Shown here: positions 1-64,000 of the stretch, one piece after another
Numbering within the stretch: position 1 is the stretch's first letter
How the letters are laid out: every line of letters starts with the position of its first letter
Made by a program: the position numbers and the translations under genes
Notes under the pieces: generated by a model
The model's database searches: none
What the model saw: only the letters and a program-made list of their open reading frames with translations
What the model was told of the DNA's origin: nothing
Assembly (NCBI GenBank): GCA_032159565.1
Contig: JAVHWR010000038.1
Reading direction: 5' to 3' (one strand)
Source: Mycobacterium sp.
GTDB lineage: Bacteria > Actinomycetota > Actinomycetes > Mycobacteriales > Mycobacteriaceae
DNA: 64,000 nucleotides

Positions 1-1221
1 AATGGGTACCTCGCGCAGGTCGAGGACGAAGTGCGCCACACGAACCAGCTTGGCTATCTGAAGAAGTACTTCGCTTCCCAGTACTACGATCCGGCCGGAT
101 TCACCGGTGCCCGCGGTCACCGTCATGGCAACCCGCTGTTCGGAAACAACCGCCAACAGGCATGCGAGACCTTCGTTTCCGGCGATCCGGTGCTGATCTC
201 GCTCAACCTCCAGATGGTTGCCGAGGCGTGCTTCACGAACCCGCTCGTGGTCGCAATGACCGAGTGGGCCGCCGCGAACGGTGATGAGGTCACCCCGACC
301 GTGTTTCTCTCGATTCAGTCCGACGAGCTGCGTCACATGGCCAATGGCTACCAGACGATCGTCTCGGTCATCGAGAACGACCACAACATGCAGTACCTGC
401 AGACCGACCTCGAGAACGCCTTCTGGATCCAGCACCGCGGATTCAGTTCGATGGTCGGACGGGCCTTCGAGTATGGCGCGGTCAACCGCGCCGAACCGTG
501 GGCGCAGACCTGGAACGACTGGGTAATCGAGGACTGGGGCGGCATCTGGATGGGCAGGTTCTCGAAGTTCGGTTTGGACTCACCGAGAAACCTGGCCGAT
601 GCGAGCCGCGACGCGTATTGGGCCCACCACGACTCCTTCGGCATCGCCTATGCCCTGTGGCCGTTCCTCGGCTACCGCCTCGAGCTGCCGAACGACACCG
701 ACAAGGAATGGTTCGAGAGGCACTACCCGGGCTGGTACACCTCGATCGGATCCACCTTCGACAGGTGGCGGGAGATCGGTGTCGAGGATCCGGGCAATCG
801 CACGAGCCCGGTTGAGCACCTCATCGAGCTCGGCAAGGTCCTGCATATCTGCCGTGTCTGTCAGTCGCCGCTCTTGAGCCTGCGCAAAACCGAAGAGCAT
901 GACGTGCAGCGGAACTCGTCCATCACCACTCGAATCATCTCCTACGGCGGTCGCAAGCACGCATTGTGCTCGGACTGGTGCGAGCGGATGTATCTGCAGG
1001 AGCCGGAACGCTACACCGGTCAGAACTTCCTGGAGATCTTCGACGGGTGGGAATTGTCCGAAATCGTCCGCGCCACAGGTGGTGTGCGCAGCGACGGGAA
1101 AACCCTGGTATCGCAACCCCATTTGAACAGCGAACGACTCTGGACGCTTGACGATCTCGCCGGCTGCGGCGTGACGGTTCGTGATCCGCATGTCGCAGGC
1201 GTCAGCTTCGAGAAGGTCTGA
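1..1221 (+). CDS. Soluble di-iron monooxygenase hydroxylase alpha subunit, MmoX/BmoX-like (5' end outside window)
   Basis: Frame 1 is open from base 1 (NGYLAQVEDEVRHTNQ). Both DExRH iron-binding motifs are present (DEVRH nt 25-39, DELRH nt 322-336), plus EACFTNPL, WAAANGDE, EDWGGIW, AYWAHHD, YPGWY and RSDGKTL, colinear with MmoX as recalled. Confidence 0.96.
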   Translation, partial: NGYLAQVEDEVRHTNQLGYLKKYFASQYYDPAGFTGARGHRHGNPLFGNNRQQACETFVSGDPVLISLNLQMVAEACFTNPLVVAMTEWAAANGDEVTPTVFLSIQSDELRHMANGYQTIVSVIENDHNMQYLQTDLENAFWIQHRGFSSMVGRAFEYGAVNRAEPWAQTWNDWVIEDWGGIWMGRFSKFGLDSPRNLADASRDAYWAHHDSFGIAYALWPFLGYRLELPNDTDKEWFERHYPGWYTSIGSTFDRWREIGVEDPGNRTSPVEHLIELGKVLHICRVCQSPLLSLRKTEEHDVQRNSSITTRIISYGGRKHALCSDWCERMYLQEPERYTGQNFLEIFDGWELSEIVRATGGVRSDGKTLVSQPHLNSERLWTLDDLAGCGVTVRDPHVAGVSFEKV

Positions 1222-1230
1222 GACACCGAC

Positions 1231-2394
1231 GTGTCCACTTCCTACCGTCGAAGTCTGCTGAACCCGGAGCACGACCAAGAGCGTGAACCGCTCGAAACTC
1301 AGCGCACCGCCGTTCATTTCGCCAACCCGTACCGCAGAAGAATCTCGGAATACGAGCAGGTGCTGCTCTACGCCCAGCCCAACCCCGACTGGATCCGTGG
1401 CGGCATCGGCGTAGGAGGGTGGACCACTCGATTTCCCGGTGGACGGGGCGCGTGGGAGAACTACTTCACCGAAGCCCGATGCACCGACTGGTTCGCCTTC
1501 AGGGATCCTGAGGGTCGCTGGCAGAGGCCGTATGTCGCCGAGAAGGCCGATCAGTGGCGCACCACCGGCCGGCTGTTCTCCACCTTCTCCAGCCACGCCC
1601 TGCACCGGGGCGCCGACTCCACCTGGATAGAAACCGTCATCGGTGAGCAGCTTGGTGCACTCGTGCTGCATGACTACGGACTCTTCATGGCGCTGACCTC
1701 TCCGGTGCGTGACAGCCTCGTCGACACCCTGCGGGTGGCGATCGTCAACTGGGCGTTGGATTACCTTGACAGCGCCCAGCAGATCCAGGCCGAGAAGGTA
1801 TTCCTGGGCCAGGTCGTCTCCGAGTCGCTCGCCCTGCTGGATCCGGCGAAGCAGCGATGGCTCAACGATCCGGCGTTCGCAGGCGCCAGAGGATTCGTCG
1901 AGCATCTCTGGCGCGACGGCTATGACCACATCGAAGTAGTCTTCGCCCTCGCGTTGATCTATGAACCGCTCTTCGGACGCTTTGTTCGCCAGGAGTACTT
2001 CTACCGGCTTGCGCCGCTGCACGGTGACCACCTAACCCAACAGATTCTTTGGCCGTCACTACGCTCCGCCGAAGCCGCCAACACCTGGACGCGTGAACTT
2101 TTCGACCGGATCCTCGGCGCGGATGCCGAATTCGGCACCTACAACCACCAACTGATGGCGTGGTGGTCCCATCGATGGCTGCCTCGCGCAGTCGACGCGA
2201 TCGCAGACATCTCGGCGCTGTTCGCGTCGACAGAGCTGTTGCGAAAGAGCCAGACGGAAACGCCTCGACAGCTCTTCGGAGAACTGGCGAACGACTGGGT
2301 CCGCGACGTCGCTCCCATATGGGGATCGGACTTCACGACGGAAAGCCTTCTCCGTCTCTATGACAACCGCCTATCCCGCGGAGGCTTGGGATGA
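1231..2394 (+). CDS. SDIMO hydroxylase beta subunit (MmoY-like)
   Basis: SEYEQVLLYAQPNPDWIRGG, TDWFAFRDP and PYVAEKADQW match the MmoY N-terminal pattern; 387 aa; GTG start. Confidence 0.93.
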   Translation: MSTSYRRSLLNPEHDQEREPLETQRTAVHFANPYRRRISEYEQVLLYAQPNPDWIRGGIGVGGWTTRFPGGRGAWENYFTEARCTDWFAFRDPEGRWQRPYVAEKADQWRTTGRLFSTFSSHALHRGADSTWIETVIGEQLGALVLHDYGLFMALTSPVRDSLVDTLRVAIVNWALDYLDSAQQIQAEKVFLGQVVSESLALLDPAKQRWLNDPAFAGARGFVEHLWRDGYDHIEVVFALALIYEPLFGRFVRQEYFYRLAPLHGDHLTQQILWPSLRSAEAANTWTRELFDRILGADAEFGTYNHQLMAWWSHRWLPRAVDAIADISALFASTELLRKSQTETPRQLFGELANDWVRDVAPIWGSDFTTESLLRLYDNRLSRGGLG

Positions 2395-2816
2395 CGGAAA
2401 TCCCTGTCACCGCCCAGAACTCACACCAGGCGGACGTGGACCGACGTATCTCGCGGGTGGACGCGCAGCAGTCGCGCGCCAACCTGTTCAGTGAGAACGG
2501 CGTGGTCGAGAGCCGTCGCGTGGTGCTGACCCTCACCAAGGCCGATGAGATCGAGGCGACCGTGGAGTGGCTCGCCGAACGGTACGCCGACGAGCCGAGT
2601 TTCACGATCCAGGACAGCGGAACCTACTACCGGATCGACTGCCTCGAAGGTTTCGAGATCGACGCCGAGGAGATAGCGGAACTCCTTGGCCGGCCCTTCT
2701 CCGTCTACGACCTCTTGGTGAACGTTTCCACCACGATCGGCCGGGCCTATGTGAACGGCGAGATATTCGCCATCACCACCGATCTCATCGGCTGGGAGCG
2801 CGAGGTGCCCCGATGA
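2391..2816 (+). CDS. SDIMO coupling/regulatory protein (MmoB-like) with N-terminal extension
   Basis: VVLTLTKADEI, EIAELLGRPFSVYDLLVNVSTTIGRAY and ITTDLIG match the MmoB/DmpM fold; ATGA overlap with the beta stop. Confidence 0.93.
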   Translation: MTEIPVTAQNSHQADVDRRISRVDAQQSRANLFSENGVVESRRVVLTLTKADEIEATVEWLAERYADEPSFTIQDSGTYYRIDCLEGFEIDAEEIAELLGRPFSVYDLLVNVSTTIGRAYVNGEIFAITTDLIGWEREVPR

Positions 2817-3838
2817 CCGAGTACAAGGTCGCGCTGACATTCGAGGGAGCCGACCGCGTCGACATCGCCTGCCGAGGTGACGAGGACGTCATCACTGCCG
2901 CTCTGAGACAGGGGTACCTACTCCTGAGCGACTGCCGCGAGGGCAGTTGTTCCACGTGCCGCGGGTTCCTGGTGGACGGCGACTATGACCAGTTGCTCAC
3001 CCACAGCCCCCACGCCCTCACCGAAGCCGAGGAGGACGACGGCCTGATCCTCGCCTGCCGCCTTCAGCCGGCGAGCGACCTGGAGATCGACTTCGACTAC
3101 CCAGCCGACCGCGTCGGGCGTTACGAGGAGGGCACGCGAACCGGGCAGATCGTGGAGGCCGAGCGCCTGTCGGAAACCGTCGCCCGGATCGTCGTTCGCA
3201 CCAACGCGGCTCAGGATCCACTCGATTGGGATCCCGGCCAATACGTTCAGGTCACTTTGCCTGCGCTCGGGGTCACCCGCGCCTACTCGATGTCAAAACC
3301 CGCAGACGGAAGCCGTCAACTGGAGTTCTTGATCCGACTACTGGCGGATGGCAAGTTCTCCGGTCATGTCGCCGCCGGGCTGGCGAAGGGTGAGCCGGTC
3401 CGGGTGCGAGGACCTCACGGTCAGTTCATCTTTCGCGGCGATCCGAAACCGGTGTTCATCGCCGGCGGGACGGGCGTCGCGCCGATCCTCGCGATTCTGC
3501 GGTCGTTGGCGCAGACCGCGCCCGACACCGAGGCAGGGGTGGTTTTCGGCGTTGGTACCGAAGCCGAACTGTTCGGCGTAGACGAGCTCTCCGAGCTGAG
3601 GCGTGTCCTGCCGAATCTCGACGTGGTGATCACCGTTGAGCGCCCGACATCGTCCTGGTCGGGTGCCGTCGGGCGAGTGACCGATCACCTCGGCGCCGAC
3701 GACCCCGCTAAGTCTTATTACCTCTGCGGGCCATCGGGGATGGCCAGCGCCGCCGAGGAACTCCTCGCAGCCGACGGAGTGGCCCGTGACCGCATCCATA
3801 TCGAACGGTTTCTCGAGACCGGAGAAGACCAGTCATGA
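2813..3838 (+). CDS. SDIMO reductase (2Fe-2S ferredoxin + FAD/NAD domains, MmoC-like)
   Basis: Start taken at ATG 2813 (ATGA overlap). DCREGSCSTC...LACR cluster ligands, RAYS and GKFS FAD motifs, FIAGGTGVAP and YLCGP NAD motifs, C-terminal ERF. Confidence 0.95.
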   Translation: MTEYKVALTFEGADRVDIACRGDEDVITAALRQGYLLLSDCREGSCSTCRGFLVDGDYDQLLTHSPHALTEAEEDDGLILACRLQPASDLEIDFDYPADRVGRYEEGTRTGQIVEAERLSETVARIVVRTNAAQDPLDWDPGQYVQVTLPALGVTRAYSMSKPADGSRQLEFLIRLLADGKFSGHVAAGLAKGEPVRVRGPHGQFIFRGDPKPVFIAGGTGVAPILAILRSLAQTAPDTEAGVVFGVGTEAELFGVDELSELRRVLPNLDVVITVERPTSSWSGAVGRVTDHLGADDPAKSYYLCGPSGMASAAEELLAADGVARDRIHIERFLETGEDQS

Positions 3839-4389
3839 CGCGAAATAGCAACGCCTCCGCGGGTGCAACGCCGCGGACCGAATACCCGCCGTTCGGAAAC
3901 CAGGCGTTGCGCCACGAGTGGACCGATCGCCTGGCACAGCTCTCGACACTCGATTCGGCACTCGCGCTTCTGCTCGATTGGCGACGCAGCCGTGAAGTCA
4001 ACGTCCTCGAAGAGGCGGACTTCCTGTGGATCGAGGCGCGCATCGAAGACCGGGTCGCAGTCCTCCGATTCGCCGAACTGTCAGGCGAGTACATCGATAC
4101 GACGGCACTCACCGGCGTTCCGATCTCGCAGGTCTGCGACACTGCACTGGCCGACGCGAGGGCGGCCGCCGACGTCCCGACACTCGAGACGGTCGTGAAC
4201 GCCTTCCGTCGCAACTTCAAGCCGCCGGTGATTCCCACTGTGCCGTTCATGCGCACCGAGACCGAGCTTGCCGAACTGCTGATGCTGCGCCGCTCCAAAG
4301 GGTGGTACGACGAGCCGCTTGACGAATTGCGACGCCGCCGCGCGGCCGTCCTGGTCCTCGAAGGAGCAGCAGGCGAACACGACAAGTAG
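3835..4389 (+). CDS. SDIMO hydroxylase gamma subunit (MmoZ-like)
   Basis: RHEWTDRLAQLSTL, DFLWIEARIEDRVAVL, FRRNFKPPVIP and WYDEPLDELRRRR align in order with recalled MmoZ motifs (DYLWIEAKLEEKVAVL, YKPPIMP, YYDTPLEELRKQR); ATGA overlap. Confidence 0.9.
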   Translation: MTRNSNASAGATPRTEYPPFGNQALRHEWTDRLAQLSTLDSALALLLDWRRSREVNVLEEADFLWIEARIEDRVAVLRFAELSGEYIDTTALTGVPISQVCDTALADARAAADVPTLETVVNAFRRNFKPPVIPTVPFMRTETELAELLMLRRSKGWYDEPLDELRRRRAAVLVLEGAAGEHDK

Positions 4390-4434
4390 ACCCGGAACCA
4401 ACCCACTTCCTCACTCGTACCAAGGAGACCGATC

Positions 4435-6003
4435 ATGCCCAACCTCGAATTCATCCAGCAATCAGGCGCATTGGGATATGCGCTTCTCTTCGGCCCGGGA
4501 ATCGTGCTGCTGCTCATCGCCCTTGCCGTCAAGGGAGCCGTCAAGACGACGCACAACTTCGTGATCTCCGGGCGGCTTCTCGGCTTCGGATTCGGTGTCG
4601 CGTCGCTCATCTCGGTGTGGACGTGGTCGATGGCGGTGATGCTGTCGTCCGCGCAGGCCTACACCTGGGGCACTTCAGGACTGGTCTGGTTCATCGTGCC
4701 CAACGGGCTCGCCGTGATCATCATGGTGCCGTTCGCCCTCAAACTTCGCCAGAAGATGCCTTCCGGCTATACCCTCGCGGAGTTCATTCGCGCACGGTTC
4801 CGGAACGGAATCAGCAGTGTGGCGACGCTGATCTTTCTGATCGGTGCTCTGCTCGGCGTCATCATGATCAACCTCGCCGGACTGGTACTGGTCATGAACA
4901 AGATCTTCGGCCTCACCCCGGTCAGCATCGTCATCACCGGCATCATCGTCGTCACCGTGTATTCCTACTTCGGTGGGCTGACCACATCCGCCGTGACCGG
5001 AACCTTGAACACTCTCCTTCTCGGTGTCGGGTCCTCGGTGGTCGTGCTCTACGCCTTGGCCAAGGCGGGCGGCGCAGAACTGGTGTTCAATGAGGTCCAC
5101 GCTCTCGGTGACCAGCACCTGAACCCCTTCAACCCGGTCACCGCCGCGAGCTTCGGCCTCGCGTTGGCTCTCGGACTACTCACGAATGTCATTGCCGACC
5201 AGTCATTCTGGCAGCGCGTATGGGCAATCAGGCCCAAGGATCTCGGCCGCAGCTTCCTGTGGGCAGGCGTGTGGTTCTACCCGATTCCTCTGGCGCTGGG
5301 CCTGCTTGGCTTCATCGGTGTCGCCTACGGCGTGACGCCCGAACAGCTGGGTTCGCTGGGGGCAGGTGCGATCGGCCCACACGTCATCGCCAGCCTCGGC
5401 CTGCCGATATTCATCATCGCCCTTTACACCCTTGTGGTCGTCAACGCGTGCTTCGCGGCCATCGACGGGGCACTGTCCGGCGTGACCTCGCTGGTCGCTG
5501 TCGACATCGTCCATCGCTACTGGCCTCAGGTGTCTGAGCGCAAGCTGCTCACCATCACCAAGACCAGCATGATCGTCGCGGCCGTAGTCGCCGGTGGTGT
5601 GGTGCTGACAGGTATCGACTACGTGAATCTCGTTACGACGGTGTACTTCTACGGCACAAGCCTTCTGATTCCGGTGACGCTCAGCATCTTCTGGTCGCGG
5701 ATGACCGGAACAGGGTACGTCGCGGGTGTGCTCGCGGGCATAGTCGTCGGTGGTCCTCTGCGCGAGACGCTCGGGCCCACGTACGGACCGCTCTTCGGAA
5801 TCATCGGGTTGATCGCTGCGTCGGCAATCGTCTCGGTGGTCGTCAGCCTGCGCGCCGACACCCAGTTCGACTTCGGCAGCTTGGCGGAAGGCAAGGCGGC
5901 GCTTCTGGAACGTGGAAACGGTGCGGCGCCGAAGAAACAAGCCGCGACGCCCGAGGCACTCGATGCCGACGACGCACGCAGCGAGCCCGCCGGACAGCAG
6001 TAA
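4435..6003 (+). CDS. Sodium:solute symporter family transporter, DUR3 (urea/polyamine)-like
   Basis: 522 aa with about 13 hydrophobic segments; ASLISVWTWSMAVMLSSAQAYTWG, GYTLAEFIRARF, YSYFGGL and DQSFWQR; AAGGAG SD upstream. Confidence 0.85.
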   Translation: MPNLEFIQQSGALGYALLFGPGIVLLLIALAVKGAVKTTHNFVISGRLLGFGFGVASLISVWTWSMAVMLSSAQAYTWGTSGLVWFIVPNGLAVIIMVPFALKLRQKMPSGYTLAEFIRARFRNGISSVATLIFLIGALLGVIMINLAGLVLVMNKIFGLTPVSIVITGIIVVTVYSYFGGLTTSAVTGTLNTLLLGVGSSVVVLYALAKAGGAELVFNEVHALGDQHLNPFNPVTAASFGLALALGLLTNVIADQSFWQRVWAIRPKDLGRSFLWAGVWFYPIPLALGLLGFIGVAYGVTPEQLGSLGAGAIGPHVIASLGLPIFIIALYTLVVVNACFAAIDGALSGVTSLVAVDIVHRYWPQVSERKLLTITKTSMIVAAVVAGGVVLTGIDYVNLVTTVYFYGTSLLIPVTLSIFWSRMTGTGYVAGVLAGIVVGGPLRETLGPTYGPLFGIIGLIAASAIVSVVVSLRADTQFDFGSLAEGKAALLERGNGAAPKKQAATPEALDADDARSEPAGQQ

Positions 6004-6030
6004 TACCCAGAACAGTAGAAAGGCACTCTC

Positions 6031-6369
6031 GTGGTCATCTTTTACATCGGCGCAACCATCGGCTTGGTTCTCGCCGTCCTCTATCTGATCGTCGGCGCCC
6101 TCAGCTTTCTCCGGATCCGGCGAGAGTTGGTGGCAGGCAACAGTGTGGTTCTGGGGGAAGAGACAGACTCCTCCGAGATCGCCCTTGTGCCCGGCTTCAC
6201 ATGGAAGGCGACCTTGGCCGTCCTGACGTCGTTCGTCTTACTGGTCATCGCTTCCTACAGCGGCGTGTTCTGGTACGTGCTCGCGTTGAGCGGACTCGGT
6301 ACAGCAGCGGCGGTAATCGTTGCCTTCGTTCTCGAGCTGCGTGGCGACCGCACCGGGACCGCCGCGTGA
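6031..6369 (+). CDS. Small membrane protein (about 3 TM helices), unknown function
   Basis: 112 aa, hydrophobic; GAAAGG SD before the GTG; its stop overlaps the next start (GTGA); fills the gap within the operon. Confidence 0.75.
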   Translation: MVIFYIGATIGLVLAVLYLIVGALSFLRIRRELVAGNSVVLGEETDSSEIALVPGFTWKATLAVLTSFVLLVIASYSGVFWYVLALSGLGTAAAVIVAFVLELRGDRTGTAA

Positions 6370-7685
6370 CCAAGAAAAAGGCGCACCTTCTGGGTTTCGT
6401 TCAGCACGGTGTGATGAACCACGCGTCGACGATGTGGGCGCATCCGCGCGACAAGGTCGGCTATCACTGGTCGCGGCCGGAGTATTGGCGCGATCTCGGC
6501 GGGATCATGGAGCGTGGCCTGTTCGACGCGATGTTCATCGCCGACGAGTTGGCCCCGTACACCACCTATAAGGGCAACTCGGATCCGGTCGTGAAGTATG
6601 CCGGACAGTGTCCGGTGCACGAGCCCGCAACTCTGGTGCCGATCATCGGGGCGTTCACCAAACACCTCGGGATCGGCATCACGCTGTCGACATCGTTTGT
6701 GCCGCCGTACATGATGGCCCGCCACCTGTCCTCGCTCGACCACCTGACCAACGGCCGGGTCGGCTGGAACATTGTGACGTCGTACTCCAAGAGCGAGTTC
6801 CAGGCGATGGGCAAGGACAACCTCACGCCTCGGGACAAGCGTTACGAAGTGGTCGAGGAGTACATGCAACTGCTGTACCAGCTGTGGGACTCCTGGGATG
6901 ACGACGCGATCGTCTACGACCGCGAGAATGGGATCTTCGCCGATCCCTCGAAGGTGCGCGAAGTCGACTTCCAAGGCGAGTTCTTCAAGTCGAAGGGGCG
7001 CCACTTCGTCGCACCGTCACCGCAGAAGCGGCCGGTGCTGTGGCAGGCCGGCTCCTCGGATCAGGGCCGCGATTTCGCCTCCAAACACGCGGAATCCGTG
7101 TTCGGCATCTTCCCTACCCCCAAGAGCATGCGGGCCTATGCCGACGACATCCGCACCCGAGCCGACGACCACGGACGCGATCCCGATTCGGTGAAGCTGA
7201 TCTACGGTCTGCAGACCATCATCGATCGGGACAAATCCCGCGCGAACGACAAGTACGCCGAGTTCGTCGAGAAGGTGCAGATCGAGAGCGCACTGGGAAT
7301 CCTTTCTGGCCATACGGGATTCGACTTCTCCACACTCGGCCTAGACGACAACGTCGTCGATGCGGACGTGCAGGGTATCCGCGGTCTGTTCGACGCCATC
7401 CTGGAGGCCAAGGACGGCGCACCGGTGACCGTCCGTGAGGCCGCGCAGATCTATGGAGTCTCGATGGGCGCGCCGGTCGCGGTTGGCACACCCTTGGACG
7501 TCGCCGACCAGATGGAGCAGTACCTCGACGACGGCGGCTGCAACGGCTTCATGTTGCTTGCCACCGATACGCCCGGCTGCTTCAACGACGTGACCGAGCT
7601 GCTGGTGCCCGAACTTCAGCGGCGCGGACGGTACCGGACGCGCTATCCCGGAACGACTTTGCGGGAAAGCCTGCAGGAGTATTAG
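6366..7685 (+). CDS. NtaA/SnaA/DszA/DmoA-family FMN-dependent (LLM class) monooxygenase
   Basis: Start GTG 6366. FDAMFIAD, HEPATLV, TKHLGIGITLSTS, SSLDHLTNGRVGWNIVTS, QAGSSDQGRDFASKHAE and LVPELQRRG. Confidence 0.92.
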   Translation: MTKKKAHLLGFVQHGVMNHASTMWAHPRDKVGYHWSRPEYWRDLGGIMERGLFDAMFIADELAPYTTYKGNSDPVVKYAGQCPVHEPATLVPIIGAFTKHLGIGITLSTSFVPPYMMARHLSSLDHLTNGRVGWNIVTSYSKSEFQAMGKDNLTPRDKRYEVVEEYMQLLYQLWDSWDDDAIVYDRENGIFADPSKVREVDFQGEFFKSKGRHFVAPSPQKRPVLWQAGSSDQGRDFASKHAESVFGIFPTPKSMRAYADDIRTRADDHGRDPDSVKLIYGLQTIIDRDKSRANDKYAEFVEKVQIESALGILSGHTGFDFSTLGLDDNVVDADVQGIRGLFDAILEAKDGAPVTVREAAQIYGVSMGAPVAVGTPLDVADQMEQYLDDGGCNGFMLLATDTPGCFNDVTELLVPELQRRGRYRTRYPGTTLRESLQEY

Positions 7686-9190
7686 CAGTCGTCGTGTCTG
7701 GCTTCGCGCCAGGCCCGCTCGAACGGCAGCCGCCATGCGTTGGGCGCGATCAGCTGGTGAATCGCGTTGGGCCCCCACGTGCCCTGCGGGTACGACTTGA
7801 CCGCCGGCGGGTCGGACAGCAGGCTCTCCGAACGCTCCCACAGCGACTCGATGCCCTCCGCGGTGGTGAACAGTGTGTGATCGCCGCGCATCGCGTCGAG
7901 GATCAGGCGCTCGTAGGCCTCGAGCACGTCGTTCATGGTGTCGGTCTCTTGAGTCGAGAACTGCATCGAGAGCTTGTCGAGCTTCATCCCGGGTCCTGGG
8001 CGCTTGCCGTAGAAGGACAGCGACACCTTGGAGTTGTCGGCGAGATCGAAGGTGAGGTGGTCGGGGCCTTGGGAACCGACGCCCGAGCCCGACGGGAACA
8101 TGGACCGCGGCGCCTCTTTGAACGCAATGGAGATGACGCGAATGCCCTCGGCCATACGCTTTCCCGTGCGGAGGTAGATCGGTACCCCGGCCCAACGCCA
8201 GTTGTCGATACCCACCTTGAGCGCGATGAACGTCTCGGTATCGGAATCGCGGGCGACACCTTTATTCTTGCGGTACCCCACGTACTGCCCTCGGACAACT
8301 TTGGCCGGGTCGACAGGCAACATCGAGCGGAACACCTTGTTCTTCTCTTCGCTGATGGCGCGGGGTTCGAGTGCCGTCGGCGGCTCCATCACGACGAACG
8401 CCATCACCTGGAAAAGGTGGGTGACCACCATGTCCTTGTAGGCGCCGGTGCTCTCGTAGAAGTTGGCCCGTTCGTCCAGCCCCAGGGTCTCCGGGATGTC
8501 GATCTGGATATGGTCGATGAAGTTGCGGTTCCAGATCGGCTCGAACAGACCGTTGGCGAACCTGAAGGCCAGGATGTTCTGCGCGGCCTCCTTGCCGAGA
8601 AAGTGGTCGATGCGGAAGATCTGACTTTCGTCAAACGTCTCGTGGACGAAGTCGTTGAGTTCGACGGCGCTCTCCAAGTCGGTGCCGAACGGCTTCTCCA
8701 TGACGACCCGCGATCGCTCCACCAGCTTCGCGTCACGCAGCATGGTGATGACCGCGCGGGCGGCTTTCGGCGGTACCGACAGATAGTGGAGACGGCGGAC
8801 GTCCGGCCCCAGCTTTTCCTCGGCTTCCTCGACGGCGGCTGCAAGTGCCTCGGGACCCGTGCTCTGAGGGACGTAGGTGACCCTCTCGGCGAACCGGGCC
8901 CACTGTTCCTCGGTGAGCTTGTGCGTTCCGAAGTCGTCGATTGCCTCTTTGGCGACTTCGAGGAACTCGTCTCGGGAAATCTCCTCCAGCGACGTCGCGA
9001 CGATCTCGATGTTGGGTGCGAGTTCGGACTGGCCGAGATAGGCGAGCCCGGGAATCAATTTCCGTCTCGCAAGGTCACCGGTCGCGCCGAACAACACGAC
9101 GACGTGCGGATCGACCGCGAAGTCGTCGTTACGGCGTGCGCGCGCGCCCGGCCCCGGGTAGGAGATCGTCTGCGGTTTGCTTGTCGCCAC
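7682..9190 (-). CDS. zwf: Glucose-6-phosphate 1-dehydrogenase
   Basis: GATGDLARRKL, RVVMEKPFG, RIDHFLGKE, WAGVPIYLRTGKR and AYERLI. GTG 9190 has a GGAAGG SD; ATG 9199 is the alternative start. Confidence 0.95.
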   Translation of the reverse strand: MATSKPQTISYPGPGARARRNDDFAVDPHVVVLFGATGDLARRKLIPGLAYLGQSELAPNIEIVATSLEEISRDEFLEVAKEAIDDFGTHKLTEEQWARFAERVTYVPQSTGPEALAAAVEEAEEKLGPDVRRLHYLSVPPKAARAVITMLRDAKLVERSRVVMEKPFGTDLESAVELNDFVHETFDESQIFRIDHFLGKEAAQNILAFRFANGLFEPIWNRNFIDHIQIDIPETLGLDERANFYESTGAYKDMVVTHLFQVMAFVVMEPPTALEPRAISEEKNKVFRSMLPVDPAKVVRGQYVGYRKNKGVARDSDTETFIALKVGIDNWRWAGVPIYLRTGKRMAEGIRVISIAFKEAPRSMFPSGSGVGSQGPDHLTFDLADNSKVSLSFYGKRPGPGMKLDKLSMQFSTQETDTMNDVLEAYERLILDAMRGDHTLFTTAEGIESLWERSESLLSDPPAVKSYPQGTWGPNAIHQLIAPNAWRLPFERAWREARHDDC

Positions 9191-9419
9191 GCTCGGCATC
9201 CTTCCACCGCCGGATTCTTCACGCACGCTTTGCCGCCCTCCGCCACCGCGCAGTCACAAGCCAGACAACCTATCGTTACCCCTGATCGGCGCCGGCCAAT
9301 CGTCTCGTGCCTGGTACTGCCACCGCCGTCAATTTCTCAGCAACCCAATATGCAACCGGTGTACTCTCCGGGCGGTTGGGGACCACGCGGCGACGCACCT
9401 ACCGGGACGAGGCTGTGCC

Positions 9420-11771
9420 ATGGCAACCGAATTCAACGGCAAAATCGAGCTGGACATCCGCGATTCCGAGCCGGACTGGGGGCCCTACGCCGCACCCACC
9501 GCACCCGAAGGCTCGCCCAACATCCTCTATCTCGTGTGGGACGACACCGGCATCGCGACCTGGGATTGCTTCGGTGGCCTGGTGGAGATGCCGACGATGA
9601 GCCGCATCGCTGAACGCGGTGTGCGGCTCTCGCAGTTCCACACCACTGCGCTGTGCTCGCCGACGCGCGCCTCGCTGCTGACCGGACGCAACGCCACCAC
9701 CGTCGGCATGGCCACCATCGAGGAGTTCACCGACGGGTTCCCCAACTGTAACGGCCGCATCCCGGCGGACACCGCGCTGCTGTCAGAGGTGTTGAACGAG
9801 CGGGGCTACAACACCTACTGCGTCGGCAAATGGCATCTGACACCGTTGGAAGAGTCGAATCTCGCTGCCACCCGGCGTCATTGGCCGCTGTCTCGCGGGT
9901 TCGAGAGGTTCTACGGCTTCATGGGCGGCGAGACCGACCAGTGGTACCCGGACCTGGTATACGACAACCATCAGGTCGCACCGCCGGCGACGCCGGAAGA
10001 GGGCTATCACCTGTCGAAGGACCTCGCCGACAAGACAATCGAGTTCATCCGCGACGCCAAGGTGATCGCCCCCGACAAGCCGTGGTTCAGCTATGTCTGT
10101 CCCGGTGCCGGGCATGCCCCACACCACGTCTTCAAGGAGTGGGCGGACAAGTACGCAGGCAAGTTCGACATGGGTTACGAGCGCTACCGCGAGATCGTGC
10201 TCGAGAACCAGAAGAAGCTCGGCATCGTGCCGCCCGACACCGAATTGTCGCCTGTCAACCCGTATCTCGACGTCAAGGGTCCCAATGGAGAAGCGTGGCC
10301 ATATCAGGACACGGTGCGGCCGTGGGAGGGACTCAACGACGAGGAGAAGCGCCTCTTCAGCCGGATGGCAGAGGTGTTCGCCGGATTCCTGTCCTACACC
10401 GACGCCCAGATCGGGCGCGTCCTGGACTATCTCGAGGAGTCCGGGCAATTGGACGACACGATCATCGTGGTGATCTCCGACAACGGCGCCAGCGGTGAGG
10501 GCGGCCCGAACGGGTCGGTCAACGAGGTGAAGTTCTTCAACGGCTACATCGACACGGCCGAGGACGGCATGGCCTACATCGACCACCTCGGCGGACCGGA
10601 GACCTACAACCACTATCCGATCGGCTGGGCGATGGCGTTCAACACGCCCTACAAGCTGTTCAAGCGCTACGCCTCGCATGAGGGCGGCATCGCCGACACC
10701 GCAATCGTCAGCTGGCCCAACGGAATCAAGGCGCACGGCGAGGTACGCGACAATTACGTCAACGTCTGCGACATCACCCCGACAGTTTACGACCTGCTCG
10801 GTATCACCCCGCCCGCAGAAGTCGGCGGTATCGCACAGAAGCCGCTCGACGGCGTGAGTTTCAAAGCCGCCCTGGACAATCCGTCCGTCGAGACCGGCAA
10901 AGACACCCAGTTCTACACGATGCTCGGCACCCGGGGCATCTGGCACAAGGGCTGGTTCGCCAACACCGTTCACGCCGCCACCCCGGCGGGCTGGTCTCAC
11001 TTCGAGCAGGACCGGTGGGAGCTGTACAACATCGAGGCGGACCGCAGTCAGTGTCATGACCTCGCCGCCGACGAACCGGACAAACTCGACGAGATGAAGA
11101 AGCTCTGGTTCGACGAGGCCGCGAAGTACAACGGGCTTCCGCTGGCCGATCTCAACATCTTCGAGACGATGACGCGCTTTCGGCCGTATCTCGTCGCCGA
11201 CCGGAAGAACTTCACGTACTACCCGGACAACTCCGACGTCGGCCTCGGCGCGGCACCGGAGCTGCGAGGCCAGTCGTTCTCCGTGCTGGCCGAGGTCACC
11301 GTCGACACGCCCGGCGCGGAGGGAGTGCTCTACAAGCAGGGCGCGGGGCACGGCGGCCACGTGTTGTTCGTCCAGGACGGCCGGTTGCACTACATCTACA
11401 ACTTCATGGGGGAGGACGAGCAGAAGTTGTCCGCGCCTGACCCGCTGCCGTTGGGCGATCATGTCTTCGGTGTGCGCTATGACCGCACCGGCACGGTTGA
11501 AGGCAGTCATACGCCGCTGGGCGACGTCTCGCTCTACGTCGACGGTGCCCCGGTGGCGACGATGCCGGGAGTGCGCACCCACCCCGCGAGCTTCGGCCTT
11601 TCGGGCGGCGGCGTGGCCGTCGGACGCAACACCGGCCAGGCAGTGTCGAGCAGCTACAAAGCCCCATACCCGTTTACCGGTGGGACCATCGCCAAGGTCG
11701 TCGTCGACATCTCGGGCACGCCCTACCTGGACGTCGAACGGGAATTGGCGCAAGCCTTCTCAAAAGACTGA
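9420..11771 (+). CDS. atsA: Arylsulfatase (type I, formylglycine-dependent)
   Basis: NILYLVWDD, CSPTRASLLTGR (CxPxR), GKWHL and SDNG; 783 aa; next to an FGE gene and upstream of rplN as in M. tuberculosis Rv0711. Confidence 0.93.
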   Translation: MATEFNGKIELDIRDSEPDWGPYAAPTAPEGSPNILYLVWDDTGIATWDCFGGLVEMPTMSRIAERGVRLSQFHTTALCSPTRASLLTGRNATTVGMATIEEFTDGFPNCNGRIPADTALLSEVLNERGYNTYCVGKWHLTPLEESNLAATRRHWPLSRGFERFYGFMGGETDQWYPDLVYDNHQVAPPATPEEGYHLSKDLADKTIEFIRDAKVIAPDKPWFSYVCPGAGHAPHHVFKEWADKYAGKFDMGYERYREIVLENQKKLGIVPPDTELSPVNPYLDVKGPNGEAWPYQDTVRPWEGLNDEEKRLFSRMAEVFAGFLSYTDAQIGRVLDYLEESGQLDDTIIVVISDNGASGEGGPNGSVNEVKFFNGYIDTAEDGMAYIDHLGGPETYNHYPIGWAMAFNTPYKLFKRYASHEGGIADTAIVSWPNGIKAHGEVRDNYVNVCDITPTVYDLLGITPPAEVGGIAQKPLDGVSFKAALDNPSVETGKDTQFYTMLGTRGIWHKGWFANTVHAATPAGWSHFEQDRWELYNIEADRSQCHDLAADEPDKLDEMKKLWFDEAAKYNGLPLADLNIFETMTRFRPYLVADRKNFTYYPDNSDVGLGAAPELRGQSFSVLAEVTVDTPGAEGVLYKQGAGHGGHVLFVQDGRLHYIYNFMGEDEQKLSAPDPLPLGDHVFGVRYDRTGTVEGSHTPLGDVSLYVDGAPVATMPGVRTHPASFGLSGGGVAVGRNTGQAVSSSYKAPYPFTGGTIAKVVVDISGTPYLDVERELAQAFSKD

Positions 11772-11781
11772 TGATGTTCCG

Positions 11782-12477
11782 GTGAAGCGGTTCGGTCGCG
11801 CGACGTGGGTCCTGCTGACTCTGGTCGCTGTGCTGGTCTCGGCGTGCGTGCGGACCGACGAAGGCGTGGCGATCCGTGGCGAGGATGCCGCGACGTCCAC
11901 CAGCGCGCGACCTCAACCCACAAAGCCGACGGAGGATGCCGGGCCTCCGGCACCCGGCGTCGTTGTCACAACGCAAACGCCGATTCCGGCGAACACCGTC
12001 AGCTGCCCGGAACCGGTCAAACCTGCCGTCTCGGCCGTCGCGCAGGTCACCGATCCGGCCGCTCCCAAGATCACCGTGGCTGTCCCCGACGGCTGGTCGG
12101 TGCGGCCGGGCTCCGGTGACGTCGGCCTCCGCATGCAGGGACCCGACGGCATGTTCGCGACGGTGACCATCGGGCAGACGAAGCTCGATCCCGCTGCGGC
12201 GTTCATGGAATACGCCGACAAGGTGATGGCCGTGTCCGCGGTCAGCAGCGTGAGCGTGCTGCCCGCCGAACTGTGCGGGTACAGCGGACAAAAGCTGATG
12301 GGCGCGTGGTCGGACACGCCGCAACAGTCGGTCGAGTTCCTCGATCGGATTGCACACATACCGACGAACTCGAACAACTATCTGGTCGCCATCCACGTGC
12401 AGGCACCGGCCGCCACCGACGGATTCGAAGCAGCATCAACGGTGCTCATCGAGGACTTCGCCGTCGGCATACCCTGA
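11782..12477 (+). CDS. Lipoprotein, LpqN/LpqT-like
   Basis: GTG start; basic N-region, hydrophobic core and lipobox LVSAC; Pro/Thr-rich linker; C-terminal domain with ITVAVPDGW. Confidence 0.75.
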   Translation: MKRFGRATWVLLTLVAVLVSACVRTDEGVAIRGEDAATSTSARPQPTKPTEDAGPPAPGVVVTTQTPIPANTVSCPEPVKPAVSAVAQVTDPAAPKITVAVPDGWSVRPGSGDVGLRMQGPDGMFATVTIGQTKLDPAAAFMEYADKVMAVSAVSSVSVLPAELCGYSGQKLMGAWSDTPQQSVEFLDRIAHIPTNSNNYLVAIHVQAPAATDGFEAASTVLIEDFAVGIP

Positions 12478-12481
12478 AGTC

Positions 12482-13366
12482 ATGCTCACTGAGCTCGTCG
12501 AGGTGCCCGGCGGGTCGTTTCGGATGGGCTCGACGAGCTTCTATCCGGAAGAGGCGCCGATACACACGGTGCAGATGGCCGGGTTCGCGATCGAACGGCA
12601 TCCGGTCACCAACGCGCAGTTCGCCGAGTTCGTCGACGAGACGGGCCATGTCACCGTCGCCGAGCGCGACATCGATCCGGTGTTGTATCCGGAGGCGAAT
12701 CCGGCCGATCTGGTGCCGGGCGCACTGGTGTTCTCGCCGACGTCCGGGCCGGTGGATCTGCGGGACTGGCGGCAGTGGTGGGAATGGACACCCGGCGCCA
12801 GTTGGCGTCATCCCTTCGGTCCCGACAGTGGCATCGAAACCCTTGCCGATCATCCGGTCGTGCAGGTGGCCTATCCCGACGCGGCCGCTTACGCGCGCTG
12901 GGCGGGGCGCCACCTGCCGAGCGAGGCCGAATGGGAGTACGCGGCGCGCGGCGGCAGCAGTGCGACGTACGCGTGGGGCGCCGAGGCGGCGCCGGACGGG
13001 CGGCTGATGGCCAACACCTGGCAGGGCCGGTTCCCGTACCGGAATCTCGGTGCACTGGGGTGGACGGGCACGTCGCCGGTCGGGACGTTTCCGCCGAACG
13101 GCTACGGCCTCGCCGACATGATCGGCAACGTCTGGGAGTGGACGACGACGGAATTCGCCGGCCACCACCGGCTGGATGCTCCGGCCCATGGATGTTGTCC
13201 GGCGAGTGATGAGGGCGACCCCTCGGTCAGCCAGGCGCTCAAGGGGGGCTCACATCTGTGCGCGCCGGAATACTGCCACCGCTACCGGCCGGCTGCACGC
13301 TCGCCGCAGTCACAGGACAGCGCGACCACGCATATCGGATTCCGTTGCGTGGCTGATATCGCCTGA
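12482..13366 (+). CDS. Formylglycine-generating enzyme (sulfatase-modifying factor)
   Basis: HPVVQVAYPDA, LPSEAEWEYAARGG, NGYGLADMIGNVWEW and KGGSHLCAPEYCHRYRPAAR (CxxxxC active site). Confidence 0.95.
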   Translation: MLTELVEVPGGSFRMGSTSFYPEEAPIHTVQMAGFAIERHPVTNAQFAEFVDETGHVTVAERDIDPVLYPEANPADLVPGALVFSPTSGPVDLRDWRQWWEWTPGASWRHPFGPDSGIETLADHPVVQVAYPDAAAYARWAGRHLPSEAEWEYAARGGSSATYAWGAEAAPDGRLMANTWQGRFPYRNLGALGWTGTSPVGTFPPNGYGLADMIGNVWEWTTTEFAGHHRLDAPAHGCCPASDEGDPSVSQALKGGSHLCAPEYCHRYRPAARSPQSQDSATTHIGFRCVADIA

Positions 13367-13391
13367 CGGCAGACGCGCATCGTCGATCGGC

Positions 13392-13453
13392 GCCGAGCGT
13401 GCACGCAACGACGACTTCCTGCGGCGTGTCGTGTACAGACACGCCCCCTCGCG
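13392..13453. repeat. 62-nt palindromic (REP-like) intergenic element, copy 1
   Basis: Imperfect terminal inverted repeats; its last 32 nt differ at only 4 positions from the copy at 34714-34775. Confidence 0.75.
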
Positions 13454-13505
13454 AGGGGGAGGTGGCCCAGTTCGGGGAGTGGGGTGACTGCTGACCAGGG
13501 GTGAT

Positions 13506-13534
13506 TTGGCGCATCGCCGGTCGTCGCCTAGAAT
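13506..13534 (+). promoter_or_regulatory. Putative SigA promoter of the spc operon
   Basis: TTGGCG-N17-TAGAAT about 130 nt upstream of rplN. Confidence 0.65.
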
Positions 13535-13662
13535 TCACTGGTTGCCTTGGGCAGACCTCGGCCAGCCGTCCCGGCAGGCCCTGCGTGCTCTTCGGTGACG
13601 CAAGACCGCGCACGTCAGGTCGGTATCTGCCGTGCAAACATAAACCAGGTCGAGGAGATCGA

Positions 13663-14031
13663 GTGATTCAGCAGGAATCGCGGGTGAAGGTCGCCGACAA
13701 CACGGGCGCCAAGGAGATCTTGTGCATCCGTGTGCTCGGTGGCTCGGCGCGGCGCTATGCCGGCATCGGCGACATCATCGTCGCCACCGTGAAGGACGCC
13801 ATCCCCGGCGGCAACATCAAGCGCGGCGAGGTGGTCAAGGCCGTCATCGTGCGCACCGTCAAGGAGCGCCGTCGCGCTGATGGCAGCTACATCAAGTTCG
13901 ACGAGAACGCCGCTGTCATCATCAAGCCGGACAACGATCCGCGCGGCACGCGCATCTTCGGCCCGGTCGGCCGCGAACTGCGCGAGAAGCGCTTCATGAA
14001 AATCGTTTCGCTCGCTCCGGAGGTGTTGTAG
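13663..14031 (+). CDS. rplN: 50S ribosomal protein L14
   Basis: [17 protein letters not shown]...IVSLAPEVL, 122 aa; GAGGAG SD. Confidence 0.99.
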
Positions 14032-14349
14032 ATGAAGGTCCACAAGGGCGACACGGTGCTAGTCGTCTCCGGCAAGGACAAGGGCGCGAAAGGCAAGGTG
14101 CTGCAGGCCTTTCCGACCCGCAACAAGATCCTCGTCGAAGGCGTCAACCGCATCAAGAAGCACACCCCGATATCCCGCACCGAGCGCGGTGCGTCCTCGG
14201 GCGGCATCGTCACCCAGGAAGCGGCGATTCACGTGTCCAACGTGATGGTGGTCGACTCCGACGGCAAGCCGACCCGCATCGGCTACCGGAAAGACGAAGA
14301 GAGCGGCAAGAACGTCCGCATCGCCAAGACCAACGGCAAGGACATCTGA
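14032..14349 (+). CDS. rplX: 50S ribosomal protein L24
   Basis: [18 protein letters not shown] (KOW motif), [10 protein letters not shown]. Confidence 0.99.
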
Positions 14350-14350
14350 G

Positions 14351-14923
14351 ATGACCACGGCTGAGAAGACAGAAAAGACGCTGCCCCGCCTGAAGCAGCG
14401 CTACCGCGAGGAAATTCGCGAAGCGCTGCAGAAGGAATTCAGCTACGCCAACGTGATGCAGATTCCGGGCGTGGTGAAGGTCGTCGTGAACATGGGCGTC
14501 GGCGACGCCGCCCGTGACGCCAAGCTGATCAACGGCGCCGTCAACGATCTGGCGCTGATCACCGGCCAGAAGCCCGAGGTGCGCAAGGCGACGAAGTCGA
14601 TCGCTCAGTTCAAGCTGCGCGAGGGCATGCCGATCGGCGCCCGCGTGACGCTGCGGGGCGACCGCATGTGGGAGTTCCTGGACCGGCTGATCTCGATTGC
14701 GCTGCCGCGTATCCGTGACTTCCGCGGACTGGGGCCCAAGCAATTCGACGGCCGCGGCAACTACACCTTCGGGCTGTCCGAGCAATCGGTGTTCCACGAG
14801 ATCGACGTGGACTCCATCGACCGGCCCCGTGGCATGGACATCACCGTCGTCACCACGGCGACGAACGACGACGAAGGACGAGCGCTGTTGCGGGCCCTCG
14901 GCTTTCCGTTCAAGGAGAACTGA
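14351..14923 (+). CDS. rplE: 50S ribosomal protein L5
   Basis: [25 protein letters not shown] and PRIRDFRG. Confidence 0.99.
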
Positions 14924-14927
14924 ACAG

Positions 14928-15113
14928 ATGGCAAAGAAGGCTCTGGTCAACAAGGCCAATAAGAAGCCCAAGTTCAAGGTGCGCGGCTACACCCGCTGCC
15001 AAAGGTGCGGTCGTCCGCATGCGGTCTTCCGCAAGTTCGGCCTCTGCCGCATCTGCCTGCGCGAAATGGCACACGCCGGCGAACTGCCGGGTGTGCAGAA
15101 GTCCAGCTGGTAG
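14928..15113 (+). CDS. rpsN: 30S ribosomal protein S14, zinc-binding (C+) type
   Basis: 61 aa, MAKKAL...RCQRCGRP...CRICLRE. Confidence 0.98.
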
Positions 15114-15209
15114 CAGCGAAATAGACCACAACATCGGAACAGGTTGCGGCAGGCCCACTCCAAAATCTTTGGGGCTGGGAACCGCCGCGAGGAAGGTGAA
15201 CCGGCTGTC

Positions 15210-15608
15210 ATGACCATGACGGACCCGATCGCAGACTTCTTGACACGTCTGCGCAACGCCAATTCGGCGTACCACGACGAGGTGTCCCTGCCGCACAGCA
15301 AGATCAAGGCGAACATCGCCTCGATCCTCAAGGCGGAGGGCTACATCACCGATTTCCGCACCGAGGATGCTCGGGTGGGCAAGTCGCTGGTCGTCGAACT
15401 GAAATACGGCCCCAGCCGCGAGCGAAGCATCGCGGGCCTGCGCCGGGTGTCGAAGCCCGGTCTGCGGGTGTACGCGAAATCCACCAATCTGCCGCGGGTG
15501 CTCGGCGGCCTCGGCGTGGCGATCATCTCCACGTCCGGAGGGCTGCTCACCGACCGTCAGGCAGCACGACAAGGCGTGGGCGGCGAAGTCCTCGCGTATG
15601 TCTGGTGA
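15210..15608 (+). CDS. rpsH: 30S ribosomal protein S8
   Basis: [34 protein letters not shown]; 132 aa. Confidence 0.99.
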
Positions 15609-15620
15609 GGGGGATTAGCC

Positions 15621-16160
15621 ATGTCGCGCATTGGTAAGCAGCCGGTTCCGGTACCCACCGGAGTCGACGTGACGATCGACGGCCAGCACGTCTCGGTCAC
15701 GGGGCCCAAGGGCAGCCTGAACCTGGCGGTCGCCGAGCCGATCAAGGTGGCCCGCGATGACGACGGCGCCATCGTGGTGACCCGGCCCGACGACGAGCGG
15801 CGCAACCGCTCACTGCACGGGCTGTCGCGCACCCTGGTGGCCAACCTCGTCACCGGCGTCACCGATGGTTACACCGTCAAGATGGAGATCTTCGGCGTCG
15901 GCTACCGCGTGGTGGCCAGAGGCAGCGACCTCGAATTCGCCCTGGGTTACAGCCACCCGGTGCTGATCACCGCCCCGGAGGGCGTCACCTTCGCGGTGGA
16001 GACACCGACGAAGTTCTCGATCACCGGTATCGACAAGCAGAAGGTCGGCCAGATTGCGGCCAACATCCGTCGTCTGCGGAAGAGCGACCCCTATAAGGGC
16101 AAGGGCATCCGCTACGAAGGTGAGCAGATCCGCCGCAAGGTCGGAAAGACAGGTAAGTAG
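15621..16160 (+). CDS. rplF: 50S ribosomal protein L6
   Basis: [22 protein letters not shown]. Confidence 0.99.
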
Positions 16161-16162
16161 CA

Positions 16163-16570
16163 ATGGCTCAAGCCCAGAAAGCAACAGGCGCACCGAAGCA
16201 GGCCGGGCAGAGCGTGTCGGCGGCCCGCCGCACTTCGCGGCTGCGCAGGCACGCCCGGCTGCGCAAGAAGATCGAGGGGACGGCCGAGCGGCCGCGCCTG
16301 GTGGTCAACCGCTCCGCGCGGCACATCCACGTCCAGCTGGTCGACGACCTGAACGGCACAACGCTGGCCGCCGCGTCGTCCATCGAAGCCGATGTGCGCG
16401 GGGTGGACGGCGACAAGAAGGCCCACAGCACGCGGGTCGGTCAGCTGATCGCCGAGCGAGCCAAGGCCGCCGGGATCGAGACCGTCGTGTTCGACCGGGG
16501 TGGCTACACCTACGGCGGACGGCTCGCTGCGCTGGCCGACGCGGCACGCGAAGGTGGGCTGAAGTTCTAA
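16163..16570 (+). CDS. rplR: 50S ribosomal protein L18
   Basis: [38 protein letters not shown]. Confidence 0.98.
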
Positions 16571-16607
16571 TGACGAATGACCTCAAAACAATCGGAAGGA
16601 CTGCGTA

Positions 16608-17291
16608 ATGGCCGAGCAGGCAGCAGGAGCCGCCGGGCCTTCGAGTTCGGACGGAAGGCCGGCCCGCGGTGACCGCGAGGGCCGGGGCCGTCGTGACGAT
16701 CGTGGCGGTCGTCGCGACCGCGACGGCGGTGAGAAGAGTAACTACCTCGAGCGTGTCGTCACGATCAACCGCGTTTCCAAGGTGGTCAAGGGGGGGCGGC
16801 GCTTCAGCTTCACCGCGCTGGTCATCGTCGGCGACGGCAACGGCATGGTCGGTGTCGGCTACGGCAAGGCCAAGGAAGTTCCGGCCGCGATCGCCAAGGG
16901 CGTCGAGGAGGCACGCAAGGGCTTCTTCCGCGTTCCGCTGATCGGCCGCACCATCACGCACCCGGTGCAGGGTGAGGCGGCCGCTGGTGTGGTCATGCTG
17001 CGCCCGGCCAGCCCCGGCACCGGTGTGATCGCCGGTGGCGCGGCGCGTGCGGTGCTGGAATGCGCCGGCGTGCACGACATCCTGGCCAAGTCGCTGGGCA
17101 GTGACAACGCGATCAACGTGGTGCACGCCACCGTTGCCGCGCTGAAGCTGCTGCAGCGTCCCGAAGAGGTCGCGGCCCGCCGTGGCCTGCCCATCGAGGA
17201 CGTGGCGCCTGCCCGCATGCTCAGGGCCCGCCGTGAGGCCGACGCGTTGGCCGCAACCGCCAACGCCGCCGCACGCGAAGGATCGGCATAG
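16608..17291 (+). CDS. rpsE: 30S ribosomal protein S5
   Basis: [28 protein letters not shown]. Confidence 0.99.
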
Positions 17292-17293
17292 CC

Positions 17294-17482
17294 ATGGCAG
17301 AGCTGAAGATCACCCAGGTACGCAGCACGATCGGTGCCCGGTGGAAGCAGAGGGAAAGCCTGCGTTCGTTGGGACTGCGCAAGATCCGTCAGTCGGTCGT
17401 CCGTGAGGACAACGCGCAGACCCGCGGGCTCATCAACACGGTGCACCACCTCATCAAAGTAGAAGCGGTTGAAGGCGACTAA
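17294..17482 (+). CDS. rpmD: 50S ribosomal protein L30
   Basis: [25 protein letters not shown]. Confidence 0.98.
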
Positions 17483-17485
17483 ATC

Positions 17486-17929
17486 ATGACGATCAAACTG
17501 CACGACCTGCGCCCGGCGCCGGGGTCGAAGACCGCCAAGACCCGCGTGGGCCGCGGCGAGGGCTCCAAGGGCAAGACCGCCGGTCGCGGTACGAAGGGTA
17601 CCAAGGCCCGCAAGAACGTCCCCGCGACGTTCGAGGGTGGCCAGATGCCCATTCACATGCGGCTGCCGAAGCTCAAGGGCTTCCGCAACCGGTTCCGCAC
17701 CTCCTACGAGGTTGTCAATGTGGGCGACCTGAACAGGCTGTTCCCCAAGGGCGGCGACGTCGGTGTCGACGAACTGGTGGCCGCCGGTGCGGTCCGGAAG
17801 AACTCGCTGGTCAAGGTGCTCGGCGACGGCAAGCTGACCGTGAAGGTCAACGTCACCGCGCACAAGTTCAGTGGCAGCGCGAAGGAAAAGATCTCGGCCG
17901 CAGGCGGTTCGGCGACCGAGGCCTCCTAA
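17486..17929 (+). CDS. rplO: 50S ribosomal protein L15
   Basis: [29 protein letters not shown]. Confidence 0.99.
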
Positions 17930-17948
17930 CTCCCCCGACAAGACGCAG

Positions 17949-17981
17949 AAGCCCCCGACACGCTAGCCGTGCGGGGGCTTT
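17949..17981. terminator. Intrinsic terminator hairpin between convergent rplO and the LLM gene
   Basis: AAGCCCCCG...CGGGGGCTT stem with an inner CACG/CGTG pair, followed by T residues. Confidence 0.8.
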
Positions 17982-17988
17982 CGCGATT

Positions 17989-18915
17989 TCACTGCAGTTG
18001 CGGGATCACTTCGGCGGCAAGCCGTTCCATCTGCTCGCGGTCTTCGGCAACGGCAGCGCCGACCGGATTCAGCAGCACCATCTCCGCGCCCGCGTCGATC
18101 ACCTCGCGAACCCCGCGCACGACGTCGTCGGGCGTACCCGAGACGGGAACATCCTCGATCCCCGGCATGTCTCCGTAGATGCGGTGCAGTCCGGCGACGA
18201 CGCGCTCGCGGGCCCGTCGAGCGTCGTCATCGACGGTCAGATAGACGCGCTTGGCGATGGTGAATCGCGTTGCGTCTTTGCCTTGTATATCGAGTTCGCG
18301 ACGGACGATCTTGACGGCTTCGGCGAAGGTCGCGGTCGTCGACGAGCCTGCTCCCAGAAAGTGGTCGGCGATCCGTACGCCGCGCGCAAGAGCCTTCGGC
18401 GCGGTGCCGCCGATCCACAGCGGAGGGTGTGGACGCTGTACCGGCTTGGGTTGGATCGGCAGGCCGTCGACGTCGCGGAATCGGCCGTGGAACGTCACCG
18501 TCGGCTCGTCGGACCATGCCGCCTTCATCAGCTCGATGCCCTCGGTGAAATAGCTGACAAAGGTCTCCTTCTGCACGCCGAAGGCCGCGAACGGCCTGCG
18601 TTTGCCGCCATGGCCGACGCCGACATCCAGCCGGCCGTGGCTCAGGCGGTCGACCGCGGCGATGGCCCACGCCAGCTGCAGCGGGTCATGCAGCGACGTG
18701 ATGAGCACCGCTACCCCGAGGCGCAAGCGGGTCGTACACGCCGCGGCGTAGGCGAGCATGGCCAGTGGTGCGATCTGCGGCGAGTCGCCGACGACCTGCT
18801 CCATCGTCCAGCCGCCTTCGAAGCCGAGTTCTTCGGCGCGCGCGAGATAGTCCTTCACTCCGGCGTCGTCGAAGCCGTCGTAGTCCAACTGAGGGATCGA
18901 TATCGAGAACCGCAC
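17989..18915 (-). CDS. LLM-class flavin/F420-dependent oxidoreductase
   Basis: AEELGFEGGW, AAACTTRLRLGVAVL, DRLSHGRLDVGVG and PKPVQRPHPPLWIGG. Confidence 0.9.
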   Translation of the reverse strand: MRFSISIPQLDYDGFDDAGVKDYLARAEELGFEGGWTMEQVVGDSPQIAPLAMLAYAAACTTRLRLGVAVLITSLHDPLQLAWAIAAVDRLSHGRLDVGVGHGGKRRPFAAFGVQKETFVSYFTEGIELMKAAWSDEPTVTFHGRFRDVDGLPIQPKPVQRPHPPLWIGGTAPKALARGVRIADHFLGAGSSTTATFAEAVKIVRRELDIQGKDATRFTIAKRVYLTVDDDARRARERVVAGLHRIYGDMPGIEDVPVSGTPDDVVRGVREVIDAGAEMVLLNPVGAAVAEDREQMERLAAEVIPQLQ

Positions 18916-18959
18916 ACAACCACGTTAGGCGTCGAATGCAGACGTGGTGTGATTGGCCG

Positions 18960-19310
18960 ATGGCAGGCATCGTGGAGCGCTATCTCGATGCAATCGTCTC
19001 GCACGATTGGGATGTGGTGGGCGAGTGCGTCGCCGACGACATCATCCGCGTCGGCCCGTACGGCGATCGGTTCGACGGGAAGGACGACTACCTCGCCTAC
19101 ATCTCCGACACGATGCCCAAGCTCGAGGGCTACTCGATGCAGCTTCACCGGGTGACCTACGTCGACGACGGGGTGGCCTTCGCCGAACTCAGCGAGACGG
19201 TTGCTGTCGGAGGCAACCCGATGCGCACGCCGGAGGTGCTCGTTTTCGAATTCGACGGTGAGCGGCGCATCTCCCGGGTCGACATCTTCATTCAGACTCT
19301 GCCGCGGTAA
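18960..19310 (+). CDS. NTF2/SnoaL-like domain protein
   Basis: 116 aa; VERYLDAI..HDWD, VADD, FEFDGERRISRVDIF. Confidence 0.8.
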   Translation: MAGIVERYLDAIVSHDWDVVGECVADDIIRVGPYGDRFDGKDDYLAYISDTMPKLEGYSMQLHRVTYVDDGVAFAELSETVAVGGNPMRTPEVLVFEFDGERRISRVDIFIQTLPR

Positions 19311-19437
19311 CGCTCAGCGCGGCGGGGTGGGTTCAATGAAGAGCAGTTCTACACAGGAATTATCGGCGTCGTCAATTGTCCATTAGTGACCGCAAGCGAA
19401 TCGTCTGGTGAGGCCCGCTGCTCGGTAGGCTCGAATT

Positions 19438-21234
19438 ATGTTCAGTTTCTTGCCCGGCATCCCCGGCGCCGACGATCTGCGGGGTCTAGCCCGCAAAGTG
19501 GATACCGCCCGCCATCACGGTGTGCCCCACGGCTGTGTGCTCGAGCTCGATCTACTGACGGCGCCGCCCGAGACCACGGGCTTCAACCCGATGGCGATCA
19601 TCAGCGGCAACAGGCCGCTGGTGCTACGCGAGGCCGTTGCGGCAATTCACCGGGCCGCCGAGGACAAGCGCGTCGCAGGCCTGATCGCGCGGGTGCAGAT
19701 TCCTGCCGCGGCGCCCGGGCCTGTTCAGGAACTGCGGGACGCGATCGCCGCCTTCAGTGACGTCAAGCCGTCGCTGGCGTGGGCCGAGACCTATCCCGGC
19801 ACGCTGTCGTACTACCTGGCTTCGGCATTCCGTGAGATTTGGATGCAGCCGTCCGGAACGGTCGGGCTGGTCGGCTTCGCGACCAACGCGCTGTTCCTCC
19901 GCGACGCGCTCGACAAGGCCGGCGTAGAGCCGCAATACATCACTCGCGGCGAATACAAGGTCGCCACGAATCGTTTCACGCAGACCCGGTATACCGATGC
20001 CCACCGCGAGGCGGACAACCGCCTGCTGGAAAGCCTGCACGATCAGGTGTGGCGGGCAATCGCGACGTGCAGGCAAATCGATTCGGCCGCCATCGACGAG
20101 ATGGCGAATCGGGCACCGCTGCTGCGCGACGAGGCTGTGGCCGGACGCCTGATCGACCGGATCGGGTTCCGCGACGAGGCGTACGCGCGTATCGGCGAAC
20201 TCGTTGGATCACCGGGTAATTCACCGAATATCGGTGACGCCGATAATGATCCCGACGCACCGCCGCGGCTCTACTTGTCGCGTTATGCCAAGGCCAGCGC
20301 GAGCCGGCCAGGTCCGCAGCTGCCGTCGATCCCCGGCCGCAAGTCCGATCCGACGATTGCCGTCGTCACCGTGGACGGCATGATCGTCAGTGGCCGCGGC
20401 GGCCCCCAGGTGTTGCCGCTCGGAAACTCGAGCGCAGGCGGGGATACCATCGCCGCCGCCCTCCGCGAGGCGGCCGCCGACGACTCCGTGTCGGCAATCG
20501 TGCTGAGGGTCGACAGCCCCGGCGGCTCTGTCACCGGATCGGAAACCATTTGGCGGGAAGTGAATCGGATTCGAACCAGCGACACGCCGATTGTTGCATC
20601 GATGGGTGCGGTGGCCGCCTCCGGCGGCTACTACGTCTCGATGTGCGCCGATGCGATCGTCGCCAATGCCGGCACGATCACAGGATCCATCGGAGTACTG
20701 ACCGGCAAGATGATAGCCCGTGAGCTCAAAGAGCGGCTTGGTGTCAGCTCAGATTCGTTGCGCACCAACGACAACGCAGACGTGTGGTCGATCGACAAGC
20801 CGTTCACCGATGAGCAGCGCGCTCGTATCGAGGCAGAGGCCGACCTCAGCTATCGGGACTTCATCGAGCGCGTCGCCGCGGGCCGCGAGCTCAGCTTCGA
20901 GGATGTCGAGGAGGTTGCCCGCGGCAGGGTGTGGACCGGTGCCGACGCGCTCGAGCGGGGCCTTGTCGACGAACTCGGCGGCCTGCGGACCGCGATCGAC
21001 CGGGCCAAGGTGCTGGCCGGTCACGAGAAAGACGCCGACGTCCGCATTGTCAGCTTCCCCGGCTCTTCGTTCCTGGACTTCCTCCGACCCAAGCCTTCAT
21101 CGCAGCCGGCTGCGGCATCGCTGCCCGAGGCCGTCGGCGCATTGCTCGGCCGATCGGTCAAGGAGGTGTTCGTCCAGGCCGAGCGGTCGTTGACCGGCGT
21201 CAGCGCGTTGTGGCTGGGCGACTACCGCTTCTAG
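19438..21234 (+). CDS. sppA: Signal peptide peptidase SppA (protease IV)
   Basis: 598 aa with tandem S49 domains; GEYK, VLRVDSPGGS, ASGGYY, TGSIGV and GRVWTG. Confidence 0.95.
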   Translation: MFSFLPGIPGADDLRGLARKVDTARHHGVPHGCVLELDLLTAPPETTGFNPMAIISGNRPLVLREAVAAIHRAAEDKRVAGLIARVQIPAAAPGPVQELRDAIAAFSDVKPSLAWAETYPGTLSYYLASAFREIWMQPSGTVGLVGFATNALFLRDALDKAGVEPQYITRGEYKVATNRFTQTRYTDAHREADNRLLESLHDQVWRAIATCRQIDSAAIDEMANRAPLLRDEAVAGRLIDRIGFRDEAYARIGELVGSPGNSPNIGDADNDPDAPPRLYLSRYAKASASRPGPQLPSIPGRKSDPTIAVVTVDGMIVSGRGGPQVLPLGNSSAGGDTIAAALREAAADDSVSAIVLRVDSPGGSVTGSETIWREVNRIRTSDTPIVASMGAVAASGGYYVSMCADAIVANAGTITGSIGVLTGKMIARELKERLGVSSDSLRTNDNADVWSIDKPFTDEQRARIEAEADLSYRDFIERVAAGRELSFEDVEEVARGRVWTGADALERGLVDELGGLRTAIDRAKVLAGHEKDADVRIVSFPGSSFLDFLRPKPSSQPAAASLPEAVGALLGRSVKEVFVQAERSLTGVSALWLGDYRF

Positions 21235-21323
21235 CACCCCAGGCTCCCGTTTGGCGTCCAGCTGAGCTGGGTAGTTCATCGTCGTCATCTCTTGATGTTC
21301 ATGATCGACTTTGACTAGTGTCG

Positions 21324-21337
21324 GATTGTCAACAAAA
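21324..21337. promoter_or_regulatory. Putative GntR/FadR operator, copy 1 (upstream of MFS gene)
   Basis: GATTGTCAACAAAA; the core TTGTYRACAA recurs at 24203, 27158 and 31671. Confidence 0.65.
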
Positions 21338-21438
21338 CTACGACCTGACCCCGAGGCCGTGCACAACCTGCCCGTCGTGAGTGTGGGAGCCGGCCCGGGG
21401 AAGTGTCCGACAGTGTCATTGACACGAGGAGGCTCCCG

Positions 21439-22827
21439 ATGGGCAGCCCTGATCAACCTCCACACTCGACCGTCAGCACCGAAGACGTACCGCCCGATGT
21501 GCTGAAGAAGGCCGTCGCGGCCTCGGCCATCGGCAACGCGACGGAATGGTTCGACTACGGGATCTACGCATACGGCGTCACCTACATATCGGCGGCGATT
21601 TTCCCCGGGGACACCGAGAGCGCCACGTTGTTGGCGTTGATGACGTTCGCGGTGTCGTTCCTCGTCAGGCCTATCGGCGGGCTGGTATGGGGTCCGCTCG
21701 GCGACCGGATCGGGCGTCGGTCGGTGCTGGCCATCACGATCCTGATGATGTCCGGCGCCACGCTGTGCGTTGGTCTCATCCCGTCCTACGCGATGATCGG
21801 GTTCTGGGCGCCGGTGCTGATGGTGCTGCTGCGCATGATCCAGGGCTTCTCGACCGGCGGCGAGTACGGCGGTGCCGCCACCTTCATGGCGGAATACGCT
21901 CCGCCCCGCAGGCGCGGATTCTTCGGCAGCTTCCTGGAGTTCGGCACGCTGGCGGGGTTCTCGCTCGGTGCACTGCTGATGCTCGGTTTCTCGTTGGTGC
22001 TCAACGACGATCAGATGAGCACCTGGGGGTGGCGGCTGCCCTTCCTCGTTGCAGCCCCTCTCGGCCTGGTCGGTGTCTACCTGCGGTCGCGGCTGGAGGA
22101 CACACCGATCTTCCGCGAACTGGCAGAGTCCGGTGAAACGGAGGAGCGCACCGCCACCCAGTTCAAGGATCTGCTCAGCCGTTACTGGGGGCCGATCCTG
22201 CGGTTGGGCGGCGTTGTCGTCGCACTCAACGTGGTGAACTACACCCTGCTGAGCTATATGCCGACCTACCTCGAGCAGTCGATAGGCCTGTCCGCCACCA
22301 TGTCATTGTTGGTGCCGATCATCGGCATGCTCGCGATGATGGTGTTCCTGCCGATCGCAGGCGGCCTATCGGATCGCGTTGGGCGCAAACCGATGTGGTG
22401 GTTCTCGTTGATCGGCCTCTTCATCGCAGGCATCCCAATGTTCATGTTGATGGGCACCAACGTGGTGGGCGCGGTGATCGGTTTCGCGGTCCTCGGCCTG
22501 CTGTACGTGCCGCAACTAGCCACGATTTCGGCCATGTTCCCGGCCATGTTCCCCACCCATGTGCGCTACGCCGGATTCGCCATCGCGTACAACGTGTCGA
22601 CGTCGATCTTCGGCGGCACCGCGCCTGCGGTGAACGAATGGCTCGTCAACAAGACCGGCGACAATCTGGTGCCCGCCTATTACATGATGGCCGCGTGCGT
22701 CATCGGTGCGATCGCCCTGATCAAGGTGCCCGAGACGACACGCTGCCCGATGAACGGAACGGAGATGCCTGGCACCCCGGAGGCGCCGCCGCAGCTGGAA
22801 TACGAGAAGCAGCCCGGCGCCGTCTGA
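21439..22827 (+). CDS. MFS transporter, MHS/ProP-like
   Basis: IGNATEWFDYGIY, VRPIGG...GPLGDRIGRR, QGFSTGGEYGG and WGWRLPF; GAGGAGG SD. Confidence 0.92.
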   Translation: MGSPDQPPHSTVSTEDVPPDVLKKAVAASAIGNATEWFDYGIYAYGVTYISAAIFPGDTESATLLALMTFAVSFLVRPIGGLVWGPLGDRIGRRSVLAITILMMSGATLCVGLIPSYAMIGFWAPVLMVLLRMIQGFSTGGEYGGAATFMAEYAPPRRRGFFGSFLEFGTLAGFSLGALLMLGFSLVLNDDQMSTWGWRLPFLVAAPLGLVGVYLRSRLEDTPIFRELAESGETEERTATQFKDLLSRYWGPILRLGGVVVALNVVNYTLLSYMPTYLEQSIGLSATMSLLVPIIGMLAMMVFLPIAGGLSDRVGRKPMWWFSLIGLFIAGIPMFMLMGTNVVGAVIGFAVLGLLYVPQLATISAMFPAMFPTHVRYAGFAIAYNVSTSIFGGTAPAVNEWLVNKTGDNLVPAYYMMAACVIGAIALIKVPETTRCPMNGTEMPGTPEAPPQLEYEKQPGAV

Positions 22828-22835
22828 GAAGTTCC

Positions 22836-22897
22836 CGCGAACGTTCCGTACCGGTTCAGATTTTCGGCGAACTATCGCGGGTTGAGGAACGTTCGCG
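22836..22897. repeat. 62-nt palindromic (REP-like) element, copy 2
   Basis: Perfect 12-bp inverted repeat CGCGAACGTTCC/GGAACGTTCGCG; same length as copies 1 and 3; lies between convergent genes. Confidence 0.65.
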
Positions 22898-22908
22898 CGG
22901 GCTCGGGC

Positions 22909-24174
22909 TCACCCCGGGACGACGGCGCCGACGGCGTCGGCCCAGATGCTCGCGGCTTCGTCGACCTGATCACCGGTCACCACCAGTGCCGGGATGAAGC
23001 GCACGACCTGGCCCCACGCGCCACAGGTCAGCAACAGCAGGCCGCGGCGAGCCGCCTCCTGCTGGGCGGCGGCGGCGGTGACCGGATCGGGCTTTCCGTC
23101 GGCGTCACGGAACTCGTTGCCGATCATCAGCCCGAGGCCGCGTACGTCGGCGATCTGGTCGTGCTTGTCGGCCACCATTTGCAGCGCCTCCTTCAGCTGC
23201 GCCCCACGCTGCGCTGAGTTGTCGACGAGCCCTTCATCGCGGATTACGTCGAGGGTCGCCAGCGCGGCAGCACAGGCAACCGCGTTGGCGCCGTACGTGC
23301 CGCCCTGGGATCCCGGCCATGCCTTGGCCATCAGCTCAGACGACGCGGCGATTGCCGACAGCGGGAATCCGGAGGCAAGGCCCTTGGCGGTGATGAGGAC
23401 GTCGGGTTCGGCGTTGAAATGCTCACCGCCCCAGAACTTTCCGGTTCGTCCGAAGCCGGTCTGCACCTCGTCGACCACCAGCAGGATGCCGTGCTGGTCG
23501 GCGCGTTCCCGCAGTCCGGCGAAGAACCGGTCGTTGGCGGGCACATAGCCGCCCTCGCCGAGTACCGGCTCGACGAGGAACGCGGCGGTGTCGGCGGGCG
23601 ATGTCAGCGTCTGCAGGATGTAGTCGAGCTGGCCGAGCGCGAAATCGGTGGCCTGCTCGACCGGCCAGCCGAAGTGGGTGGGATCGGGGAACGGTGCGAC
23701 GTGGACGCCTGCCATCAACGGAGAGAAGCCGGAACGGAACTTCGTTCCGGACGTGGTCAGTGAAGCGGCCGCCACCGTGCGACCGTGGAAGCCGCCGTGG
23801 AAGACGATGACATTCGGCCGTCCGGTCGCCTGCCGGCTCAATCGCAGCGCCGCTTCGACGGCCTCACTGCCCGAGTTCGCGAAGAAGATGCGGTCCAAGC
23901 CCTGCGGCAGCACTTCGCCCAGCCGGTCAACGAGCGCCAGCAGCGGGCGGTGCATGACGGTGGTGTACTGGCCGTGGATGAGCGTGCCGACCTGGCGTTG
24001 TGCGGCCTCGACCACTCGAGGGTGACAGTGCCCGGTACTGGTCACGCCGATGCCCGCGGTGAAGTCGAGGTATCTGCGGTCGTCTTCGTCGTACAGCAGC
24101 ACACCCTCTCCGCGGGCAGCGATGACGCCGGTCGCTTGTTTGAGGACCTGTGAGAGCTGTGCGGACGCGGCCAC
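22909..24174 (-). CDS. Class III PLP aminotransferase (GabT/DoeD-like, diaminobutyrate or 4-aminobutyrate type)
   Basis: DFTAGIG, GFHGRT, VDEVQTGFGRTG, ITAKGL and GGTYG; GTG 24174 with a purine-rich SD. Confidence 0.92.
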   Translation of the reverse strand: MAASAQLSQVLKQATGVIAARGEGVLLYDEDDRRYLDFTAGIGVTSTGHCHPRVVEAAQRQVGTLIHGQYTTVMHRPLLALVDRLGEVLPQGLDRIFFANSGSEAVEAALRLSRQATGRPNVIVFHGGFHGRTVAAASLTTSGTKFRSGFSPLMAGVHVAPFPDPTHFGWPVEQATDFALGQLDYILQTLTSPADTAAFLVEPVLGEGGYVPANDRFFAGLRERADQHGILLVVDEVQTGFGRTGKFWGGEHFNAEPDVLITAKGLASGFPLSAIAASSELMAKAWPGSQGGTYGANAVACAAALATLDVIRDEGLVDNSAQRGAQLKEALQMVADKHDQIADVRGLGLMIGNEFRDADGKPDPVTAAAAQQEAARRGLLLLTCGAWGQVVRFIPALVVTGDQVDEAASIWADAVGAVVPG

Positions 24175-24202
24175 GCTTCTTTCCCTTGCCTGTTGATTGG
24201 TA

Positions 24203-24216
24203 GATTGTCGACAATC
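24203..24216. promoter_or_regulatory. Putative GntR/FadR operator, copy 2 (divergent promoter)
   Basis: Perfect palindrome GATTGTCGACAATC overlapping TANNNT -10 candidates on both strands. Confidence 0.8.
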
Positions 24217-24255
24217 AGCGTATCGGACGGACCGGCGTACGGCGAAGGGGTAGCG

Positions 24256-25722
24256 GTGAGCGAGCACGACGAGGCGAGGGTCGTCCAGACCGTCGAGAAG
24301 CGACTGTTCATCGACGGCAAGTGGCTCGACGCATCCGAGGGACGGACCTTCGACGTCGTCGATCCCGCCACCGGAAGGACCCTCTGTTCGGTCGCCGAGG
24401 CGTCCCCGGCAGACGGCAGGGCCGCACTCGACGCGGCCGTCGCCGCCCAGCCGGACTTCGCGGCGGTTTCACCACGCGAGCGCGCAAACATACTGACCCG
24501 CTCTTACGAGCTGCTGCACGAGCGGATCGACAACCTTGCGCTGTTGATGACGTTGGAGATGGGCAAACCGGTCGCCGAAGCACGAGGGGAGATCGCCTAT
24601 GCCGCAGAATTCTTCCGCCACTTCGCCGAAGAGGCCGTGCGCATCGACGGCGGTTACCAGACGGCGCCTGCAGGCGGAGCGCGCTTCCTGATCGCGCGCC
24701 AACCCGTCGGCCCGTGCCTGCTGATCACGCCGTGGAATTTCCCGATGGCGATGGGCACCCGCAAGCTGGGCCCGGCCATCGCCGCCGGGTGCACCAGTGT
24801 GATCAAGCCCGCTCCTCAGACACCGCTGTCGATGCTGGCGCTGATGGACATCCTGGCCGAGGCCGGGCTGCCCGCGGGCGTCGTCAACTGCATCACCGTC
24901 ACGGAAGCCGGCCCGGTCATGGAGCCGCTGATCCGGTCGGGCCTGGCCCGGAAACTCTCCTTCACCGGCTCCACCCAGGTCGGTCGGCTGCTGTTGGAAC
25001 AGTGCGCCGAGAAGGTCCTGCGGACCTCGATGGAACTCGGCGGGAACGCGCCGTTCATCGTGTTCGACGACGCCGACCTCGACGAGGCCGTCGAGGGTGC
25101 GATCGCGGCCAAGATGCGCAACATGGGGGAGGCGTGCACCGCGGCCAACAGGATGTATGTGCAATCCTCGGTCATCGATGAATTCGGACGCCGGCTGGCC
25201 GCGCGGATGGCTTCGTTGTCGGTGGGCCGTGGCACCAACGATGGTGTCGCCGTCGGTCCCCTCATCGATAAGGCCGCGCTCAACAAGGTCGAGACGCTCG
25301 TCGCCGATGCCGTCGGGCGCGGCGCGACCGTCCTCACCGGGGGATCGGCGCCCGGTGGCGATGGCTTCTTCTATCCGCCCACCGTGCTCACCGGTGTGCC
25401 ACGCGACGCCGAGATGTGCGATCAGGAGATCTTCGGTCCGGTGGCGCCGCTGACGGCCTTCGAGACGGAGGCCGAGGCGGTCGCGGCCGCCAACGACACC
25501 GAATACGGCCTTGTCTCCTACGTTTTCACCAACGACCTGAGGCGTGCATTGCGGGTTGCGGAAGCCCTGGAGAGCGGCATGGTCGGGCTCAACCAGGGCG
25601 TGGTGTCAAATCCGGCAGCGCCGTTCGGCGGCATCAAGCAGTCGGGTCTGGGCCGCGAAGGTGGCTTGGTCGGAATCGACGAGTTCCTCGAGACCAAATA
25701 CATCGGCATAGCGATGCGGTGA
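24256..25722 (+). CDS. NAD(P)-dependent semialdehyde dehydrogenase (GabD/DoeC-like)
   Basis: ITPWNFP, FTGSTQVG, MELGGNAP, catalytic GEAC, EIFGP and PFGGIKQSGLGREG. Confidence 0.93.
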   Translation: MSEHDEARVVQTVEKRLFIDGKWLDASEGRTFDVVDPATGRTLCSVAEASPADGRAALDAAVAAQPDFAAVSPRERANILTRSYELLHERIDNLALLMTLEMGKPVAEARGEIAYAAEFFRHFAEEAVRIDGGYQTAPAGGARFLIARQPVGPCLLITPWNFPMAMGTRKLGPAIAAGCTSVIKPAPQTPLSMLALMDILAEAGLPAGVVNCITVTEAGPVMEPLIRSGLARKLSFTGSTQVGRLLLEQCAEKVLRTSMELGGNAPFIVFDDADLDEAVEGAIAAKMRNMGEACTAANRMYVQSSVIDEFGRRLAARMASLSVGRGTNDGVAVGPLIDKAALNKVETLVADAVGRGATVLTGGSAPGGDGFFYPPTVLTGVPRDAEMCDQEIFGPVAPLTAFETEAEAVAAANDTEYGLVSYVFTNDLRRALRVAEALESGMVGLNQGVVSNPAAPFGGIKQSGLGREGGLVGIDEFLETKYIGIAMR

Positions 25723-25727
25723 CGCCC

Positions 25728-26405
25728 CTAGATGCCGACGTGTTCGGCTCCGTCGACTGTCTTTTCGAGCGTGAGCCGATTGACGGCATCGTCCATGTGG
25801 GCGGCCAGCAACCGGTCGACGAGTTCGCGGTCGCCTTTGCGGATCGCGTTCGCCAGCGCCCGGTGCTCCTTGTCGCGAACCTCGGATCTGGCGTAGGTCT
25901 CGTCGAGGGCATGGATGCACATCCGGGTTTCGGTGATGAAGGTCTGGTGCATCCGGGAGAGCCGCGGGCTCTTGGCGAGCTTCAACAGCCGCTCATGGAA
26001 GGCGATATCCAGCTCGCTGACATCGGCGGGAGTCTCTGCTTCGGCCATCTGGTCGACGATCCCCAGCAGCTCCTTGCCCGCCGTCCGGTGGTCACCGTCG
26101 AGGATTCTGCGGGCGGCCGCTCGTTCGATCGCTTCGCGCGCGCTGTACATGTCGCGGACGTCGTCGGGGGTCATGTCGATCACGAACAACCCGCGGTTGC
26201 GGATCGACACCAGGAGTCCCTCCTGGGTGAGGCGCTGCATGCCCTCCCGCAATGGGCCGCGGCTGACTCCGAGCTTGCGCGCCAACTCGGCTTCGCCCAA
26301 CTGTGCGCCGGGCTTCAGCTCGCCGTGAGCGATCGCCTGGCGCAGCTTCTCGGCGATGATGCTGGGCGTCGACTCCTGAACGAGCGGCCCGATGAAGCTG
26401 CTCAT
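25728..26405 (-). CDS. GntR-family regulator (FadR subfamily, FCD domain)
   Basis: GELKPGAQLGEAELARKLGVSRGPLRE HTH; ELDIAFHE and EHRAL FCD motifs; ATGA overlap with the upstream racemase gene. Confidence 0.93.
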   Translation of the reverse strand: MSSFIGPLVQESTPSIIAEKLRQAIAHGELKPGAQLGEAELARKLGVSRGPLREGMQRLTQEGLLVSIRNRGLFVIDMTPDDVRDMYSAREAIERAAARRILDGDHRTAGKELLGIVDQMAEAETPADVSELDIAFHERLLKLAKSPRLSRMHQTFITETRMCIHALDETYARSEVRDKEHRALANAIRKGDRELVDRLLAAHMDDAVNRLTLEKTVDGAEHVGI

Positions 26406-27121
26406 CGGCGCGCCTCGAACACCGCGCCCAGCCCGGGAAGCACCGGTGGGGAGCCGAGCAGTTCGAGTCCTTTCCACACGGTGACTTGGTTCGCCGTGAG
26501 CACGGGCTTGCCGACGGCCGCTTCCAGCTTGTCGACGATCGCCAGCGTGTGCATCGCGGTGTCCGGGACGAGCACTGCCTCGGCCCTCGGATGATCGGCG
26601 GCAGCCACCATCGCGAGCACCTGCTCGGGGCGAAGAGTGCCCACCTCGGCTGCGGTGTAAATGCCGTGGCTACCCATCGAGACAACCTCGGCGCCCCCTG
26701 CGGTCAGGAAGGCGACGAAGTGCTGCGCTACGTCGTCGGGGTAGGACGCCGCCACCGCGACCCGGCTGATGCCGAGATGCCGCAGCGCGTCGACGAAGGC
26801 GATCGAGGTCGACGACGCGGGGACCCCTGCCGCGGCCTCGACGGCCGACGCCTGCGCCGACGCGCCCTGCGGACCGAACACGAAGCTGCCCGAGGTGCAC
26901 GCCCACATCACGGCGTCCGGCTTCTCGACGGCCAACAGGGCCGCGCCGTCGGCGAGCCGTGCTTGGCTGCCGAGGTCGAGCAGGGCATCGACACGATGTG
27001 CGTCCTCGCCGACCGACGTGATCGCCACCGGCAAACGCACGGCGCCGTCGATGCGCGCCTCGAGGGCGGGAAAGTCGTCCTCGGCACTGTGGCCGGGGTA
27101 GAGCAGGCCAACCGTTGGCAT
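26402..27121 (-). CDS. Asp/Glu racemase / maleate isomerase superfamily protein (Cys/Asp variant)
   Basis: WACTSGSF, PASSTS, GKPVLTANQ; the second catalytic site reads PDTAM rather than SCTN. Confidence 0.85.
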   Translation of the reverse strand: MPTVGLLYPGHSAEDDFPALEARIDGAVRLPVAITSVGEDAHRVDALLDLGSQARLADGAALLAVEKPDAVMWACTSGSFVFGPQGASAQASAVEAAAGVPASSTSIAFVDALRHLGISRVAVAASYPDDVAQHFVAFLTAGGAEVVSMGSHGIYTAAEVGTLRPEQVLAMVAAADHPRAEAVLVPDTAMHTLAIVDKLEAAVGKPVLTANQVTVWKGLELLGSPPVLPGLGAVFEARR

Positions 27122-27157
27122 GTCATCTCCCTTGGATCACGCTGACCGGAATAGGTA

Positions 27158-27171
27158 GATTGTTGACAATG
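27158..27171. promoter_or_regulatory. Putative GntR/FadR operator, copy 3
   Basis: GATTGTTGACAATG, preceded by GGTA as in copy 2; overlaps a minus-strand TAACAT -10 (27169-27174). Confidence 0.78.
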
Positions 27172-27251
27172 TTAGCCCGCGCGAGCTACGACGCGGGACA
27201 CCTCGCCGAACTGCTCGCCGACGCTTCATCTCGGTAACCCCCTCCCGCCGT

Positions 27252-28526
27252 TCACGCGGACTTGTCAGGGGCCAACAGTCGTAGCGCCGTCAGCGTGTAG
27301 GTCCTGGCCGCAACGATCAATTCCTCGAGCGCCACTGACTCGTCGGGACGGTGCGCCTGCTCCGCGACCGATCCAGGCCCGAGGACGACCACCGGCACGT
27401 CGAGGTCGCGGGCGACGAACCCGCCGTCACACGCAGCGGTCCAACCGCCGGGCGCCAAGGTGGGCCCTCCCGCATCGGCGACTGCCGCGCCGACGGTGCG
27501 CGCCAGCGGCGACTCCGACGGCGTCTCGAAGGCCGGCATCTCCATCGGCATCGAGACCTCCACGGTCAGGCCGCGGTCGGCCAGACGCAGCGCCTCGATC
27601 CGCGCACGCAGGTCGTCGAGCACAGTCGCGGCCGACTCGCCCGGCAGGATCCGGCGATCGGCGACCACGGCGCATTCGGCAGGCACCACGCTGCCGCTGT
27701 TCCCACCCTTGATCTGGCCGACGCTCCACGTCGCGGGACCCAGCAAGGGGTGGGGACGGTCCGCCAGTTGGGCGTGCATGCGTTCGATCTCGGCCACCAC
27801 GGCGGCCGCGCCGTAGATTGCGTTGGCGCCATCGCCGGGATTGCCTGCGTGACAAGCAGTTCCGTGAACATGCACCCGCAGGTACGAGGCTCCGCGCGCG
27901 CCGACGATGGTCTGCAGGTCGGTGGGCTCGGCGGTGATGCATCCGGCGAACGACGCCTGTACCGAGGACACATAGGCGCGGATACCGGTCCCGTTCTCCT
28001 CTTCATCCACCAGTGCAGCCAGTTCGACGGGACCGCTCAAACCGGCGCCGCGAAGTGCCGCCATCGCCGAAACGCACGCTGCCAAACCACCTTTCATATC
28101 GGCGGCACCACGCCCGTATATGCGGCCGCCCTCGACGGCAGCGCCGAACGGGTCCTTCGTCCAGCCCTCGCCGACGGGAACGACGTCGGTGTGGCCGAGC
28201 AGCAGAAAACCAGGGCCCTCGCCTGGTGGCCCCGCCTGTCCCGCTCCTCGCGTGCGCCCTGCCTGTCCCGCTCCTCGCGTGCGCCCTGCCTGTCCCGCTC
28301 CTCGCGTGCGCAGTGTGACGCGCAGGTTGTTGCGGCCCGGCGTCACCGGCTCCTCATGAACGGCGAGCCCGAGTTCCGCGGCGGCTGCGGCGAGTACGGC
28401 GACCGTGGCCGCCTCCTCCCCGGGCGGGTTCTGCCCGTCGGCCCGCACCAACGACCGGGTCAGCTCGATCAGATGGTGCTCGTCGATCTTGTCCAGCACA
28501 GACCGTTCGGCGGCGGACACGCCCAT
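27252..28526 (-). CDS. M20 family (ArgE/DapE-like) metallo-deacylase
   Basis: GHTDVVP, GRGAADMKGG, VDEEE, AEPT and AHRPDE metal and catalytic motifs; ATG 28526. Confidence 0.92.
   Translation of the reverse strand: MGVSAAERSVLDKIDEHHLIELTRSLVRADGQNPPGEEAATVAVLAAAAAELGLAVHEEPVTPGRNNLRVTLRTRGAGQAGRTRGAGQAGRTRGAGQAGPPGEGPGFLLLGHTDVVPVGEGWTKDPFGAAVEGGRIYGRGAADMKGGLAACVSAMAALRGAGLSGPVELAALVDEEENGTGIRAYVSSVQASFAGCITAEPTDLQTIVGARGASYLRVHVHGTACHAGNPGDGANAIYGAAAVVAEIERMHAQLADRPHPLLGPATWSVGQIKGGNSGSVVPAECAVVADRRILPGESAATVLDDLRARIEALRLADRGLTVEVSMPMEMPAFETPSESPLARTVGAAVADAGGPTLAPGGWTAACDGGFVARDLDVPVVVLGPGSVAEQAHRPDESVALEELIVAARTYTLTALRLLAPDKSA
28234..28310. repeat. In-frame 27-nt tandem repeat (about 2.9 copies) inside the M20 gene
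   Basis: Unit GCCTGTCCCGCTCCTCGCGTGCGCCCT; encodes RTRGAGQAG x3 on the minus strand. Confidence 0.95.
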
Positions 28527-28531
28527 GCCGG

Positions 28532-29731
28532 TCAGCCCTTTGCGAGCAGATCGACGGCGCGGCGCAGCCGGGCGACCCCCTGGTGGATCCGGTCGGGCGG
28601 CGTCGAGGCGAAACACAGCCGCAGCGCATCACCGAACCGGCCGGACGGTGAGAACGCCGAGCCGGGGATGAACGCGACACCTTCGGCAAGGGCAGGCTCG
28701 AAAAGCGCTGCGCTGTCGACATTGTCGAGAGTGACCCAGCAGAAGAAGCCGCCTTGGGGATCAGTCCACCGGGCGCGGTCGCTGAAGTGTTCGCGTAACG
28801 CCGCGTGCATCGCCTCCTTGCGCCGCCGGTATTCGGCGCGCTGGGTCACCAGATGGTGGTCGAGATGTCCGCCGGTGAGAAAGCCCGCGAGCAGGCGTTG
28901 CGCAGGCAGGTTCGTGCACGTGTCCATCGCCTGCTTGGCGTTGATCAGCAGCGGCTGCAGCTCGGGAACGGTGTCGACCCAGCCGACCCGCAGCCCCGGC
29001 GCGACGATCTTCGAGAAGGTGCGGACCGCGAACACCAGCGGGTCGCCACCTCCGAGTTCGCGCAGCGTCGGCAGCGGCTCGCCCGCAAACCGCAACAAAC
29101 CGTAGGGGTCGTCGTCGATCACCATCGACCCCCATTCACGGGCAAGCTCGAGGAGCCGCAGCCGGCGCTCCAACGACAGCGTCACCCCCGAAGGGTTCTG
29201 GAAGGTCGGGATCGTATAGATCGCCTTGGGGGTGCGCCCGGCTTCGCCGACCAGGCGCTCGAGCTCGACGATGTCCATCCCGTCGTCGTCGACCGGGACC
29301 TCCAGCAGTGTCGCCCCGTAGGACAGAGCGGTCGCGCTGCCGTTGGTGTAGGTGGGCGATTCGACGGTGACGAGATCGCCTGGGTCGACGAAGATCTTGC
29401 AGAACAGATCGAGACCCTGCATGCCGCCCGCCGTGATCGTCAGGCGCTCGGCAGTGGTCTCATCGCTGGTTCCGCGCAGCATCTCCAGCAGCGCGGCGTG
29501 CAGCGGCGGATCGCCTTCCGTCGCGGCATAGTCATAGGCGTCGGGGGAACTCAGTTCGACGGCCGCGATGCCGGCCAGGATCTCCGACGGCACGGCCTCG
29601 GCCGCCGGACTGCCCATCGCGAGCCGGACCACGTCGTGCGATTGCTTCTGCAGCAGTGACGTGCTCGAGTCGATGACCGATCCGACCAGCCCGGCGGCGC
29701 GGGCGGCGAACGGAAGTGTGGATGTGGTCAC
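28532..29731 (-). CDS. Class I PLP aminotransferase (2-aminoadipate/MocR-like domain, no HTH)
   Basis: YTIPTFQNPSG, IDDDPY, TFSKIVAPGLRVGW and LRLCFA. Confidence 0.92.
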   Translation of the reverse strand: MTTSTLPFAARAAGLVGSVIDSSTSLLQKQSHDVVRLAMGSPAAEAVPSEILAGIAAVELSSPDAYDYAATEGDPPLHAALLEMLRGTSDETTAERLTITAGGMQGLDLFCKIFVDPGDLVTVESPTYTNGSATALSYGATLLEVPVDDDGMDIVELERLVGEAGRTPKAIYTIPTFQNPSGVTLSLERRLRLLELAREWGSMVIDDDPYGLLRFAGEPLPTLRELGGGDPLVFAVRTFSKIVAPGLRVGWVDTVPELQPLLINAKQAMDTCTNLPAQRLLAGFLTGGHLDHHLVTQRAEYRRRKEAMHAALREHFSDRARWTDPQGGFFCWVTLDNVDSAALFEPALAEGVAFIPGSAFSPSGRFGDALRLCFASTPPDRIHQGVARLRRAVDLLAKG

Positions 29732-29734
29732 GGG

Positions 29735-30907
29735 TTACCTCCAGACCGTGAGTTCCTGTGGCAGACCTGTCAGGCGCTCGGCGCCTGCGTCGGTGACCAC
29801 CACCGGCTCGGACAATTCGTAGCCCCAGTCGTCGTTCCAGATACCGAGAATGACGTGAAACGCCATGCCTGCGACGAGTTCGGTGGTCTCACCTGGGCGC
29901 AGGCTCACGGTTCGCTCACCCCAATCGGGCGGATACCCGATGCCGATCGAATAGCCGATCCGGGACTCCTTCTGCAGCCCATGGGGTTTGATCACCCGGT
30001 CGAACGCCCGATGCACGGCGCTGCCGTCCGCGCCGGGCCGGATGGCCGTCAGCGTGGCTTCCATGGCATCGGCGACCACCTTCGCGGTGTCGGTGAGCCG
30101 GGACGGCGGTTCACCGAGCATCACTGTTCGCGCCAGCGGCGCGTGGTAGCGGCCGAACACTCCGGCCAGCTCGATCGTGGTGGCTTCGCCGAGTTGAAAG
30201 GTGTGTTCGGACCAGGTCAGATGAGGGGTGCCTGCGGCCTTTCCGGTCGGCAGCATCGGAACAACCGCCGGGTAGTCACCGCCGTGCTCGGCTGTGCCGC
30301 AGGCCTGCGCCGCCATGATCTCGGCGACGACATCGCATTGCCGCCTGCCTGGGCGTACCCCCTCGCACGCGGCGCGCATCGCCTTTTCGGCAATCGTGCC
30401 CGCTATACGCAACTGCTGTATCTCGAAGGCGGACTTGACGACTCGTACCCAGTTGACCAACTCGCCTGCGTCGACCAGCCGGTTTGAGTGCAGTCCGTGC
30501 TCCAACGCCTGATACCCGCGTGGAGAGAAGAAGTGCGAGTCGGCTTCGACGCCGACTGCTTCGCCCGCGGGTACGAGCCCGCGTACCTCTTCGGCGATCC
30601 AGTCGAACGGATGCACATCCCGCCGGTGCACCAACTCTTCGGGGTATCCGTGGATGTGGTCATCGTGGAGGTTGGCGGTGAAGCCCGCGCCTGCGGCGTC
30701 CATCGCCCTGGTGAACAGATGCGGCGGGCCGTCGGCGCCGACCAGCAAGCACTGCGGCGTGTAGAACGACCATGCGTTGTAGCCGGTGAGATAGAACAGA
30801 TTCGCCGGATCGCACACGATCAGAGCGGCAAAGTCCTTCTGCGCCATGGCTTCCCGCACACACCCCAACCGGTCGGTGTACTCCACGTTGATCGCACCGT
30901 CCGGCAT
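29735..30907 (-). CDS. Ectoine hydrolase EutD/DoeA-like (M24 pita-bread fold)
   Basis: LTGYNAWSFY, VNWVRVVKS, GGDYPAVVPMLPTG, PHLTW, IELAG, RYHAPLART and GYPPDWGERTVSLRP closely match recalled EutD/DoeA motifs. Alternative start GTG 30913. Confidence 0.85.
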   Translation of the reverse strand: MPDGAINVEYTDRLGCVREAMAQKDFAALIVCDPANLFYLTGYNAWSFYTPQCLLVGADGPPHLFTRAMDAAGAGFTANLHDDHIHGYPEELVHRRDVHPFDWIAEEVRGLVPAGEAVGVEADSHFFSPRGYQALEHGLHSNRLVDAGELVNWVRVVKSAFEIQQLRIAGTIAEKAMRAACEGVRPGRRQCDVVAEIMAAQACGTAEHGGDYPAVVPMLPTGKAAGTPHLTWSEHTFQLGEATTIELAGVFGRYHAPLARTVMLGEPPSRLTDTAKVVADAMEATLTAIRPGADGSAVHRAFDRVIKPHGLQKESRIGYSIGIGYPPDWGERTVSLRPGETTELVAGMAFHVILGIWNDDWGYELSEPVVVTDAGAERLTGLPQELTVWR

Positions 30908-30909
30908 CT

Positions 30910-31632
30910 TCACCGCTCCAGCAGCTGCTGGCCGGGGCCGACCGCCTTGCGCCCGAGGACGCGTAGCGCCGACCACACGGTCACCTGGTTGGCGGTCAGC
31001 ACCGGTTTGCCCAGCTCGCGTTCCAGCGTCGCGATGACGTCATAGGTCGGCAGATTGGTGCAGCTGATGAAGACGGCCTGCGCATCGGCGTTGTCGGTGT
31101 CGCGCACGAGCCCGGCGGTGACGTCGTAGGGCACCGTCCAGATGTCGGAGGTCAATCCCAGTCCTGCGGCGGCGACCACCTCGATCCCGGCTTCGGCCAG
31201 GTAGGCGGTCAGGCCCACGGTCAGCTCGGCGATGTAGGGCGTGACGGTGGCGATGTGGGCGATGTCGAGGTGGTGCAGCGCCTCCAGCAGCGCGCCGCTG
31301 GTTGTCACGGCTGCGGGCGCACCGGCCTCCGTCATGGCGGCCACCAATGCGGCCTGACCCTCGAGGCCGCCGATGAAGCTGCCCGATGTGCACGCATACG
31401 CCATCACCAGCGGCGAGACCGCGCGAACGTCGTCGAACCCCTTGGCGACCAGGGCCGGGTCGGAGATGTGCACAGCCATTTCGAGCGTCGCAGGCATCGG
31501 CGCATACGCCATGCGGGTGATGTGCAGGCTGACGTCGTCGGGCATCCATCGCCAGAGCTCCCTGTCGAGCGCGAAGTCGAACGGTGTGACGACTCCTATC
31601 CCGGCTTGCTCGACCGACGGGGAATGGCCCAT
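30910..31632 (-). CDS. Asp/Glu racemase / maleate isomerase superfamily protein (Cys/Cys, EutA-like)
   Basis: YACTSGSF and ISCTNL both retain Cys; GKPVLTANQ. Confidence 0.88.
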   Translation of the reverse strand: MGHSPSVEQAGIGVVTPFDFALDRELWRWMPDDVSLHITRMAYAPMPATLEMAVHISDPALVAKGFDDVRAVSPLVMAYACTSGSFIGGLEGQAALVAAMTEAGAPAAVTTSGALLEALHHLDIAHIATVTPYIAELTVGLTAYLAEAGIEVVAAAGLGLTSDIWTVPYDVTAGLVRDTDNADAQAVFISCTNLPTYDVIATLERELGKPVLTANQVTVWSALRVLGRKAVGPGQQLLER

Positions 31633-31670
31633 GGCCCCAGTCTGGGGGGACGGTGTGGCGACCGCAAGCC

Positions 31671-31684
31671 GATTGTTGACAATC
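31671..31684. promoter_or_regulatory. Putative GntR/FadR operator, copy 4 (divergent promoter)
   Basis: GATTGTTGACAATC contains TTGACA (31676-81), with TAGCCT at 31700-05 on the plus strand and TACGAT on the minus strand. Confidence 0.8.
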
Positions 31685-31712
31685 GTACGGTTTCGTTCCT
31701 AGCCTCGGACCC

Positions 31713-32750
31713 GTGCCTCGAACACGACCGGTTGTCGCGGTCCTGTGCGAGAAGGCGACCGACCGTCCACCCGGTCTCGACGGCCTCGAGGTGGAGTTCC
31801 GCTACTGCGCGGCCGACGGCTTGGCAGACGCTGTCCACGGGGCGCAGGCACTCTTGCTCTGGGACTTCTTCTCGAAGGCCGTGAGCGACGTCTGGGCCGA
31901 GGCCGACCAGCTCGAGTGGATCCACATCACCGCCGCGGGCGTTGACACCCTTCTGTTCGATGAGCTACGGAACTCCGACGTCGTGGTGACCAACGCGCGC
32001 GGAATATTCGACCGGCCGCTGGCCGAATACGTGCTCGGCGCCGTGATCGCCAACGCCAAGGACAGCTTGACGAGCTTCGACCTGCAGCGCCGCCATGAGT
32101 GGCGGCACCGCGAAACCCGCAGCATCACCGGCGCCACTGCTCTGGTGGTGGGTACTGGCGGCATCGGGCGCGAAATCGCGAAGCTGCTGCGGGCGGCAGG
32201 CATGGTCGTTCGGGGCGCAGGCCGCCGTGCCGTCGCAGACGACCCCGACTTCGGCGAGATCGTCGACAGCGCCGACCTGGCGGCGGAAGCGGGCTGGTGC
32301 GATCACCTGATCCTGGCCGCGCCGCTGACCGCAGCGACGCGTGGCCTCGTCGACGCGCGCGTTCTATCTGCCATGAAGCCCGACGCGCATCTGGTCAACA
32401 TCGCCAGGGGGCCGATGGTCGACGAGGTCGCTTTGCTGGACGCGCTGACACAGGGAAGCATCGGCGGGGCGACCCTCGACGTGTTCGACACCGAACCGCT
32501 GCCTGCCGGTCACCCGTTGTGGGACGCGCCGAATGTGACGGTCACCGCGCACATGTCGGCCGACGCCGTCGGCTGGCGCGAGACCCTCGCCAGCCAGTTC
32601 GCGACGAACGTCCGGCACTGGCTGGCCGGCGAGCCGATGATCAATGTGGTGGACAAGAAGCTCGGGTACGTGTCCGGAGCCGGAGGGCCGGCGACATCAA
32701 GACCCGGAGCCGGAGGGCCGGCGACATCAGGACCCGGAGCCGCGCGATGA
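31713..32750 (+). CDS. D-2-hydroxyacid dehydrogenase family protein
   Basis: TAAGVD, TNARG, VVGTGGIG, VNIARG, DVFDTEP and TAHMS (Arg/Glu/His triad). Confidence 0.93.
   Translation: MPRTRPVVAVLCEKATDRPPGLDGLEVEFRYCAADGLADAVHGAQALLLWDFFSKAVSDVWAEADQLEWIHITAAGVDTLLFDELRNSDVVVTNARGIFDRPLAEYVLGAVIANAKDSLTSFDLQRRHEWRHRETRSITGATALVVGTGGIGREIAKLLRAAGMVVRGAGRRAVADDPDFGEIVDSADLAAEAGWCDHLILAAPLTAATRGLVDARVLSAMKPDAHLVNIARGPMVDEVALLDALTQGSIGGATLDVFDTEPLPAGHPLWDAPNVTVTAHMSADAVGWRETLASQFATNVRHWLAGEPMINVVDKKLGYVSGAGGPATSRPGAGGPATSGPGAAR
32674..32742. repeat. In-frame 30-nt tandem repeat at the dehydrogenase C-terminus
   Basis: CCGGAGCCGGAGGGCCGGCGACATCARGAC x2 plus a partial copy; encodes GAGGPATSRP/GAGGPATSGP. 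Confidence 0.92.
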
Positions 32751-34153
32751 TCGCGTCGGCGACGGAACTGGTCGAGGGCTACCGGAAAAAGACGATCTCG
32801 CCCGTCGAGGCGGCGGAGGCCGCGCTGAAGGCCATCGACACCTACGACGGCCGGGTGAACGCCTTCGTCCTGGTCGATCGCGACGGCGCACTGGCCGCCG
32901 CGAAGGATTCGGAGGAGCGTTGGCAGTCCGGGGAGCCGCTTGGACCCGGCGACGGTGTGCCGACCTCGATCAAGGACGCGTTGTGGACGCGCGGATGGCC
33001 GACGCTGCGCGGCAGCGAACTGATCGATGCGGCGGGACCGTGGGACGAGGATGCGCCGTGTGTGGCGCGGCTGCGCGAGACGGGCGCCGTCATCCTCGGC
33101 AAGACCACGACGCCGGAGTACTCGTGGAAGGGAGTCACCGACTCCCGACGACACGGCGTAACGGGTAACCCGTGGGATCCGGCGATGACGTCAGGTGGAT
33201 CCAGCGGAGGCAGCGCTACGGCGGTGGGGCTTGGCATGGGCCCGTGGTCGGTCGGTACGGACGGCGGCGGGTCGGTTCGCATCCCTGCGGGGTTCACCGG
33301 AACGGTCGCGCTGAAGCCGACATACGGCCTGATTCCGTTTTATCCGCCGAGCCCGTTCGGCACGCTGTCGCACGCCGGGCCGATGACCCGGACCGTGCGG
33401 GACGCCGCCGCTCTGATGGACGTGATCACCGGATTCGACGCGCGCGACTGGGCGGCCATGCCGACGCCGGTGACATCGTTCCTGTCTGGACTCGACGACG
33501 GGGTGGCCGGACTGCGCGTCGGTTACTCATCCGATCTCGGCTTCGTCCGAAACGATCCTGAGGTCGATGTCGCCGTCCGCGCAGCCGTCGACGTCCTGGC
33601 GAGCGCCGGGGCCGAGGTGGAGGAGGTCGACCCGGGGTTCAGCGACCCGGTGGATGCCTTCCACGTCCTGTGGTTCGCCGGCGAGGCCAAGGTGTTGTCG
33701 TCCTACGGGGCCATCGACGACCTCGCCGACCGGATCGATACCGGACTGCACCGCACCGCGCTGATCGGATTGCGCTACTCGGCGTCGGACTATTTGGACG
33801 CCATGGCGGTCCGGATGTCGCTGGGCGGGCTGATGGGGCGGTTCCACCAGCGCTACGACGTGCTCGTGACGCCGACGCTGCCGCTGCCCGCGTTCCCCGT
33901 CGGCATAGATGTGCCGGGTGGGTCGGTGTCGCCGGACTGGACGAGTTGGACGCCGTACACCTACCCCTTCAACCTGACACAGCAGCCCGCGCTCAGCGTG
34001 CCGTGCGGGTTCACCGGCGCCGGATTGCCGATCGGATTGCAGATCGTCGGCGCCCGGCACACCGACGCACTGGTGTTGCGTGTTGGCCAGGCCTACCAGT
34101 CAGCGACCGACTGGCACCAGCGCACACCGGCACTTCTGGCCGAGGAGGTTTGA
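32747..34153 (+). CDS. Amidase signature family enzyme
   Basis: GVPTSIKD, GKTTTPE, GGSSGGS, GTDGGGSVRIPA; ATGA overlap. Confidence 0.94.
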   Translation: MIASATELVEGYRKKTISPVEAAEAALKAIDTYDGRVNAFVLVDRDGALAAAKDSEERWQSGEPLGPGDGVPTSIKDALWTRGWPTLRGSELIDAAGPWDEDAPCVARLRETGAVILGKTTTPEYSWKGVTDSRRHGVTGNPWDPAMTSGGSSGGSATAVGLGMGPWSVGTDGGGSVRIPAGFTGTVALKPTYGLIPFYPPSPFGTLSHAGPMTRTVRDAAALMDVITGFDARDWAAMPTPVTSFLSGLDDGVAGLRVGYSSDLGFVRNDPEVDVAVRAAVDVLASAGAEVEEVDPGFSDPVDAFHVLWFAGEAKVLSSYGAIDDLADRIDTGLHRTALIGLRYSASDYLDAMAVRMSLGGLMGRFHQRYDVLVTPTLPLPAFPVGIDVPGGSVSPDWTSWTPYTYPFNLTQQPALSVPCGFTGAGLPIGLQIVGARHTDALVLRVGQAYQSATDWHQRTPALLAEEV

Positions 34154-34154
34154 G

Positions 34155-34655
34155 ATGAGCAGGTTGATCACGGTGTCGCTGGACAAGCGCGGAGTGAGTT
34201 GCGTTGCCCGGATGCTCGACGACGAGGCACCCCGGACCAGCGCCGCGGTGTGGGACGCGCTTCCGCTGTCGGCGCCGGTGTTTCACGGCAAGTACGCCAG
34301 AAACGAGATCTACACGCTGCTGCCTGCGTTCGCGGCCGCCGACCCCGGGAAGGAGAACACCACGATCACGCCGATTCCGGGCGACCTGTGCTGGTTCTCG
34401 TTCGACTCCGATGTCCTCGGCAATCCGGCGTACGGCTACGAAAACACCACCGGCACAGGGACAACCGGTGCCATCGTCGACCTTGCGTTGTTTTACGGGC
34501 GGAACAACCTATTGATCAACGGGGACCAGGGCTGGGTGCCTGGCAATGTCTTCGGCGCGGTGGTCGAGGGACTCGACGAGATGGCTGAGGCGTGCCAGGA
34601 CCTGTGGATGGGCGGCGCACGCGGCGAGACACTGAGCTTTCAGCGCCGCGACTGA
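34155..34655 (+). CDS. DUF3830-like (cyclophilin-like fold) protein
   Basis: 166 aa; APRTSAAVWDALP, HGKYARNEIY, ENTTITPIPGDL and LFYGRNN. Family recognised from memory. Confidence 0.78.
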   Translation: MSRLITVSLDKRGVSCVARMLDDEAPRTSAAVWDALPLSAPVFHGKYARNEIYTLLPAFAAADPGKENTTITPIPGDLCWFSFDSDVLGNPAYGYENTTGTGTTGAIVDLALFYGRNNLLINGDQGWVPGNVFGAVVEGLDEMAEACQDLWMGGARGETLSFQRRD

Positions 34656-34713
34656 CGGCGGGGGCCACGTGCTGCTTCCGGCTATGACCTGCTTACCCGC
34701 CTCTTCGTCGCCG

Positions 34714-34775
34714 CGCGAGCGTGCGCAATTGCACGAAATGTGACGGCGAGTCGCGTGCAGACACGCCCGCTCGCG
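34714..34775. repeat. 62-nt palindromic (REP-like) element, copy 3
   Basis: CGCGAGCGTGCG...CACGCCCGCTCGCG; lies between convergent genes. Confidence 0.8.
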
Positions 34776-34815
34776 GTGCGAGGTTACAGCGGGTTTTCGG
34801 GGGCGGGGGAAATCC

Positions 34816-35715
34816 CTAGCGCTTGATCGCGCTCAGGTAGCTCATTTCGGTGAAGAAGCCGATGGCTCCGTCCTCGGGAAACTCGAAACCGTTGTCGGCA
34901 TATGCATCCGCCATCTTTCGCGCCGACACATCCCAGCCGTGACCCTTGAGGTACTCGATGACGTCATTGCGTTTCTCGTGATAGATGAGGTCGCCCATCT
35001 CGAAGTCGTGGCCGTACTGCTTCAGCCGATCCGAGATCAGCTGCGACCGCTCGTCGGAGAACATGCTGACATCGGGGATGTGCTCGGTGGCCAGCCGACT
35101 GCCCGGCGCACTGAGCTCGTCGATCCTGTCGAACAACAGGTCCTGGGCCTCCGACGGAAGATAGATGAGCAGGCCCTCGGCAATCCATGCGGTGGGCTGC
35201 GACGGGTCGAAGCCGTTGTCCCGCAATGCTTTCGGCCAGTCGTCGCGAAGGTCGATCGCGACGGTGCGTCGGTCGGCCGTTGGCTGCGCGCCGAGGTCGG
35301 CGAGCGTCGTGGACTTGAAGTCGATCACCTCCGGTTGATCGACCTCGAACACTGTCGTTTCGTCCGGCCACGGCAATCGATAGGCCCGAGCGTCCAAGCC
35401 CGCCGCCAGAATCACCGCCTGACGTACCCCTGCAGCCGCCGCATCGGTGAACAACCTGTCGAAATGGCGGGTGCGGACCGCCATGCCCTCTGCGGCGCGC
35501 TGAATGTTGAATCGCGGATCGATGTCCTCCAGCGTGATCTCGCCGTCAAGCGCCTTAGTGAAGACGTCCAGGCCGACCGCACGCACTAACGGCTCGGCGT
35601 ACGGATCGTCGATCAACCCCTCGCGATCGGCCAGCACGCGCTGCGCGGCCACCATCGTGGCGGTGGCGCCGACGCTGGACGCGAGATCCCACGAGTCGTT
35701 GTCGGTGCGGGCCAT
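34816..35715 (-). CDS. SAM-dependent methyltransferase, mycobacterial LCM-like family (Rv0726c/Rv0731c type), copy 1
   Basis: [50 protein letters not shown] and EGLLIY. Confidence 0.93.
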   Translation of the reverse strand: MARTDNDSWDLASSVGATATMVAAQRVLADREGLIDDPYAEPLVRAVGLDVFTKALDGEITLEDIDPRFNIQRAAEGMAVRTRHFDRLFTDAAAAGVRQAVILAAGLDARAYRLPWPDETTVFEVDQPEVIDFKSTTLADLGAQPTADRRTVAIDLRDDWPKALRDNGFDPSQPTAWIAEGLLIYLPSEAQDLLFDRIDELSAPGSRLATEHIPDVSMFSDERSQLISDRLKQYGHDFEMGDLIYHEKRNDVIEYLKGHGWDVSARKMADAYADNGFEFPEDGAIGFFTEMSYLSAIKR

Positions 35716-35723
35716 CATGCTCC

Positions 35724-36617
35724 TTACAGGGTTGCCGTGAGGTAGCCGGAGTCGCCGATGAACCTGATGAGCTCGTCGTCCGGCACCTCGAAACCGTTGG
35801 CGGCGAACGCCTCCGCGGTTGAGATAGTAGACACTTGCCAGCGGTGCGAGGACAGGTATTCACGGGCCGTATTGCGGTCGCCTGAGTAGAACAACTCCGA
35901 CAACTTGATGTCCGAGCCGGCCCGACGCGATCGTTCGTCCAGCTTTTCTGTCCAGTCAGCCGGCATGGACGTCATGTCCATGTGTTCGGTGGCCAACCGA
36001 CTGCCAGGGGCGGACAGCGCGGTGACGTTGTCCAGGAGACAATCCTGCGCATCCGGTGGCAGATAGACCAAAAGGCCCTCGGCGATCCACGCGGTGGGCC
36101 GGGTCGGGTCGAAGCCCGCCTCGCGTAATGCGGCCGGCCAATCGTCGCGCAGGTCGATGGCGACCGTCTTGCGGGTGGCTCTCGGAAGCGCACCGAGGCC
36201 GTCGAGCGTCGTTGTCTTGAACTCGATGACTTGCGGTTGATCGACTTCGAAGACCACCGTGCCCGCCGGCCATGGAAGCCGGTAGCCGCGGGTGTCCAGT
36301 CCCGCCGCCAGAATCACCGCCTGCCGAATCCCGGCTTCGGAAGCGGCAAGGAAGAAGTCATCGAAAAACCGTGTCCTGACCGCGATCTGCTCACTCATCG
36401 CCTTGCGGTTCATCACCGGGTTGCCGTTGAACGCCTCGCCGTCGACGATCCTGATGAAACTGTCCACGCCGACCGCGCGGACCAGCGGCTCGGCGAACGG
36501 ATCGTCGAGTAGCGGGTCGGGCCCCCGAGAGGCCACCGCTCGAGAGGCCGCCACAGCGGTGGCGGTAGCGCCAACGCTCGAGGCCAGGTCCCAGGTGTCG
36601 TTGTCTGTTCGTGCCAT
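35724..36617 (-). CDS. SAM-dependent methyltransferase, same family, copy 2
   Basis: Same motif set ([21 protein letters not shown]). Confidence 0.93.
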
Positions 36618-36624
36618 CGAATGC

Positions 36625-37644
36625 CTACTGTCGTGTCGCGGTGACGGCCAGCGAATCTCGCATCGGTGCGAGGTCGTCGCCGTCGGGGAATTTACGGCCG
36701 TACGTCTCGAACATCTCGGGCCGGGCGCGCGCAGTCACCTGCCACCCTTGTCCGGCCAGGTAATCGACGACCGGATTGCGCTCGCCCGGGTAGAAGAGGT
36801 CGGCGAGGTTGATGTCGAACCCGTGTTTTTTCCACCGCTCGCCGATCGCCTGTGCGCGCTCACCGATGCTCGCCCCCGGATTGGGGTGATACTCGGTGGC
36901 CAGCCTGCTGCCCGGGGCGCTGAGCGCGGTGATGTCGTCGAACAGCCGGTCCTGAGCCTCCGGAGGCAGGTACACCAGAAGCCCTTCGGCGATCCATGCC
37001 GTCGGCCGAGTGTCGTCGAATCCGTTGCGCCGCAATGCGGCAGGCCAATCGTCGCGTAGATCGATGCTCACGGTGCGGCGCTCCGCGGTGGGCGCCGCAC
37101 CGATCGACGACATCGTCGCGTTCTTGAACTCGATCACCTTCGGCTGGTCGATCTCGTAGACGACGGTGCCTGCGGGCCAGTCCAGGCGGTATGCGCGGGC
37201 ATCGAGGCCCGACGCGAGGATCACCGCCTGGCTCGGGCCGGCGGATGCCGTGCCTGATGTCGCCGCCGGAGCGGCTCCGGGGCCTGATGCCGCCGCCGGA
37301 GCGGCTCCGGGGCCTGATGTCGCCGCCGGAGCGGCTCTGGGGCCTGATGCCGCCGCCGGAGCGGCTCCGGTGAAGAAGTCGTCGAAGAACCGGGTCCGCA
37401 CCGCCATCACGTCGACCATCAGCCGGGTCGCGTCAGCGCCTTCGCCCTCGACCAAACCGATCTCGCCGTCGAGCAGACGGTTGAAGAAGTCTAATCCGAC
37501 GGCGCGCACCAACGGCTCAGCGAACGGGTCATCGATGATCGCGTGCGGTTCCTTGCTGGCGATCGCCCGCGCCGCGGCGACCATCGTGGCGGTCGCGCCG
37601 ACGCTGGACGCGATGTCCCAGCTGTCGGCGTCGGCTCGTGTCAT
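36625..37644 (-). CDS. SAM-dependent methyltransferase, same family, copy 3 (with repeat insertion)
   Basis: Same motifs; about 40 extra low-complexity residues between FFDDFF and [10 protein letters not shown]. Confidence 0.92.
37252..37370. repeat. In-frame 30-nt tandem repeat, four copies
   Basis: Unit GCCTGATGYCGCCGCCGGAGCGGCTCYGGG with T/C alternating between copies; encodes GAAPAA(A/T)SG(P/T)-type units. Confidence 0.95.
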
Positions 37645-37648
37645 GGTT

Positions 37649-37711
37649 TCATTCCTCGGCTCCCGCTCGCTCCGGTCCTCGCTTCGCCGCGATCCTCACT
37701 CGCACTCCCTT
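37649..37711 (-). repeat. MIRU-like intergenic unit carrying a mini-ORF
   Basis: AAGGGA SD, then GTG...GAA TGA (MRIAAKRGPERAGAEE), ending 4 nt before the next ATG. Confidence 0.55.
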
Positions 37712-38641
37712 TCAGTGATTGCCGAAGGTGCCGCTGATGTAACGCAAATCGGCGAACGGGGTGTCGCCGTCGAACGGCGGAAAGCCGTTGGCGGTCAGCA
37801 GCTCATTGACGTTGCTGCCGTCGGTGTTCCAGCCGCGCTCGGTGAGATAGGCGGCCGGCTCGTTGCGGTCGCCGAGGTAGACGAGGTTGGCCCAGTCGAG
37901 GTCATAGCCGTGCTCCCGCCACCGCTCGGCAGCCGTCTGCATCTTCTTCATCGCCTCGTCGGCGTCGTCCTGATTGATAGGTGGTGTGCTTTCGGTGGCC
38001 AACCAGCTTCCCGGCGCACTCAACTCGGTCATGGTGTCCAGCAGTCGGTCCTGGGCATCGGGAGGCAGATAACCGAGGAGTCCTTCAGCGCTCCACGCCG
38101 TCGGCTGGTCGGGGTCGAATCCGGCCTCCTTGAGCGCGGCAGGCCAGTCGAAGCGCAGATCGATCGCCACGACCCGGCGGTCGCAGGTCGGCTCGGCGCC
38201 GATCTCGGCGAGCGCCCGCGTCTTGAACGCGATCACCTCGGGCTGGTCCACCTCGTAGACGACGGTGCCCGCGGGCCACTGCAACCGGTACGCGCGCGAA
38301 TCCAGGCCGGACGCGAGGATCACCACCTGCCGGACGCCCGCCACCGTCGCGTCGGTGAAGAAGTCGTCGAAGAACTTCGTCCGGACCGCCATGTTGTCGA
38401 CCATGCGATCCATCCCGGCGTTCGTGTCGTCATCGATGTTGAACACCGAGGGGTCCAGCTCGCCAGTGGCCAGCCGGGTGAACACGTCGACGCCGACGGC
38501 CCGCACCAGGGGTTCGGCGTAGGGGTCGCTGATCAACGCGCCGTCGATCCTGGTCCCCATCGCGCGGGCGGCCGCCACCATCGTCGCCGTCGCTCCCACG
38601 CTGGAGGCCAGATCCCAGGTGTCGTTGTCTGTCCGTGCCAT
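37712..38641 (-). CDS. SAM-dependent methyltransferase, same family, copy 4
   Basis: Same motifs; divergent from secY like Rv0731c. Confidence 0.93.
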
Positions 38642-38948
38642 GAAGAAAACCCCTGTCGTTAGGCTATCCGTCAATTACTTAGCTGATGTAACGAGCTGTC
38701 ACCGACTCTACGCTTTTATCCTGAAAAGTCGTCTGACCTCAGTGCCTGCACCAGCGGATGCGGAGTAGACAACCACCAACTGTTACTCTCGTAGACTGCG
38801 TGACTCCACAGGCTGGGAGCAGGTCAGATGGCCTGGGCCGACAAGCACCCAGGCTGCCCGGGGCACTCGCACACGACTTAACCGACGCTGGTAGAGACCA
38901 GCCCCATTTGGCACGCCGCGATATGAGCCCGGCTGCGCAGGAGGAAGA

Positions 38949-40274
38949 GTGCTCTCGGCTTTCATCTCATCGCTGCGGACGGCTGATCTACGGCGCAAGA
39001 TTCTCTTCACTCTGGCCATCCTGATCCTGTACCGGGTCGGCGCCTCGATCCCGTCGCCCGGTGTCAACTACGGCAACGTCGAGAAGTGCCTCACACAGCT
39101 CAGCGGTGGCGACTCGGCGCAGATCTACTCGCTGATCAACCTGTTTTCCGGCGGCGCTCTGCTGAAGCTGGCAGTGTTCGCGATCGGCATCATGCCTTAC
39201 ATCACCGCGAGCATCATCGTGCAGCTGCTCGGGGTGGTCATTCCGCGCTTCGAAGAGCTGCGCAAAGAGGGGCAAGCGGGTCAGGCCAAACTCACCCAGT
39301 ACACCCGCTACCTGTCGGTCGCGCTGGCGCTCCTGCAGGCCACCAGCATCGTGGCGCTGGCCTCCAATGGCGGGCTGCTGCAGGGCTGCAGCCTCGACAT
39401 CATCCAGAGCACGTCGATCTTCTCGCTGGCCGTCATCGTGCTCGTGATGACCGCGGGCGCGACGCTGGTGATGTGGATGGGCGAGCTGATTCAGGAACGT
39501 GGCATCGGCAACGGCATGTCGCTGATGATCTTCGCCAGCATTGCCGCCCGCATCCCGTCCGAGGGCAAGAGCATCCTCGACAGCCGCGGCCCGGTCGTCT
39601 TCACCGCGGTCTGCTTCGCCGCCCTGGTGATCATCGTCGGCGTGGTGTTCGTCGAGCAGGGCCAGCGCCGTATCCCGGTGCAGTACGCCAAGCGAATGGT
39701 CGGCCGCAAGATGTACGGCGGCACGTCGACCTATCTGCCACTGAAGGTCAACCAGGCCGGTGTCATCCCGGTGATCTTCGCGTCGTCGCTGATCTATATC
39801 CCGCACCTGATCACCCAGCTGATCCAGAGCGGGCAGGCCACCCCAGGAAACGGGTGGTGGGACAAGCTCGTCGCGAACTATCTCACCAACCCGGCCAGCC
39901 TCTCCTACATCGCGATCTACTTCGGCCTGATCGTCTTCTTCACCTATTTCTACGTCTCGGTGCAGTTCAACGTCGATGAGCGCGCCGACGAGATGAAGAA
40001 GTACGGCGGCTTCATCCCCGGTATCCGTCCGGGCAAGCCGACCGCCGACTACCTGCGCTTCGTGCTCAACAGGATCACCCTTCCCGGCTCGATCTACCTC
40101 GGCGTCATCGCCGTCCTGCCGAACCTGTTCCTCGAGATCGGCAACTCCGGAGGTGTGCAGAACTTGCCGTTCGGCGGGACAGCGGTTCTCATCATGGTTG
40201 GCGTCGGTTTGGATACGGTCAAACAGATCGAGAGCCAGCTGATGCAGCGCAACTACGAAGGGTTCCTGAAGTGA
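38949..40274 (+). CDS. secY: Preprotein translocase subunit SecY
   Basis: FALG-like [47 protein letters not shown] and GGTAVLI. Confidence 0.99.
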
Positions 40275-40819
40275 GAGTCGTTCTGCTGGGCCCGCCGGGG
40301 GCGGGCAAGGGGACACAGGCCCAGAAGCTCTCCGAGAAGCTCGGCATTCCGCAGATCTCCACCGGGGACCTCTTCCGCGAGAACATCAGCTCCGGCACAC
40401 CGCTGGGCCTCGAGGCCAAGCGCTACCTGGACGCAGGCGACCTGGTGCCCTCGGAGCTGACGAACAAATTGGTCGAGGACCGCATCGAGCAGTCGGACGC
40501 CGCCGACGGGTTCATCCTGGACGGCTACCCGCGATCGGTGGCGCAGGCCGAGGCGCTCGACGAGATGCTCAAGAACCACAACACCAAGCTCGACGCGGTG
40601 CTGGAGTTCGCGGTCTCCGAAGAGGAGCTGTTCTCGCGCCTCAAGGCCCGCGGCCGCGCCGATGACACCGAAGACGTCATCCACAACCGGATGAAGGTTT
40701 ACTCCGACGAGACCAGACCCCTGCTCGAGTACTACAGCCACAACAACCTGCAGACGGTCGACGCGGTCGGCGGTCTCGACGAGGTCTTCGCCCGCGCGCT
40801 CCGCTCCCTCGGCAAGTAG
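40271..40819 (+). CDS. adk: Adenylate kinase (short LID)
   Basis: [30 protein letters not shown]. Confidence 0.99.
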
Positions 40820-40822
40820 CCG

Positions 40823-41620
40823 ATGATCACCGTCCCGGGGCTGCGCACCCGCAAGGTCGTCGATCCGCGCACGCCAGCTGAACTCGACGCGATGGCCGCC
40901 GCAGGCGCGCTGGTCGCCGCCGCGCTGCATGCGGTGCGCAAGGCCGCCGCGCCCGGCGTATCCACGCTCGAACTCGACAACGTCGCCGAATCGGTGATCC
41001 GCGATGCCGGCGGCACCCCGTCCTTCCTGGGCTATCACGGCTTTCCCGCGAGCATCTGCTCGTCGGTGAACGACCGCGTCGTCCACGGAATCCCGGTTGC
41101 CACCGAGGTCCTCGCGGCCGGTGACCTGGTGTCCATCGACTGCGGTGCCATCCTCGACGGCTGGCACGGCGATTCGGCGATCACCTTCGGGATCGGGGCG
41201 CTCATCGGAGTCGACGAGGCGCTGTCGGCGGCCACCAGGGAGTCGATGGAGGCGGGCATCGCCGCGATGGTGCCCGGAAACCGGCTCACCGATGTCTCGC
41301 ACGCCATCGAGACCGCCACCCGGGCAGCCGAGAGGCGCTACGACCGCAGATTCGCTATCGTCGCGGGCTACGGCGGCCACGGCATAGGCAGGCGCATGCA
41401 TATGGACCCGTTTCTGCCGAACGAGGGCCAGCCGGGACGAGGGCCGCACCTGGTTGCCGGCTCCGTGCTGGCGATCGAACCGATGCTTACCCTCGGCACC
41501 TCGAAGACCGTCGTTCTCGCGGACGAGTGGACCGTTGTGACCGAAGACGGGTCGCGCGCCGCGCATTGGGAGCACACTGTTGCTGTCACCGACGGCGGAC
41601 CCCGGATTCTGACGGCCTGA
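40823..41620 (+). CDS. map: Methionine aminopeptidase type I
   Basis: CSSVND..VHGIP, SIDCG, HGDSA, GHGIG, AIEPM and AHWEHTV. Confidence 0.97.
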
Positions 41621-41623
41621 ATC

Positions 41624-41647
41624 GCCCGACTGCCCAGTTGGTCGGGC
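41624..41647 (+). terminator. Possible hairpin terminator after map
   Basis: GCCCGAC/GTCGGGC stem; no U tract. Confidence 0.4.
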
Positions 41648-41655
41648 AGAACAGG

Positions 41656-41680
41656 TGAACCCGATCGGCCTCGGCCTCGT
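41656..41680 (+). promoter_or_regulatory. SigL-type promoter of sigL (autoregulatory)
   Basis: TGAACC-N16-CGT, matching the recalled M. tuberculosis SigL consensus. Confidence 0.75.
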
Positions 41681-41699
41681 ATTAACGAGGGAGGTTGTA

Positions 41700-42212
41700 G
41701 TGGACGATCCGGAAGTCGCGCTAATGCGAGTGCTCTACCAAGAACACGGCCCAGCATTATGGCGCTATGCTGTGCGGCTTACCGGTGACCCGGCACGAGC
41801 AGAGGATGTAGTGCAAGAAACGTTGCTGCGGGCGTGGCAGCATCCAGAAGTGACCGACGGTGACCGTCCGGCGAGAGCTTGGTTGTTCACAGTCGCGCGC
41901 AATATGATCATCGACGAGCGGCGCAGCGCCAGGTTTCGAAACGAGGCCGGAACCCCGGACCCGGAAAAGACCTACGACCGCGCCGGACCGGATGAGGTGG
42001 ATTCCGCCTTGGACCGAATGTTGTTGAGCGGGGCCCTGGCACAGTTATCCGCAGAACACCGAGCGGTGGTCAAGCGGTCGTATTACCAGGGCTGGACGAC
42101 CGCCCAGATCGCTGCCGATCTTGACATTGCCGAAGGCACAGTTAAATCGAGGCTGCATTACGCTGTGCGCGCACTGCGCCTCACACTGCAGGAAATGGGG
42201 GTGACCCGATGA
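41700..42212 (+). CDS. sigL: ECF sigma factor SigL
   Basis: AEDVVQETLLRAWQH, WLFTVARN, GTVKSRLHYAVR; directly after map as in Rv0735. Confidence 0.93.
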   Translation: MDDPEVALMRVLYQEHGPALWRYAVRLTGDPARAEDVVQETLLRAWQHPEVTDGDRPARAWLFTVARNMIIDERRSARFRNEAGTPDPEKTYDRAGPDEVDSALDRMLLSGALAQLSAEHRAVVKRSYYQGWTTAQIAADLDIAEGTVKSRLHYAVRALRLTLQEMGVTR

Positions 42213-42943
42213 CGCAACCGGCGAGACGCGATGACGATCTGCGCGGCGACGACCCGTACGCGACGTGGGATGCCGCCTACGTCCTCGGTTCACTATCGGG
42301 GGCCGAACGGCGGGAGTTCGAAGCGCACCTCGCATCCTGCCCGCGGTGCAGCGCGACCGTCGCCGAACTGAGCGGCATCCCTGCGTTGTTGGCTCAGTTG
42401 TCCGCCGAAGAAGTGGAAGCACTCGACGACCCGACGACGGCGGAAACACCGCCGCTGCGTACCGAGGTCCTCGACTCGCTGCTGCAGAAGGTCCAGTGGC
42501 GACGTCGCCGCACCCGCAGGCTCAGTGTGATCACGTTGGCCGCCGCCGCCGCGGTGTTGGCCGTCGCGCTGGTCGTCGGGATCCTGCCCGGTATCCGCGG
42601 GCATGGCGACGATACCGAGATGGCGTCCGCGGTAACGATGAGCAAGGTCGCGCAGACACCGATCAACGCCGCCGTCACGATGACGGGATTCGGCTGGGGC
42701 ACCCGGATCGACATGGTCTGCACCTATGGCGACTATGCGAGCCGCGGCGATGCGACGACGGAGAATCTGTCGATGGTTCTGTTGGACCACAACGGAACTC
42801 AGAGCGAGATCGCGACGTGGGTGGGCGTGAACGGCGCCACCGCGTTGCCGAGCGGGAACACGACGATGCAGAAGGACCAGATCAAGTCCGTGCAACTCGT
42901 CGATGCCAACACACGAGCGGTGCTGTTGCAAACAGATTTGTGA
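42209..42943 (+). CDS. rslA: Zinc-binding anti-sigma factor RslA
   Basis: DAAYVLGSL and EAHLASCPRC (HxxxCxxC); single TM helix; ATGA overlap with sigL. Confidence 0.9.
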   Translation: MTQPARRDDDLRGDDPYATWDAAYVLGSLSGAERREFEAHLASCPRCSATVAELSGIPALLAQLSAEEVEALDDPTTAETPPLRTEVLDSLLQKVQWRRRRTRRLSVITLAAAAAVLAVALVVGILPGIRGHGDDTEMASAVTMSKVAQTPINAAVTMTGFGWGTRIDMVCTYGDYASRGDATTENLSMVLLDHNGTQSEIATWVGVNGATALPSGNTTMQKDQIKSVQLVDANTRAVLLQTDL

Positions 42944-42957
42944 GTCCGGTCACGGAT

Positions 42958-42985
42958 TGAACCGTGGTCGCCCGAGGGTCGTGTC
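42958..42985 (+). promoter_or_regulatory. SigL-type promoter of the ThDP enzyme operon
   Basis: TGAACC-N16-CGTGTC, 28 nt upstream of ATG 43014. Confidence 0.8.
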
Positions 42986-43013
42986 ATCTGCAGGGTTGAG
43001 AGCAGGTGAATGA

Positions 43014-44735
43014 ATGGCCAGAACGCATCGGGTGGTGGACCACATTGTCGCCTATCTGGCGGCGTGCGGAGTCGAGTACGTCTTCGGCGTCGACGGCGCG
43101 AACATCGAGGATGTCTACGACGCCGCGCACTTCTGTGACGGCATCACCGCTGTACTGGCCAAACATGAGTTCTCCGCGGCGACCATGGCCGACGGGTTCA
43201 GCCGCAGCGGTGCCGGACTCGGCGTGGTGGCCGCAACCTCCGGTGGCGGCTGCCTGAACACAGTTGCCGGGCTTGGTGAGGCGCTGGCCAGCCGGGTGCC
43301 GGTGCTGGCGCTCATCGGCCAACCCCCAACGACTCTCGACGGCCGCGGCGCCTTCCAGGACACCAGCGGCCGAAACGGTGCGCTCAACGGTGAGGCCCTG
43401 TTCTCCGCGGTTTCGGTGTTCTGCCGTCGGATTTCGGCGCCCGAGGAGATCGCAACGGCGCTGCCGCAGGCCATCGCGGCCGCCAGACGAGGGGGACCGG
43501 CCGTACTGCTTCTGCCGAAGGACATTCAGCAGGCCGCCCTTGAACTTCGTAATTCGGTGAATAGAGCCACCAACGGTGTCGCGGTTGGAAGTCAACTAGG
43601 CGATCCGCAGGTGCTCGCACGGGCGCTGAGGCGCGCCGACGGTCCGATCACGATCATCGCCGGTGAGCAGGTTGCCCGCGACGATGCACGCGCCGAACTC
43701 GCGCAGCTGCGTTCCGTGCTGCGCGCCCGAGTTTCCACCGTTCCCGATGCGAAGGATGTCGCGGGCACGCCCGGGCTGGGCTCGTCCTCGGCACTGGGGG
43801 TGAGCGGCGTGATGGGACATCCCGCTGTCGCGACGGCGATCGCAGGCAGCGCGCTGTGCCTGGTGGTCGGCACGCAGCTGAGCGTCACCGCACGCGCGGG
43901 ACTGGACGACGTGCTGGCGTCGGTGCCGACGTACTCGATCGGCTCCGCGGTGCCGTTCGTGGCGTGCACGCACGTCCATACCGAGGACCTTCGTGGGTCG
44001 CTGAAGCTGCTGACGCAGGAATTGAACGGCGATGGCCGTCCGACCGGTATGCGTGTGCCGGACGAGGTGTCGAGGACCGAGCTGCAGCCGCCACCGCACG
44101 ACGGCCCTGGTGTGCGGTACCGCGAGGCGATGGCGGTGCTGGACGCCGCGCTGCCCGATGGCGTCGACATCGTGGTCGACGCGGGGAACATCGGCGCATC
44201 GGCGATCCATTACCTTCCTGCTCGCAGGGACGGGCGGTTCGTCGTCGCTCTCGGCATGGGCGGCATGGGATACAGCTTCGGCGCCGCGCTGGGAATCGCC
44301 TTCGGGCGTAACCGCCGGACCGTGGTCATCGCGGGCGACGGCTCATTCTTCATGCACGGTATGGAGATTCACACCGCCCTGCAGTACGGCCTGCCCGTCA
44401 CGTTCCTGCTCTTCGACAACCACGCGCACGCGATGTGCGTGACCCGCGAACAGCATTTCTACAACGATGTGTACAGCTACAACCGGTTCGGCCCGAGCCG
44501 GCTGGGCGCGGGCCTGGCGGCCATGTTCCCCGGTCTGTCGGCGGTCGACGTGGACACCATCGACGATCTGCCGACGGCGTTGCGGGCCGCCCTCGATGTC
44601 GACGGGCCGTCGGTCATCGCCGTCGAGTGCTCCGCCGACGAAATCCCGCCGTTCGCGGCCTTTCTCGGCAACGCGGCCGTGAAGAAACCTGTTATCGCAG
44701 AGGAGAGCAGTCCCCATGTCGTTGCCAGCGCTTGA
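43014..44735 (+). CDS. Thiamine diphosphate-dependent enzyme (acetolactate synthase/acyloin synthase-like)
   Basis: VFGVDG, KHE (catalytic Glu), TSGGG, GGMG and GDGSF...FDN ThDP motif. Confidence 0.92.
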   Translation: MARTHRVVDHIVAYLAACGVEYVFGVDGANIEDVYDAAHFCDGITAVLAKHEFSAATMADGFSRSGAGLGVVAATSGGGCLNTVAGLGEALASRVPVLALIGQPPTTLDGRGAFQDTSGRNGALNGEALFSAVSVFCRRISAPEEIATALPQAIAAARRGGPAVLLLPKDIQQAALELRNSVNRATNGVAVGSQLGDPQVLARALRRADGPITIIAGEQVARDDARAELAQLRSVLRARVSTVPDAKDVAGTPGLGSSSALGVSGVMGHPAVATAIAGSALCLVVGTQLSVTARAGLDDVLASVPTYSIGSAVPFVACTHVHTEDLRGSLKLLTQELNGDGRPTGMRVPDEVSRTELQPPPHDGPGVRYREAMAVLDAALPDGVDIVVDAGNIGASAIHYLPARRDGRFVVALGMGGMGYSFGAALGIAFGRNRRTVVIAGDGSFFMHGMEIHTALQYGLPVTFLLFDNHAHAMCVTREQHFYNDVYSYNRFGPSRLGAGLAAMFPGLSAVDVDTIDDLPTALRAALDVDGPSVIAVECSADEIPPFAAFLGNAAVKKPVIAEESSPHVVASA

Positions 44736-45387
44736 TGACATCACCGTCCACCGAGGCACAGCCGACCCGATCGACGGAGTGATTCGCGTCGAGACGTCGC
44801 CGAGGGAGAAGGCCACACCGATCATCATGGAGATGATGCGGTCGGTCTACCCGCATTACGAGGTCTTCGGAACATATTGCACCGTAAACGATTACATCGA
44901 CTGTCCGCCCGATGAGCTGTTCGACTACATGGCTGACACCCGTTGCCTGGAGGAGTGGACATACAGCCTGCGCGGGTTCGCGCCGACGGAAGAGCCGGGT
45001 CTGTGGGTGGCCTACGACAAGCTCGGCGGCGACAAGGGAAGCCCCATCTTCACCCGCACGGTGGCCAACAAGGAGGCCCGCACGGTCGACTATCACTGCG
45101 CGTGGGACCAGGGCAAACATCTGTGGATGATCTACGTGATGCGCATCATCGACGCGCAGGTGGTTTTCGACAAGCCCGGCTCCGTCGTGCTGTGGACGAA
45201 CTGTCACCACCCGTTCTACGACGAGAATCCGTATCCCGAGACTGCGCCGCCACAGCGTCCTGTGTGGGTCGGAGACTTCTGGGACATGTTCGGACCCGGA
45301 CACCTGCTGGAACTGAAGAACCTGAAGGCGATCGTCGAATACCGGCGCCGCAATGGCCTGCCGGTCACACCGGCCTGGATGAAGTGA
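44716..45387 (+). CDS. SRPBCC/START-fold (cyclase/aromatase-like) protein
   Basis: 223 aa; CPPDELFDYMADTRCLEEWT and VDYHCAW. Fold assignment from memory. Confidence 0.7.
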   Translation: MSLPALDDITVHRGTADPIDGVIRVETSPREKATPIIMEMMRSVYPHYEVFGTYCTVNDYIDCPPDELFDYMADTRCLEEWTYSLRGFAPTEEPGLWVAYDKLGGDKGSPIFTRTVANKEARTVDYHCAWDQGKHLWMIYVMRIIDAQVVFDKPGSVVLWTNCHHPFYDENPYPETAPPQRPVWVGDFWDMFGPGHLLELKNLKAIVEYRRRNGLPVTPAWMK

Positions 45388-45424
45388 GGACCCACCATGA
45401 CGACTGCGCACGCGAGGAGCGAAA

Positions 45425-46435
45425 ATGACCGTTAGCCTGCTTGACATCTCCACGTACCTGCCCGGGGAACCGGTCAGCGCCGAGTACTACGTCGGGTTCG
45501 CCGAAACAGACGAGTTGCGCGAGAACCTGATGTTCCGGGCGCCGAAGTTCCGCCATCACGTGGCCAAGGACGAGACGGCCATCGACATGGTGGAGCGGGC
45601 GGCCGCCGGCCTCGTCGAACGCCACGGCCAGGACACCATCGCCAACGCCGATGTATTGATCACCCACGTTCAGCTGCCGGACATGCCCTTCTACGGCAGC
45701 GGTGGCGGCATCGCGCATCGCCTTGGCATGAAACCGAATTGGGTGCTCGACCTGCACAACGGCGGGTGTGCCGCGTTCGTGCTGGCGATGAAAGTGGCTC
45801 GCTCCCTGATTGATTCGGGGCAGGCGGAGACGGCGCTGATCGCGGTCGCACAGAACGCGGCGGGCACCATATTCGACCAGGAGACCATCCGCTCCAAGGC
45901 GCAGTCGTCGGTGCCCGGCGACGGAGCCGCAGTGGGCCTGCTTGCACGGTCGGACAAGTCGCCGATCCTCGACATCGAATGCCGCACCTACGGCGAGTAC
46001 GCCGGTGACATGACCATCGCCGTCGACCCGGCTCGCAAATGGTGGGAGGCCGGCACCGGAGAAGGCTGCATCGGGTTCACCGAAAGCAAGATCACCAAGG
46101 TGCTGGCGCGCGGCAACCGCCAGGTGCCCGAGGTGTCGTACGCGGTCTGCGACCGGATCGGCATCAAGCCGGCGGATCTCGACCTTCTGGTGACCAACCA
46201 GCCGAACCGGGCGTTCCTGCGGAACTGGCGCGACGCGCTGGAACTGCCGAAGGAGAAGCATCGCGACACTTTCGAGCAATGCGGCAATCTGTTCGCCGCA
46301 GGTATTCCGGTCAATCTCGAGCGGGCCATCTCCGACGGCCAACTCAAGAAGGGCGATACGGCGCTGATGGCCGCCTTCGCGCATGCGGGCGACTTCGCAG
46401 GCGCCGCCGTGCTCAAGTGGGGCGGCCGGGAGTGA
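45425..46435 (+). CDS. 3-oxoacyl-ACP synthase III-like (thiolase fold) condensing enzyme
   Basis: DLHNGGCAAF (Cys115), GDGAA, TNQPN and CGNLFAA; C-terminal GAAVLKW. Confidence 0.88.
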   Translation: MTVSLLDISTYLPGEPVSAEYYVGFAETDELRENLMFRAPKFRHHVAKDETAIDMVERAAAGLVERHGQDTIANADVLITHVQLPDMPFYGSGGGIAHRLGMKPNWVLDLHNGGCAAFVLAMKVARSLIDSGQAETALIAVAQNAAGTIFDQETIRSKAQSSVPGDGAAVGLLARSDKSPILDIECRTYGEYAGDMTIAVDPARKWWEAGTGEGCIGFTESKITKVLARGNRQVPEVSYAVCDRIGIKPADLDLLVTNQPNRAFLRNWRDALELPKEKHRDTFEQCGNLFAAGIPVNLERAISDGQLKKGDTALMAAFAHAGDFAGAAVLKWGGRE

Positions 46436-47493
46436 TAGGAACAGCGAGGAGCGGTAAAACATCAGCGAGAGCGGACCTGGCAGAGGCGGTGTCCGCGCTG
46501 CCGAGCGCGGTGAACCCGTTGGCCTTGTCGCTCAACGAGAATCCTTTCCCGCCGCTGCCCGGAGTGCGGTCTGCGCTGAGGGAGTCCGTCGATGTGGCGA
46601 ACCGGTATCCGGAGTTTCTGCCCGAGCGGCTGCGCGCTTTGATCGCGGGCCATGTCGGGGTCCGCGAGGACCAGGTGGTGATCGGCGCCGGGGCCACCGG
46701 AGTGATCATGCAGGTGTTGAGCGCAGTGACCAGTCCGGGGGACCGGATGGTGATGACGTCGCCGACGTTCGACGGCTATCCGATCTTCGCGCACATGGCC
46801 CGCCTGCTTTCGGTCACCGTGGCGCTGGACGAGCACGGCCACCACGACCTCGATGCCATGGCTGAGGCGGCCGGCCATGCACGGGTCGTGGTGGTGTGCC
46901 GTCCGCACAATCCGACCGGCACCGTCGAGCCTGCCGCGGACATCGAGTTGTTCCTGCAGCGGGTGCCGTCGGACACCGTGGTCCTGCTGGATGAGGCCTA
47001 TGTCGAATTCCTTGCTCCCGAACATCGGCTCGATGCACTCTCGCTGGTCGAGCGGTTCCCCAATGTGGTCATACTGCGCACATTTTCGAAGGCCTACGGG
47101 TTGGCCGGCCTGCGCATCGGATACGGCTTCTGCGCACCCGATCTGGCCAGGAGACTGTGGACCATGCAGTTGCCGTTCGGTATCGGCATCACCGGTCTGG
47201 TGGCGGTCGCGGCGTCCTACGATGCAGAAAGTCAGCTGCAGCAACGGATTCGGATGATCGCATCGGAGCGACGGTATCTGCGGATGCGGCTGCATTCGAT
47301 GGGGGTGTACAGCACTGACAGCCATGCGAACTTCGTGTATCTGCCTACCAACAGTCGGCCGTGGAGCCAGTTCTTCGACGACACCGGTCTGCGAATCCGC
47401 GACTACGCCAATGGCAGCGTCCGGATAACCGTCGGCAATCGTCAGTCGACCAGGGCGGTGCTGAACGCACTGGAGCCATTCGCGTCGCGCTGA
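46432..47493 (+). CDS. HisC-like class I/II PLP aminotransferase
   Basis: LSLNENP, NRYP, PHNPTG, LDEAYVEF and RTFSKAYGLAGLRIGY; GTGA overlap. The start could be further downstream. Confidence 0.9.
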   Translation: MIGTARSGKTSARADLAEAVSALPSAVNPLALSLNENPFPPLPGVRSALRESVDVANRYPEFLPERLRALIAGHVGVREDQVVIGAGATGVIMQVLSAVTSPGDRMVMTSPTFDGYPIFAHMARLLSVTVALDEHGHHDLDAMAEAAGHARVVVVCRPHNPTGTVEPAADIELFLQRVPSDTVVLLDEAYVEFLAPEHRLDALSLVERFPNVVILRTFSKAYGLAGLRIGYGFCAPDLARRLWTMQLPFGIGITGLVAVAASYDAESQLQQRIRMIASERRYLRMRLHSMGVYSTDSHANFVYLPTNSRPWSQFFDDTGLRIRDYANGSVRITVGNRQSTRAVLNALEPFASR

Positions 47494-47533
47494 AATTCGT
47501 TCACCTCGGGCGTGGGCTGCGGTATGAAGAGTC

Positions 47534-48052
47534 GTGGACTCAGAATCGCCCACGGATCCGCACAAGCGGGATCCCATCGAGCTAGCGCGTGTCAACTGGG
47601 AACGCGCCGGCTGGGGTGACGTCTCGGACGGGATGGTCGCGGTCACGTCGGTGATGCGGGCCCACCAGATCCTGCTGGCCCGCGTCGAGAACGCGTTGCG
47701 GCCGTATGACCTCAGCTTCGCACGTTACGAGCTGCTACGGCTGCTGGCGTTCAGTCGCAACGGCGCGCTGCCGATCACCAAGGCGTCCGACCGGCTGCAG
47801 GTGCACGTCACCAGCGTGACGCATGCGATCCGTCGGCTGGAAGCACACGGGCTGGTGGAGCGGCTGCCCCACCCCACCGACGGCCGCACCACGCTGGTGC
47901 AGATCACCAAGCTCGGACGTTCCACCGTCGAGGACGCGACCGTGACGCTCAACAAGGAGGTCTTCGCCGACATCGGCCTCTCCGACGACGAATCGCGGGC
48001 GCTGGCGGCATCGATCGAAACGCTACGGCGCAACGCCGGCGACTTCTCCTAG
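47534..48052 (+). CDS. MarR-family regulator (Rv0737-like)
   Basis: DPIELARVNWERAGW, LSFARYELL, HVTSVT and HPTDGRTTL. Confidence 0.9.
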   Translation: MDSESPTDPHKRDPIELARVNWERAGWGDVSDGMVAVTSVMRAHQILLARVENALRPYDLSFARYELLRLLAFSRNGALPITKASDRLQVHVTSVTHAIRRLEAHGLVERLPHPTDGRTTLVQITKLGRSTVEDATVTLNKEVFADIGLSDDESRALAASIETLRRNAGDFS

Positions 48053-49278
48053 TCCGCGACGTTGGGCAGCGGGATCGTCGCCGTGACGGCCGTCCCCGCG
48101 CCGGGTCGCGATCTGATGTTGAGCCTGCCGCCGACGATCTCGGCGCGTTCGGCCATCGACAGCAAGCCGTAGCCGCCCATCTCGTCGCTGCCCAGGGGGT
48201 GCTCGAATGTGTCGAAGCCGACCCCGTCGTCGACGATCTCCAGTCGCGCCGTGTCGTCGTCGACCGCGAACATCAGCCGCGCCGTCGACGCACCGGCGTG
48301 TTTGACGACGTTTTGCAGGCATTCCTGCGCGATGCGATACAGCGCGAGTTCGACGTGGTCGGGCAACCGCTTCTCAGCGAGTTCGACCTTGACTTCGATC
48401 TGCCCTATCGAGCGCGCCAGGCTGGCCAGCCCACCCGCCAGGCCGAGGTCGTCGAGCACCGGCGGCCGCAGGCCGCTGATCGCCGCGCGCGCTTCCTGCA
48501 GTGTCAGATCGACGAGTTCCCTTGCGATGTCCAGCTGTTCAGCCATCGCCGTAGAGTCGGTTTGCGCGACGCGCGAAGCCGCGTCGAGCCGATAGGACAG
48601 GGTGATCAGCCGCTGCGAGATGCCATCGTGGATGTCGGCCGCCAAGCGGCGACGCTCGAGCTCCTGGGCCTCGATGACCTGCTCGACGAAATTCTCGTGC
48701 GCGCGTTCGCGAGCGACCAGTTGCCGGTGCAGGCGCGCCTGGTGCAGCGCTCCGGCGATCAACCGACCGATCACCAACAGCAATTCCACATCGCCGGAGG
48801 TGAACTCGCGCCGCGCGACGGTGTGCACGTTGAGCACACCGACCAGACCGCCGGGATCGGTTTCCATCGGCACCGACACCATCGACGTGAAATCTGAACC
48901 GCGAAGCGACTGGAACGGCATGTACCGCGGATCGGATTCCTTGTCGTGGGTGATGACGACCGGCTCCCGATGGCTGGCCACCCAGCCGGAGACACCCGAA
49001 CCGAGCGGAAGCCGGATCTTGCCGACCTCGCTGTCGAACGGCGGCGTCGCCCCGGCAAGGGTCAGCGACCGGTCGCTGTCGTCGAGGACGTGCACAAAGC
49101 AGACGTCGGTGGCGGTGGCCGCGGTGATCATCTTGGCGGCTGCCGCGGCGAGCGGTTCGACGCCGGGGCCGCTGGACGCCGCCTGGATCAGTTCACGCAA
49201 CAGCGCGAGCTCGCGGTCGGCGTCGACGAGATCGCGAACCGCGTTCGGCCGCAACGGGCCTCCACCAACTGGAGTCAT
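48049..49278 (-). CDS. GAF-domain sensor histidine kinase (HisKA_3)
   Basis: N-terminal GAF; ERRRLAADIHD H-box; QECLQNVVKHA, DDGVGF and YGLLSM. Confidence 0.92.
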   Translation of the reverse strand: MTPVGGGPLRPNAVRDLVDADRELALLRELIQAASSGPGVEPLAAAAAKMITAATATDVCFVHVLDDSDRSLTLAGATPPFDSEVGKIRLPLGSGVSGWVASHREPVVITHDKESDPRYMPFQSLRGSDFTSMVSVPMETDPGGLVGVLNVHTVARREFTSGDVELLLVIGRLIAGALHQARLHRQLVARERAHENFVEQVIEAQELERRRLAADIHDGISQRLITLSYRLDAASRVAQTDSTAMAEQLDIARELVDLTLQEARAAISGLRPPVLDDLGLAGGLASLARSIGQIEVKVELAEKRLPDHVELALYRIAQECLQNVVKHAGASTARLMFAVDDDTARLEIVDDGVGFDTFEHPLGSDEMGGYGLLSMAERAEIVGGRLNIRSRPGAGTAVTATIPLPNVAD

Positions 49279-49952
49279 TGGAAGATTCCCTCGCGCAGTG
49301 CGGTGGCGACGGCGCCGGTGCGGTCACTGACGCCGAGCTTGCGGTAGATCGACCGCAGGTGCGTCTTCACTGTCTCGTCGCCGATGACCAGCTTGCCTGC
49401 GATGCCCCGGTTGGACAGGCCGTTGACGACGAGCGAAAGAATCTCGCTCTCGCGCTGGGTGAGCCCTTGCCGTGCCCCCGGCCAGAACTCGTCGCGCTGC
49501 ATCCTGGCCGCCGTGTCGGCTGCCCTGGCGGCCATGCCCGGATCGATGGCGGTCGCGCCCCGGTGCGCGAATTCGAGCTGGCGCACCAGTTCGTCGCTGC
49601 TGATGCTCTTCAAGAGGTATCCCGCTGCGCCGACCCGCAAAGCCTGAAAGAGGTATTGCTCGTCGTCGTAGACCGACAACATGACGACCTTTCGATCCGA
49701 TCGGCGCTCGCGCAGCGTCTGACACAGGTCAAGGCCGCTTGAACCCTGCATTCGAACGTCGGACAGCACGATGTCGGGATCGAGTTCGTCGACCACGCTG
49801 AGCGCTCGCTCAGCGCCGATGGCCTGCCCTACCACCGCCACCCGGTCGGAGAACGCAGCGAGCATCGCCTTGAGACCCTCGATGACCATTTCATGGTCGT
49901 CCACCAAGACGATTCGTACTGGTCTGGAGGCGAGCGGGTTGTCGGACGCCAT
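49275..49952 (-). CDS. NarL/LuxR-family response regulator
   Basis: LVDDH, SDVRM, YLLKS; LTQRESEIL...TVKTH HTH. Confidence 0.94.
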   Translation of the reverse strand: MASDNPLASRPVRIVLVDDHEMVIEGLKAMLAAFSDRVAVVGQAIGAERALSVVDELDPDIVLSDVRMQGSSGLDLCQTLRERRSDRKVVMLSVYDDEQYLFQALRVGAAGYLLKSISSDELVRQLEFAHRGATAIDPGMAARAADTAARMQRDEFWPGARQGLTQRESEILSLVVNGLSNRGIAGKLVIGDETVKTHLRSIYRKLGVSDRTGAVATALREGIFQ

Positions 49953-50005
49953 GGCAATACCTTAGAGCCGGGGTAGGAAGGCGCTCCGCAACTTGGCCTG
50001 GCCAA

Positions 50006-50021
50006 TCCCCCTAATGGGGGA
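50006..50021. promoter_or_regulatory. Palindromic site in the response regulator/HAD divergent region
   Basis: TCCCCC-TAAT-GGGGGA immediately upstream of TTGACA (50025-30). Confidence 0.5.
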
Positions 50022-50050
50022 GGCTTGACACCTGTGGTCTGGGCCACTCT

Positions 50051-50863
50051 TTGAACGTGCCTACGACACAGCAAAAGACTTGGCGTGCGGGTCGGTTCTG
50101 GTGGGACTGCGCCTCACCACTCGGCGCCAACGTGGATTCCCTCCGTGCACTGGTGTTTGACCTCGACGCGCTGGCCGACGTCGAATGCGGGGGGCATCGC
50201 GTTGCCTATAACGCCGCCTTCGCCGCTCACGGCATGAGCTTCGAGTGGTCCGTCGCGCGGTACCGGCAACTGCTGGCACTCTCCGATGAGCGTCAGCGAG
50301 TCTCGGCCGAACTGCGCAAGCGCAGCGTCTCCACCGAGTCCGATGTGCTGACCCGGTTGCTCGCCGACGACATCTATACGACCAAGACGATGGTGCTGGA
50401 CGAGATGATCCTCGACGCCGACCTGACGCCGCGGCCGGGACTGGTCGACCTCGTCATGGAGGCCTTCACCGCAGGCGTCGCGGTAGCCGTGGTCACAGGT
50501 GGCCAGCGAAGCTGGGCCGAGCCGTTGGTGCGTCAACTGATCGGCGACGGGATCGTCGAGACGGTGGTGACCGCCGACGACGTCAAGAAGCCCATGCCGG
50601 ATCCCGAAGCTTTCCGGACCGCACTGTGGGAGCTCGGGATACCCGCGGAGAATGCGCTCGCCGTCACGGGTTCCGCTTCGGGACTGCGCGCGGCTACCTC
50701 CACGGGTCTGGCCACCGCGGTCATCACCGGCGACGGTGCGCCCGAAATCCCCGCCGCGGTATCGGTCAGGCCCGACTATGCAGGCAGCGAGCCGATGCGG
50801 ATTGCGGATTGCCAACGGCTGCATCGCCGTTTCTGGGCCGGGCAGAAAGTGTCAGCGGCGTAA
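50051..50863 (+). CDS. HAD-IA (CbbY-like) hydrolase-fold protein
   Basis: LVFDLD, HRVAYNAAF, RPG, KKPMPDP; motif IV is degenerate. Start uncertain (TTG 50051 or GTG 50057). Confidence 0.8.
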   Translation: MNVPTTQQKTWRAGRFWWDCASPLGANVDSLRALVFDLDALADVECGGHRVAYNAAFAAHGMSFEWSVARYRQLLALSDERQRVSAELRKRSVSTESDVLTRLLADDIYTTKTMVLDEMILDADLTPRPGLVDLVMEAFTAGVAVAVVTGGQRSWAEPLVRQLIGDGIVETVVTADDVKKPMPDPEAFRTALWELGIPAENALAVTGSASGLRAATSTGLATAVITGDGAPEIPAAVSVRPDYAGSEPMRIADCQRLHRRFWAGQKVSAA

Positions 50864-51072
50864 ATCCGGCGACGTTCTGGTGGCGTCGCCTGTGGGCGGA
50901 ACAGCATAGCTGACGCCGCGCTGCCGGGTGCCACTTTCAGCGAACATGTAGGAAACTGTGCACATCTCTACAGATTTCGCCCTACACTGTGCCAGATCGA
51001 ATTTGCTCTAGTGTCACTTTGTCGGGGGCCATATTCGCCAATGCACACACAGGCAACCCGGGGAGGGGTCTC

Positions 51073-51933
51073 ATGACCAAAAAGCGATTTGCGCGCATCG
51101 CGACCCTGGTGGCTGGCTGCGCGCTGACCCTGACATTGACGGCGCCGGTGGCGCACGCCGACGACCTCGCCAACCTTAGAGGGATCGTCAACCGCGACCG
51201 CGCCACAACGACTTGTCAGGCATTGAAATACAACCAGACACTCCAGGACATCGGTTTCGCAATGGGCCAGTTCATCCCCGAGCCCCAAGCGTCGATTGAT
51301 CAGAAGAAGGCCCAGTACGGCGGTGATGTACTGCCTTTCATCGGTGTGGGTGATCCCATCGCCGCCGCAACAACCGATGCCTACAAGAGAGGCGCGGGAC
51401 CCGCGTTGAGCGATTGCTACTGGACCGAGTTCGGCGTGAGCTTCACCCGCTACGAAACGACCGAGACCGACTGGGTCGGCATCATATTCGGCAGGCCCGC
51501 GACGGTCACACCGCCCGTGGGTCCGGGTGTGCCGGGGGGCGCGGGCACCCCGCCCGCGGAGGAGAAAAAGGCGCTACCGCCAGTGGAGCCGAACGTAGTT
51601 TGTCCACCAGGTGGGCCGCAAAAGGAAGTTCCCCCCGGCCAAACCTGTCCGCCACCGACGAACGCCGTCACGGTGTCCTTCAATAAGCCGACATTCGGGA
51701 ACTGGACCGTGACTGTCAAGAACAACGCGGGCATCGGCGGTAGCTGCACGTACGACGCAACCCCTGTTGGCTTTGGGTTGTCAGTCCACGAGGACTTCGA
51801 CATCGGACCCAACACCAGCCACAGTTTCACTGTTCTAAACCCCGGGGTCCTCAAATACGACACGGTGACGGTTTGCACCGGTACATATGACGGCAAGCAG
51901 GTTGAGTTCGGTCGCGTCAACCAAGGGGTGTAA
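51073..51933 (+). CDS. Secreted protein of unknown function (Pro-rich linker, Cys-containing domains)
   Basis: Signal peptide MTKKRFARIATLVAGCALTLTLTAPVAHA; GGGAGG SD; own terminator. Confidence 0.8.
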   Translation: MTKKRFARIATLVAGCALTLTLTAPVAHADDLANLRGIVNRDRATTTCQALKYNQTLQDIGFAMGQFIPEPQASIDQKKAQYGGDVLPFIGVGDPIAAATTDAYKRGAGPALSDCYWTEFGVSFTRYETTETDWVGIIFGRPATVTPPVGPGVPGGAGTPPAEEKKALPPVEPNVVCPPGGPQKEVPPGQTCPPPTNAVTVSFNKPTFGNWTVTVKNNAGIGGSCTYDATPVGFGLSVHEDFDIGPNTSHSFTVLNPGVLKYDTVTVCTGTYDGKQVEFGRVNQGV

Positions 51934-51954
51934 CAAGTAATTCCCCGTCCCCGT

Positions 51955-51988
51955 CTGCCACGGCCCGGCATTGAACGGGCCGTGGCAG
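51955..51988. terminator. Hairpin terminator between convergent genes
   Basis: 13-bp perfect stem CTGCCACGGCCCG/CGGGCCGTGGCAG. Confidence 0.75.
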
Positions 51989-52009
51989 TGGCGCTCGGCC
52001 GTCGGAAAA

Positions 52010-52885
52010 TCAGTTACCGCGTAGCAGTTCGATCACCGCGCTGAAGTCCTTGTCGGCGTGGTCGGCGTTGAACTTTGCATAGATGTCGGCTGCGTGGGTG
52101 CCCAGCGGTGCGGCTGAGCCGGTCGAGTTGACCGCGTCCATCGCCAGACCGAGATCCTTGTTCATCAGCGCCGTCGCGAAGCCCGGTTTGAAGTCGTTGT
52201 TGGCGGGCGATGTCGGCACCGGGCCGGGGACCGGGCAGTTGGTGTGCACCGACCAGCAGTTGCCGGTGGCGCCTGTCATCACATCGAAGAGCGACTGCGC
52301 GGACAGGCCGAGCTTCTCGGCCAGCACGAAAGCCTCTCCGACCGCGATCTGCTGAACCGCGAGCACCATGTTGTTGCACAGTTTGGCGCTTTGGCCATTG
52401 CCGGGGCCTCCGCAGTGAATGATTTTGCCCGCCAACGGCTCCAGTACCGGCCGCGCGCGTCCGACGGCTTCATCCTCACCGCCGACCATGAACGCAAGCG
52501 TGCCCGCGGTGGCGCCCTTGACGCCACCGGATACCGGAGCGTCGAGTTGCGCGAAACCGCGGTCCACCGCTTGCTGGTGGATTTCGCGGGCGTCGGCGAC
52601 CGATATGGTAGACGTGTCGATGAACAGGGCACCGTCCTTCGCCGCGGGCAGCACCTCGTCATAGCAGGCCATGACGACCGCGCCGTTCGGCAGTGACGTG
52701 ATCACGACGTCGGCGTCAGCGACCGCCGTCGCGCCGGTGTCGAACACCGTGACACCCTTCTCCTCTGCCGCCGACTTCAGCGCAGGCACCGGGTCGTAAC
52801 CGTGCACGGTGTGGCCGGCGGCGGCGAGGTTGGCCGCCATCGGTCCGCCCATGTTGCCAAGTCCCAAGAACGCGATGCTGGTCAT
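52010..52885 (-). CDS. mmsB: 3-hydroxyisobutyrate dehydrogenase
   Basis: FLGLGNMGGPMA, DAPVSGG, AKLCNN and FATALMNKDL. Confidence 0.95.
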   Translation of the reverse strand: MTSIAFLGLGNMGGPMAANLAAAGHTVHGYDPVPALKSAAEEKGVTVFDTGATAVADADVVITSLPNGAVVMACYDEVLPAAKDGALFIDTSTISVADAREIHQQAVDRGFAQLDAPVSGGVKGATAGTLAFMVGGEDEAVGRARPVLEPLAGKIIHCGGPGNGQSAKLCNNMVLAVQQIAVGEAFVLAEKLGLSAQSLFDVMTGATGNCWSVHTNCPVPGPVPTSPANNDFKPGFATALMNKDLGLAMDAVNSTGSAAPLGTHAADIYAKFNADHADKDFSAVIELLRGN

Positions 52886-52897
52886 TGACCCTCCCGG

Positions 52898-54100
52898 TTA
52901 AGAGGCGCGGGCACGGGCGGCTGCTGCTGAATCGCGGGCTCGGCCCGCCGCAGCCCGACCGATGACCACGCGCATGATTTCGTTGGTTCCTTCAAGGATT
53001 CGATGCACCCGCAGATCGCGGACGATCTTCTCGAGTCCGTACTCGGTGAGATAGCCATAGCCGCCATGCATTTGCAACGCCTGATCGGCGACGTCGAAGC
53101 AGGTGTCGGTGACGTACCGCTTGGCCATCGCGCACAGTTCCACCTTGTCGTGGTGGTTGCTGTCAAGCGCGGTTGCCGCACGCCACAAGATTGTTCGCGA
53201 CGTCTCCAGTGCGGTGGCCATGTCGGCCAGCGTGAACCGGATCGTCGGCTCGTCCAGCAGCGGACCACCGAATGCCTGCCGGTCGGCCAGGTAGCCGGCC
53301 GCCTTGTCGTAGGCGGCCTGGGCACCGCCGAGCGAGCACGCCGCAATGTTGATTCGGCCGCCGTTGAGTCCGTTCATCGCGATCGAGAAGCCGGTGCCTT
53401 CACCCTCGGCACCGCCGAGCATCGCATCTGCCGGGATCCGGGCGCCCTCGAAGACGACCTGCGCGGTCGGCTGGGCGTGCCAGCCCATCTTCTCCTCGTC
53501 GGCGCCGAAACTGAGCCCGGGAGTGCCCTTTTCGACGATGAAAGCCGAGATGCCGCGTGGGCCCGGCTTGGTCTCGGGGTCGCCGGTTCTGGCCATCACG
53601 ATGTACACGTCGGACGCGCCGGCCCCGGAGATGAACTGCTTGACGCCGTCGAGCACGTAATGGTCGCCGTCACGTACGGCCTTCGTGCGCAGCGCGCCGG
53701 CGTCCGATCCGGCGCCGGGTTCGGTCAGGCAGTAGCTGGCGATGGCTTCCATCGACGCGAGCTTCGGCACCCACGATTTGCGTTGTTCGTGTGTGCCGTA
53801 GGTGTCCACCATCCACGCGCACATGTTGTGGATCGACAGGAACGCCGCGACGGTGGGATCGGCGGCGGCCAGTTGCTCGAAGATCCGGACGGCGTCGATG
53901 CGACGCAGACCGCTGCCGCCGGCGTCTTCGCCGCAGTAGATCGCCGCCATGCCCAGCTCCGCAGCCTCACGGAGCTCCTCGACCGGGAAGTGATGCGACT
54001 TGTCCCACTGCAACGCATTTGGGGCAAGACGCTTCTCGGCGAACGCCGCCGCCGTCTCGGCGATGACGCGTTCGTCGTCGTCCAGACCGAAGAAATCCAT
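52898..54100 (-). CDS. fadE9: Isobutyryl-CoA/acyl-CoA dehydrogenase (FadE9-like)
   Basis: YCLTEPGAGSD, KQFISG, QMHGGYGY and ILEGTNEIMR; lies between mmsA and mmsB as in Rv0752c. Confidence 0.88.
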   Translation of the reverse strand: MDFFGLDDDERVIAETAAAFAEKRLAPNALQWDKSHHFPVEELREAAELGMAAIYCGEDAGGSGLRRIDAVRIFEQLAAADPTVAAFLSIHNMCAWMVDTYGTHEQRKSWVPKLASMEAIASYCLTEPGAGSDAGALRTKAVRDGDHYVLDGVKQFISGAGASDVYIVMARTGDPETKPGPRGISAFIVEKGTPGLSFGADEEKMGWHAQPTAQVVFEGARIPADAMLGGAEGEGTGFSIAMNGLNGGRINIAACSLGGAQAAYDKAAGYLADRQAFGGPLLDEPTIRFTLADMATALETSRTILWRAATALDSNHHDKVELCAMAKRYVTDTCFDVADQALQMHGGYGYLTEYGLEKIVRDLRVHRILEGTNEIMRVVIGRAAAGRARDSAAAARARAS

Positions 54101-54116
54101 GTGGACTACTTCAGCT

Positions 54117-55637
54117 CTATTTCATGGTCGGGATGACGAACTCGGCGCCATCCTTGATGCCGGAGGGCCACCGCTCGGTCACCGTCTTCACCTTCGTGTA
54201 GAAGATGATCGATGCGGGCCCGTGTTGGTTCAGGTCTCCGAAGCCGGACCGCTTCCAGCCGCCGAACGTGTGGTAGGCCACCGGAACGGGGATCGGGACG
54301 TTGACGCCGACCATGCCGACCTGCACCCGCGACACGAAGTCACGCGCGGTGTCGCCGTCGCGGGTGAAAACCGCGACGCCGTTGCCGTACTCATGTTCGG
54401 AGGGGAGGCGCAGGGCTTCGTCGTAGTCTTTGGCGCGCACCATGCACAACACCGGCCCGAAGATCTCGTCGGTGTAGATCGACATGTCGGAGGTGACGTG
54501 ATCGAACAGCGTTGGCCCGATGAAGTAACCCTTCGACAGGTCGGCTTCATCGAAAGTCAGCTCGTCAGTGGCGCGTTCGCGTCCGTCGACCACGGCCTCC
54601 GCGCCGGCTTCCACGCCCTGGGCGATGTAGTCGCGCACGCGCTTGAGGGCCGCTTCGGTGACCAGGGGACCGTAATCTGCCTTTGGGTCAAGGCTGTGGC
54701 CGACACGCAGCGCATTGATGCGTTCGACGAGCCTGGCGCGCAACCGGTTTGCCGTCTCTTCGCCCACGGGCACCGCGACGCTGATGGCCATGCACCGCTC
54801 GCCGGCACTGCCGTAGCCGGCACCGATCAGCGCATCGACGGCCTGATCGAGGTCGGCGTCGGGCATCACGATCATGTGGTTCTTCGCACCGCCGAAGCAC
54901 TGTGCGCGTTTTCCGTTCGCCGCGGCGTTCGAGTAGATGTACTGCGCGATGTCGGAGCTGCCGACGAAGCCGACGGCCTGGATGTCGGGATGCTCGAGTA
55001 TCGCGTCGACGGCTTCCTTATCGCCCTGCACCACCTGGAACACTCCTGGCGGCAGACCGGCCTCGACGAAGAGTTCCGCGAGCCGTAGCGGGACGGACGG
55101 GTCGCGCTCGGACGGCTTGAGGATGAACGCGTTGCCGCATGCGAGGGCGGGCCCGGCCTTCCACAGCGGAATCATCGCGGGGAAGTTGAACGGGGTAATG
55201 CCGGCGACCACCCCGAGCGGCTGGCGGAGCGAGTACACGTTGATGCCGGTGCCGGCGCCCTCGGTGAACTCGCCCTTCAGCAGGTGCGGGATGCCGATCG
55301 CGAACTCGATGACCTCGATACCGCGCTGGATGTCGCCCTTGGAGTCGGGAACCGTTTTGCCGTGCTCCATTGAGAGCAGTTCGGCCAGCTCGTCGACATT
55401 GGTGTTGACCAGCTCGACGAACTTCATCATCACGCGTGCCCGGCGCTGGGGATTCCAGGCGCCCCATTTCTTTTGAGCCTCGACGGCCGAGGCCACCGCG
55501 GTGTCGACGTCGGCGGCCGACGCCAGGAGCACCTGAGCCTGTACTTCGCCGGTGCTTGGGTTCATCACGTCGGCGGTTCGGGTCGACGCCAGGTTGCTGC
55601 GTCGCCCCTCGATGAAGTGTGGAATCTGTGTGGTCAT
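54117..55637 (-). CDS. mmsA: Methylmalonate-semialdehyde dehydrogenase (CoA-acylating)
   Basis: ITPFNFPAMIPLW, KPSERDP, GAKNH, GERCMA and GFGDL. Confidence 0.95.
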   Translation of the reverse strand: MTTQIPHFIEGRRSNLASTRTADVMNPSTGEVQAQVLLASAADVDTAVASAVEAQKKWGAWNPQRRARVMMKFVELVNTNVDELAELLSMEHGKTVPDSKGDIQRGIEVIEFAIGIPHLLKGEFTEGAGTGINVYSLRQPLGVVAGITPFNFPAMIPLWKAGPALACGNAFILKPSERDPSVPLRLAELFVEAGLPPGVFQVVQGDKEAVDAILEHPDIQAVGFVGSSDIAQYIYSNAAANGKRAQCFGGAKNHMIVMPDADLDQAVDALIGAGYGSAGERCMAISVAVPVGEETANRLRARLVERINALRVGHSLDPKADYGPLVTEAALKRVRDYIAQGVEAGAEAVVDGRERATDELTFDEADLSKGYFIGPTLFDHVTSDMSIYTDEIFGPVLCMVRAKDYDEALRLPSEHEYGNGVAVFTRDGDTARDFVSRVQVGMVGVNVPIPVPVAYHTFGGWKRSGFGDLNQHGPASIIFYTKVKTVTERWPSGIKDGAEFVIPTMK

Positions 55638-55665
55638 GACCGTGCCCTCCGGCAAGAAATTCGAA

Positions 55666-55683
55666 TACTAGGATATCCTAGTA
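55666..55683. promoter_or_regulatory. Perfect 18-bp palindrome over the mmsA promoter
   Basis: TACTAGGATATCCTAGTA, 29-46 nt upstream of the mmsA ATG. Confidence 0.75.
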
Positions 55684-55723
55684 ACGCCGAGGGGTGCTGC
55701 GCAAGGGCCCGCCGATAAAGCCG

Positions 55724-56599
55724 TTACCCGAGCCCGACGAGCTGCTGGAAGGCGGGCGCCATGCCGTCGATCCAGGCAGCCGGGGAGCCGCTGGTCGTCA
55801 TCGTGATCGCGGTCTGCACTCCCAGTTTCGCGTAGTCGGCCATCTGAGCGACGAATGCGTCGCGCGTCTCGGGAGTATGCCGAGGATTGTTGGCCATCAC
55901 CGTCTTGCGGATTTCGGCGTAATCGCGGCCGACGTCGTCGCAGTGCCGCCGCAGAACGTTGAGCTTGTGCTCAACCTCCTCGGGCGAGCTGGCGAACAGA
56001 TTGCACGCATCGCCATACTGGGCCACCAGCCGCAGCGTCTTGCGCTCACCGCTGCCGCCGATCATCACCTTGGGTCGATTGATCGGCTGCGGCGAACACA
56101 GCGTCTCCGCCAATTGATAGTGCCGGCCGGTGTAGGGGCCGTTGTTGTTCGGATCCCACATCTGATCGCAGATCTGCAGCGCCTCTTCGAGCCGTTCGAA
56201 GCGTTCGGCCAACGGCGGGTACGGCACGCCGAGCCCGCGGTGCTCACGCTCGAACCATGCGGCGCCGAGGCCAAGGACCGCGCGACCGCCCGACAGCACG
56301 TCCAAGGTGGTGACCGTCTTGGCGAGGATGCCGGGATGGCGGTAGGTCACGCCGGTGACCAGCAAGCCGAGGCTGACGGTCGAAGTATGAGCGGCGAGGA
56401 ATCCCAGCGTCGTGTAGCCCTCGAGCATGTTCGACTCTGCGGGCAGACCCGTCGGCTCGATTTGAAAGAAGTGGTCCATGAAGGACAGCCAGTTGGCACC
56501 GGAGGCCTCGACGGCGGCGCCGACCCTGGCAAGTTCACCGGCGATGGATGTGGTGCCGCCGTCGATATCGAAGATTGGCACGTGAATGCCGACGTCCAT
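55724..56599 (-). CDS. LLM-class F420-dependent oxidoreductase
   Basis: MDHFFQI, VTGVTYRHPG, DVLSGGR, LGAAWFEREH and MIGGSGERKTL. Confidence 0.9.
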   Translation of the reverse strand: MDVGIHVPIFDIDGGTTSIAGELARVGAAVEASGANWLSFMDHFFQIEPTGLPAESNMLEGYTTLGFLAAHTSTVSLGLLVTGVTYRHPGILAKTVTTLDVLSGGRAVLGLGAAWFEREHRGLGVPYPPLAERFERLEEALQICDQMWDPNNNGPYTGRHYQLAETLCSPQPINRPKVMIGGSGERKTLRLVAQYGDACNLFASSPEEVEHKLNVLRRHCDDVGRDYAEIRKTVMANNPRHTPETRDAFVAQMADYAKLGVQTAITMTTSGSPAAWIDGMAPAFQQLVGLG

Positions 56600-56757
56600 A
56601 GGAGGCTCCTGGTTGAAAGGGCACGACAGGCCTGACGGCCCGCACACTCCTACAAGTTGAATGTCCTCGGTTGAATTCCGAGTCGCAGAGTTTTCCTCGG
56701 AATCGGCACGGTGGACTCGGCGAACTGCGACGGGAGCGATCTGTGCAGTCTCGGCGC

Positions 56758-57363
56758 TCAGGAGTCGCGGCGGCGGAGCTCCTCGACAAACGCCCGAGTG
56801 TCGTCCCACGTCGGGAGGAGGCCCGCGGCCTTGACCTCTTCGAGCGTCGGCGCCTCGGCGTCTCGGTCCGACAGCACATTGCCCGTGCCGGGCCAGTCAA
56901 TGGCAAGGGCGGGGTCGGTAGCCCGGATGGTGTGCTCGCGGTCCGGGTCGTATCCGGCTGAGCACATGTACATCACCGTCGAGTCGTCCTGCAGGGCAAG
57001 AAAACCGTGCGCCAGGCCCTCGCTGAGGTAAATCGAGCGGCGGTCGCGGTCGTCGAGCAGCACTGAGTCCCACTGCCCGAAAGTGGGTGAGCCGACACGA
57101 ATGTCGACAGCGACGTCGAACACCGCTCCGCGTACGCAGGTGACGTACTTGGCCTGGCTCGGGGGCAACTGCGCGAAGTGTAGACCACGGAGCACGCCGG
57201 CCGCCGAGACCGAGCAATTGGCCTGACGCAGATCCAGGCGATGTCCGGCGAATGCGCGAAATCCGGTATCGGTGAACCACTCGAAGAAGACGCCGCGATC
57301 GTCGGTGTGCTGCTTCGGCGTGATCTCCCATGCGCCGGGAACGGCGAGCTCGCGTGCCTCCAC
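56758..57363 (-). CDS. rmlC: dTDP-4-dehydrorhamnose 3,5-epimerase
   Basis: DDRGVFFE, QANCSVS..GVLRGLH, DVAVDIRVGSPTFG and GLAHGF. Confidence 0.96.
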   Translation of the reverse strand: MEARELAVPGAWEITPKQHTDDRGVFFEWFTDTGFRAFAGHRLDLRQANCSVSAAGVLRGLHFAQLPPSQAKYVTCVRGAVFDVAVDIRVGSPTFGQWDSVLLDDRDRRSIYLSEGLAHGFLALQDDSTVMYMCSAGYDPDREHTIRATDPALAIDWPGTGNVLSDRDAEAPTLEEVKAAGLLPTWDDTRAFVEELRRRDS

Positions 57364-57364
57364 G

Positions 57365-58378
<1,014 letters not shown>

Positions 58379-59230
58379 CTAGCCCTTCAGCCCCAGCGGC
58401 CCGGCCAGCTCCTTCAGTGTCGGCAGCAGCTTGTCCCAGCCGCCGAGCACCTGGATCGTCACGTGGTCGGCCCCTGCCTCCAAGTGCTCGTTGAGACGCT
58501 TGGCGATGTCGTCGGCACTGCCGTAGGCGACCACCGAGTCGATCAGCCGGTCGCTGCCGGGCTTCGCCACATCCTTGTCGGTGAAGCCGAGCCGCTTCCA
58601 GTTGTTGAGGTAGTTGCTCAGGTTCAGGTAAAAATCGACGGCCTGCCGGCCGACCTCGCGTCCCTCGTCCGCATCGTTGGTCAGCACGACCTTGTGCTCG
58701 GGCGCCAAAAACACGGTGGGACCGACCAATTCGCGGGCCGAACCGGTGTGCTCCGGTGTCGTCAGATATGGGTGGGCACCTGCGCTGCGCTGCGCCGCCA
58801 GCTTGAGCACCTTCGGCCCCAGGGCCGCCACCACGCGTCTGCTGGTCGGCACCTTGGCGGCGTCCAGCGCGTCAAGGTATTCCACCAGCACGTCGTAGGG
58901 CTTGCGGTACTCGTCGGTGTGCTCGGGGTGGCCGATGCCGACACCCAGCAAGAACCGGCCAGGGTAGGCGTTCTCGATCCGGTGGTACGCCTCTGCGACT
59001 TCACCCGCGGGCGCCGTCCAGACGTTGACGATGCCGGTCGCCACCTGCAGCGTCTCTGTCTGCTCGAGAATCGGCTCGACGTACTCGAGATTGCCCGCGG
59101 GGGAGCCGCCGATCCAGAGGGCGCCGTACCCGAGCTTTTCGACCTCGACGGCCTGTTCGGGTTTAGGGGTCCCGAAGGTCCACACTCCGTATCGGCCGAG
59201 ATCTGGCTTGAGTGAAACAGCGTCGGTCAT
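58379..59230 (-). CDS. LLM-class F420-dependent oxidoreductase (Rv3463-like), paralog 1
   Basis: VATGIVNVW, GRFLLGVGIGH, ALGPKVL and GAHPYL. Confidence 0.9.
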   Translation of the reverse strand: MTDAVSLKPDLGRYGVWTFGTPKPEQAVEVEKLGYGALWIGGSPAGNLEYVEPILEQTETLQVATGIVNVWTAPAGEVAEAYHRIENAYPGRFLLGVGIGHPEHTDEYRKPYDVLVEYLDALDAAKVPTSRRVVAALGPKVLKLAAQRSAGAHPYLTTPEHTGSARELVGPTVFLAPEHKVVLTNDADEGREVGRQAVDFYLNLSNYLNNWKRLGFTDKDVAKPGSDRLIDSVVAYGSADDIAKRLNEHLEAGADHVTIQVLGGWDKLLPTLKELAGPLGLKG

Positions 59231-60099
59231 TGCGGGTCCCCCTGTGTGTCGACTAACGAAAGGCCGAGCGGCCCGGCGAGTTCGGCGAGCGCAGGGACCA
59301 GCTTGTCAGGTCCGGTCAGCACCTGCACCGCCACATGGTCTGCGCCGGCAGTGATGTGCTCCTTCAGCCGCGCGGCGATCTCGTCGGGGGTGCCGTAGGC
59401 GACGAGGGCGTCGACCAGCCGATCGCTTCCGGGCTTCGCCACGTCTTCATCGGTGAACCCCAGCCGCTTCCAGCTGTTCAAGTAGTTGGCCAGGTTGAGG
59501 TAGATCTCGAGCGCCTTGCGTCCGACGGCGCGGGCCTTCTCCGGGTCGGTGGTCAGCACCGCCTTGTGCTCGGGCGCGAGGAGCGCCTCTGCCCCGATCA
59601 GCCCGCGCGCTTCGGCGGTGTGTTCCGGTGTCGTGAGATAGGGATGCGCTCCCGCGGCGCGTTCCGCCGACAGCTTCAACACCTTGGGGCCGAGCGCGGC
59701 CACCACGCGGCTGTTCTTGGGCACGCCGTACTCGTCGAGCTTGTCCAGATAATCGGTGAGTGCATCGATCGGTTTGCGGTACTGCTGATGCGCCTCGGGA
59801 TGCCCGACACCGATGCCGAGCAGGAAGCGCCCAGGGTGGGCCTTCTCGATGCGGTGGAACGACTCCGCGACCGGCCCCGCTTCAGCGGTCCAGATGTTGA
59901 CGATCCCGGTGGCCAGCTTCAGGTTGTCGGTCTGATCGAGGATGGGATCGACCCACGACAGTTCCGCCGCCGGTGAGCCACCCGCCCAGATGGCCCCGTA
60001 GCCGAGAGCCTCGATTTCTCGCAGTTGCTCAGGACTCAGTTGCTGCCACATCGAATGGTGACCGAACGCGCCGAACGTGCCGAGATTTGGAGTCGTCAT
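59227..60099 (-). CDS. LLM-class F420-dependent oxidoreductase (Rv3463-like), paralog 2
   Basis: Same motifs; tandem duplicate with ATGA overlap. Confidence 0.9.
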   Translation of the reverse strand: MTTPNLGTFGAFGHHSMWQQLSPEQLREIEALGYGAIWAGGSPAAELSWVDPILDQTDNLKLATGIVNIWTAEAGPVAESFHRIEKAHPGRFLLGIGVGHPEAHQQYRKPIDALTDYLDKLDEYGVPKNSRVVAALGPKVLKLSAERAAGAHPYLTTPEHTAEARGLIGAEALLAPEHKAVLTTDPEKARAVGRKALEIYLNLANYLNSWKRLGFTDEDVAKPGSDRLVDALVAYGTPDEIAARLKEHITAGADHVAVQVLTGPDKLVPALAELAGPLGLSLVDTQGDPQ

Positions 60100-60128
60100 G
60101 GTTTCTCCAACCTACGACGCGGCGCAAG

Positions 60129-61622
60129 CTATTCCGTGCCGGCCTTCGAGAGCTCACCGGGTGTCGGTGTCATCGGCGCCGGCGCCACCAAGGGCAGGCA
60201 CACGATGAACCGCGTGTCGCCCGGCTTCGATTGCACGGAGATGTTCCCGCCGTGCTTCTCGACGACGATGCGCCACGCCAAATCCAACCCGAGTCCGGTG
60301 CCCTTGCCGAACGGCTTGGTGGTGAAGAACGGAGTGAAGATTCGGTCGATGACGTCTTCGGGGATACCGGGGCCGTCGTCGCAGATCTCGACGCGAATCA
60401 TTTGATCGTTCTCGCGCGCGGTGCGAATGGTCAGGGTGCCGCGACCGTCCATCGCCTGAATCGCGTTTTCCATGATGTTGGTCCACACCTGGTTGAGATC
60501 GCCGGGGTAGCACTGCAATTCAGGCAATGTCTTGTCCATGTCCTTGACCAGCGTGACGGGCCTGCCCTTGCCCTCCATCCCGATCTTGTCGCCGAACATC
60601 ATGATCGTGCTGCGCAGCAGTTCGTGGACATCGGCGCTCCCGTAGGCGCCGCGGTCCATCTGCGAATACTGCTTGGCGCCGGCGAGCAGCGCCGAGATGC
60701 GCTTGCTGGCCTCGGCGATCTCGTTCATTCGAAGCTCGTTGTCGATGGTGTACTTCAGCCACCCGATCGCACCCTGCAGTGAGGCCGTCGCGTCGACGTC
60801 GTCGACCAACGACGAGACGCGCTCCAGCCAGTCGGTGTCCAGCCCGGCCTCCACGAACGTCGGCGCATAGTCCCAGGCGCCCGCGATCCCGTGGTCCTCG
60901 AGCCAGTCACCGATCTGGTCCTCGCGGTCGGACGCCTCGAGAGCGGTGAGTTCCACGTCCGTGTTCTTGGCCACCTGTTCAGCGACCTGGTCCTGGATGT
61001 TCACCAGAACGCGCAGTGCCTCGGGCGTGAACTTGGCCTCGGCCACCATCGCCAGCTTGTGCCGCATGTGGCCGACACCCTCGCGGAGATCGGCCACCGC
61101 GCGCGCAGTCGCAGCAGCGGGATTGTTGAGCTGATGGGTCAGCCCGGCGGTGATGGTGCCCAGAGCCAGCAGCTTCTCGCGCTGGCCGATGATCTGGCTC
61201 TGCCGCCTGCCGCCCACCTTGTGGCCCTCGAGCAGGTGCACGGCCATGGGGAACTGCGACTGCATGAACCGCGCGAAGGCGTCGGCGTCGAGGACAAAGC
61301 AGCGAGATGGCTTCGTCAGGCGTACGGAGGCCTCGTAGATGTGCTCTTCGCCGGGGACGTATGCCGACCAGGCGCCGAAATACACGCCGCGCTGCGACGT
61401 GCGACCGGTCTGGATGTCCACGCCGCCGGAGCGCTTCGACATGATCAGTTCGCCGTCGATCATCACATAGAAGCAGCTCGCAGGCTCGCCCTCGAGGCAC
61501 AGCGGACCGGCGGGGAACGTCTCGATATGACCGTAAGCGCACAGCATGTCGAGCTGCTCGTCGGACAAGTCCTCGAACAGGAACAAGGTCCGAAGCTCGT
61601 CGCGGACGCATTCGTCGCCCAT
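60129..61622 (-). CDS. Histidine kinase with N-terminal cNMP-binding-like domain
   Basis: LFEDLSDEQL...EGEPA.FYV cNMP fold; LTHQLNNP H-box; NQVWTN, DDGPGIP, FFTTKPFGKGTGLGL. Confidence 0.9.
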   Translation of the reverse strand: MGDECVRDELRTLFLFEDLSDEQLDMLCAYGHIETFPAGPLCLEGEPASCFYVMIDGELIMSKRSGGVDIQTGRTSQRGVYFGAWSAYVPGEEHIYEASVRLTKPSRCFVLDADAFARFMQSQFPMAVHLLEGHKVGGRRQSQIIGQREKLLALGTITAGLTHQLNNPAAATARAVADLREGVGHMRHKLAMVAEAKFTPEALRVLVNIQDQVAEQVAKNTDVELTALEASDREDQIGDWLEDHGIAGAWDYAPTFVEAGLDTDWLERVSSLVDDVDATASLQGAIGWLKYTIDNELRMNEIAEASKRISALLAGAKQYSQMDRGAYGSADVHELLRSTIMMFGDKIGMEGKGRPVTLVKDMDKTLPELQCYPGDLNQVWTNIMENAIQAMDGRGTLTIRTARENDQMIRVEICDDGPGIPEDVIDRIFTPFFTTKPFGKGTGLGLDLAWRIVVEKHGGNISVQSKPGDTRFIVCLPLVAPAPMTPTPGELSKAGTE

Positions 61623-61633
61623 GGTGGTCCTCT

Positions 61634-63337
61634 CTAGGCTTCCGCCAGATACCTGTGCACCAGCATCACTGCCATCGACCCTTCGCCGACGGCGGCCGCC
61701 ACCCTCTTCGCGGACTCCGAGCGCACATCTCCTGCAACAAACACACCCGGCACACTTGTTTCCAGGTGGTGAGGCGGGCGGTCCAGCATCCATCCGCTGA
61801 CCTTCATCACGTCCGGACCGGACAGGATGAAGCCGTAGTCGTCGCGGGCTACTCCCGCTTCCTCCAACCAGTCGGTGCGCGGCGTCGCGCCGATGAAGCA
61901 GCACATCCGGTCGCATGACACCGTCTCTGTTTCATCCGTCCGCTTGTCGAGGAGGACCAAACCGGACAGGTGGCCGTCCGCCGCGACGGTGTCGACGACT
62001 TCGGTGCAGGTCCGGACCGTGATGTTCGGAGTCTTGAGGATGCGATCGACCAGGTACTGCGACATGCCGGCCTCCAGCGACGGGCCGCGGATCAGCATCG
62101 TGACCGACTTGGCGGTCTGCGACATGTACATGGCGGCCTGACCCGCCGAGTTCGCACCACCGACGATGTAGACGTCCTCGCCGGCGCATTCGGTGTTGTC
62201 CGACACCGACGCCCCGTAATAAACGCCGCGGCCGATGTAGTTGCACGCCGAGTCGTCGGGATCGTCCCAGCATCCGGTGATCTGGAGCTGGCGGTACTCG
62301 ACGCCGGTGGCAAGGATGACGGCGCGCGCGCCGATGGTTTTGTCGTCGTTGAGGCGGATCGAATGGGCGGCGCCGACGCCGTTCACCTCGAGCTTGCCCG
62401 CCTCCTGAGTGGTGATGACCTCGGCGCCGAACTTCTCGGCCTGGCGGCGCGCCGACGTGGTCAGCTCGGCGCCGGAGACGCCCAACGGGAAGCCGAGGTA
62501 GTTCTCGATCTTCGAACTGCGCCCCGCCTGCCCGCCGGTGGAGGTCCGCTCGATCAGCACCGTCTCGAGTCCCTCCGATGCGCCGTACACCGCCGCGGCG
62601 AGCCCGGCCGGACCGCCGCCGATCACCGCGAGGTCGTACATCTGCAATTGCGGGCTGGTCGACAGGCCGAGCAGCGTTGCCAGCTCGACGTCCGTCGGAT
62701 CGACCAGAGTCTCGCCCTTCTCGGTGATGACGACCGGAAGCCTGCTGCCGTCGATTCCTGCGGCCTCGAGCAGTTGCTGCCCCTTCGGCTCGTCGGCATT
62801 GACTGCACGGAAGGAGTACTCGTTGCGCGCCAGAAACTGCCGCACCTCCCATGACCGGTCGTTGTACCGGTGACCGATGACCTTGGTGTACGGCATCCCG
62901 CGATCGCCCACCGCGCGCCAATCCTCGAGGAGGGCGTCGATCACCGGATAGAGCTTCTCCTCCGGCGGGTCCCACGGCTTGAGCAGGTAGTGGTCGAGGT
63001 CGACGACGTTGATGGCATCGATGGCGGCGTGGGTGTCCGCGTAGGCGGTCAGCAGCACCCGCCGCGCCAGCGGGAAGAAGTCCATCGCCTTCTCGAGAAA
63101 CTCGATGCCGCTCATCTGGGGCATGCGGTAATCGGCGACGAAGACAGCCACAGTGTCACCGCGCAGCTTGAGTTCCTTCAGCGTGTCGATCGCGTCGGCC
63201 CCGGACTCGGCGCGCACTATGCGGTACCGCTCGCCGTAGTGTCGGCGGAGGTCGCGGGCGACCGCCCGCGATACTGCGGGGTCGTCATCGACGGTGAGGA
63301 CGGCAGGTTTACGTGGCTCCACACTGGATCGCGTCAT
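61634..63337 (-). CDS. Response regulator receiver fused to a thioredoxin reductase-like FAD oxidoreductase
   Basis: VDDD/ADYRMP/LTAY/LLKPW receiver; GGGPAG, ATG, GGANSAG and GVFVAGD TrxB-fold motifs. Confidence 0.92.
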   Translation of the reverse strand: MTRSSVEPRKPAVLTVDDDPAVSRAVARDLRRHYGERYRIVRAESGADAIDTLKELKLRGDTVAVFVADYRMPQMSGIEFLEKAMDFFPLARRVLLTAYADTHAAIDAINVVDLDHYLLKPWDPPEEKLYPVIDALLEDWRAVGDRGMPYTKVIGHRYNDRSWEVRQFLARNEYSFRAVNADEPKGQQLLEAAGIDGSRLPVVITEKGETLVDPTDVELATLLGLSTSPQLQMYDLAVIGGGPAGLAAAVYGASEGLETVLIERTSTGGQAGRSSKIENYLGFPLGVSGAELTTSARRQAEKFGAEVITTQEAGKLEVNGVGAAHSIRLNDDKTIGARAVILATGVEYRQLQITGCWDDPDDSACNYIGRGVYYGASVSDNTECAGEDVYIVGGANSAGQAAMYMSQTAKSVTMLIRGPSLEAGMSQYLVDRILKTPNITVRTCTEVVDTVAADGHLSGLVLLDKRTDETETVSCDRMCCFIGATPRTDWLEEAGVARDDYGFILSGPDVMKVSGWMLDRPPHHLETSVPGVFVAGDVRSESAKRVAAAVGEGSMAVMLVHRYLAEA

Positions 63338-63412
63338 CGCGATCAATTATGCGCCGGTTGTCCAGGTAATATGAGGTCGACAAGACAGCGCTGAGGTGGC
63401 CGTTCGGCGATT

Positions 63413-63440
63413 TTGGGGCACGCCGTCGAGCAGGTAGTAT
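63413..63440 (+). promoter_or_regulatory. Possible SigA promoter of infA-rpmJ
   Basis: TTGGGG-N16-TAGTAT upstream of infA. Confidence 0.4.
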
Positions 63441-63585
63441 GGACCAACGGTGCGGTATACGCGCCGGCTCTTGCGTGCCCCAGTTCTGGAATTTCTAGCT
63501 ACCGGCTCACGTTTTGTAGTCGGAACGAATTCTGCGCCGCCAGGCGCCAAAGAACCAGAAGGACACGGAGGATCTCCGAACAACA

Positions 63586-63807
63586 ATGGCCAAGAAAGAC
63601 GGTGCCATCGAGGTCGAGGGCCGCGTGGTCGAACCCCTGCCCAATGCGATGTTCCGCATTGAGCTGGAGAACGGACACAAGGTGCTCGCCCACATCAGCG
63701 GCAAGATGCGGCAGCACTACATCCGCATCCTGCCCGAGGACCGCGTGGTGGTGGAGTTGTCTCCCTACGACCTGTCCCGGGGCCGCATCGTTTATCGGTA
63801 CAAGTAG
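63586..63807 (+). CDS. infA: Translation initiation factor IF-1
   Basis: [12 protein letters not shown]...[14 protein letters not shown]...RGRIVYRYK. Confidence 0.99.
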
Positions 63808-63849
63808 TCAGCCCGACATCACTTAAGACAAGAACAGGATCGACAAGCC

Positions 63850-63963
63850 GTGAAGGTGAACCCGAGCGTCAAGCCCATTTGCGATAAGTGCAGGGTGATC
63901 CGTCGGCATGGGCGGGTCATGGTGATCTGCTCCGATCCGCGTCACAAGCAGCGACAGGGCTGA
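63850..63963 (+). CDS. rpmJ: 50S ribosomal protein L36 (zinc ribbon)
   Basis: Read directly from the sequence (absent from the ORF track): [37 protein letters not shown]. Confidence 0.99.
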
Positions 63964-64000
63964 GCGCCACCGGCGCTTGCGCGAGGAGCAACTCGCCGAA

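Follow-up and report, generated by a model that had tools for sequence, protein, structure and literature searches.

The window (the whole 64,000-nt stretch of Mycobacterium sp. DNA analyzed here) contains an accessory island of about 13.4 kb whose genes surround a hydrolase assigned by its sequence to the DoeA family. The gene content and a shared putative operator suggest that this island may encode the substrate-inducible catabolism of a solute of the ectoine type. The most likely candidates are ectoine and/or 5-hydroxyectoine taken up from the soil, a reading that we hold with about even confidence. Ectoines rank among the most abundant stress solutes of microbes, with Actinomycetota as major producers. 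To our knowledge, their breakdown has so far been demonstrated in Proteobacteria only, and our literature search found no biochemically proven case of ectoine catabolism in Gram-positives.

Gene content and borders of the island

The island (21235-34815) is delimited by sppA on one side and by methyltransferase/secY genes on the other. In two genomes of the same genus, sppA directly adjoins the methyltransferase genes and the island is missing, and the gene of the M24-fold hydrolase was found in none of the 22 genomes sampled from this genus. The GC-content of the island is 67.3%, relative to 65–66% for its flanks. A mobile-element check identified no direct or inverted repeats of at least 8 nt common to both borders.

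Our gene calls, based on Pfam and NCBIfam scans, recovered every gene listed in the original prediction, among them the ProP-like MFS, the M20 deacylase and the GntR regulator; some start codons were corrected, several true starts lying inside the longest ORFs. The MFS symporter (21403-22827, + strand) belongs to the MHS family and its best match is ProP (428 bits vs. a cut-off of 544). It is presumed to be the importer, and ProP is a known carrier of ectoine, proline, and betaine. Next come a class III (omega) aminotransferase (22909-24174, − strand) and an aldehyde dehydrogenase (24256-25722, + strand), with Aminotran_3 and Aldedh domains, respectively. Their best matches are generic models below the cut-offs (GabT/ArgD for the former; SSADH, 573 bits vs. 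828, for the latter), and they correspond at the family level to Atf/DoeD and Ssd/DoeC of the known pathway (PMC5924519). The dehydrogenase had been called a semialdehyde dehydrogenase: it is indeed present, as an SSADH-like member of the ALDH superfamily and not as an Asd-type enzyme.

The regulator, a GntR/FCD protein (25728-26405, − strand), overlaps by 4 nt the stop of the first of two genes for EutA/arylmalonate-decarboxylase/maleate-isomerase-like proteins (26402-27121, − strand). This protein has kept the first catalytic Cys and presents an Asp at the second position; the other (EutA-like 2; 30910-31632, − strand) possesses both catalytic Cys (CTSGSF, SCTNLPT). Since both score about 109 bits against a TIGR02990 cut-off of 318, these proteins, which had been described as EutA-like, are members of the superfamily and not EutA orthologues. 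EutA-like 2 is the first gene of an operon that continues with the M24-fold hydrolase (29735-30907, − strand; 390 aa), a class I aminotransferase (28532-29731, − strand) and the M20 protein (27252-28526, − strand). The latter is an ArgE/DapE-family deacylase with a 27-aa repeat insert (206 bits vs. 217.6 for TIGR01910) and is presumed to be an N-acyl deacylase standing in for EutE. The class I aminotransferase is of the LysN/kynurenine-AT II type, with the FSK catalytic-lysine motif (KAT/LysN enzymes, 266 bits with PDB 1x0m, vs. about 70 bits for GabR). We considered that it could be a degenerate MocR/EnuR regulator and rejected this, given its lack of an HTH domain and its greater similarity to true KAT/LysN enzymes.

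On the + strand, the gene of an NAD-dependent D-2-hydroxyacid dehydrogenase (31713-32750), with a 30-nt repeat in its C-terminal tail, shares an ATGA overlap with that of an amidase-signature amidase (32747-34153; 726 bits for NF004815, above the cut-off of 506). One nucleotide past the amidase stop starts a gene for a cyclophilin-like DUF3830 protein (34155-34655; 266 bits with PDB 3kop); our literature search found no mention of DUF3830 in any paper. The Pfam and NCBIfam scans identified no PALP (EutB-type), OCD (EutC-type) or MocR-type gene in the island, and no TIGR02994 (EutE/DoeB) match in the whole genome (6.24 Mb, 99.99% complete). An actinobacterial catabolic cluster around a DoeA-family hydrolase, devoid of EutB, EutC, EutE, and EnuR, had been anticipated, and the lack of EutE extends to the entire genome.

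The hydrolase and its relatives

Along its full length, the M24 protein aligns with H. elongata DoeA at 42% identity. It scored 404.5 bits against NCBIfam TIGR02993 (DoeA/EutD, EC 3.5.4.44), under the equivalog cut-off of 613, and the next non-DoeA family reached 71 bits. The PDB entries of DoeA (6twj/6twk) matched residues 8-388 of 390 with 335 bits; our literature search found no paper on the structure of DoeA or on its contacts with ligands. The motifs WSFY, PHLTW, and IELAG, which had been reported for this protein, are all there, and the first two also occur in H. elongata DoeA. Our phylogenetic tree placed the M24 protein in a separate actinobacterial clade of 13 entries (SH-aLRT 99%). 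The characterized DoeA clade forms another well-supported group, and both lie within an unresolved radiation of many DoeA-like lineages. Among 106 columns that are invariant in the DoeA clade, 38 are not kept in the clade of the M24 protein, where 12 positions present fixed differences. At several of these columns (W49Y, H188M, I191A), this clade agrees with the remaining family members, and it is the DoeA clade that deviates.

We compared the island to the proteobacterial doe/eut systems (doeABCD in H. elongata; eutABCDE-ssd-atf, EnuR, and Ehu/Ueh in R. pomeroyi and S. meliloti). Both possess a DoeA-family ring-opening hydrolase with an altered, metal-ligand-free active-site pattern, a class III transaminase and an SSADH-like dehydrogenase that match Atf/Ssd at the family level, EutA-superfamily proteins, and linked transporter and regulator genes, as would a substrate-inducible system. 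However, the island hydrolase belongs to another clade, an M20 deacylase is found where the proteobacterial systems have EutE/DoeB, and EutB, EutC, and the MocR-type EnuR are missing, with a GntR/FCD regulator and its own palindrome in EnuR's place. The importer is an MFS protein rather than an ABC or TRAP system. Finally, the island has a LysN-like transaminase, a D-2-hydroxyacid dehydrogenase, an amidase, and DUF3830 in addition, and a fused FAD/Fe-S D-2-hydroxyacid dehydrogenase is also encoded in its relatives.

Putative, unvalidated ectoine clusters have been reported in Bacillota and Actinomycetota (2026, AEM; PMC13188858). Those presented in the accessible part of that article (pucR-eutBCD-atf, abgB-thrA-adh, and eutD-mfs) share with the island a EutD homologue without EutE or EnuR, an M20-family amidohydrolase, an aldehyde dehydrogenase, and an MFS transporter. 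Because clusters with these features were already on record there, the novelty of the island is lower than the original prediction implied. In contrast to them, the island lacks eutB, eutC, thrA, and PucR and carries genes for a GntR/FCD regulator, a class I transaminase, a D-2-hydroxyacid dehydrogenase, an amidase, DUF3830, and two EutA-like proteins; the accessible part of the article describes no cluster of this type.

In three other Actinomycetota of other classes (L037–L039), M24 proteins 58–61% identical to DoeA are encoded directly after EhuB/C/D/A and are each followed by an ArgE-type M20. The one M24 protein that was scanned (L038) passed the TIGR02993 cut-off (651.7 vs. 613 bits), the scanned EhuA, EhuB, and EhuD were above their cut-offs, and EhuC was at the cut-off. 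No aspartoacylase-type (EutE-type) deacetylase was identified among the flanking genes examined. With DoeA located between EhuBCDA and an M20 and no EutE-type gene identified, these modules provide a precedent for an M20 enzyme taking the place of EutE. They resemble the island in pairing a DoeA-family hydrolase with an M20 deacylase, again with no EutE-type gene identified nearby, but they use an Ehu ABC importer where the island has an MFS, and their M20s pass the acetylornithine-deacetylase model and are only 28–32% identical to the island M20.

The gene grouping of the island is conserved in 17 Mycobacteriaceae genomes/MAGs, as well as in Dactylosporangium and Kribbella. Carriers that can be cultured include Mycolicibacterium moriokaense DSM 44221, M. 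agri, and Kribbella italica. The core formed by M24, LysN-like transaminase, M20, and D-2-hydroxyacid dehydrogenase, with the operator, was found in these two genera and in Rhodococcus, Gordonia, Williamsia, and Arthrobacter. An M24 homologue with 50–54% identity is present in 53 of the 292 good-quality genomes of the family, and all six sampled loci with such a homologue bring together M24, class I and class III transaminases, M20, hydroxyacid dehydrogenase, ALDH, MFS, and GntR. A similar association also occurs in Kribbella, Dactylosporangium, and one further family. At another locus (L036), gcv/sdaA genes adjoin the cluster; neither these genes nor the DoeA-like locus of Oceanobacillus furnished a clear clue.

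Each of the 53 genomes that carry the related cluster also has EctC. This co-occurrence is not discriminating because 84% of the family genomes (253/301) have EctC, and the source genome of the island has none. In one genus, ectC lies 11–17 kb from the M24 gene in 18/18 genomes, and a RecQ-type helicase and a PfkB kinase are encoded between them in the one genome examined. This proximity of ectABC to the M24 gene is inherited synteny and constitutes weak evidence.

Proposed route and candidate substrates

Ectoine or hydroxyectoine is, in our assessment, the leading candidate substrate, with the chances for it evenly balanced. The solute would be imported by the ProP-like MFS symporter, and the cyclic amidine would then be opened to N-acetyl-diaminobutyrate by the metal-ligand-free, DoeA-family M24-fold hydrolase. 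The following steps are given in no fixed order. The acetyl group would be removed by the ArgE/DapE-type M20, in place of the missing EutE/DoeB. The omega-amino group would be converted to a carboxylate by the class III transaminase and the SSADH-like dehydrogenase, as by Atf/Ssd. The alpha-amino group would be removed by the LysN-like class I transaminase, and the D-2-hydroxyacid dehydrogenase would act on the 2-oxo/D-2-hydroxy acid, with the fused FAD/Fe-S enzyme also available in the relatives. Lastly, the amidase, DUF3830, and the two EutA-like proteins may act on isomeric or hydroxylated intermediates, such as the gamma-acetyl isomer or hydroxy-DABA.

Several observations count against ectoine: the identity of the M24 protein to DoeA is no more than 42%, its score is below the cut-off, its clade is a separate one, and 38 of the 106 DoeA-invariant columns are not kept there; the known ectoine route has no place for the class I transaminase and the hydroxyacid and FAD/Fe-S dehydrogenases; and the island M20 is distant from the M20s found beside bona fide DoeA. 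It is quite possible, although we place this below an even chance, that the same architecture and reaction logic serve another natural nitrogen substrate, i.e., a lactam, a different cyclic amidine, or an N-acylated diamino acid, for instance a derivative of N-acetyl-diaminobutyrate, -ornithine, or -lysine. The distinct clade and sub-cut-off score of the hydrolase and its 12 fixed differences agree with this, as does the conservation of the LysN-like transaminase, the two dehydrogenases, the amidase, and DUF3830, which the ectoine route leaves unexplained. In addition, Schwibbert et al. (PMC3187862) placed homologues with 30–45% identity in non-ectoine contexts, the gene context of an Oceanobacillus DoeA-like homologue is also non-ectoine, and no Ehu, Ueh, or BCCT transporter was seen at any clade A or clade B locus that we examined. 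However, no alternative compound is positively indicated, those relatives of the hydrolase that have been characterized act on ectoines, and ectoine is a good match for the ProP-like transporter, the ArgE-like deacylase, and the Atf/Ssd-like pair. Moreover, ectoines are abundant solutes in Actinomycetota, as reflected by the frequency of EctC in the family.

We consider it less likely than not that the island and its widespread actinobacterial relatives process the product of the DoeA-like hydrolase by an undescribed route via alpha-transamination and D-2-hydroxy-acid intermediates, or that they act on a cyclic amidine other than ectoine. Such a route could run from 4-acetamido-2-oxobutanoate to the D-2-hydroxy acid, followed by deacetylation, by omega-transamination and oxidation to D-malate, and by conversion to oxaloacetate via the FAD/Fe-S dehydrogenase.

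The hydrolase is very improbably an ordinary Xaa-Pro dipeptidase or creatinase within a cluster degrading peptides or creatine. Its homologues are named 'M24 family metallopeptidase', 'creatinase', or 'Xaa-Pro peptidase' in NCBI/UniRef, and its Pfam domains are Creatinase_N and Peptidase_M24 (pita-bread architecture). However, each of the five prolidase metal ligands (D209/D220/H284/E313/E327 in the P. furiosus enzyme) is replaced, by E/P/Y/I/S in the M24 protein and by E/P/Y/M/T in DoeA. In the PDB search, prolidases scored 76 bits or less, far below DoeA, and no creatinase matched at E < 1e-10; there are also no sarcosine or urea genes within the island. A grouping with Xaa-Pro peptidases or creatinases had been named as part of an outcome that would overturn the prediction, and judging from these comparisons the M24 protein is a member of the DoeA family and not of the prolidases.

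A putative operator shared by the island promoters

The palindrome ATTGTYGACAAT is present in four promoter regions of the island, ahead of all six transcription units, with seven matches at these four sites vs. 0.15 expected. Site 1 (TTTGTTGACAAT, one mismatch; 21325-21336) lies about 67 nt upstream of the MFS start, and site 2 (ATTGTCGACAAT, a perfect palindrome; 24204-24215) in the divergent promoter of the class III aminotransferase and ALDH genes. The sequence ATTGTTGACAAT constitutes both site 3 (27159-27170), upstream of the EutA-like 1/GntR operon, and site 4 (31672-31683), in the divergent promoter of EutA-like 2 and the D-2-hydroxyacid dehydrogenase. The exact 12-mer core GATTGTYGACAA has no copy elsewhere in the genome. 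The regulator combines a GntR wHTH and an FCD domain (Pfam), and the predicted operator in the target promoters is of the T.GT...AC.A type, so that the island has the attributes of a predicted regulon of the FCD subfamily of GntR regulators. With one putative operator at four promoters and a core unique in the genome, the six transcription units are putatively tied to the local GntR/FCD regulator. The motif was also found in matching promoter regions near the corresponding genes at the clade A, clade B, and L036 loci.

Because the gene grouping is conserved across genomes and shares one operator, it is not due to chance: a random assembly of unrelated metabolic genes that serve no shared pathway, to which the three strand switches and the lack of adjoining MFS, class III transaminase, and ALDH genes at the Kribbella copy could point, is extremely improbable given an operator common and confined to the island promoters, its conservation with the gene set across orders, and the tight or overlapping gene junctions.

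This conserved actinobacterial gene set with a single predicted regulator would constitute a directly testable candidate for the recycling of ectoines, which are rich in nitrogen, by soil Gram-positives. It would also show an M20 enzyme in the place of EutE without being its orthologue. DUF3830 would gain a first functional context, as would the Cys/Asp EutA-like protein if either the route via D-2-hydroxy acids or a cyclic amidine other than ectoine proves right, and the labels 'metallopeptidase', 'creatinase', and 'Xaa-Pro peptidase', which occur within a set of at least 1,800 database clusters, would be corrected. Should ectoine turn out not to be the substrate, the gene set would point to some other nitrogen compound that is common in soil.

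Gene content and the shared operator

We called the genes of the window (G+C content of 65%) from the GC content at each codon position and from searches against Pfam and NCBIfam. The gene sppA (19438-21234, + strand) is followed by a ProP-like MFS transporter (21403-22827, +), a class III aminotransferase (22909-24174, -), an SSADH-like aldehyde dehydrogenase (ALDH; 24256-25722, +), a GntR/FCD regulator (25728-26405, -), the EutA/arylmalonate-decarboxylase-like protein 1 (26402-27121, -), an ArgE/DapE-type M20 deacylase (27252-28526, -), the class I aminotransferase AT1 (28532-29731, -), which is a LysN/KAT-type alpha-transaminase, an M24 protein with Creatinase_N (29735-30907, -), EutA-like protein 2 (30910-31632, -), a D-2-hydroxyacid dehydrogenase (31713-32750, +), an amidase (32747-34153, +) and DUF3830 (34155-34655, +). 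All members of the gene list in the original prediction were found, with some starts shifted inward. Only 2 nt separate EutA-like 2 from M24, 3 nt M24 from AT1 and 5 nt AT1 from M20; the dehydrogenase gene overlaps the amidase gene at an ATGA, the amidase/DUF3830 gap is 1 nt, and the GntR and EutA-like 1 genes overlap by 4 nt.

Both catalytic cysteines are kept in EutA-like 2. EutA-like 1 keeps the first (CTSGSF), but its second position is Asp (VPDTAMHT) where maleate isomerases/racemases have Cys. This Cys/Asp pattern mirrors the arrangement in arylmalonate decarboxylase and is conserved in both M. moriokaense and Kribbella. The M20 gene carries a 27-nt tandem repeat (28229-28311; 3.1 copies, 98% match) adding 27 in-frame residues (RTRGAGQAG x3) directly ahead of the GHTDVVP metal-binding strand; this insert is missing from five homologues. 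A 30-nt repeat (32674-32742; 2.3 copies) lies in the C-terminal tail of the dehydrogenase, and another 30-nt repeat (37252-37370; 4 copies) lies on the opposite strand within the third LCM methyltransferase gene.

The palindrome ATTGTYGACAAT occurs at four sites in the window, each in an island promoter region: ahead of the MFS gene (21325), between the divergently transcribed class III transaminase and ALDH genes (24204), ahead of EutA-like 1/GntR (27159) and between the divergently transcribed EutA-like 2 and dehydrogenase genes (31672). Seven strand-matches were observed against 0.15 expected, a number reached in 0 of 100 shuffles. The exact 12-mer GATTGTYGACAA had no further copy outside the island in a search of the 6.24-Mb genome. 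The motif fits the usual operator form of FCD-type GntR regulators and is kept in the matching promoter regions of Mycobacteriaceae relatives, Dactylosporangium, Kribbella, the related cluster of other genera and another family. These results indicate that the six transcription units of the island form one conserved regulon, whose operator would be bound by GntR.

Two complete genomes of the same genus have sppA immediately next to the methyltransferase genes and secY; judged from this gene order, the 13.4 kb that separate them in the window are an insertion. No flanking repeats or composition shift were found at the island borders. The M24 gene was found in none of 22 sampled same-genus genomes; the same island occupies the same site in M. 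moriokaense, M. agri and many soil MAGs. On its 3' side, four tandem LCM-type methyltransferases precede secY. These LCM/TIGR00027 SAM-dependent paralogues (34816-38674) are 46-59% identical, and same-genus genomes carry two or three.

Relationship of the M24 protein to DoeA

The top NCBIfam family of the M24 protein is DoeA (TIGR02993), with 404.5 bits against a curated cut-off of 613 bits and 71 bits for the highest-scoring model of any other family. Its alignment to the solved H. elongata DoeA (6twj/6twk; 335 bits, 42% identity) covers the full length, whereas prolidases reach at most 76 bits and no creatinase appeared at E<1e-10 among its structure matches. The protein therefore does not group with Xaa-Pro peptidases or creatinases, the grouping that the original prediction had named as counting against it. 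P. furiosus prolidase binds its metals through D209, D220, H284, E313 and E327; in the alignment, these are replaced by E/P/Y/I/S in the M24 protein and by E/P/Y/M/T in DoeA. Such exchange of all five ligands points to a common non-peptidase active-site pattern.

For a maximum-likelihood phylogeny, we combined 90 representatives (clustering at 50% identity) with the sequences from our loci. The window protein falls with Kribbella, Dactylosporangium and M. moriokaense (clade A), and is joined with 99% SH-aLRT to clade B, which comprises homologues from other Mycobacteriaceae genera at 50-54% identity. Together they stand apart from the well-supported H. elongata DoeA clade, both within a poorly resolved radiation. 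Among 106 columns invariant across seven DoeA-clade sequences, clades A and B retain 68, and 12 are fixed differences; in several of these 12, it is the DoeA clade that deviates from the rest of the family. DoeA-type chemistry is thus well supported, and the identity of the substrate is not.

Related loci and the M20 deacylase

Clade A loci present dehydrogenase-amidase-DUF3830 divergent from EutA-like 2-M24-AT1-M20, together with EutA-like 1-GntR. Most also carry, between M20 and EutA-like 1, a fused GlcD+GlcF-like dehydrogenase of about 1000 aa (FAD-oxidase/4Fe-4S/CCG; for instance 13673-16624 in L013 and 14229-17270 in L025, two relatives' loci). This gene is cleanly missing at 27122-27251 of the window, and no close homologue was found genome-wide (best match 25% identity). 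The usual clade B order (six loci) is class III transaminase, FAD/Fe-S dehydrogenase, ALDH, sometimes GntR, M24, AT1, M20, MFS and hydroxyacid dehydrogenase. Clade B M24 homologues occur in 53 of 292 good-quality family genomes and, by protein names, in Rhodococcus, Gordonia, Williamsia, Arthrobacter, Sinomonas and Cryobacterium; the NCBI/UniRef records listed label them M24 metallopeptidase, creatinase or Xaa-Pro peptidase. A further family presents dehydrogenase-M24-AT1-M20, DUF3830 and a class III transaminase. These gene sets define a recurrent core of hydrolase, LysN/KAT-type alpha-transaminase, M20 deacylase and D-2-hydroxyacid dehydrogenase, usually accompanied by an omega-transaminase, SSADH-like and FAD/Fe-S dehydrogenases, a ProP-like MFS and GntR.

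Three genomes from other classes of Actinomycetota carry an M24 protein of the characterised DoeA clade (58-61% identical to DoeA) directly downstream of EhuB-EhuC-EhuD-EhuA and followed by an ArgE-type M20 passing the acetylornithine-deacetylase model (L037, 5753-11844; L038, 5943-12798; L039, 8629-14746). The one such M24 scanned exceeds the DoeA cut-off (651.7 bits), as the scanned EhuA, EhuB and EhuD subunits exceed their equivalog cut-offs; EhuC is at its cut-off. Scans of flanking ORFs at these loci identified no EutE-type gene. EutE/DoeB was likewise not found anywhere in the window genome, which extends the predicted lack of EutE to the entire genome. Given this precedent and this absence, it is reasonable to infer that M20 acts as the N-acetyl-DABA deacetylase of the island; the window M20 shares only 28-32% identity with those of the Ehu-DoeA loci.

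Proposed route and substrate

The gene families, operon structure, regulon and conservation of the regulon are shown by the analysis above, and we propose the following route. The MFS would import the solute, the DoeA-like enzyme would open a cyclic amidine and M20 would carry out deacylation; omega-transamination and oxidation would proceed in the manner of Atf/Ssd, and after alpha-transamination the 2-oxo/D-2-hydroxy acid would be processed further. In one order, N-alpha-acetyl-DABA would yield N-acetyl-aspartate semialdehyde, N-acetyl-aspartate, aspartate and oxaloacetate. In another, the N-gamma-acetyl isomer would undergo alpha-transamination, reduction to the D-2-hydroxy acid, deacetylation, omega-transamination and oxidation to D-malate, which the FAD/Fe-S enzyme would then oxidise in relatives. 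This second order, which is speculative, would use each conserved enzyme once. The amidase, DUF3830 and EutA-like proteins could act on the other acetyl isomer or on hydroxylated intermediates. In a locus of another actinobacterial family (L036, 3690-8285), a gcvT-gcvH-sdaA-gcvP operon lies opposite the promoter that carries the operator and serves the dehydrogenase-M24-AT1-M20 operon; this may point to glycine or serine being formed, or it may be coincidental.

Taken together, the analysis confirms the observation behind the original prediction and supports its interpretation in part. There is about an even chance that ectoine or hydroxyectoine is the substrate; a related nitrogen compound is a somewhat less probable alternative, and culturable strains allow the question to be tested directly. 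Reviews to 2018 and 2021 confined ectoine consumers to Proteobacteria (PMC5924519; PMC8739950). The available text of a 2026 study (PMC13188858) presents putative, unvalidated clusters in Bacillota and Actinomycetota without eutE and with an M20 amidohydrolase, an aldehyde dehydrogenase and an MFS; that portion contains no description of this cluster type, its regulator or its operator.

The distance between ectC and the clade B M24 gene is 11-17 kb in 18 of 18 genomes of one genus. The one genome examined (G276, C1 3835159-3849407; loci L042 and L030) carries ectA, ectB and ectC, with genes for a RecQ-type helicase and a PfkB kinase between this set and the cluster.

EctC was found in 13 of 22 other sampled same-genus genomes and in 84% of the family; a search validated with positive controls found none in the window genome. 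The window organism would therefore be a scavenger and not a producer.

Follow-up and report, generated by a model that had tools for sequence, protein, structure and literature searches.

The gene at positions 27252..28526 (minus strand) of the window, by which we mean the whole 64,000-nucleotide stretch of Mycobacterium sp. DNA that was analyzed, encodes a 424-aa deacylase of the M20A (ArgE/DapE) family. Based on sequence comparisons, this binuclear-metal enzyme is probably, though far from certainly, a functional and dedicated second enzyme in a GntR-controlled actinobacterial pathway for the breakdown of ectoine or a similar solute. Because the gene adjoins that of a DoeA-like M24 hydrolase, where EutE/DoeB is usual, the M20 enzyme likely performs the deacetylation step, and comparative evidence makes it plausible that it does so in the stead of EutE/DoeB.

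The M20 gene is intact and of the ArgE/DapE type

The protein matches both Peptidase_M20 (PF01546, 116.8 bits) and M20_dimer (PF07687, 73.3 bits) far above cut-off. Its top NCBIfam matches are all of the ArgE/DapE type, each below its own cut-off (PRK07522, 208.9 bits; TIGR01910, 206.3 bits; TIGR01892, 183 bits). The TIGR01910 cut-off is 217.6 bits, and orthologues free of the repeat described below score 215.9 to 224.7 bits, so that all of them, the window copy included, lie near the threshold. Scores fall well short of the ArgE equivalog TIGR01892 (cut-off 297.7 bits) and of the DapE equivalogs TIGR01900 and TIGR01246 (102 versus 304 bits and 104 versus 362 bits, respectively).

The best structural-sequence relative is ArgE of Escherichia coli (7RSF, 111 bits), which has identical metal-ligand motifs and the same dimerization domain, although core identity is ~30% and the mycobacterial gene is an accessory one in a catabolic context. 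The natural substrate of ArgE, N-alpha-acetyl-L-ornithine, is longer by one methylene than N-alpha-acetyl-diaminobutyrate (N-alpha-acetyl-DABA), its next lower homologue. A complete ArgE/DapE-type metal site had been claimed for the M20 enzyme in the original prediction, and alignment to 7RSF bears this out. All ligands are present, namely H112 (in GHTD), D143 (AADMKG), E175/E176 (DEEE), E200 (AEPT) and H392 (QAHRPDE), and the metal motifs, together with H226 of the dimerization domain, match ArgE residue for residue. The binuclear metal ligands and the general-base Glu are unchanged across 34 orthologues.

The start codon at 28526 is consistent with the alignment of 392-aa orthologues, and an AF2 model predicts an intact fold (pTM 0.84). 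A detail absent from the original prediction is an in-frame tandem repeat within the gene (28229..28311, minus strand; 27 bp x 3.1, 98% matches by TRF), which encodes RGAGQAGRT three times at residues ~73 to 100. It is seen in the alignment as a 27-aa insertion missing from the orthologues and is modeled as a disordered loop with strands 65-72 and 106-112 on either side.

The M20 gene closes a tight operon within a putative larger regulon

The M20 gene is the final gene of an operon that reads EutA-like, M24, AT1 and M20 on the minus strand. The first gene (30910..31632) belongs to the EutA-like Asp/Glu-racemase (Amdase) superfamily (PF17645) and scores 108.6 bits on TIGR02990, below the cut-off of 318. 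It is followed by the DoeA/EutD-like M24 hydrolase (29735..30907; TIGR02993, 6twj), a protein of 390 aa whose ATG at 30907 begins 2 nt past the EutA-like stop; the longest M24 reading frame extends to 30976. AT1 (28532..29731; PF00155) is a class I aminotransferase from the "multiple-substrate" group of KAT, AadAT and LysN and stands alone, without an HTH domain, with PDB matches to 1x0m, 3aov and 1wst at 260 to 266 bits and to LysN at 196 bits. The M24 stop and the AT1 start are separated by 3 nt, and the AT1 stop and the M20 start by 5 nt. These spacings of 2 to 5 nt agree with the earlier placement of M20 in one operon with the EutD-like gene, and M20 is predicted from them to be translationally coupled within it.

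On the 3' side of the M20 gene lie a second EutA-like (Amdase) gene, assigned by profile matches (26402..27121, minus strand), and a GntR/FadR-type regulator with GntR and FCD domains (25728..26477, minus strand), which is probably the repressor of the regulon. Beyond these are an SSADH-like aldehyde dehydrogenase (ALDH; 24193..25722, plus strand; PF00171), which scores 573 bits on GabD against a cut-off of 828, and a class III aminotransferase (AT3; 22909..24267, minus strand) whose profile scores place it with GABA and acetylornithine aminotransferases (PRK08117, 454 bits; acetylornithine aminotransferase PRK05769, 424 bits; GABA aminotransferase, 376 bits; DABA aminotransferase, 266 bits). 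A ProP-like MFS osmolyte/H+ symporter (21403..22827, plus strand) scores 428 bits on ProP, below the cut-off of 544. The divergent plus-strand genes on the other side of the operon encode a D-2-hydroxyacid dehydrogenase (HADH; 31713..32750), an amidase-signature amidase of the PRK06169 type (32801..34153, start approximate) and a DUF3830 protein (34080..34655), on which a literature search found no papers.

A palindromic sequence, ATTGTYRACAAT, occupies the promoter gaps of the cluster, with seven matches, a number reached in 0 of 100 shuffles. One copy, GATTGTTGACAATC (31671..31684), lies in the gap with the divergent promoters, from which the M20 operon is driven, and another (27158..27171) in the 130-nt gap 3' of M20 and 5' of the second EutA-like gene and the regulator. 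A third, GATTGTCGACAATC (24203..24216), sits between the divergent AT3 and ALDH genes, and the true ALDH start is probably downstream of it; a further copy, at 21324, belongs to the symporter gene. The sequence is retained at 26 actinobacterial loci, and as the predicted GntR operator ATTGTYRACAAT links all parts of the cluster across Actinomycetota.

M20 is conserved beside M24, and EutE and DoeB2 are absent

The original prediction noted no aspartoacylase-family gene in the cluster. That finding extends to the whole genome (6.24 Mb, 99.99% complete), in which profile searches for EutE/DoeB (TIGR02994) and PF04952 returned nothing. No protein of the genome exceeds the cut-off (550 bits) for DoeB2 (NF038260), and the M20 protein of the window gives no match to that model at E <= 0.001.

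The same pattern is seen in relatives. Among 151 genomes sampled from the family, M20 is present in all 24 that carry M24, and EutE in none of them. Seven other genomes of the same genus in this sample yielded neither M24 nor M20; one of the seven, G055, has only an M20 paralogue that is 40% identical. M20 orthologues occur without M24 in three genomes (G008, G114 and G030). To survey loci more widely, an 8-sequence M24 alignment served as the query, the 36-sequence alignment having no stretch conserved enough. At the 37 loci thus compared within the actinobacterial M24 clade, M24 has its most constant partner in M20 (31/37); ALDH is present at 19/37, AT3 at 15/37 and the amidase at 11/37, with M20, ALDH and AT3 constituting a DoeA-type context. 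EutE, the M20D amidohydrolase and EutC are found at none, and EutB is likewise absent. The trees of M20 and M24 mirror each other, indicating co-divergence. The slot that M20 holds beside M24 is filled by a true EutE (577 to 605 bits) in Proteobacteria and by an M20D amidohydrolase in Bacillota, Desulfobacterota and some Alphaproteobacteria. The pairing of M24 with M20 is common to many other actinobacteria besides this soil mycobacterium. Four Brevibacterium genomes with M24 contain neither an M20 orthologue nor EutE; there, M24 adjoins an omega-aminotransferase and unknown ORFs. These neighbors are not ectABC, and a link of M24 to ectoine synthesis was rejected.

The original proposal that M20 replaces EutE is thus sustained in part, as regards linkage, co-divergence, genomic slot and the lack of EutE and DoeB2, whereas the substrates of M24 and M20, and the order of the steps, are points that we infer.

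The M24 partner resembles ectoine hydrolase

Among characterized proteins, DoeA is by far the closest relative of M24: the crystallized enzyme of Halomonas elongata (6twj) matches at 335 bits and ~50% identity, and the runner-up in the PDB at 76 bits. All residues invariant over 36 diverse DoeA-like representatives are kept. On these similarities, M24 would open the ectoine ring. On the DoeA equivalog TIGR02993, however, M24 scores 404.5 bits against a cut-off of 613; EutE-linked M24 enzymes reach 772 to 785 bits and every other clade 385 to 520. The actinobacterial DoeA-like proteins are monophyletic (SH-aLRT 100). When eight DoeA_2 sequences were added, the tree had a basal polytomy with long branches, and we therefore make no claim from bracketing by validated ectoine hydrolases. 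A literature search for actinobacterial growth on ectoine gave nothing relevant. EctC was not matched in the mycobacterial genome, which says little since the 14 control genomes were matchless too.

It is possible, though decidedly less probable than not, that the cluster serves another imported solute, for example a lactam, an N-acylated amino acid or a cyclic amidine other than ectoine, or that it acts mainly on 5-hydroxyectoine, with M20 deacylating the N-acyl amino acid released by M24. The sub-threshold score and separate clade of M24 favor this, as does the absence of EutB and EutC. An ectoine route also leaves AT1, HADH, the amidase, DUF3830 and the two EutA-like genes unexplained; under the alternative, AT1 and HADH would reflect a different carbon skeleton. 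Furthermore, G030 carries an FAD/FeS 2-hydroxyacid oxidase in the place of M24 and keeps AT1, M20, HADH and the operator. Against another solute stand the closeness of M24 to DoeA, its complete set of invariant residues, and the presence of a ProP-type transporter with SSADH-like and class III aminotransferase genes, as in doeCD/ssd-atf. We also know of no alternative natural substrate for this M24 subfamily.

A putative pathway and the place of deacetylation

In the favored pathway, in which M20 is the deacetylase of ectoine breakdown, the ProP-like symporter would take up the solute and M24 would open its tetrahydropyrimidine ring to give N-alpha-acetyl-L-2,4-diaminobutyrate. M20 would then cleave off the acetyl group, releasing diaminobutyrate and acetate, and AT3, the SSADH-like ALDH, AT1 and HADH would convert the remaining C4 skeleton into aspartate, oxaloacetate or malate. 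AT1 and HADH have no role in the canonical ectoine route. The original prediction had further suggested that M20 and the amidase might each act on one isomer of the acetylated product. This may be doubted: the amidase is present at so few of the loci, and the hydrolase product is reported to be mainly or solely the alpha isomer (PMC8739950, PMC7192451).

Removal of the acetyl group could come later, since AT3 is of the GABA/acetylornithine type, which would suit a substrate whose alpha-amine is blocked or missing. AT3 would convert N-alpha-acetyl-DABA, still acetylated, to N-acetyl-aspartate semialdehyde, ALDH would oxidize it to N-acetyl-aspartate, and M20 would act last in the manner of an aspartoacylase, much as in the acetylated and succinylated routes for arginine and ornithine. 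The lower score of AT3 on the DABA aminotransferase model points this way, as do the gene order in Mycobacteriales (AT3, ALDH, M24, AT1, M20) and the Brevibacterium loci, in which M24 lies beside an omega-aminotransferase and the deacylase is missing. Nevertheless, we regard this order of steps as improbable. M24 is linked more often to M20 than to ALDH or AT3, and Citricoccus and Agrococcus have minimal M24-M20-MFS modules alone amid housekeeping genes, with AT3 and ALDH missing within 10 kb. In addition, the deacetylase works directly on the hydrolase product in both known systems.

There is a slight chance that the real deacetylase is another protein, with M20A in an accessory or unrelated, peptidase-like role. 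The amidase gene is part of the divergent operon, which shares the operator, but it accompanies M24 far less often than M20 does. The other candidate, an M20D protein on contig 19, is the top match of the genome to the DoeB2 model at 227 bits, near the 245 bits of a cluster-linked Bacillus enzyme. It is found in 12 of 12 genomes of the genus, including one (G031) that had neither M24 nor M20 in the family scan, and this status as a core gene within the genus led us to reject it as a hidden DoeB2. Finally, although databases name the M20 protein "acetylornithine deacetylase," a housekeeping ArgE or DapE identity was rejected on its sub-threshold equivalog scores, on the true DapE encoded elsewhere (contig 12, 517 bits) and on its patchy distribution, and this reading is hardly credible, as is adjacency by chance given linkage and co-divergence with M24 across families.

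Proposed convergent enzymes for one deacetylation step

The M20 enzyme invites comparison with EutE/DoeB of H. elongata and Ruegeria pomeroyi, which is encoded in the same place, directly 3' of or near the DoeA/EutD-type hydrolase gene. Both are zinc-type hydrolases of N-acyl amino acids with the same proposed reaction, but EutE/DoeB belongs to the AstE/AspA family, which is unrelated to M20A in fold, and no sequence similarity was detected. EutE has been proposed to aid product release from the hydrolase.

A non-orthologous replacement at this step has a precedent in DoeB2 of Methylotuvimicrobium alcaliphilum (NF038260; MEALZ_3976) and "abgB" of Bacillota, M20-superfamily metallo-amidohydrolases that supplant EutE beside a DoeA homologue (PMC7192451, PMC13188858). 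DoeB2, the methanotroph enzyme for the work of EutE/DoeB, was genetically validated in M. alcaliphilum (PMC7192451). Unlike the window protein, which is M20A, these enzymes are M20D (TIGR01891, amidohydrolase/ILR1/AbgB), and their M24 partners fall in other clades. The idea of such a replacement is less novel than the original prediction implied, because an M20-family enzyme in place of EutE is already represented in NCBIfam by DoeB2.

A more far-reaching version of the favored pathway, which we consider speculative and doubtful, is an independent ectoine-type regulon in Actinomycetota, governed by a GntR/FadR repressor at ATTGT-N2-ACAAT, with M20A as a third convergent N-alpha-acetyl-DABA deacetylase and a new downstream route. 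AT1 would turn diaminobutyrate into 4-amino-2-oxobutanoate, HADH would reduce this to 4-amino-2-hydroxybutanoate, the GABA-AT-like enzyme would convert it to malate semialdehyde and the SSADH-like enzyme would yield malate. Such a route would skip aspartate semialdehyde and would explain each core gene of the cluster.

Ectoines are plentiful both as osmolytes and as nutrients, and to our knowledge their breakdown has been proven in only a few Proteobacteria. Published surveys define ectoine clusters by the eutD-eutE pair, so clusters without eutE are missed. The conserved operator offers a handle for identifying the true inducer. If M20A is the deacetylase, one deacetylation step would be served by three enzyme types that are unrelated or distantly related, and the labels "acetylornithine deacetylase" and "M24 peptidase" that annotation pipelines give to these genes could be put right. 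Ectoine consumption would then be widened to many soil and skin actinobacteria, among them Mycobacterium, Kribbella, Nocardioides, Williamsia, Kocuria and Arthrobacter.

The M20 protein and its metal site

The gene at 27252-28526 (minus strand) encodes a 424-residue protein, referred to here as M20, in which the Pfam search recovered Peptidase_M20 and M20_dimer domains. Its top NCBIfam models are ArgE/DapE-type, each scoring below its own cut-off (PRK07522, 208.9 bits versus 412; TIGR01910, 206.3 versus 217.6; TIGR01892, 183 versus 297.7). As the original prediction had claimed, the ArgE/DapE-type metal site is complete: in the alignment to E. coli ArgE (PDB 7RSF, 111 bits) all metal-site motifs are conserved, namely GHTD (H112), AADMKG (D143), DEEE (E175, general base; E176, ligand), AEPT (E200) and QAHRPDE (H392), along with the lid-domain histidine H226. 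The metal-site residues are unchanged across 34 orthologues, and the start codon at 28526 agrees with that of 392-residue orthologues.

Within the gene, a 27-bp unit present in 3.1 tandem copies (28229-28311, 98% matches) adds RGAGQAGRT three times in frame, 12 residues ahead of H112. Because the alignment shows this insertion to be missing from all orthologues, we regard it as a recent VNTR-like expansion, and it is probably the reason that the window copy stays at 206 bits on TIGR01910, compared with 216-225 for orthologues free of the repeat. In an AlphaFold2 model (pTM 0.84) the insertion forms a disordered loop linking strand 65-72 to strand 106-112, at the end of the latter that is away from H112, and the remaining fold is intact. 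Near-perfect in-frame tandem repeats with units of 27-30 bp occur in three coding genes of the window, the other two lying in the tail of the D-2-hydroxyacid dehydrogenase gene (32674-32742) and in the third LCM methyltransferase gene (37252-37370).

Operon context and search for a canonical deacetylase

M20 is the final gene of a tightly packed operon. The DoeA-like M24 hydrolase gene (29735-30907) starts 2 nt past the stop of an EutA-like gene (30910-31632) and is followed by a class I aminotransferase gene (28532-29731), with gaps of 3 nt between M24 and the aminotransferase and 5 nt between the aminotransferase and M20, which upholds the earlier assignment of M20 to the operon of the EutD-like gene. 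The aminotransferase is a member of the KAT/AadAT/LysN group. The surrounding window is a mycobacterial chromosome stretch of about 65% G+C, with the cluster slightly higher than its flanks (0.68-0.69), and the nearest relatives of the cluster are found in Mycolicibacterium agri and M. moriokaense. Four tandem paralogous genes of the leucine carboxyl methyltransferase (LCM) family lie on the minus strand at 34816-38674, between the cluster and secY.

The cluster was said to lack an aspartoacylase-family gene, and this extends to the whole genome (6.24 Mb, 99.99% complete), where neither TIGR02994 (EutE/DoeB) nor PF04952 (AstE/AspA) has a match. The sole match to NF038260 (DoeB2) is an M20D amidohydrolase on contig 19 (227 bits). 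Its counterpart is present in 12/12 sampled same-genus genomes at 79-86% identity, including one (G031) in which the family scan detected neither M24 nor M20; it is thus a core gene of the genus, and we rejected it as the partner of an accessory cluster. A housekeeping DapE is encoded elsewhere, on contig 12 (517 bits).

The window M24 is about 50% identical to the crystallised H. elongata DoeA (335 bits), its second-best PDB match being a prolidase at 76 bits, and it carries all residues invariant in 36 diverse DoeA-like representatives. On TIGR02993, whose cut-off is 613, it reaches 404.5 bits, and on DoeA_2 185 bits. Rooting the M24 tree with DoeA_2 sequences left a polytomy at the base, so that ectoine activity cannot be inferred by bracketing.

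Distribution of deacylase partners

Among 151 genomes of the GTDB family, M24 was found in 24 (50-54% identity), all of which also carry M20 and none of which yielded EutE. In the eight mapped loci of these, the aminotransferase sits between M24 and M20, which are spaced by about 1.2-1.4 kb; in G006 M24 and M20 are on separate contigs. Neither orthologue was found in the remaining seven same-genus genomes, which makes the cluster accessory. Two genomes (G008 and G114) have M20 copies without M24 in unrelated contexts, yet these nest inside the linked clade of the tree. In a third (G030, locus L015), M24 is replaced by a 1029-residue FAD-linked oxidase/4Fe-4S/CCG fusion resembling GlcD/GlcF 2-hydroxyacid oxidases (C33, 4429-7518), while the operator, class I aminotransferase, M20 and 2-hydroxyacid dehydrogenase are retained.

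A wider scan of species-representative genomes added 80 loci, for which the cluster proteins, together with EutE, M20D and EutC sequences drawn from the added loci, served as mapping queries. Three kinds of deacylase accompany DoeA-like M24 enzymes. True EutE (577-605 bits) immediately follows M24 in Pseudomonas, Paracoccaceae, Rhizobiales and Burkholderiaceae, where M24 scores 772-785 bits on TIGR02993. An M20D amidohydrolase, corresponding to the "abgB" of PMC13188858 and kin to NCBIfam DoeB2, is the partner in Bacillaceae, Desulfobacterota and some Alphaproteobacteria, and the ArgE/DapE-type M20A in Actinomycetota. Maximum-likelihood analysis groups the actinobacterial M24 enzymes into a single clade of 37 (SH-aLRT 100), separate from the EutE-linked clade (17 rows, support 100) and the M20D-linked groups. 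Their 37 loci contain M20 (31), class I aminotransferase (29), D-2-hydroxyacid dehydrogenase (24), ProP-like MFS (20), SSADH-like dehydrogenase (19), class III aminotransferase (15), EutA-like (14), DUF3830 (12) and amidase (11) genes; EutE, M20D and EutC are each found in none. Citricoccus and Agrococcus have M24, M20 and MFS alone amid housekeeping genes, a putative minimal unit for import, ring opening and deacylation.

Of the six loci lacking M20, one is a contig end and the other five belong to Brevibacterium (L038, L039, L041, L046 and L056), whose M24 has an omega-aminotransferase (PRK06541, 754 bits) as divergent neighbour. No M20A orthologue or EutE was found in the four Brevibacterium genomes searched (those of L038, L039, L046 and L056), and this arrangement may be a third way to deal with the hydrolase product.

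Groupings in the M20 tree match those of the M24 tree. The window M20 is sister to those of M. agri, a Mycobacterium MAG and Kribbella and is distant from Williamsia-type and M. frederiksbergense-type clusters, suggesting several independent transfers into mycobacteria. The second mycobacterial type (L059, Mycolicibacterium frederiksbergense; M24 51% identical to that of the window) groups with Leucobacter and Agrococcus, apart from the window/M. agri/Kribbella type, which implies independent horizontal acquisitions. Transposase genes flank the M. agri cluster (L016).

Variant M24 proteins were also seen. P0126 (Ferrimicrobium sp., 755 residues; annotated at source as a pyridoxal-phosphate-dependent enzyme), P0201 and P0227 each have about 350 extra residues fused to the C-terminal end of a DoeA-like domain. 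Two or three M24 paralogues share a cluster in the non-actinobacterial loci L086 (Neobacillus), L050, L075, L062 and L070, as noted for Desulfobacterota and Bacillota in a 2026 paper (PMC13188858).

A shared operator

The window contains exactly four copies of GATTGTYRACAAT, at 21324, 24203, 27158 and 31671. All four lie in promoter gaps of the cluster and none of 100 shuffles reached the match count, in agreement with the operator noted earlier. Its palindromic core, ATTGTYRACAAT, recurs in the equivalent promoter gaps at 26 actinobacterial loci, which span seven or more families, and is missing from every locus outside Actinomycetota. Carriers (within L006-L057) include Kribbella, Nocardioides, Williamsia, Kocuria, Arthrobacter, Cryobacterium and Leucobacter. 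The shared operator and a local GntR/FCD regulator gene (25728-26477) argue for a single conserved regulon that includes M20, and ATTGTYRACAAT is the putative operator marking this regulon across the phylum.

Proposed pathway and precedents

N-alpha-acetyl-ornithine, the substrate of ArgE, differs from N-alpha-acetyl-DABA by a single additional methylene, so that deacetylation of the latter would be natural for the family of M20. In what we consider, by a modest margin of confidence, the likeliest working pathway, the ProP-like MFS would take up the solute, M24 would open the ring to give N-alpha-acetyl-DABA, M20 would remove the acetyl group, and the aminotransferases and dehydrogenases would carry out further metabolism. 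By NCBIfam scores, the class III aminotransferase is nearer to acetylornithine and GABA transaminases than to DABA transaminases, and for this reason the acetyl group may instead be retained as far as N-acetyl-aspartate, which would leave M20 to act last. The presence of the class I aminotransferase and D-2-hydroxyacid dehydrogenase, neither of them required by the canonical route, suggests that the downstream branch differs, or that the substrate is hydroxyectoine or some other compound. The suggestion of one enzyme per isomer finds no support, since just 11 of the 37 loci have the amidase and published work reports that the hydrolase yields chiefly or solely the alpha isomer (PMC8739950, PMC7192451).

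Replacement of EutE by an M20-superfamily enzyme already has precedents. The M. alcaliphilum doeB product shares 22% identity with Halomonas DoeB, and a mutant in this gene builds up N-alpha-acetyl-DAB (PMC7192451); NCBIfam holds a separate DoeB2 model (NF038260), whose matches here are M20D amidohydrolases; and the 2026 survey describes eutE-less Gram-positive clusters with an "abgB" amidohydrolase, termed provisional (PMC13188858). The text of that survey does not describe the actinobacterial M24-aminotransferase-M20A architecture or its operator. Judged from gene content and phylogeny, that M20 replaces EutE in this cluster is a well-supported hypothesis.

Follow-up and report, generated by a model that had tools for sequence, protein, structure and literature searches.

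The closest described relative of the four-gene operon considered here appears, from sequence comparison, to be the enzyme core of carbazole biosynthesis in Streptomyces, ahead of the furanolide and dialkylresorcinol pathways. With these enzymes Streptomyces makes antioxidant carbazole alkaloids from tryptophan. In carquinostatin and neocarazostatin formation this core consists of CqsB7-B3-B1-B2, equivalent to NzsD-H-J-I (PMC7466098). CqsB6 and CqsB5, an ACP and a classical KAS III, supply it with 3-hydroxybutyryl-ACP. Substrates of CqsB1 and CqsB2 include 3-hydroxyacyl-CoAs with chains of up to C14 (PMC7466098). In the published mechanism of ring closure by CqsB2, indole C2 acts as the nucleophile (PMC7466098). 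Carbazoles are also made by a mycolic-acid actinomycete: the lipocarbazoles of Tsukamurella pseudospumae are 3-oxygenated antioxidants according to Schneider et al. (2009), as cited in PMC7466098 and PMC11387468. The literature searched assigns no gene cluster to the lipocarbazoles and reports no carbazole from Mycobacterium. Furanolides such as cyanobacterin are formed by a ThDP acyloin synthase acting on arylpyruvates, followed by a KAS III-like enzyme; the operon likewise pairs these two enzymes, but it also encodes a CqsB2-type cyclase, which furanolide pathways lack. Xenocyloins are products of a further pathway with a ThDP acyloin synthase and a KAS III-like enzyme, and to our knowledge this pathway has no CqsB2-type cyclase either.

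The regulatory side is best described in Mycobacterium tuberculosis, whose SigL regulon comprises sigL-rslA, mpt53, pks10-pks7, and Rv1139c-Rv1138c (Hahn 2005, as related in PMC4105308). The −10 consensus of sigma-L is CG-T-G-N-C/A-A (PMC6372665), and the redox switch of the anti-sigma factor RslA has been described (PMC2877774). The MarR proteins Rv0737 and Ms_1492 bind the sigL-rslA promoter but not a promoter fragment of Ms_1488 (PMC13002591). MSMEG_1488 was found to be induced by two G-quadruplex ligands, and SigL was not implicated by the authors (PMC8931766).

The window analyzed here is a stretch of 64,000 nucleotides from Mycobacterium sp. (GenBank assembly GCA_032159565.1, contig JAVHWR010000038.1), and all positions refer to it (Table 1). 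The host of the operon is a soil mycobacterium. The sigL product was assigned by Pfam Sigma70_r2 and r4 domains and by NCBIfam NF007227 (269 bits, cut-off 202). The translation of rslA contains the zinc/redox motif H40-x3-C44-x2-C47, which is of the same type as that of M. tuberculosis RslA (PMC2877774). The operon is tightly packed (43014-47493) and all genes are co-oriented. Its ThDP gene begins 70 nt beyond the end of rslA, the cyclase gene overlaps the end of the ThDP gene by 20 nt, the KAS III-like gene begins 37 nt beyond the cyclase gene, and the aminotransferase gene starts in a GTGA overlap. This agrees with the preliminary description of the locus, in which the genes overlapped or abutted and lay between rslA and the MarR gene. 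No terminator was predicted on the plus strand in 41500-48300, including the intervals before the MarR gene and between rslA and the ThDP gene. The MarR proteins are 83-88% identical across the genus and mark the right end of the block in every case.

Table 1. Features of the sigL locus and the adjoining operon
Feature	Position	Strand	Details
Putative autoregulatory SigL promoter of sigL-rslA	41656..41683	+	TGAACC-N16-CGTATT, 16 nt upstream of GTG
sigL, ECF sigma factor, 170 aa	41700..42212	+	GTG 41700, Shine-Dalgarno GGGAGG
rslA, membrane anti-sigma factor	42209..42943	+	Pfam zf-HC2
Candidate SigL-type promoter of the operon	42958..42985	+	TGAACC-N16-CGTGTC, then A
ThDP-dependent acyloin synthase, 573 aa	43014..44735	+	ATG 43014; Pfam TPP_enzyme_N/M/C
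CqsB2-family carbazole-synthase-like cyclase, 223 aa, Bet v1/SRPBCC fold	44716..45387	+	PDB match and fold model
KAS III-like condensing enzyme, 336 aa	45425..46435	+	Pfam ACP_syn_III and ACP_syn_III_C
HisC-like class I/II aminotransferase, 353 aa	46432..47493	+	GTG 46432; Pfam Aminotran_1_2
MarR-family regulator, orthologue of Rv0737/Ms_1492	47534..48052	+	Pfam MarR

Taken together, the results favor a reading, to which we give a probability of about 65%, in which a SigL-dependent promoter drives a minimal, diverged form of the enzyme set by which bacteria build carbazoles. Upstream of the operon the motif reported in the preliminary description was recovered, with TGAACC at 42958-42963 and, after a 16-nt spacer, CGTGTC at 42980-42985, ending 28 nt upstream of the ATG. 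Its −35, spacing, and −10 architecture is that of M. tuberculosis SigL promoters, and the −10 agrees, as far as position −8, with the sigma-L element established by experiment (PMC6372665). Among 71 distinct orthologous operon promoters the consensus is TGAACC-N16-tCGTGTCA, the two hexamers carrying 1.9 and 1.7 bits of information per position and the spacer 0.56. The same motif had also been claimed to precede sigL. There the −35 hexamer and the spacing stand, but the −10 reads CGTATT rather than CGTGTC, so that only the former two are common to both sites. The sigL −10 of the window carries an A where sigma-L specificity is strongest, an observation that counts against the SigL reading. In all 68 related loci checked, the sigL promoter reads TGAAC[CT], a spacer of 16 nt (17 nt in a single locus), and CGTnnn at the same place, and its −10 is variable: behind TGAACC it is CGTATC in 21, CGTGTC in 16, and CGTATT in 9, the counts being 24, 21, and 11 when the TGAACT variants are included.

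Conservation of the operon motif was compared over 93 related loci, of which 69 are linked to sigL and 24 are not. The motif was found in 64 of the linked loci, the remaining five having one-base variants, and in 3 of the unlinked copies. The motif goes with sigL linkage (Fisher p=3e-13), although this value overstates independence because the compared loci share ancestry. A promoter of SigL type is conserved wherever the operon adjoins sigL-rslA. Within the window alone a loose pattern gave 5 matches where 2.4 were expected, which is not significant. A search of the entire 6.24-Mb genome with the stricter TGAACC-N16-CGT[GA]T[CT] gave 9 matches where about 1.7 were expected, in excess of chance. 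Six of these matches lie 6-62 nt upstream of an ORF start, and the ORFs behind them include the operon, a pks10-like type III PKS, and an MMPL transporter. The site of sigL itself is not counted among the six, since ORFs were called by a 60-aa rule and none was called behind a site with sigL starting just 16 nt downstream. With sigL included, the genes preceded by the motif parallel the M. tuberculosis SigL regulon as it is related in PMC4105308. From the promoter sequences, transcription of the operon probably depends on SigL. RslA would tether SigL at the membrane through its zinc/CxxC switch, and freed SigL would then transcribe sigL-rslA and the operon, together with a small number of genes for the envelope or for polyketides.

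The enzyme classes given in the preliminary description (ThDP enzyme, SRPBCC protein, KAS III-like enzyme, and aminotransferase) were all borne out by domain and fold matches. The cyclase has no match in Pfam or NCBIfam, and its SRPBCC assignment is upheld by its fold model (AlphaFold, pLDDT 87). Its sole PDB sequence match is the carbazole synthase CqsB2 (6IPV, E=8.4e-45), and Foldseek also placed 6IPV at the top (E=7e-19, 40% identity), followed by generic Bet v1 proteins at 5e-07. Tyr140, Tyr168, His196, and Glu199 correspond to CqsB2 Tyr144, Tyr172, His206, and Glu209, four of the five proposed catalytic residues (PMC7466098). The fifth, Glu105 of CqsB2, is replaced by Asp101 here and by Asp in most of the family. 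The cyclases of Mycobacteriales form their own deep clade, well separated from the proven carbazole synthases.

The remaining enzymes point in the same direction. The proteins of the operon are 42%, 34%, 27%, and 42% identical to those at the CqsB7, B3, B1, and B2 positions, respectively, of a carbazole locus of Streptomyces achromogenes, each as a reciprocal best hit, and with the Streptomyces proteins as queries all four reverse best hits fall on the operon and its paralogue. The modest level of these identities (27-42%) and the separate clade of the cyclases count against the carbazole reading. The ThDP enzyme retains Glu52 and GDG441-443...DN468-469, aligns over its full length with the CqsB3-position protein (2e-76), and has BbmA and CsmA as its best PDB matches (1.5e-50). 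The KAS III-like enzyme matches the CqsB1-position KAS (9e-42) better than the CqsB5-position KAS (9e-17). Its triad is Cys115-Asn258-Asn288, in which the His of the usual Cys-His-Asn is replaced by Asn; the position of Asn258 was confirmed by alignment to solved FabH structures. This replacement is present in all 95 Mycobacteriales orthologues, therefore the condensation chemistry may differ. The His is kept in the Streptomyces CqsB1-position KAS and in a natural KAS-CqsB2 fusion protein (P0149). The aminotransferase carries its PLP lysine, Lys220, within an FSKAYG motif and matches the CqsB7-position protein at 8e-86; it is almost equally close to another HisC-like gene of the same genome.

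By homology with CqsB7, the aminotransferase would convert tryptophan to indole-3-pyruvate, on which the ThDP enzyme, as the counterpart of CqsB3, would act next together with pyruvate. The KAS III-like enzyme, as a homologue of CqsB1, would carry out decarboxylative condensation of the acid formed in this ThDP step with an acyl thioester, and the CqsB2-like cyclase would close ring A. Neither a dedicated ACP nor a CqsB5-type classical KAS III was found in the operon or its flanks, which counts against the carbazole reading, and the best CqsB5-like match in the genome lies on another contig (C101). As there is no dedicated ACP, the acyl donor probably comes from general cellular pools, as a fatty or 3-hydroxy-fatty acyl-CoA or as an acyl-ACP. 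The product of such a route would be a 1-alkyl-2-methyl oxygenated carbazole, redox-active and lipophilic in the manner of the lipocarbazoles, and a lipocarbazole-like metabolite induced by SigL is the most likely outcome. The general idea of the preliminary description, in which an amino-acid-derived 2-oxo acid and an acyl thioester give a stress-induced small molecule, seems right. Its furanolide and dialkylresorcinol analogies give way to the closer carbazole set, from which a far more specific product can be predicted.

Several other explanations were weighed against this reading. The most probable of them, though unlikely, is that the same enzyme logic yields a different product. The initial substrate might be a different 2-oxo acid, aromatic or branched, the Cys-Asn-Asn KAS III might be a mere acyltransferase giving xenocyloin- or sattabacin-type acylated acyloins or a non-carbazole ring, or the CqsB2-like protein might be a chaperone or a cyclase of other regiochemistry. 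The invariant loss of the KAS His, the Glu105 to Asp change and separate deep clade of the cyclase, the low identity of the ThDP enzyme to its CqsB3-position counterpart, and the second HisC-like gene would all fit such a product. However, the cyclase keeps the other four catalytic residues and the whole fold, the published ring closure relies on an indole C2 nucleophile (PMC7466098), and a genus taken to be Tsukamurella, which makes carbazoles, has one such cluster in each sampled genome. A furanolide- or dialkylresorcinol-type pathway is very improbable. The classes of enzyme overlap (ThDP acyloin synthase, KAS III, small cyclase) and weak NCBIfam StlD/DarB matches exist, yet these are far below cut-off (NF053539 DarB, 20 against 550 bits; NF005293 StlD/DarB, 29 against 450), the only solved relative of the cyclase is CqsB2, and each of the four genes pairs with its carbazole counterpart as a reciprocal best hit.

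It is harder still to credit a primary or catabolic role, such as amino-acid metabolism by an acetolactate synthase together with a HisC enzyme. These are indeed the top NCBIfam names (acetolactate synthase and histidinol-phosphate transaminase), but the acetolactate-synthase models all score far below their cut-offs (193 against 538 bits) and the hisC-type models also fall short (306 against 374). No acetolactate-synthase small subunit was found, the two genes are tightly coupled to the cyclase and KAS III genes, and their paralogues lie beside exporters and tailoring enzymes. A biosynthetic operon that the motif does not control is an improbable reading of a different kind, in which transcription would come from sigL-rslA read-through or another sigma factor and the motif would be a relic. 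The short distance of 70 nt between rslA and the ThDP gene, with no predicted terminator, and the reported induction of MSMEG_1488, which was not linked to SigL (PMC8931766), speak for it. Against it, the hexamers do not vary while the spacers diverge in the 71 promoters, the motif is missing from 21 of the 24 unlinked copies, the −10 agrees with the defined sigma-L element as far as −8, and read-through from the sigL promoter would be SigL-dependent too.

Comparison across genomes showed that the linkage of the operon to sigL-rslA recurs in three other genera. In some species the operon alone was lost, and in 3 of 8 operon-less genomes sigL, rslA, and the operon were lost jointly. Paralogous clusters away from sigL carry further genes, for a fatty acyl-AMP-ligase-type enzyme, an MMPL exporter, an O-methyltransferase with a P450, or a glycosyltransferase, which are typical tailoring and export functions. 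All 10 sampled genomes of the putative Tsukamurella genus contain a single ThDP-CqsB2-KAS cluster of the same clade, which at locus L047 has no adjacent aminotransferase and no sigL linkage. The genus was taken as Tsukamurella because its protein shares 83% identity with the one from Tsukamurella sp. 8F, and its cluster may be the one that makes the lipocarbazoles.

A broader proposal is that the SigL-RslA redox switch largely serves to induce a lipocarbazole that dissolves in the membrane and acts as an antioxidant or redox shuttle. If so, map-[sigL-rslA-operon]-marR would be one ancestral stress module of mycolic-acid bacteria, of which the M. tuberculosis lineage retained the regulators and lost the chemistry. 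The flanking MarR protein (Rv0737/Ms_1492) may then be a sensor of the product or of the corresponding quinone, and the invariant Cys-Asn-Asn KAS III would be a new condensing-enzyme variant suited to long-chain acyl donors. Taken jointly these proposals are speculative and probably do not all hold.

In M. tuberculosis the operon is absent from the sigL locus, because Rv0737 lies directly 3′ of rslA with no intervening gene, as the preliminary description had stated (PMC13002591). The operon would be a SigL regulon member restricted to non-tuberculous mycobacteria. Compared with the Streptomyces carbazole core, the same four enzyme types are clustered and co-oriented. The gene order is ThDP, cyclase, KAS, and aminotransferase, whereas in Streptomyces it is KAS, cyclase, and ThDP, with the aminotransferase further along; a Streptomyces achromogenes locus (KAS, CqsB2, ThDP, prenyltransferase, KAS, ACP, aminotransferase, NUDIX, P450) reproduces the published order. 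The ACP, second KAS III, prenyltransferase, NUDIX, and P450 genes of that cluster have no counterpart in the operon. The two cyclases have their fold and the Tyr, Tyr, His, and Glu residues in common and differ in Asp for Glu105, and the KAS triads are Cys-Asn-Asn here and Cys-His-Asn in CqsB1/NzsJ. Finally, Streptomyces-type clusters are found in rare strains, while the mycobacterial operon, apparently controlled by an ECF sigma factor, occurs in about 73% of the species of its genus.

The 223-aa protein encoded by the second gene of the operon matches no model in Pfam or NCBIfam. A sequence search of the PDB matched it to a single entry, 6IPV (E = 8.4e-45), which is the carbazole synthase CqsB2 from Streptomyces exfoliatus. 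An AlphaFold model built from 21 sequences (mean pLDDT 87) also retrieved 6IPV as the best Foldseek match (E = 7e-19, 40% identity), and the remaining matches, from 5e-07, were generic Bet v1/START folds (PYR/PYL receptors and aromatase/cyclases). The proposed catalytic residues of CqsB2 are Glu105, Tyr144, Tyr172, His206, and Glu209 (PMC7466098); these positions are occupied in the window cyclase by Asp101, Tyr140, Tyr168, His196, and Glu199. The cyclase family is small: a collection of 1.84 billion proteins holds 173 representatives of it at 50% identity. In the cyclase tree, one tight clade unites the Mycobacteriales sequences; it lies far from the carbazole synthases of Streptomyces, and other uncharacterised lineages branch in between.

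The partner enzymes were compared with a locus of Streptomyces achromogenes that carries a gene for a CqsB2 homologue. This locus contains KAS III, CqsB2, ThDP enzyme, SQS_PSY prenyltransferase, KAS III, ACP, aminotransferase, NUDIX, and P450 genes, which is the published carquinostatin order. The ThDP enzyme of the operon matched the protein at the CqsB3 position (34% identity, 2e-76), the cyclase matched CqsB2 (42%, 2e-48), and the aminotransferase matched the CqsB7 position (42%, 8e-86). The KAS III matched both the CqsB1 position (27%, 9e-42) and the CqsB5 position (26%, 9e-17). In the reverse search of S. achromogenes proteins against the window's genome, the operon and its paralogue came first for each. 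Among solved structures, the ThDP enzyme is closest to BbmA (8X3X/8X3Y/8XOD, 1.5e-50) and CsmA (8X3Z, 9e-39); a literature search on these two proteins gave nothing. Moreover, a 587-aa protein from a public collection (P0149) is a natural fusion of a CqsB1-like KAS III with a CqsB2-like cyclase. Together, these results identify the operon as the CqsB3-B2-B1-B7 (NzsH-I-J-D) core. Streptomyces uses this core to build the carbazole skeleton from tryptophan, pyruvate, and a 3-hydroxyacyl thioester (PMC7466098).

Re-reading of the window confirmed the operon's coordinates and gene calls in the preliminary description. Its interpretation, a compact cluster turning 2-oxo acids and acyl-CoAs into a stress-induced small molecule or lipid, holds in outline but missed the specific known homologue, the carbazole core. 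The names acetolactate synthase, FabH, and HisC were rejected as functional calls, their Pfam and NCBIfam scores being sub-threshold. No plus-strand terminator-like site was found from sigL to the end of the MarR gene, and a plus-strand scan for sigma-70 promoters and terminators gave nothing useful. The convergent kinase and MarR genes overlap such that their stop codons share 4 nt.

Features of the sigL region, of other contigs of the same assembly (C numbers), and of two compared loci of the genus (L numbers)
Feature	Location	Strand	Remarks
map	40823-41620		first gene of region, then sigL
SigL-type site of sigL	41656-41683		TGAACC-N16-CGTATT, 16 nt 5' of the GTG
sigL	41700-42212		GTG start
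rslA	42209-42943		70-nt gap before ThDP gene
SigL-type site of operon	42958-42985		TGAACC-N16-CGTGTC, 28 nt 5' of the ThDP ATG
ThDP enzyme, 573 aa	43014-44735	+	ATG start
223-aa protein (cyclase)	44716-45387	+	20-nt overlap with ThDP gene
KAS III-like protein, 336 aa	45425-46435	+	
HisC-like aminotransferase, 353 aa	46432-47493	+	GTG start; GTGA overlap with KAS gene
MarR gene	47534-48052		follows the operon
GAF/HisKA_3 histidine kinase and LuxR-type response regulator	48049-49952	-	converge on MarR gene
Further-copy ThDP gene	C155:138-1856	-	
Further copy at fork	C154:2-154	-	
Further copy: cyclase, KAS, then AMP-binding enzyme	C177:5571-7258	-	
Aminotransferase, then flavin monooxygenase-like and MMPL-like ORFs	C88:201-1190	+	
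Unlinked cluster, same genus	L035:7840-17185		
Unlinked cluster, same genus	L039:1291-11895		
Type III PKS, pks10-like, chalcone-synthase domains	C17:32677-33747	-	strict SigL-type motif upstream
MMPL transporter	C201:59507-61888	-	strict SigL-type motif upstream
Short-chain dehydrogenase	C119:32118-32864	-	strict SigL-type motif upstream
Cupredoxin lipoprotein	C207:2106-2498	+	strict SigL-type motif upstream
Small secreted protein, 110 aa	C196:2852-3184	+	strict SigL-type motif upstream
Second sigL-like ECF sigma gene	C121:19231-19725	-	53% identical
ThDP enzyme	C182:8253-9740	-	29% to CqsB3-type
KAS III-like protein	C182:16327-17355	-	~7 kb from the C182 ThDP gene

The same promoter motif had been said to precede both the operon and sigL. 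This is true of the -35 element and the spacing, but the -10 elements differ (CGTGTC and CGTATT, respectively). In the experimentally defined sigma-L -10 element, C-G is followed by T(-12) G(-11) N C/A(-9) A(-8) G(-7) (PMC6372665). The operon -10, CGTGTCAT, matches this element as far as -8, and the window sigL site, CGTATTAA, has an A at -11, the most specific position. A loose pattern matched 5 times in the window against 2.4 expected, which is not significant alone. The strict form, TGAACC-N16-CGT[GA]T[CT], was found 9 times in the 6.24-Mb assembly, where base composition predicts about 1.7. Apart from the site of sigL itself, six strict matches sit 6-62 nt upstream of ORF starts, and the motif-marked genes jointly form a predicted SigL regulon for this species. 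The M. tuberculosis SigL regulon consists of sigL-rslA, mpt53, pks10-pks7, and Rv1139c-Rv1138c (PMC4105308). Since pks10 belongs to that regulon, the match before the pks10-like gene is independent evidence pointing to the motif as the SigL promoter in this genome.

Further comparison covered 20 loci from genomes of the family and 80 from a named collection. The closest relatives were Mycolicibacterium stellerae (95%) and Mycobacterium barrassiae (93%), and the named set also included M. agri, M. wolinskyi, M. peregrinum, M. septicum, and M. shimoidei. The order map-sigL-rslA-ThDP-cyclase-KAS-aminotransferase-MarR was the commonest (45 of 80 loci as called, a number that rises when split matches are counted), and sigL-rslA was also found just 5' of the operon in three other genera. 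Among sigL-linked loci with sufficient upstream sequence, 64 of 69 had an exact TGAAC[CT]-N16-CGTnTn before the ThDP gene and the other five were one base off. Only 3 of 24 unlinked copies had such a site (Fisher p = 3e-13, linked vs unlinked); because the loci are kin by descent and the sites of the 71-promoter set below were picked by pattern, the argument rests on this contrast and on spacer divergence rather than on the p-value. Across 71 distinct promoters selected by pattern, information content was 1.9 bits per position in the -35, 1.7 in the -10, 0.56 in the spacer, and 0.4-0.6 in the flanks, with the consensus TGAACC-N16-tCGTGTCA. All 68 sigL genes checked had the same -35 and spacing about 16 nt before the start, with a more variable -10 and, at one locus, a 17-nt spacer. 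These patterns make it likely that the operon is under SigL-type control.

The window's genome was found to contain one or two further ThDP-cyclase-KAS(-aminotransferase) sets, split over contig ends. Contigs C154 and C155 end in an identical cyclase 5' end and differ upstream, the ThDP gene being present only on C155, which reflects either an assembly fork or a recent duplication. No SigL motif was found upstream of the ThDP gene on C155. In other species, the unlinked cluster consists of ThDP, cyclase, KAS, AMP-binding (fatty acyl-AMP ligase type), MMPL, O-methyltransferase, methyltransferase, and P450 genes, then a putative MerR-type gene called from its N-terminus only. In other genera, an EryCIII-like glycosyltransferase, LuxR regulators, and an alpha/beta hydrolase adjoin the cluster. 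The adjoining genes are of the kind that tailors and exports a lipophilic secondary metabolite; known carbazole tailoring includes O-methylation and P450 hydroxylation (PMC7466098; PMC11610953). One locus from another genus has a short Polyketide_cyc2 ORF just 5' of the ThDP gene. The ThDP/KAS pair on contig C182 has no cyclase match nearby and may be a different acyloin-type locus.

The cyclase was found in 62 of 201 sampled genomes of the family (15 of 34 genera), in 147 of 201 genomes of the genus (about 73% of sampled species), and in at least 583 species genomes of the named collection. Named homologues come from Gordonia, Williamsia, Nocardia, Rhodococcus, Mycolicibacter, and Tsukamurella, and one genus had exactly one copy in 10/10 sampled genomes. 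Loss was surveyed in eight genomes of the genus which lack the cyclase and keep the MarR gene. Four have sigL-rslA-MarR directly adjoining, the M. tuberculosis state; in three, map adjoins MarR and sigL, rslA, and the operon are absent from the locus; the last has a gap of about 1.2 kb from map to MarR. Because sigL linkage is found in other genera too, repeated loss is more parsimonious than repeated gain, and the joint loss of sigL, rslA, and the operon supports functional coupling. In two genomes of the genus, G328 (3.3 Mb, complete) and G356 (3.2 Mb, a draft of about 100 contigs), the cyclase matches were weak (4e-35 and 1e-43, respectively) and MarR was not matched at all; these may be decayed remnants in reduced genomes. 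SigL is needed for M. tuberculosis virulence and its regulon is small. The locus suggests that the tubercle bacillus lost the gene block tied to sigL-rslA.

The window RslA contains an H-x3-C-x2-C motif (H40, C44, C47). In M. tuberculosis RslA the same motif binds zinc, and oxidation to a disulfide weakens its grip on SigL (PMC2877774). Bacterial carbazole-3,4-quinones and their relatives are radical scavengers (PMC7466098). Given this motif and this activity, a coherent reading is that redox-released SigL would switch on the production of an antioxidant carbazole. Rv0737 lies directly after rslA in M. tuberculosis, and both Rv0737 and its M. smegmatis homologue Ms_1492 bind the sigL-rslA promoter, whereas neither binds the promoter fragment of Ms_1488 (PMC13002591). 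MSMEG_1486 carries a sigma-70-family annotation (PMC5445863), and by gene numbering MSMEG_1488-1491 should be the window operon (PMC13002591, PMC5445863). Two G-quadruplex ligands are listed as inducers of MSMEG_1488 (PMC8931766); the literature found on MSMEG_1488-1491 amounts to one passing mention. With the operon in about three quarters of sampled species and, by numbering, in the laboratory strain M. smegmatis, its function and regulation are directly testable.

As for the product, the genus with one copy in each of its ten sampled genomes is taken to be Tsukamurella: the cyclase of one of its loci (L047) is 83% identical to a Tsukamurella sp. 8F protein, its best named match. Tsukamurella pseudospumae is the origin of lipocarbazoles, which are 3-oxygenated, antioxidative carbazoles (PMC7466098, PMC11387468). 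No gene cluster assigned to lipocarbazoles was found in searchable papers. CqsB1 and CqsB2 take 3-hydroxyacyl-CoAs up to 3-hydroxymyristoyl-CoA, and related enzymes are thought to use plain acyl-ACPs (PMC7466098). We infer that the products of the Mycobacteriales clade are oxygenated 1-alkyl-2-methyl carbazoles resembling the lipocarbazoles, with tryptophan, pyruvate, and fatty acyl thioesters from the cell's own supply as precursors. The best explanation of the operon, with a probability of about 0.65, is that SigL induces a minimal pathway of the carbazole type whose condensing enzyme has diverged. The locus suggests that in most mycobacteria the block linked to sigL-rslA produces a lipid-soluble metabolite of the carbazole type, probably an antioxidant. 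Searchable papers report neither a mycobacterial carbazole pathway nor its link to SigL; if true, a carbazole pathway from outside rare Streptomyces strains would for the first time have a place in a defined stress regulon, and the Tsukamurella lipocarbazoles would gain candidate genes.

The main rival is that the same operon enzymes make a different product. On one side stand the matches to all four core enzymes; on the other, the operon is without the ACP, second KAS III, prenyltransferase, and P450 of Streptomyces. Moreover, the catalytic His of its KAS III is replaced by Asn258, the motif reading TNQPN here and HQAN in FabH. The position of the replaced residue was confirmed by alignment to four solved FabH structures, and the His-to-Asn change was found in 95/95 extracted Mycobacteriales orthologues, whereas the canonical His is retained in Streptomyces CqsB1-type KAS and in P0149. 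On balance a different product appears unlikely, and the minimal carbazole-type pathway is preferred. If true, its KAS III would offer enzymology a natural Cys-Asn-Asn variant. Because of the missing partner genes, Asn258, and the separate cyclase clade, the operon is not classed as a plain member of the Streptomyces core.
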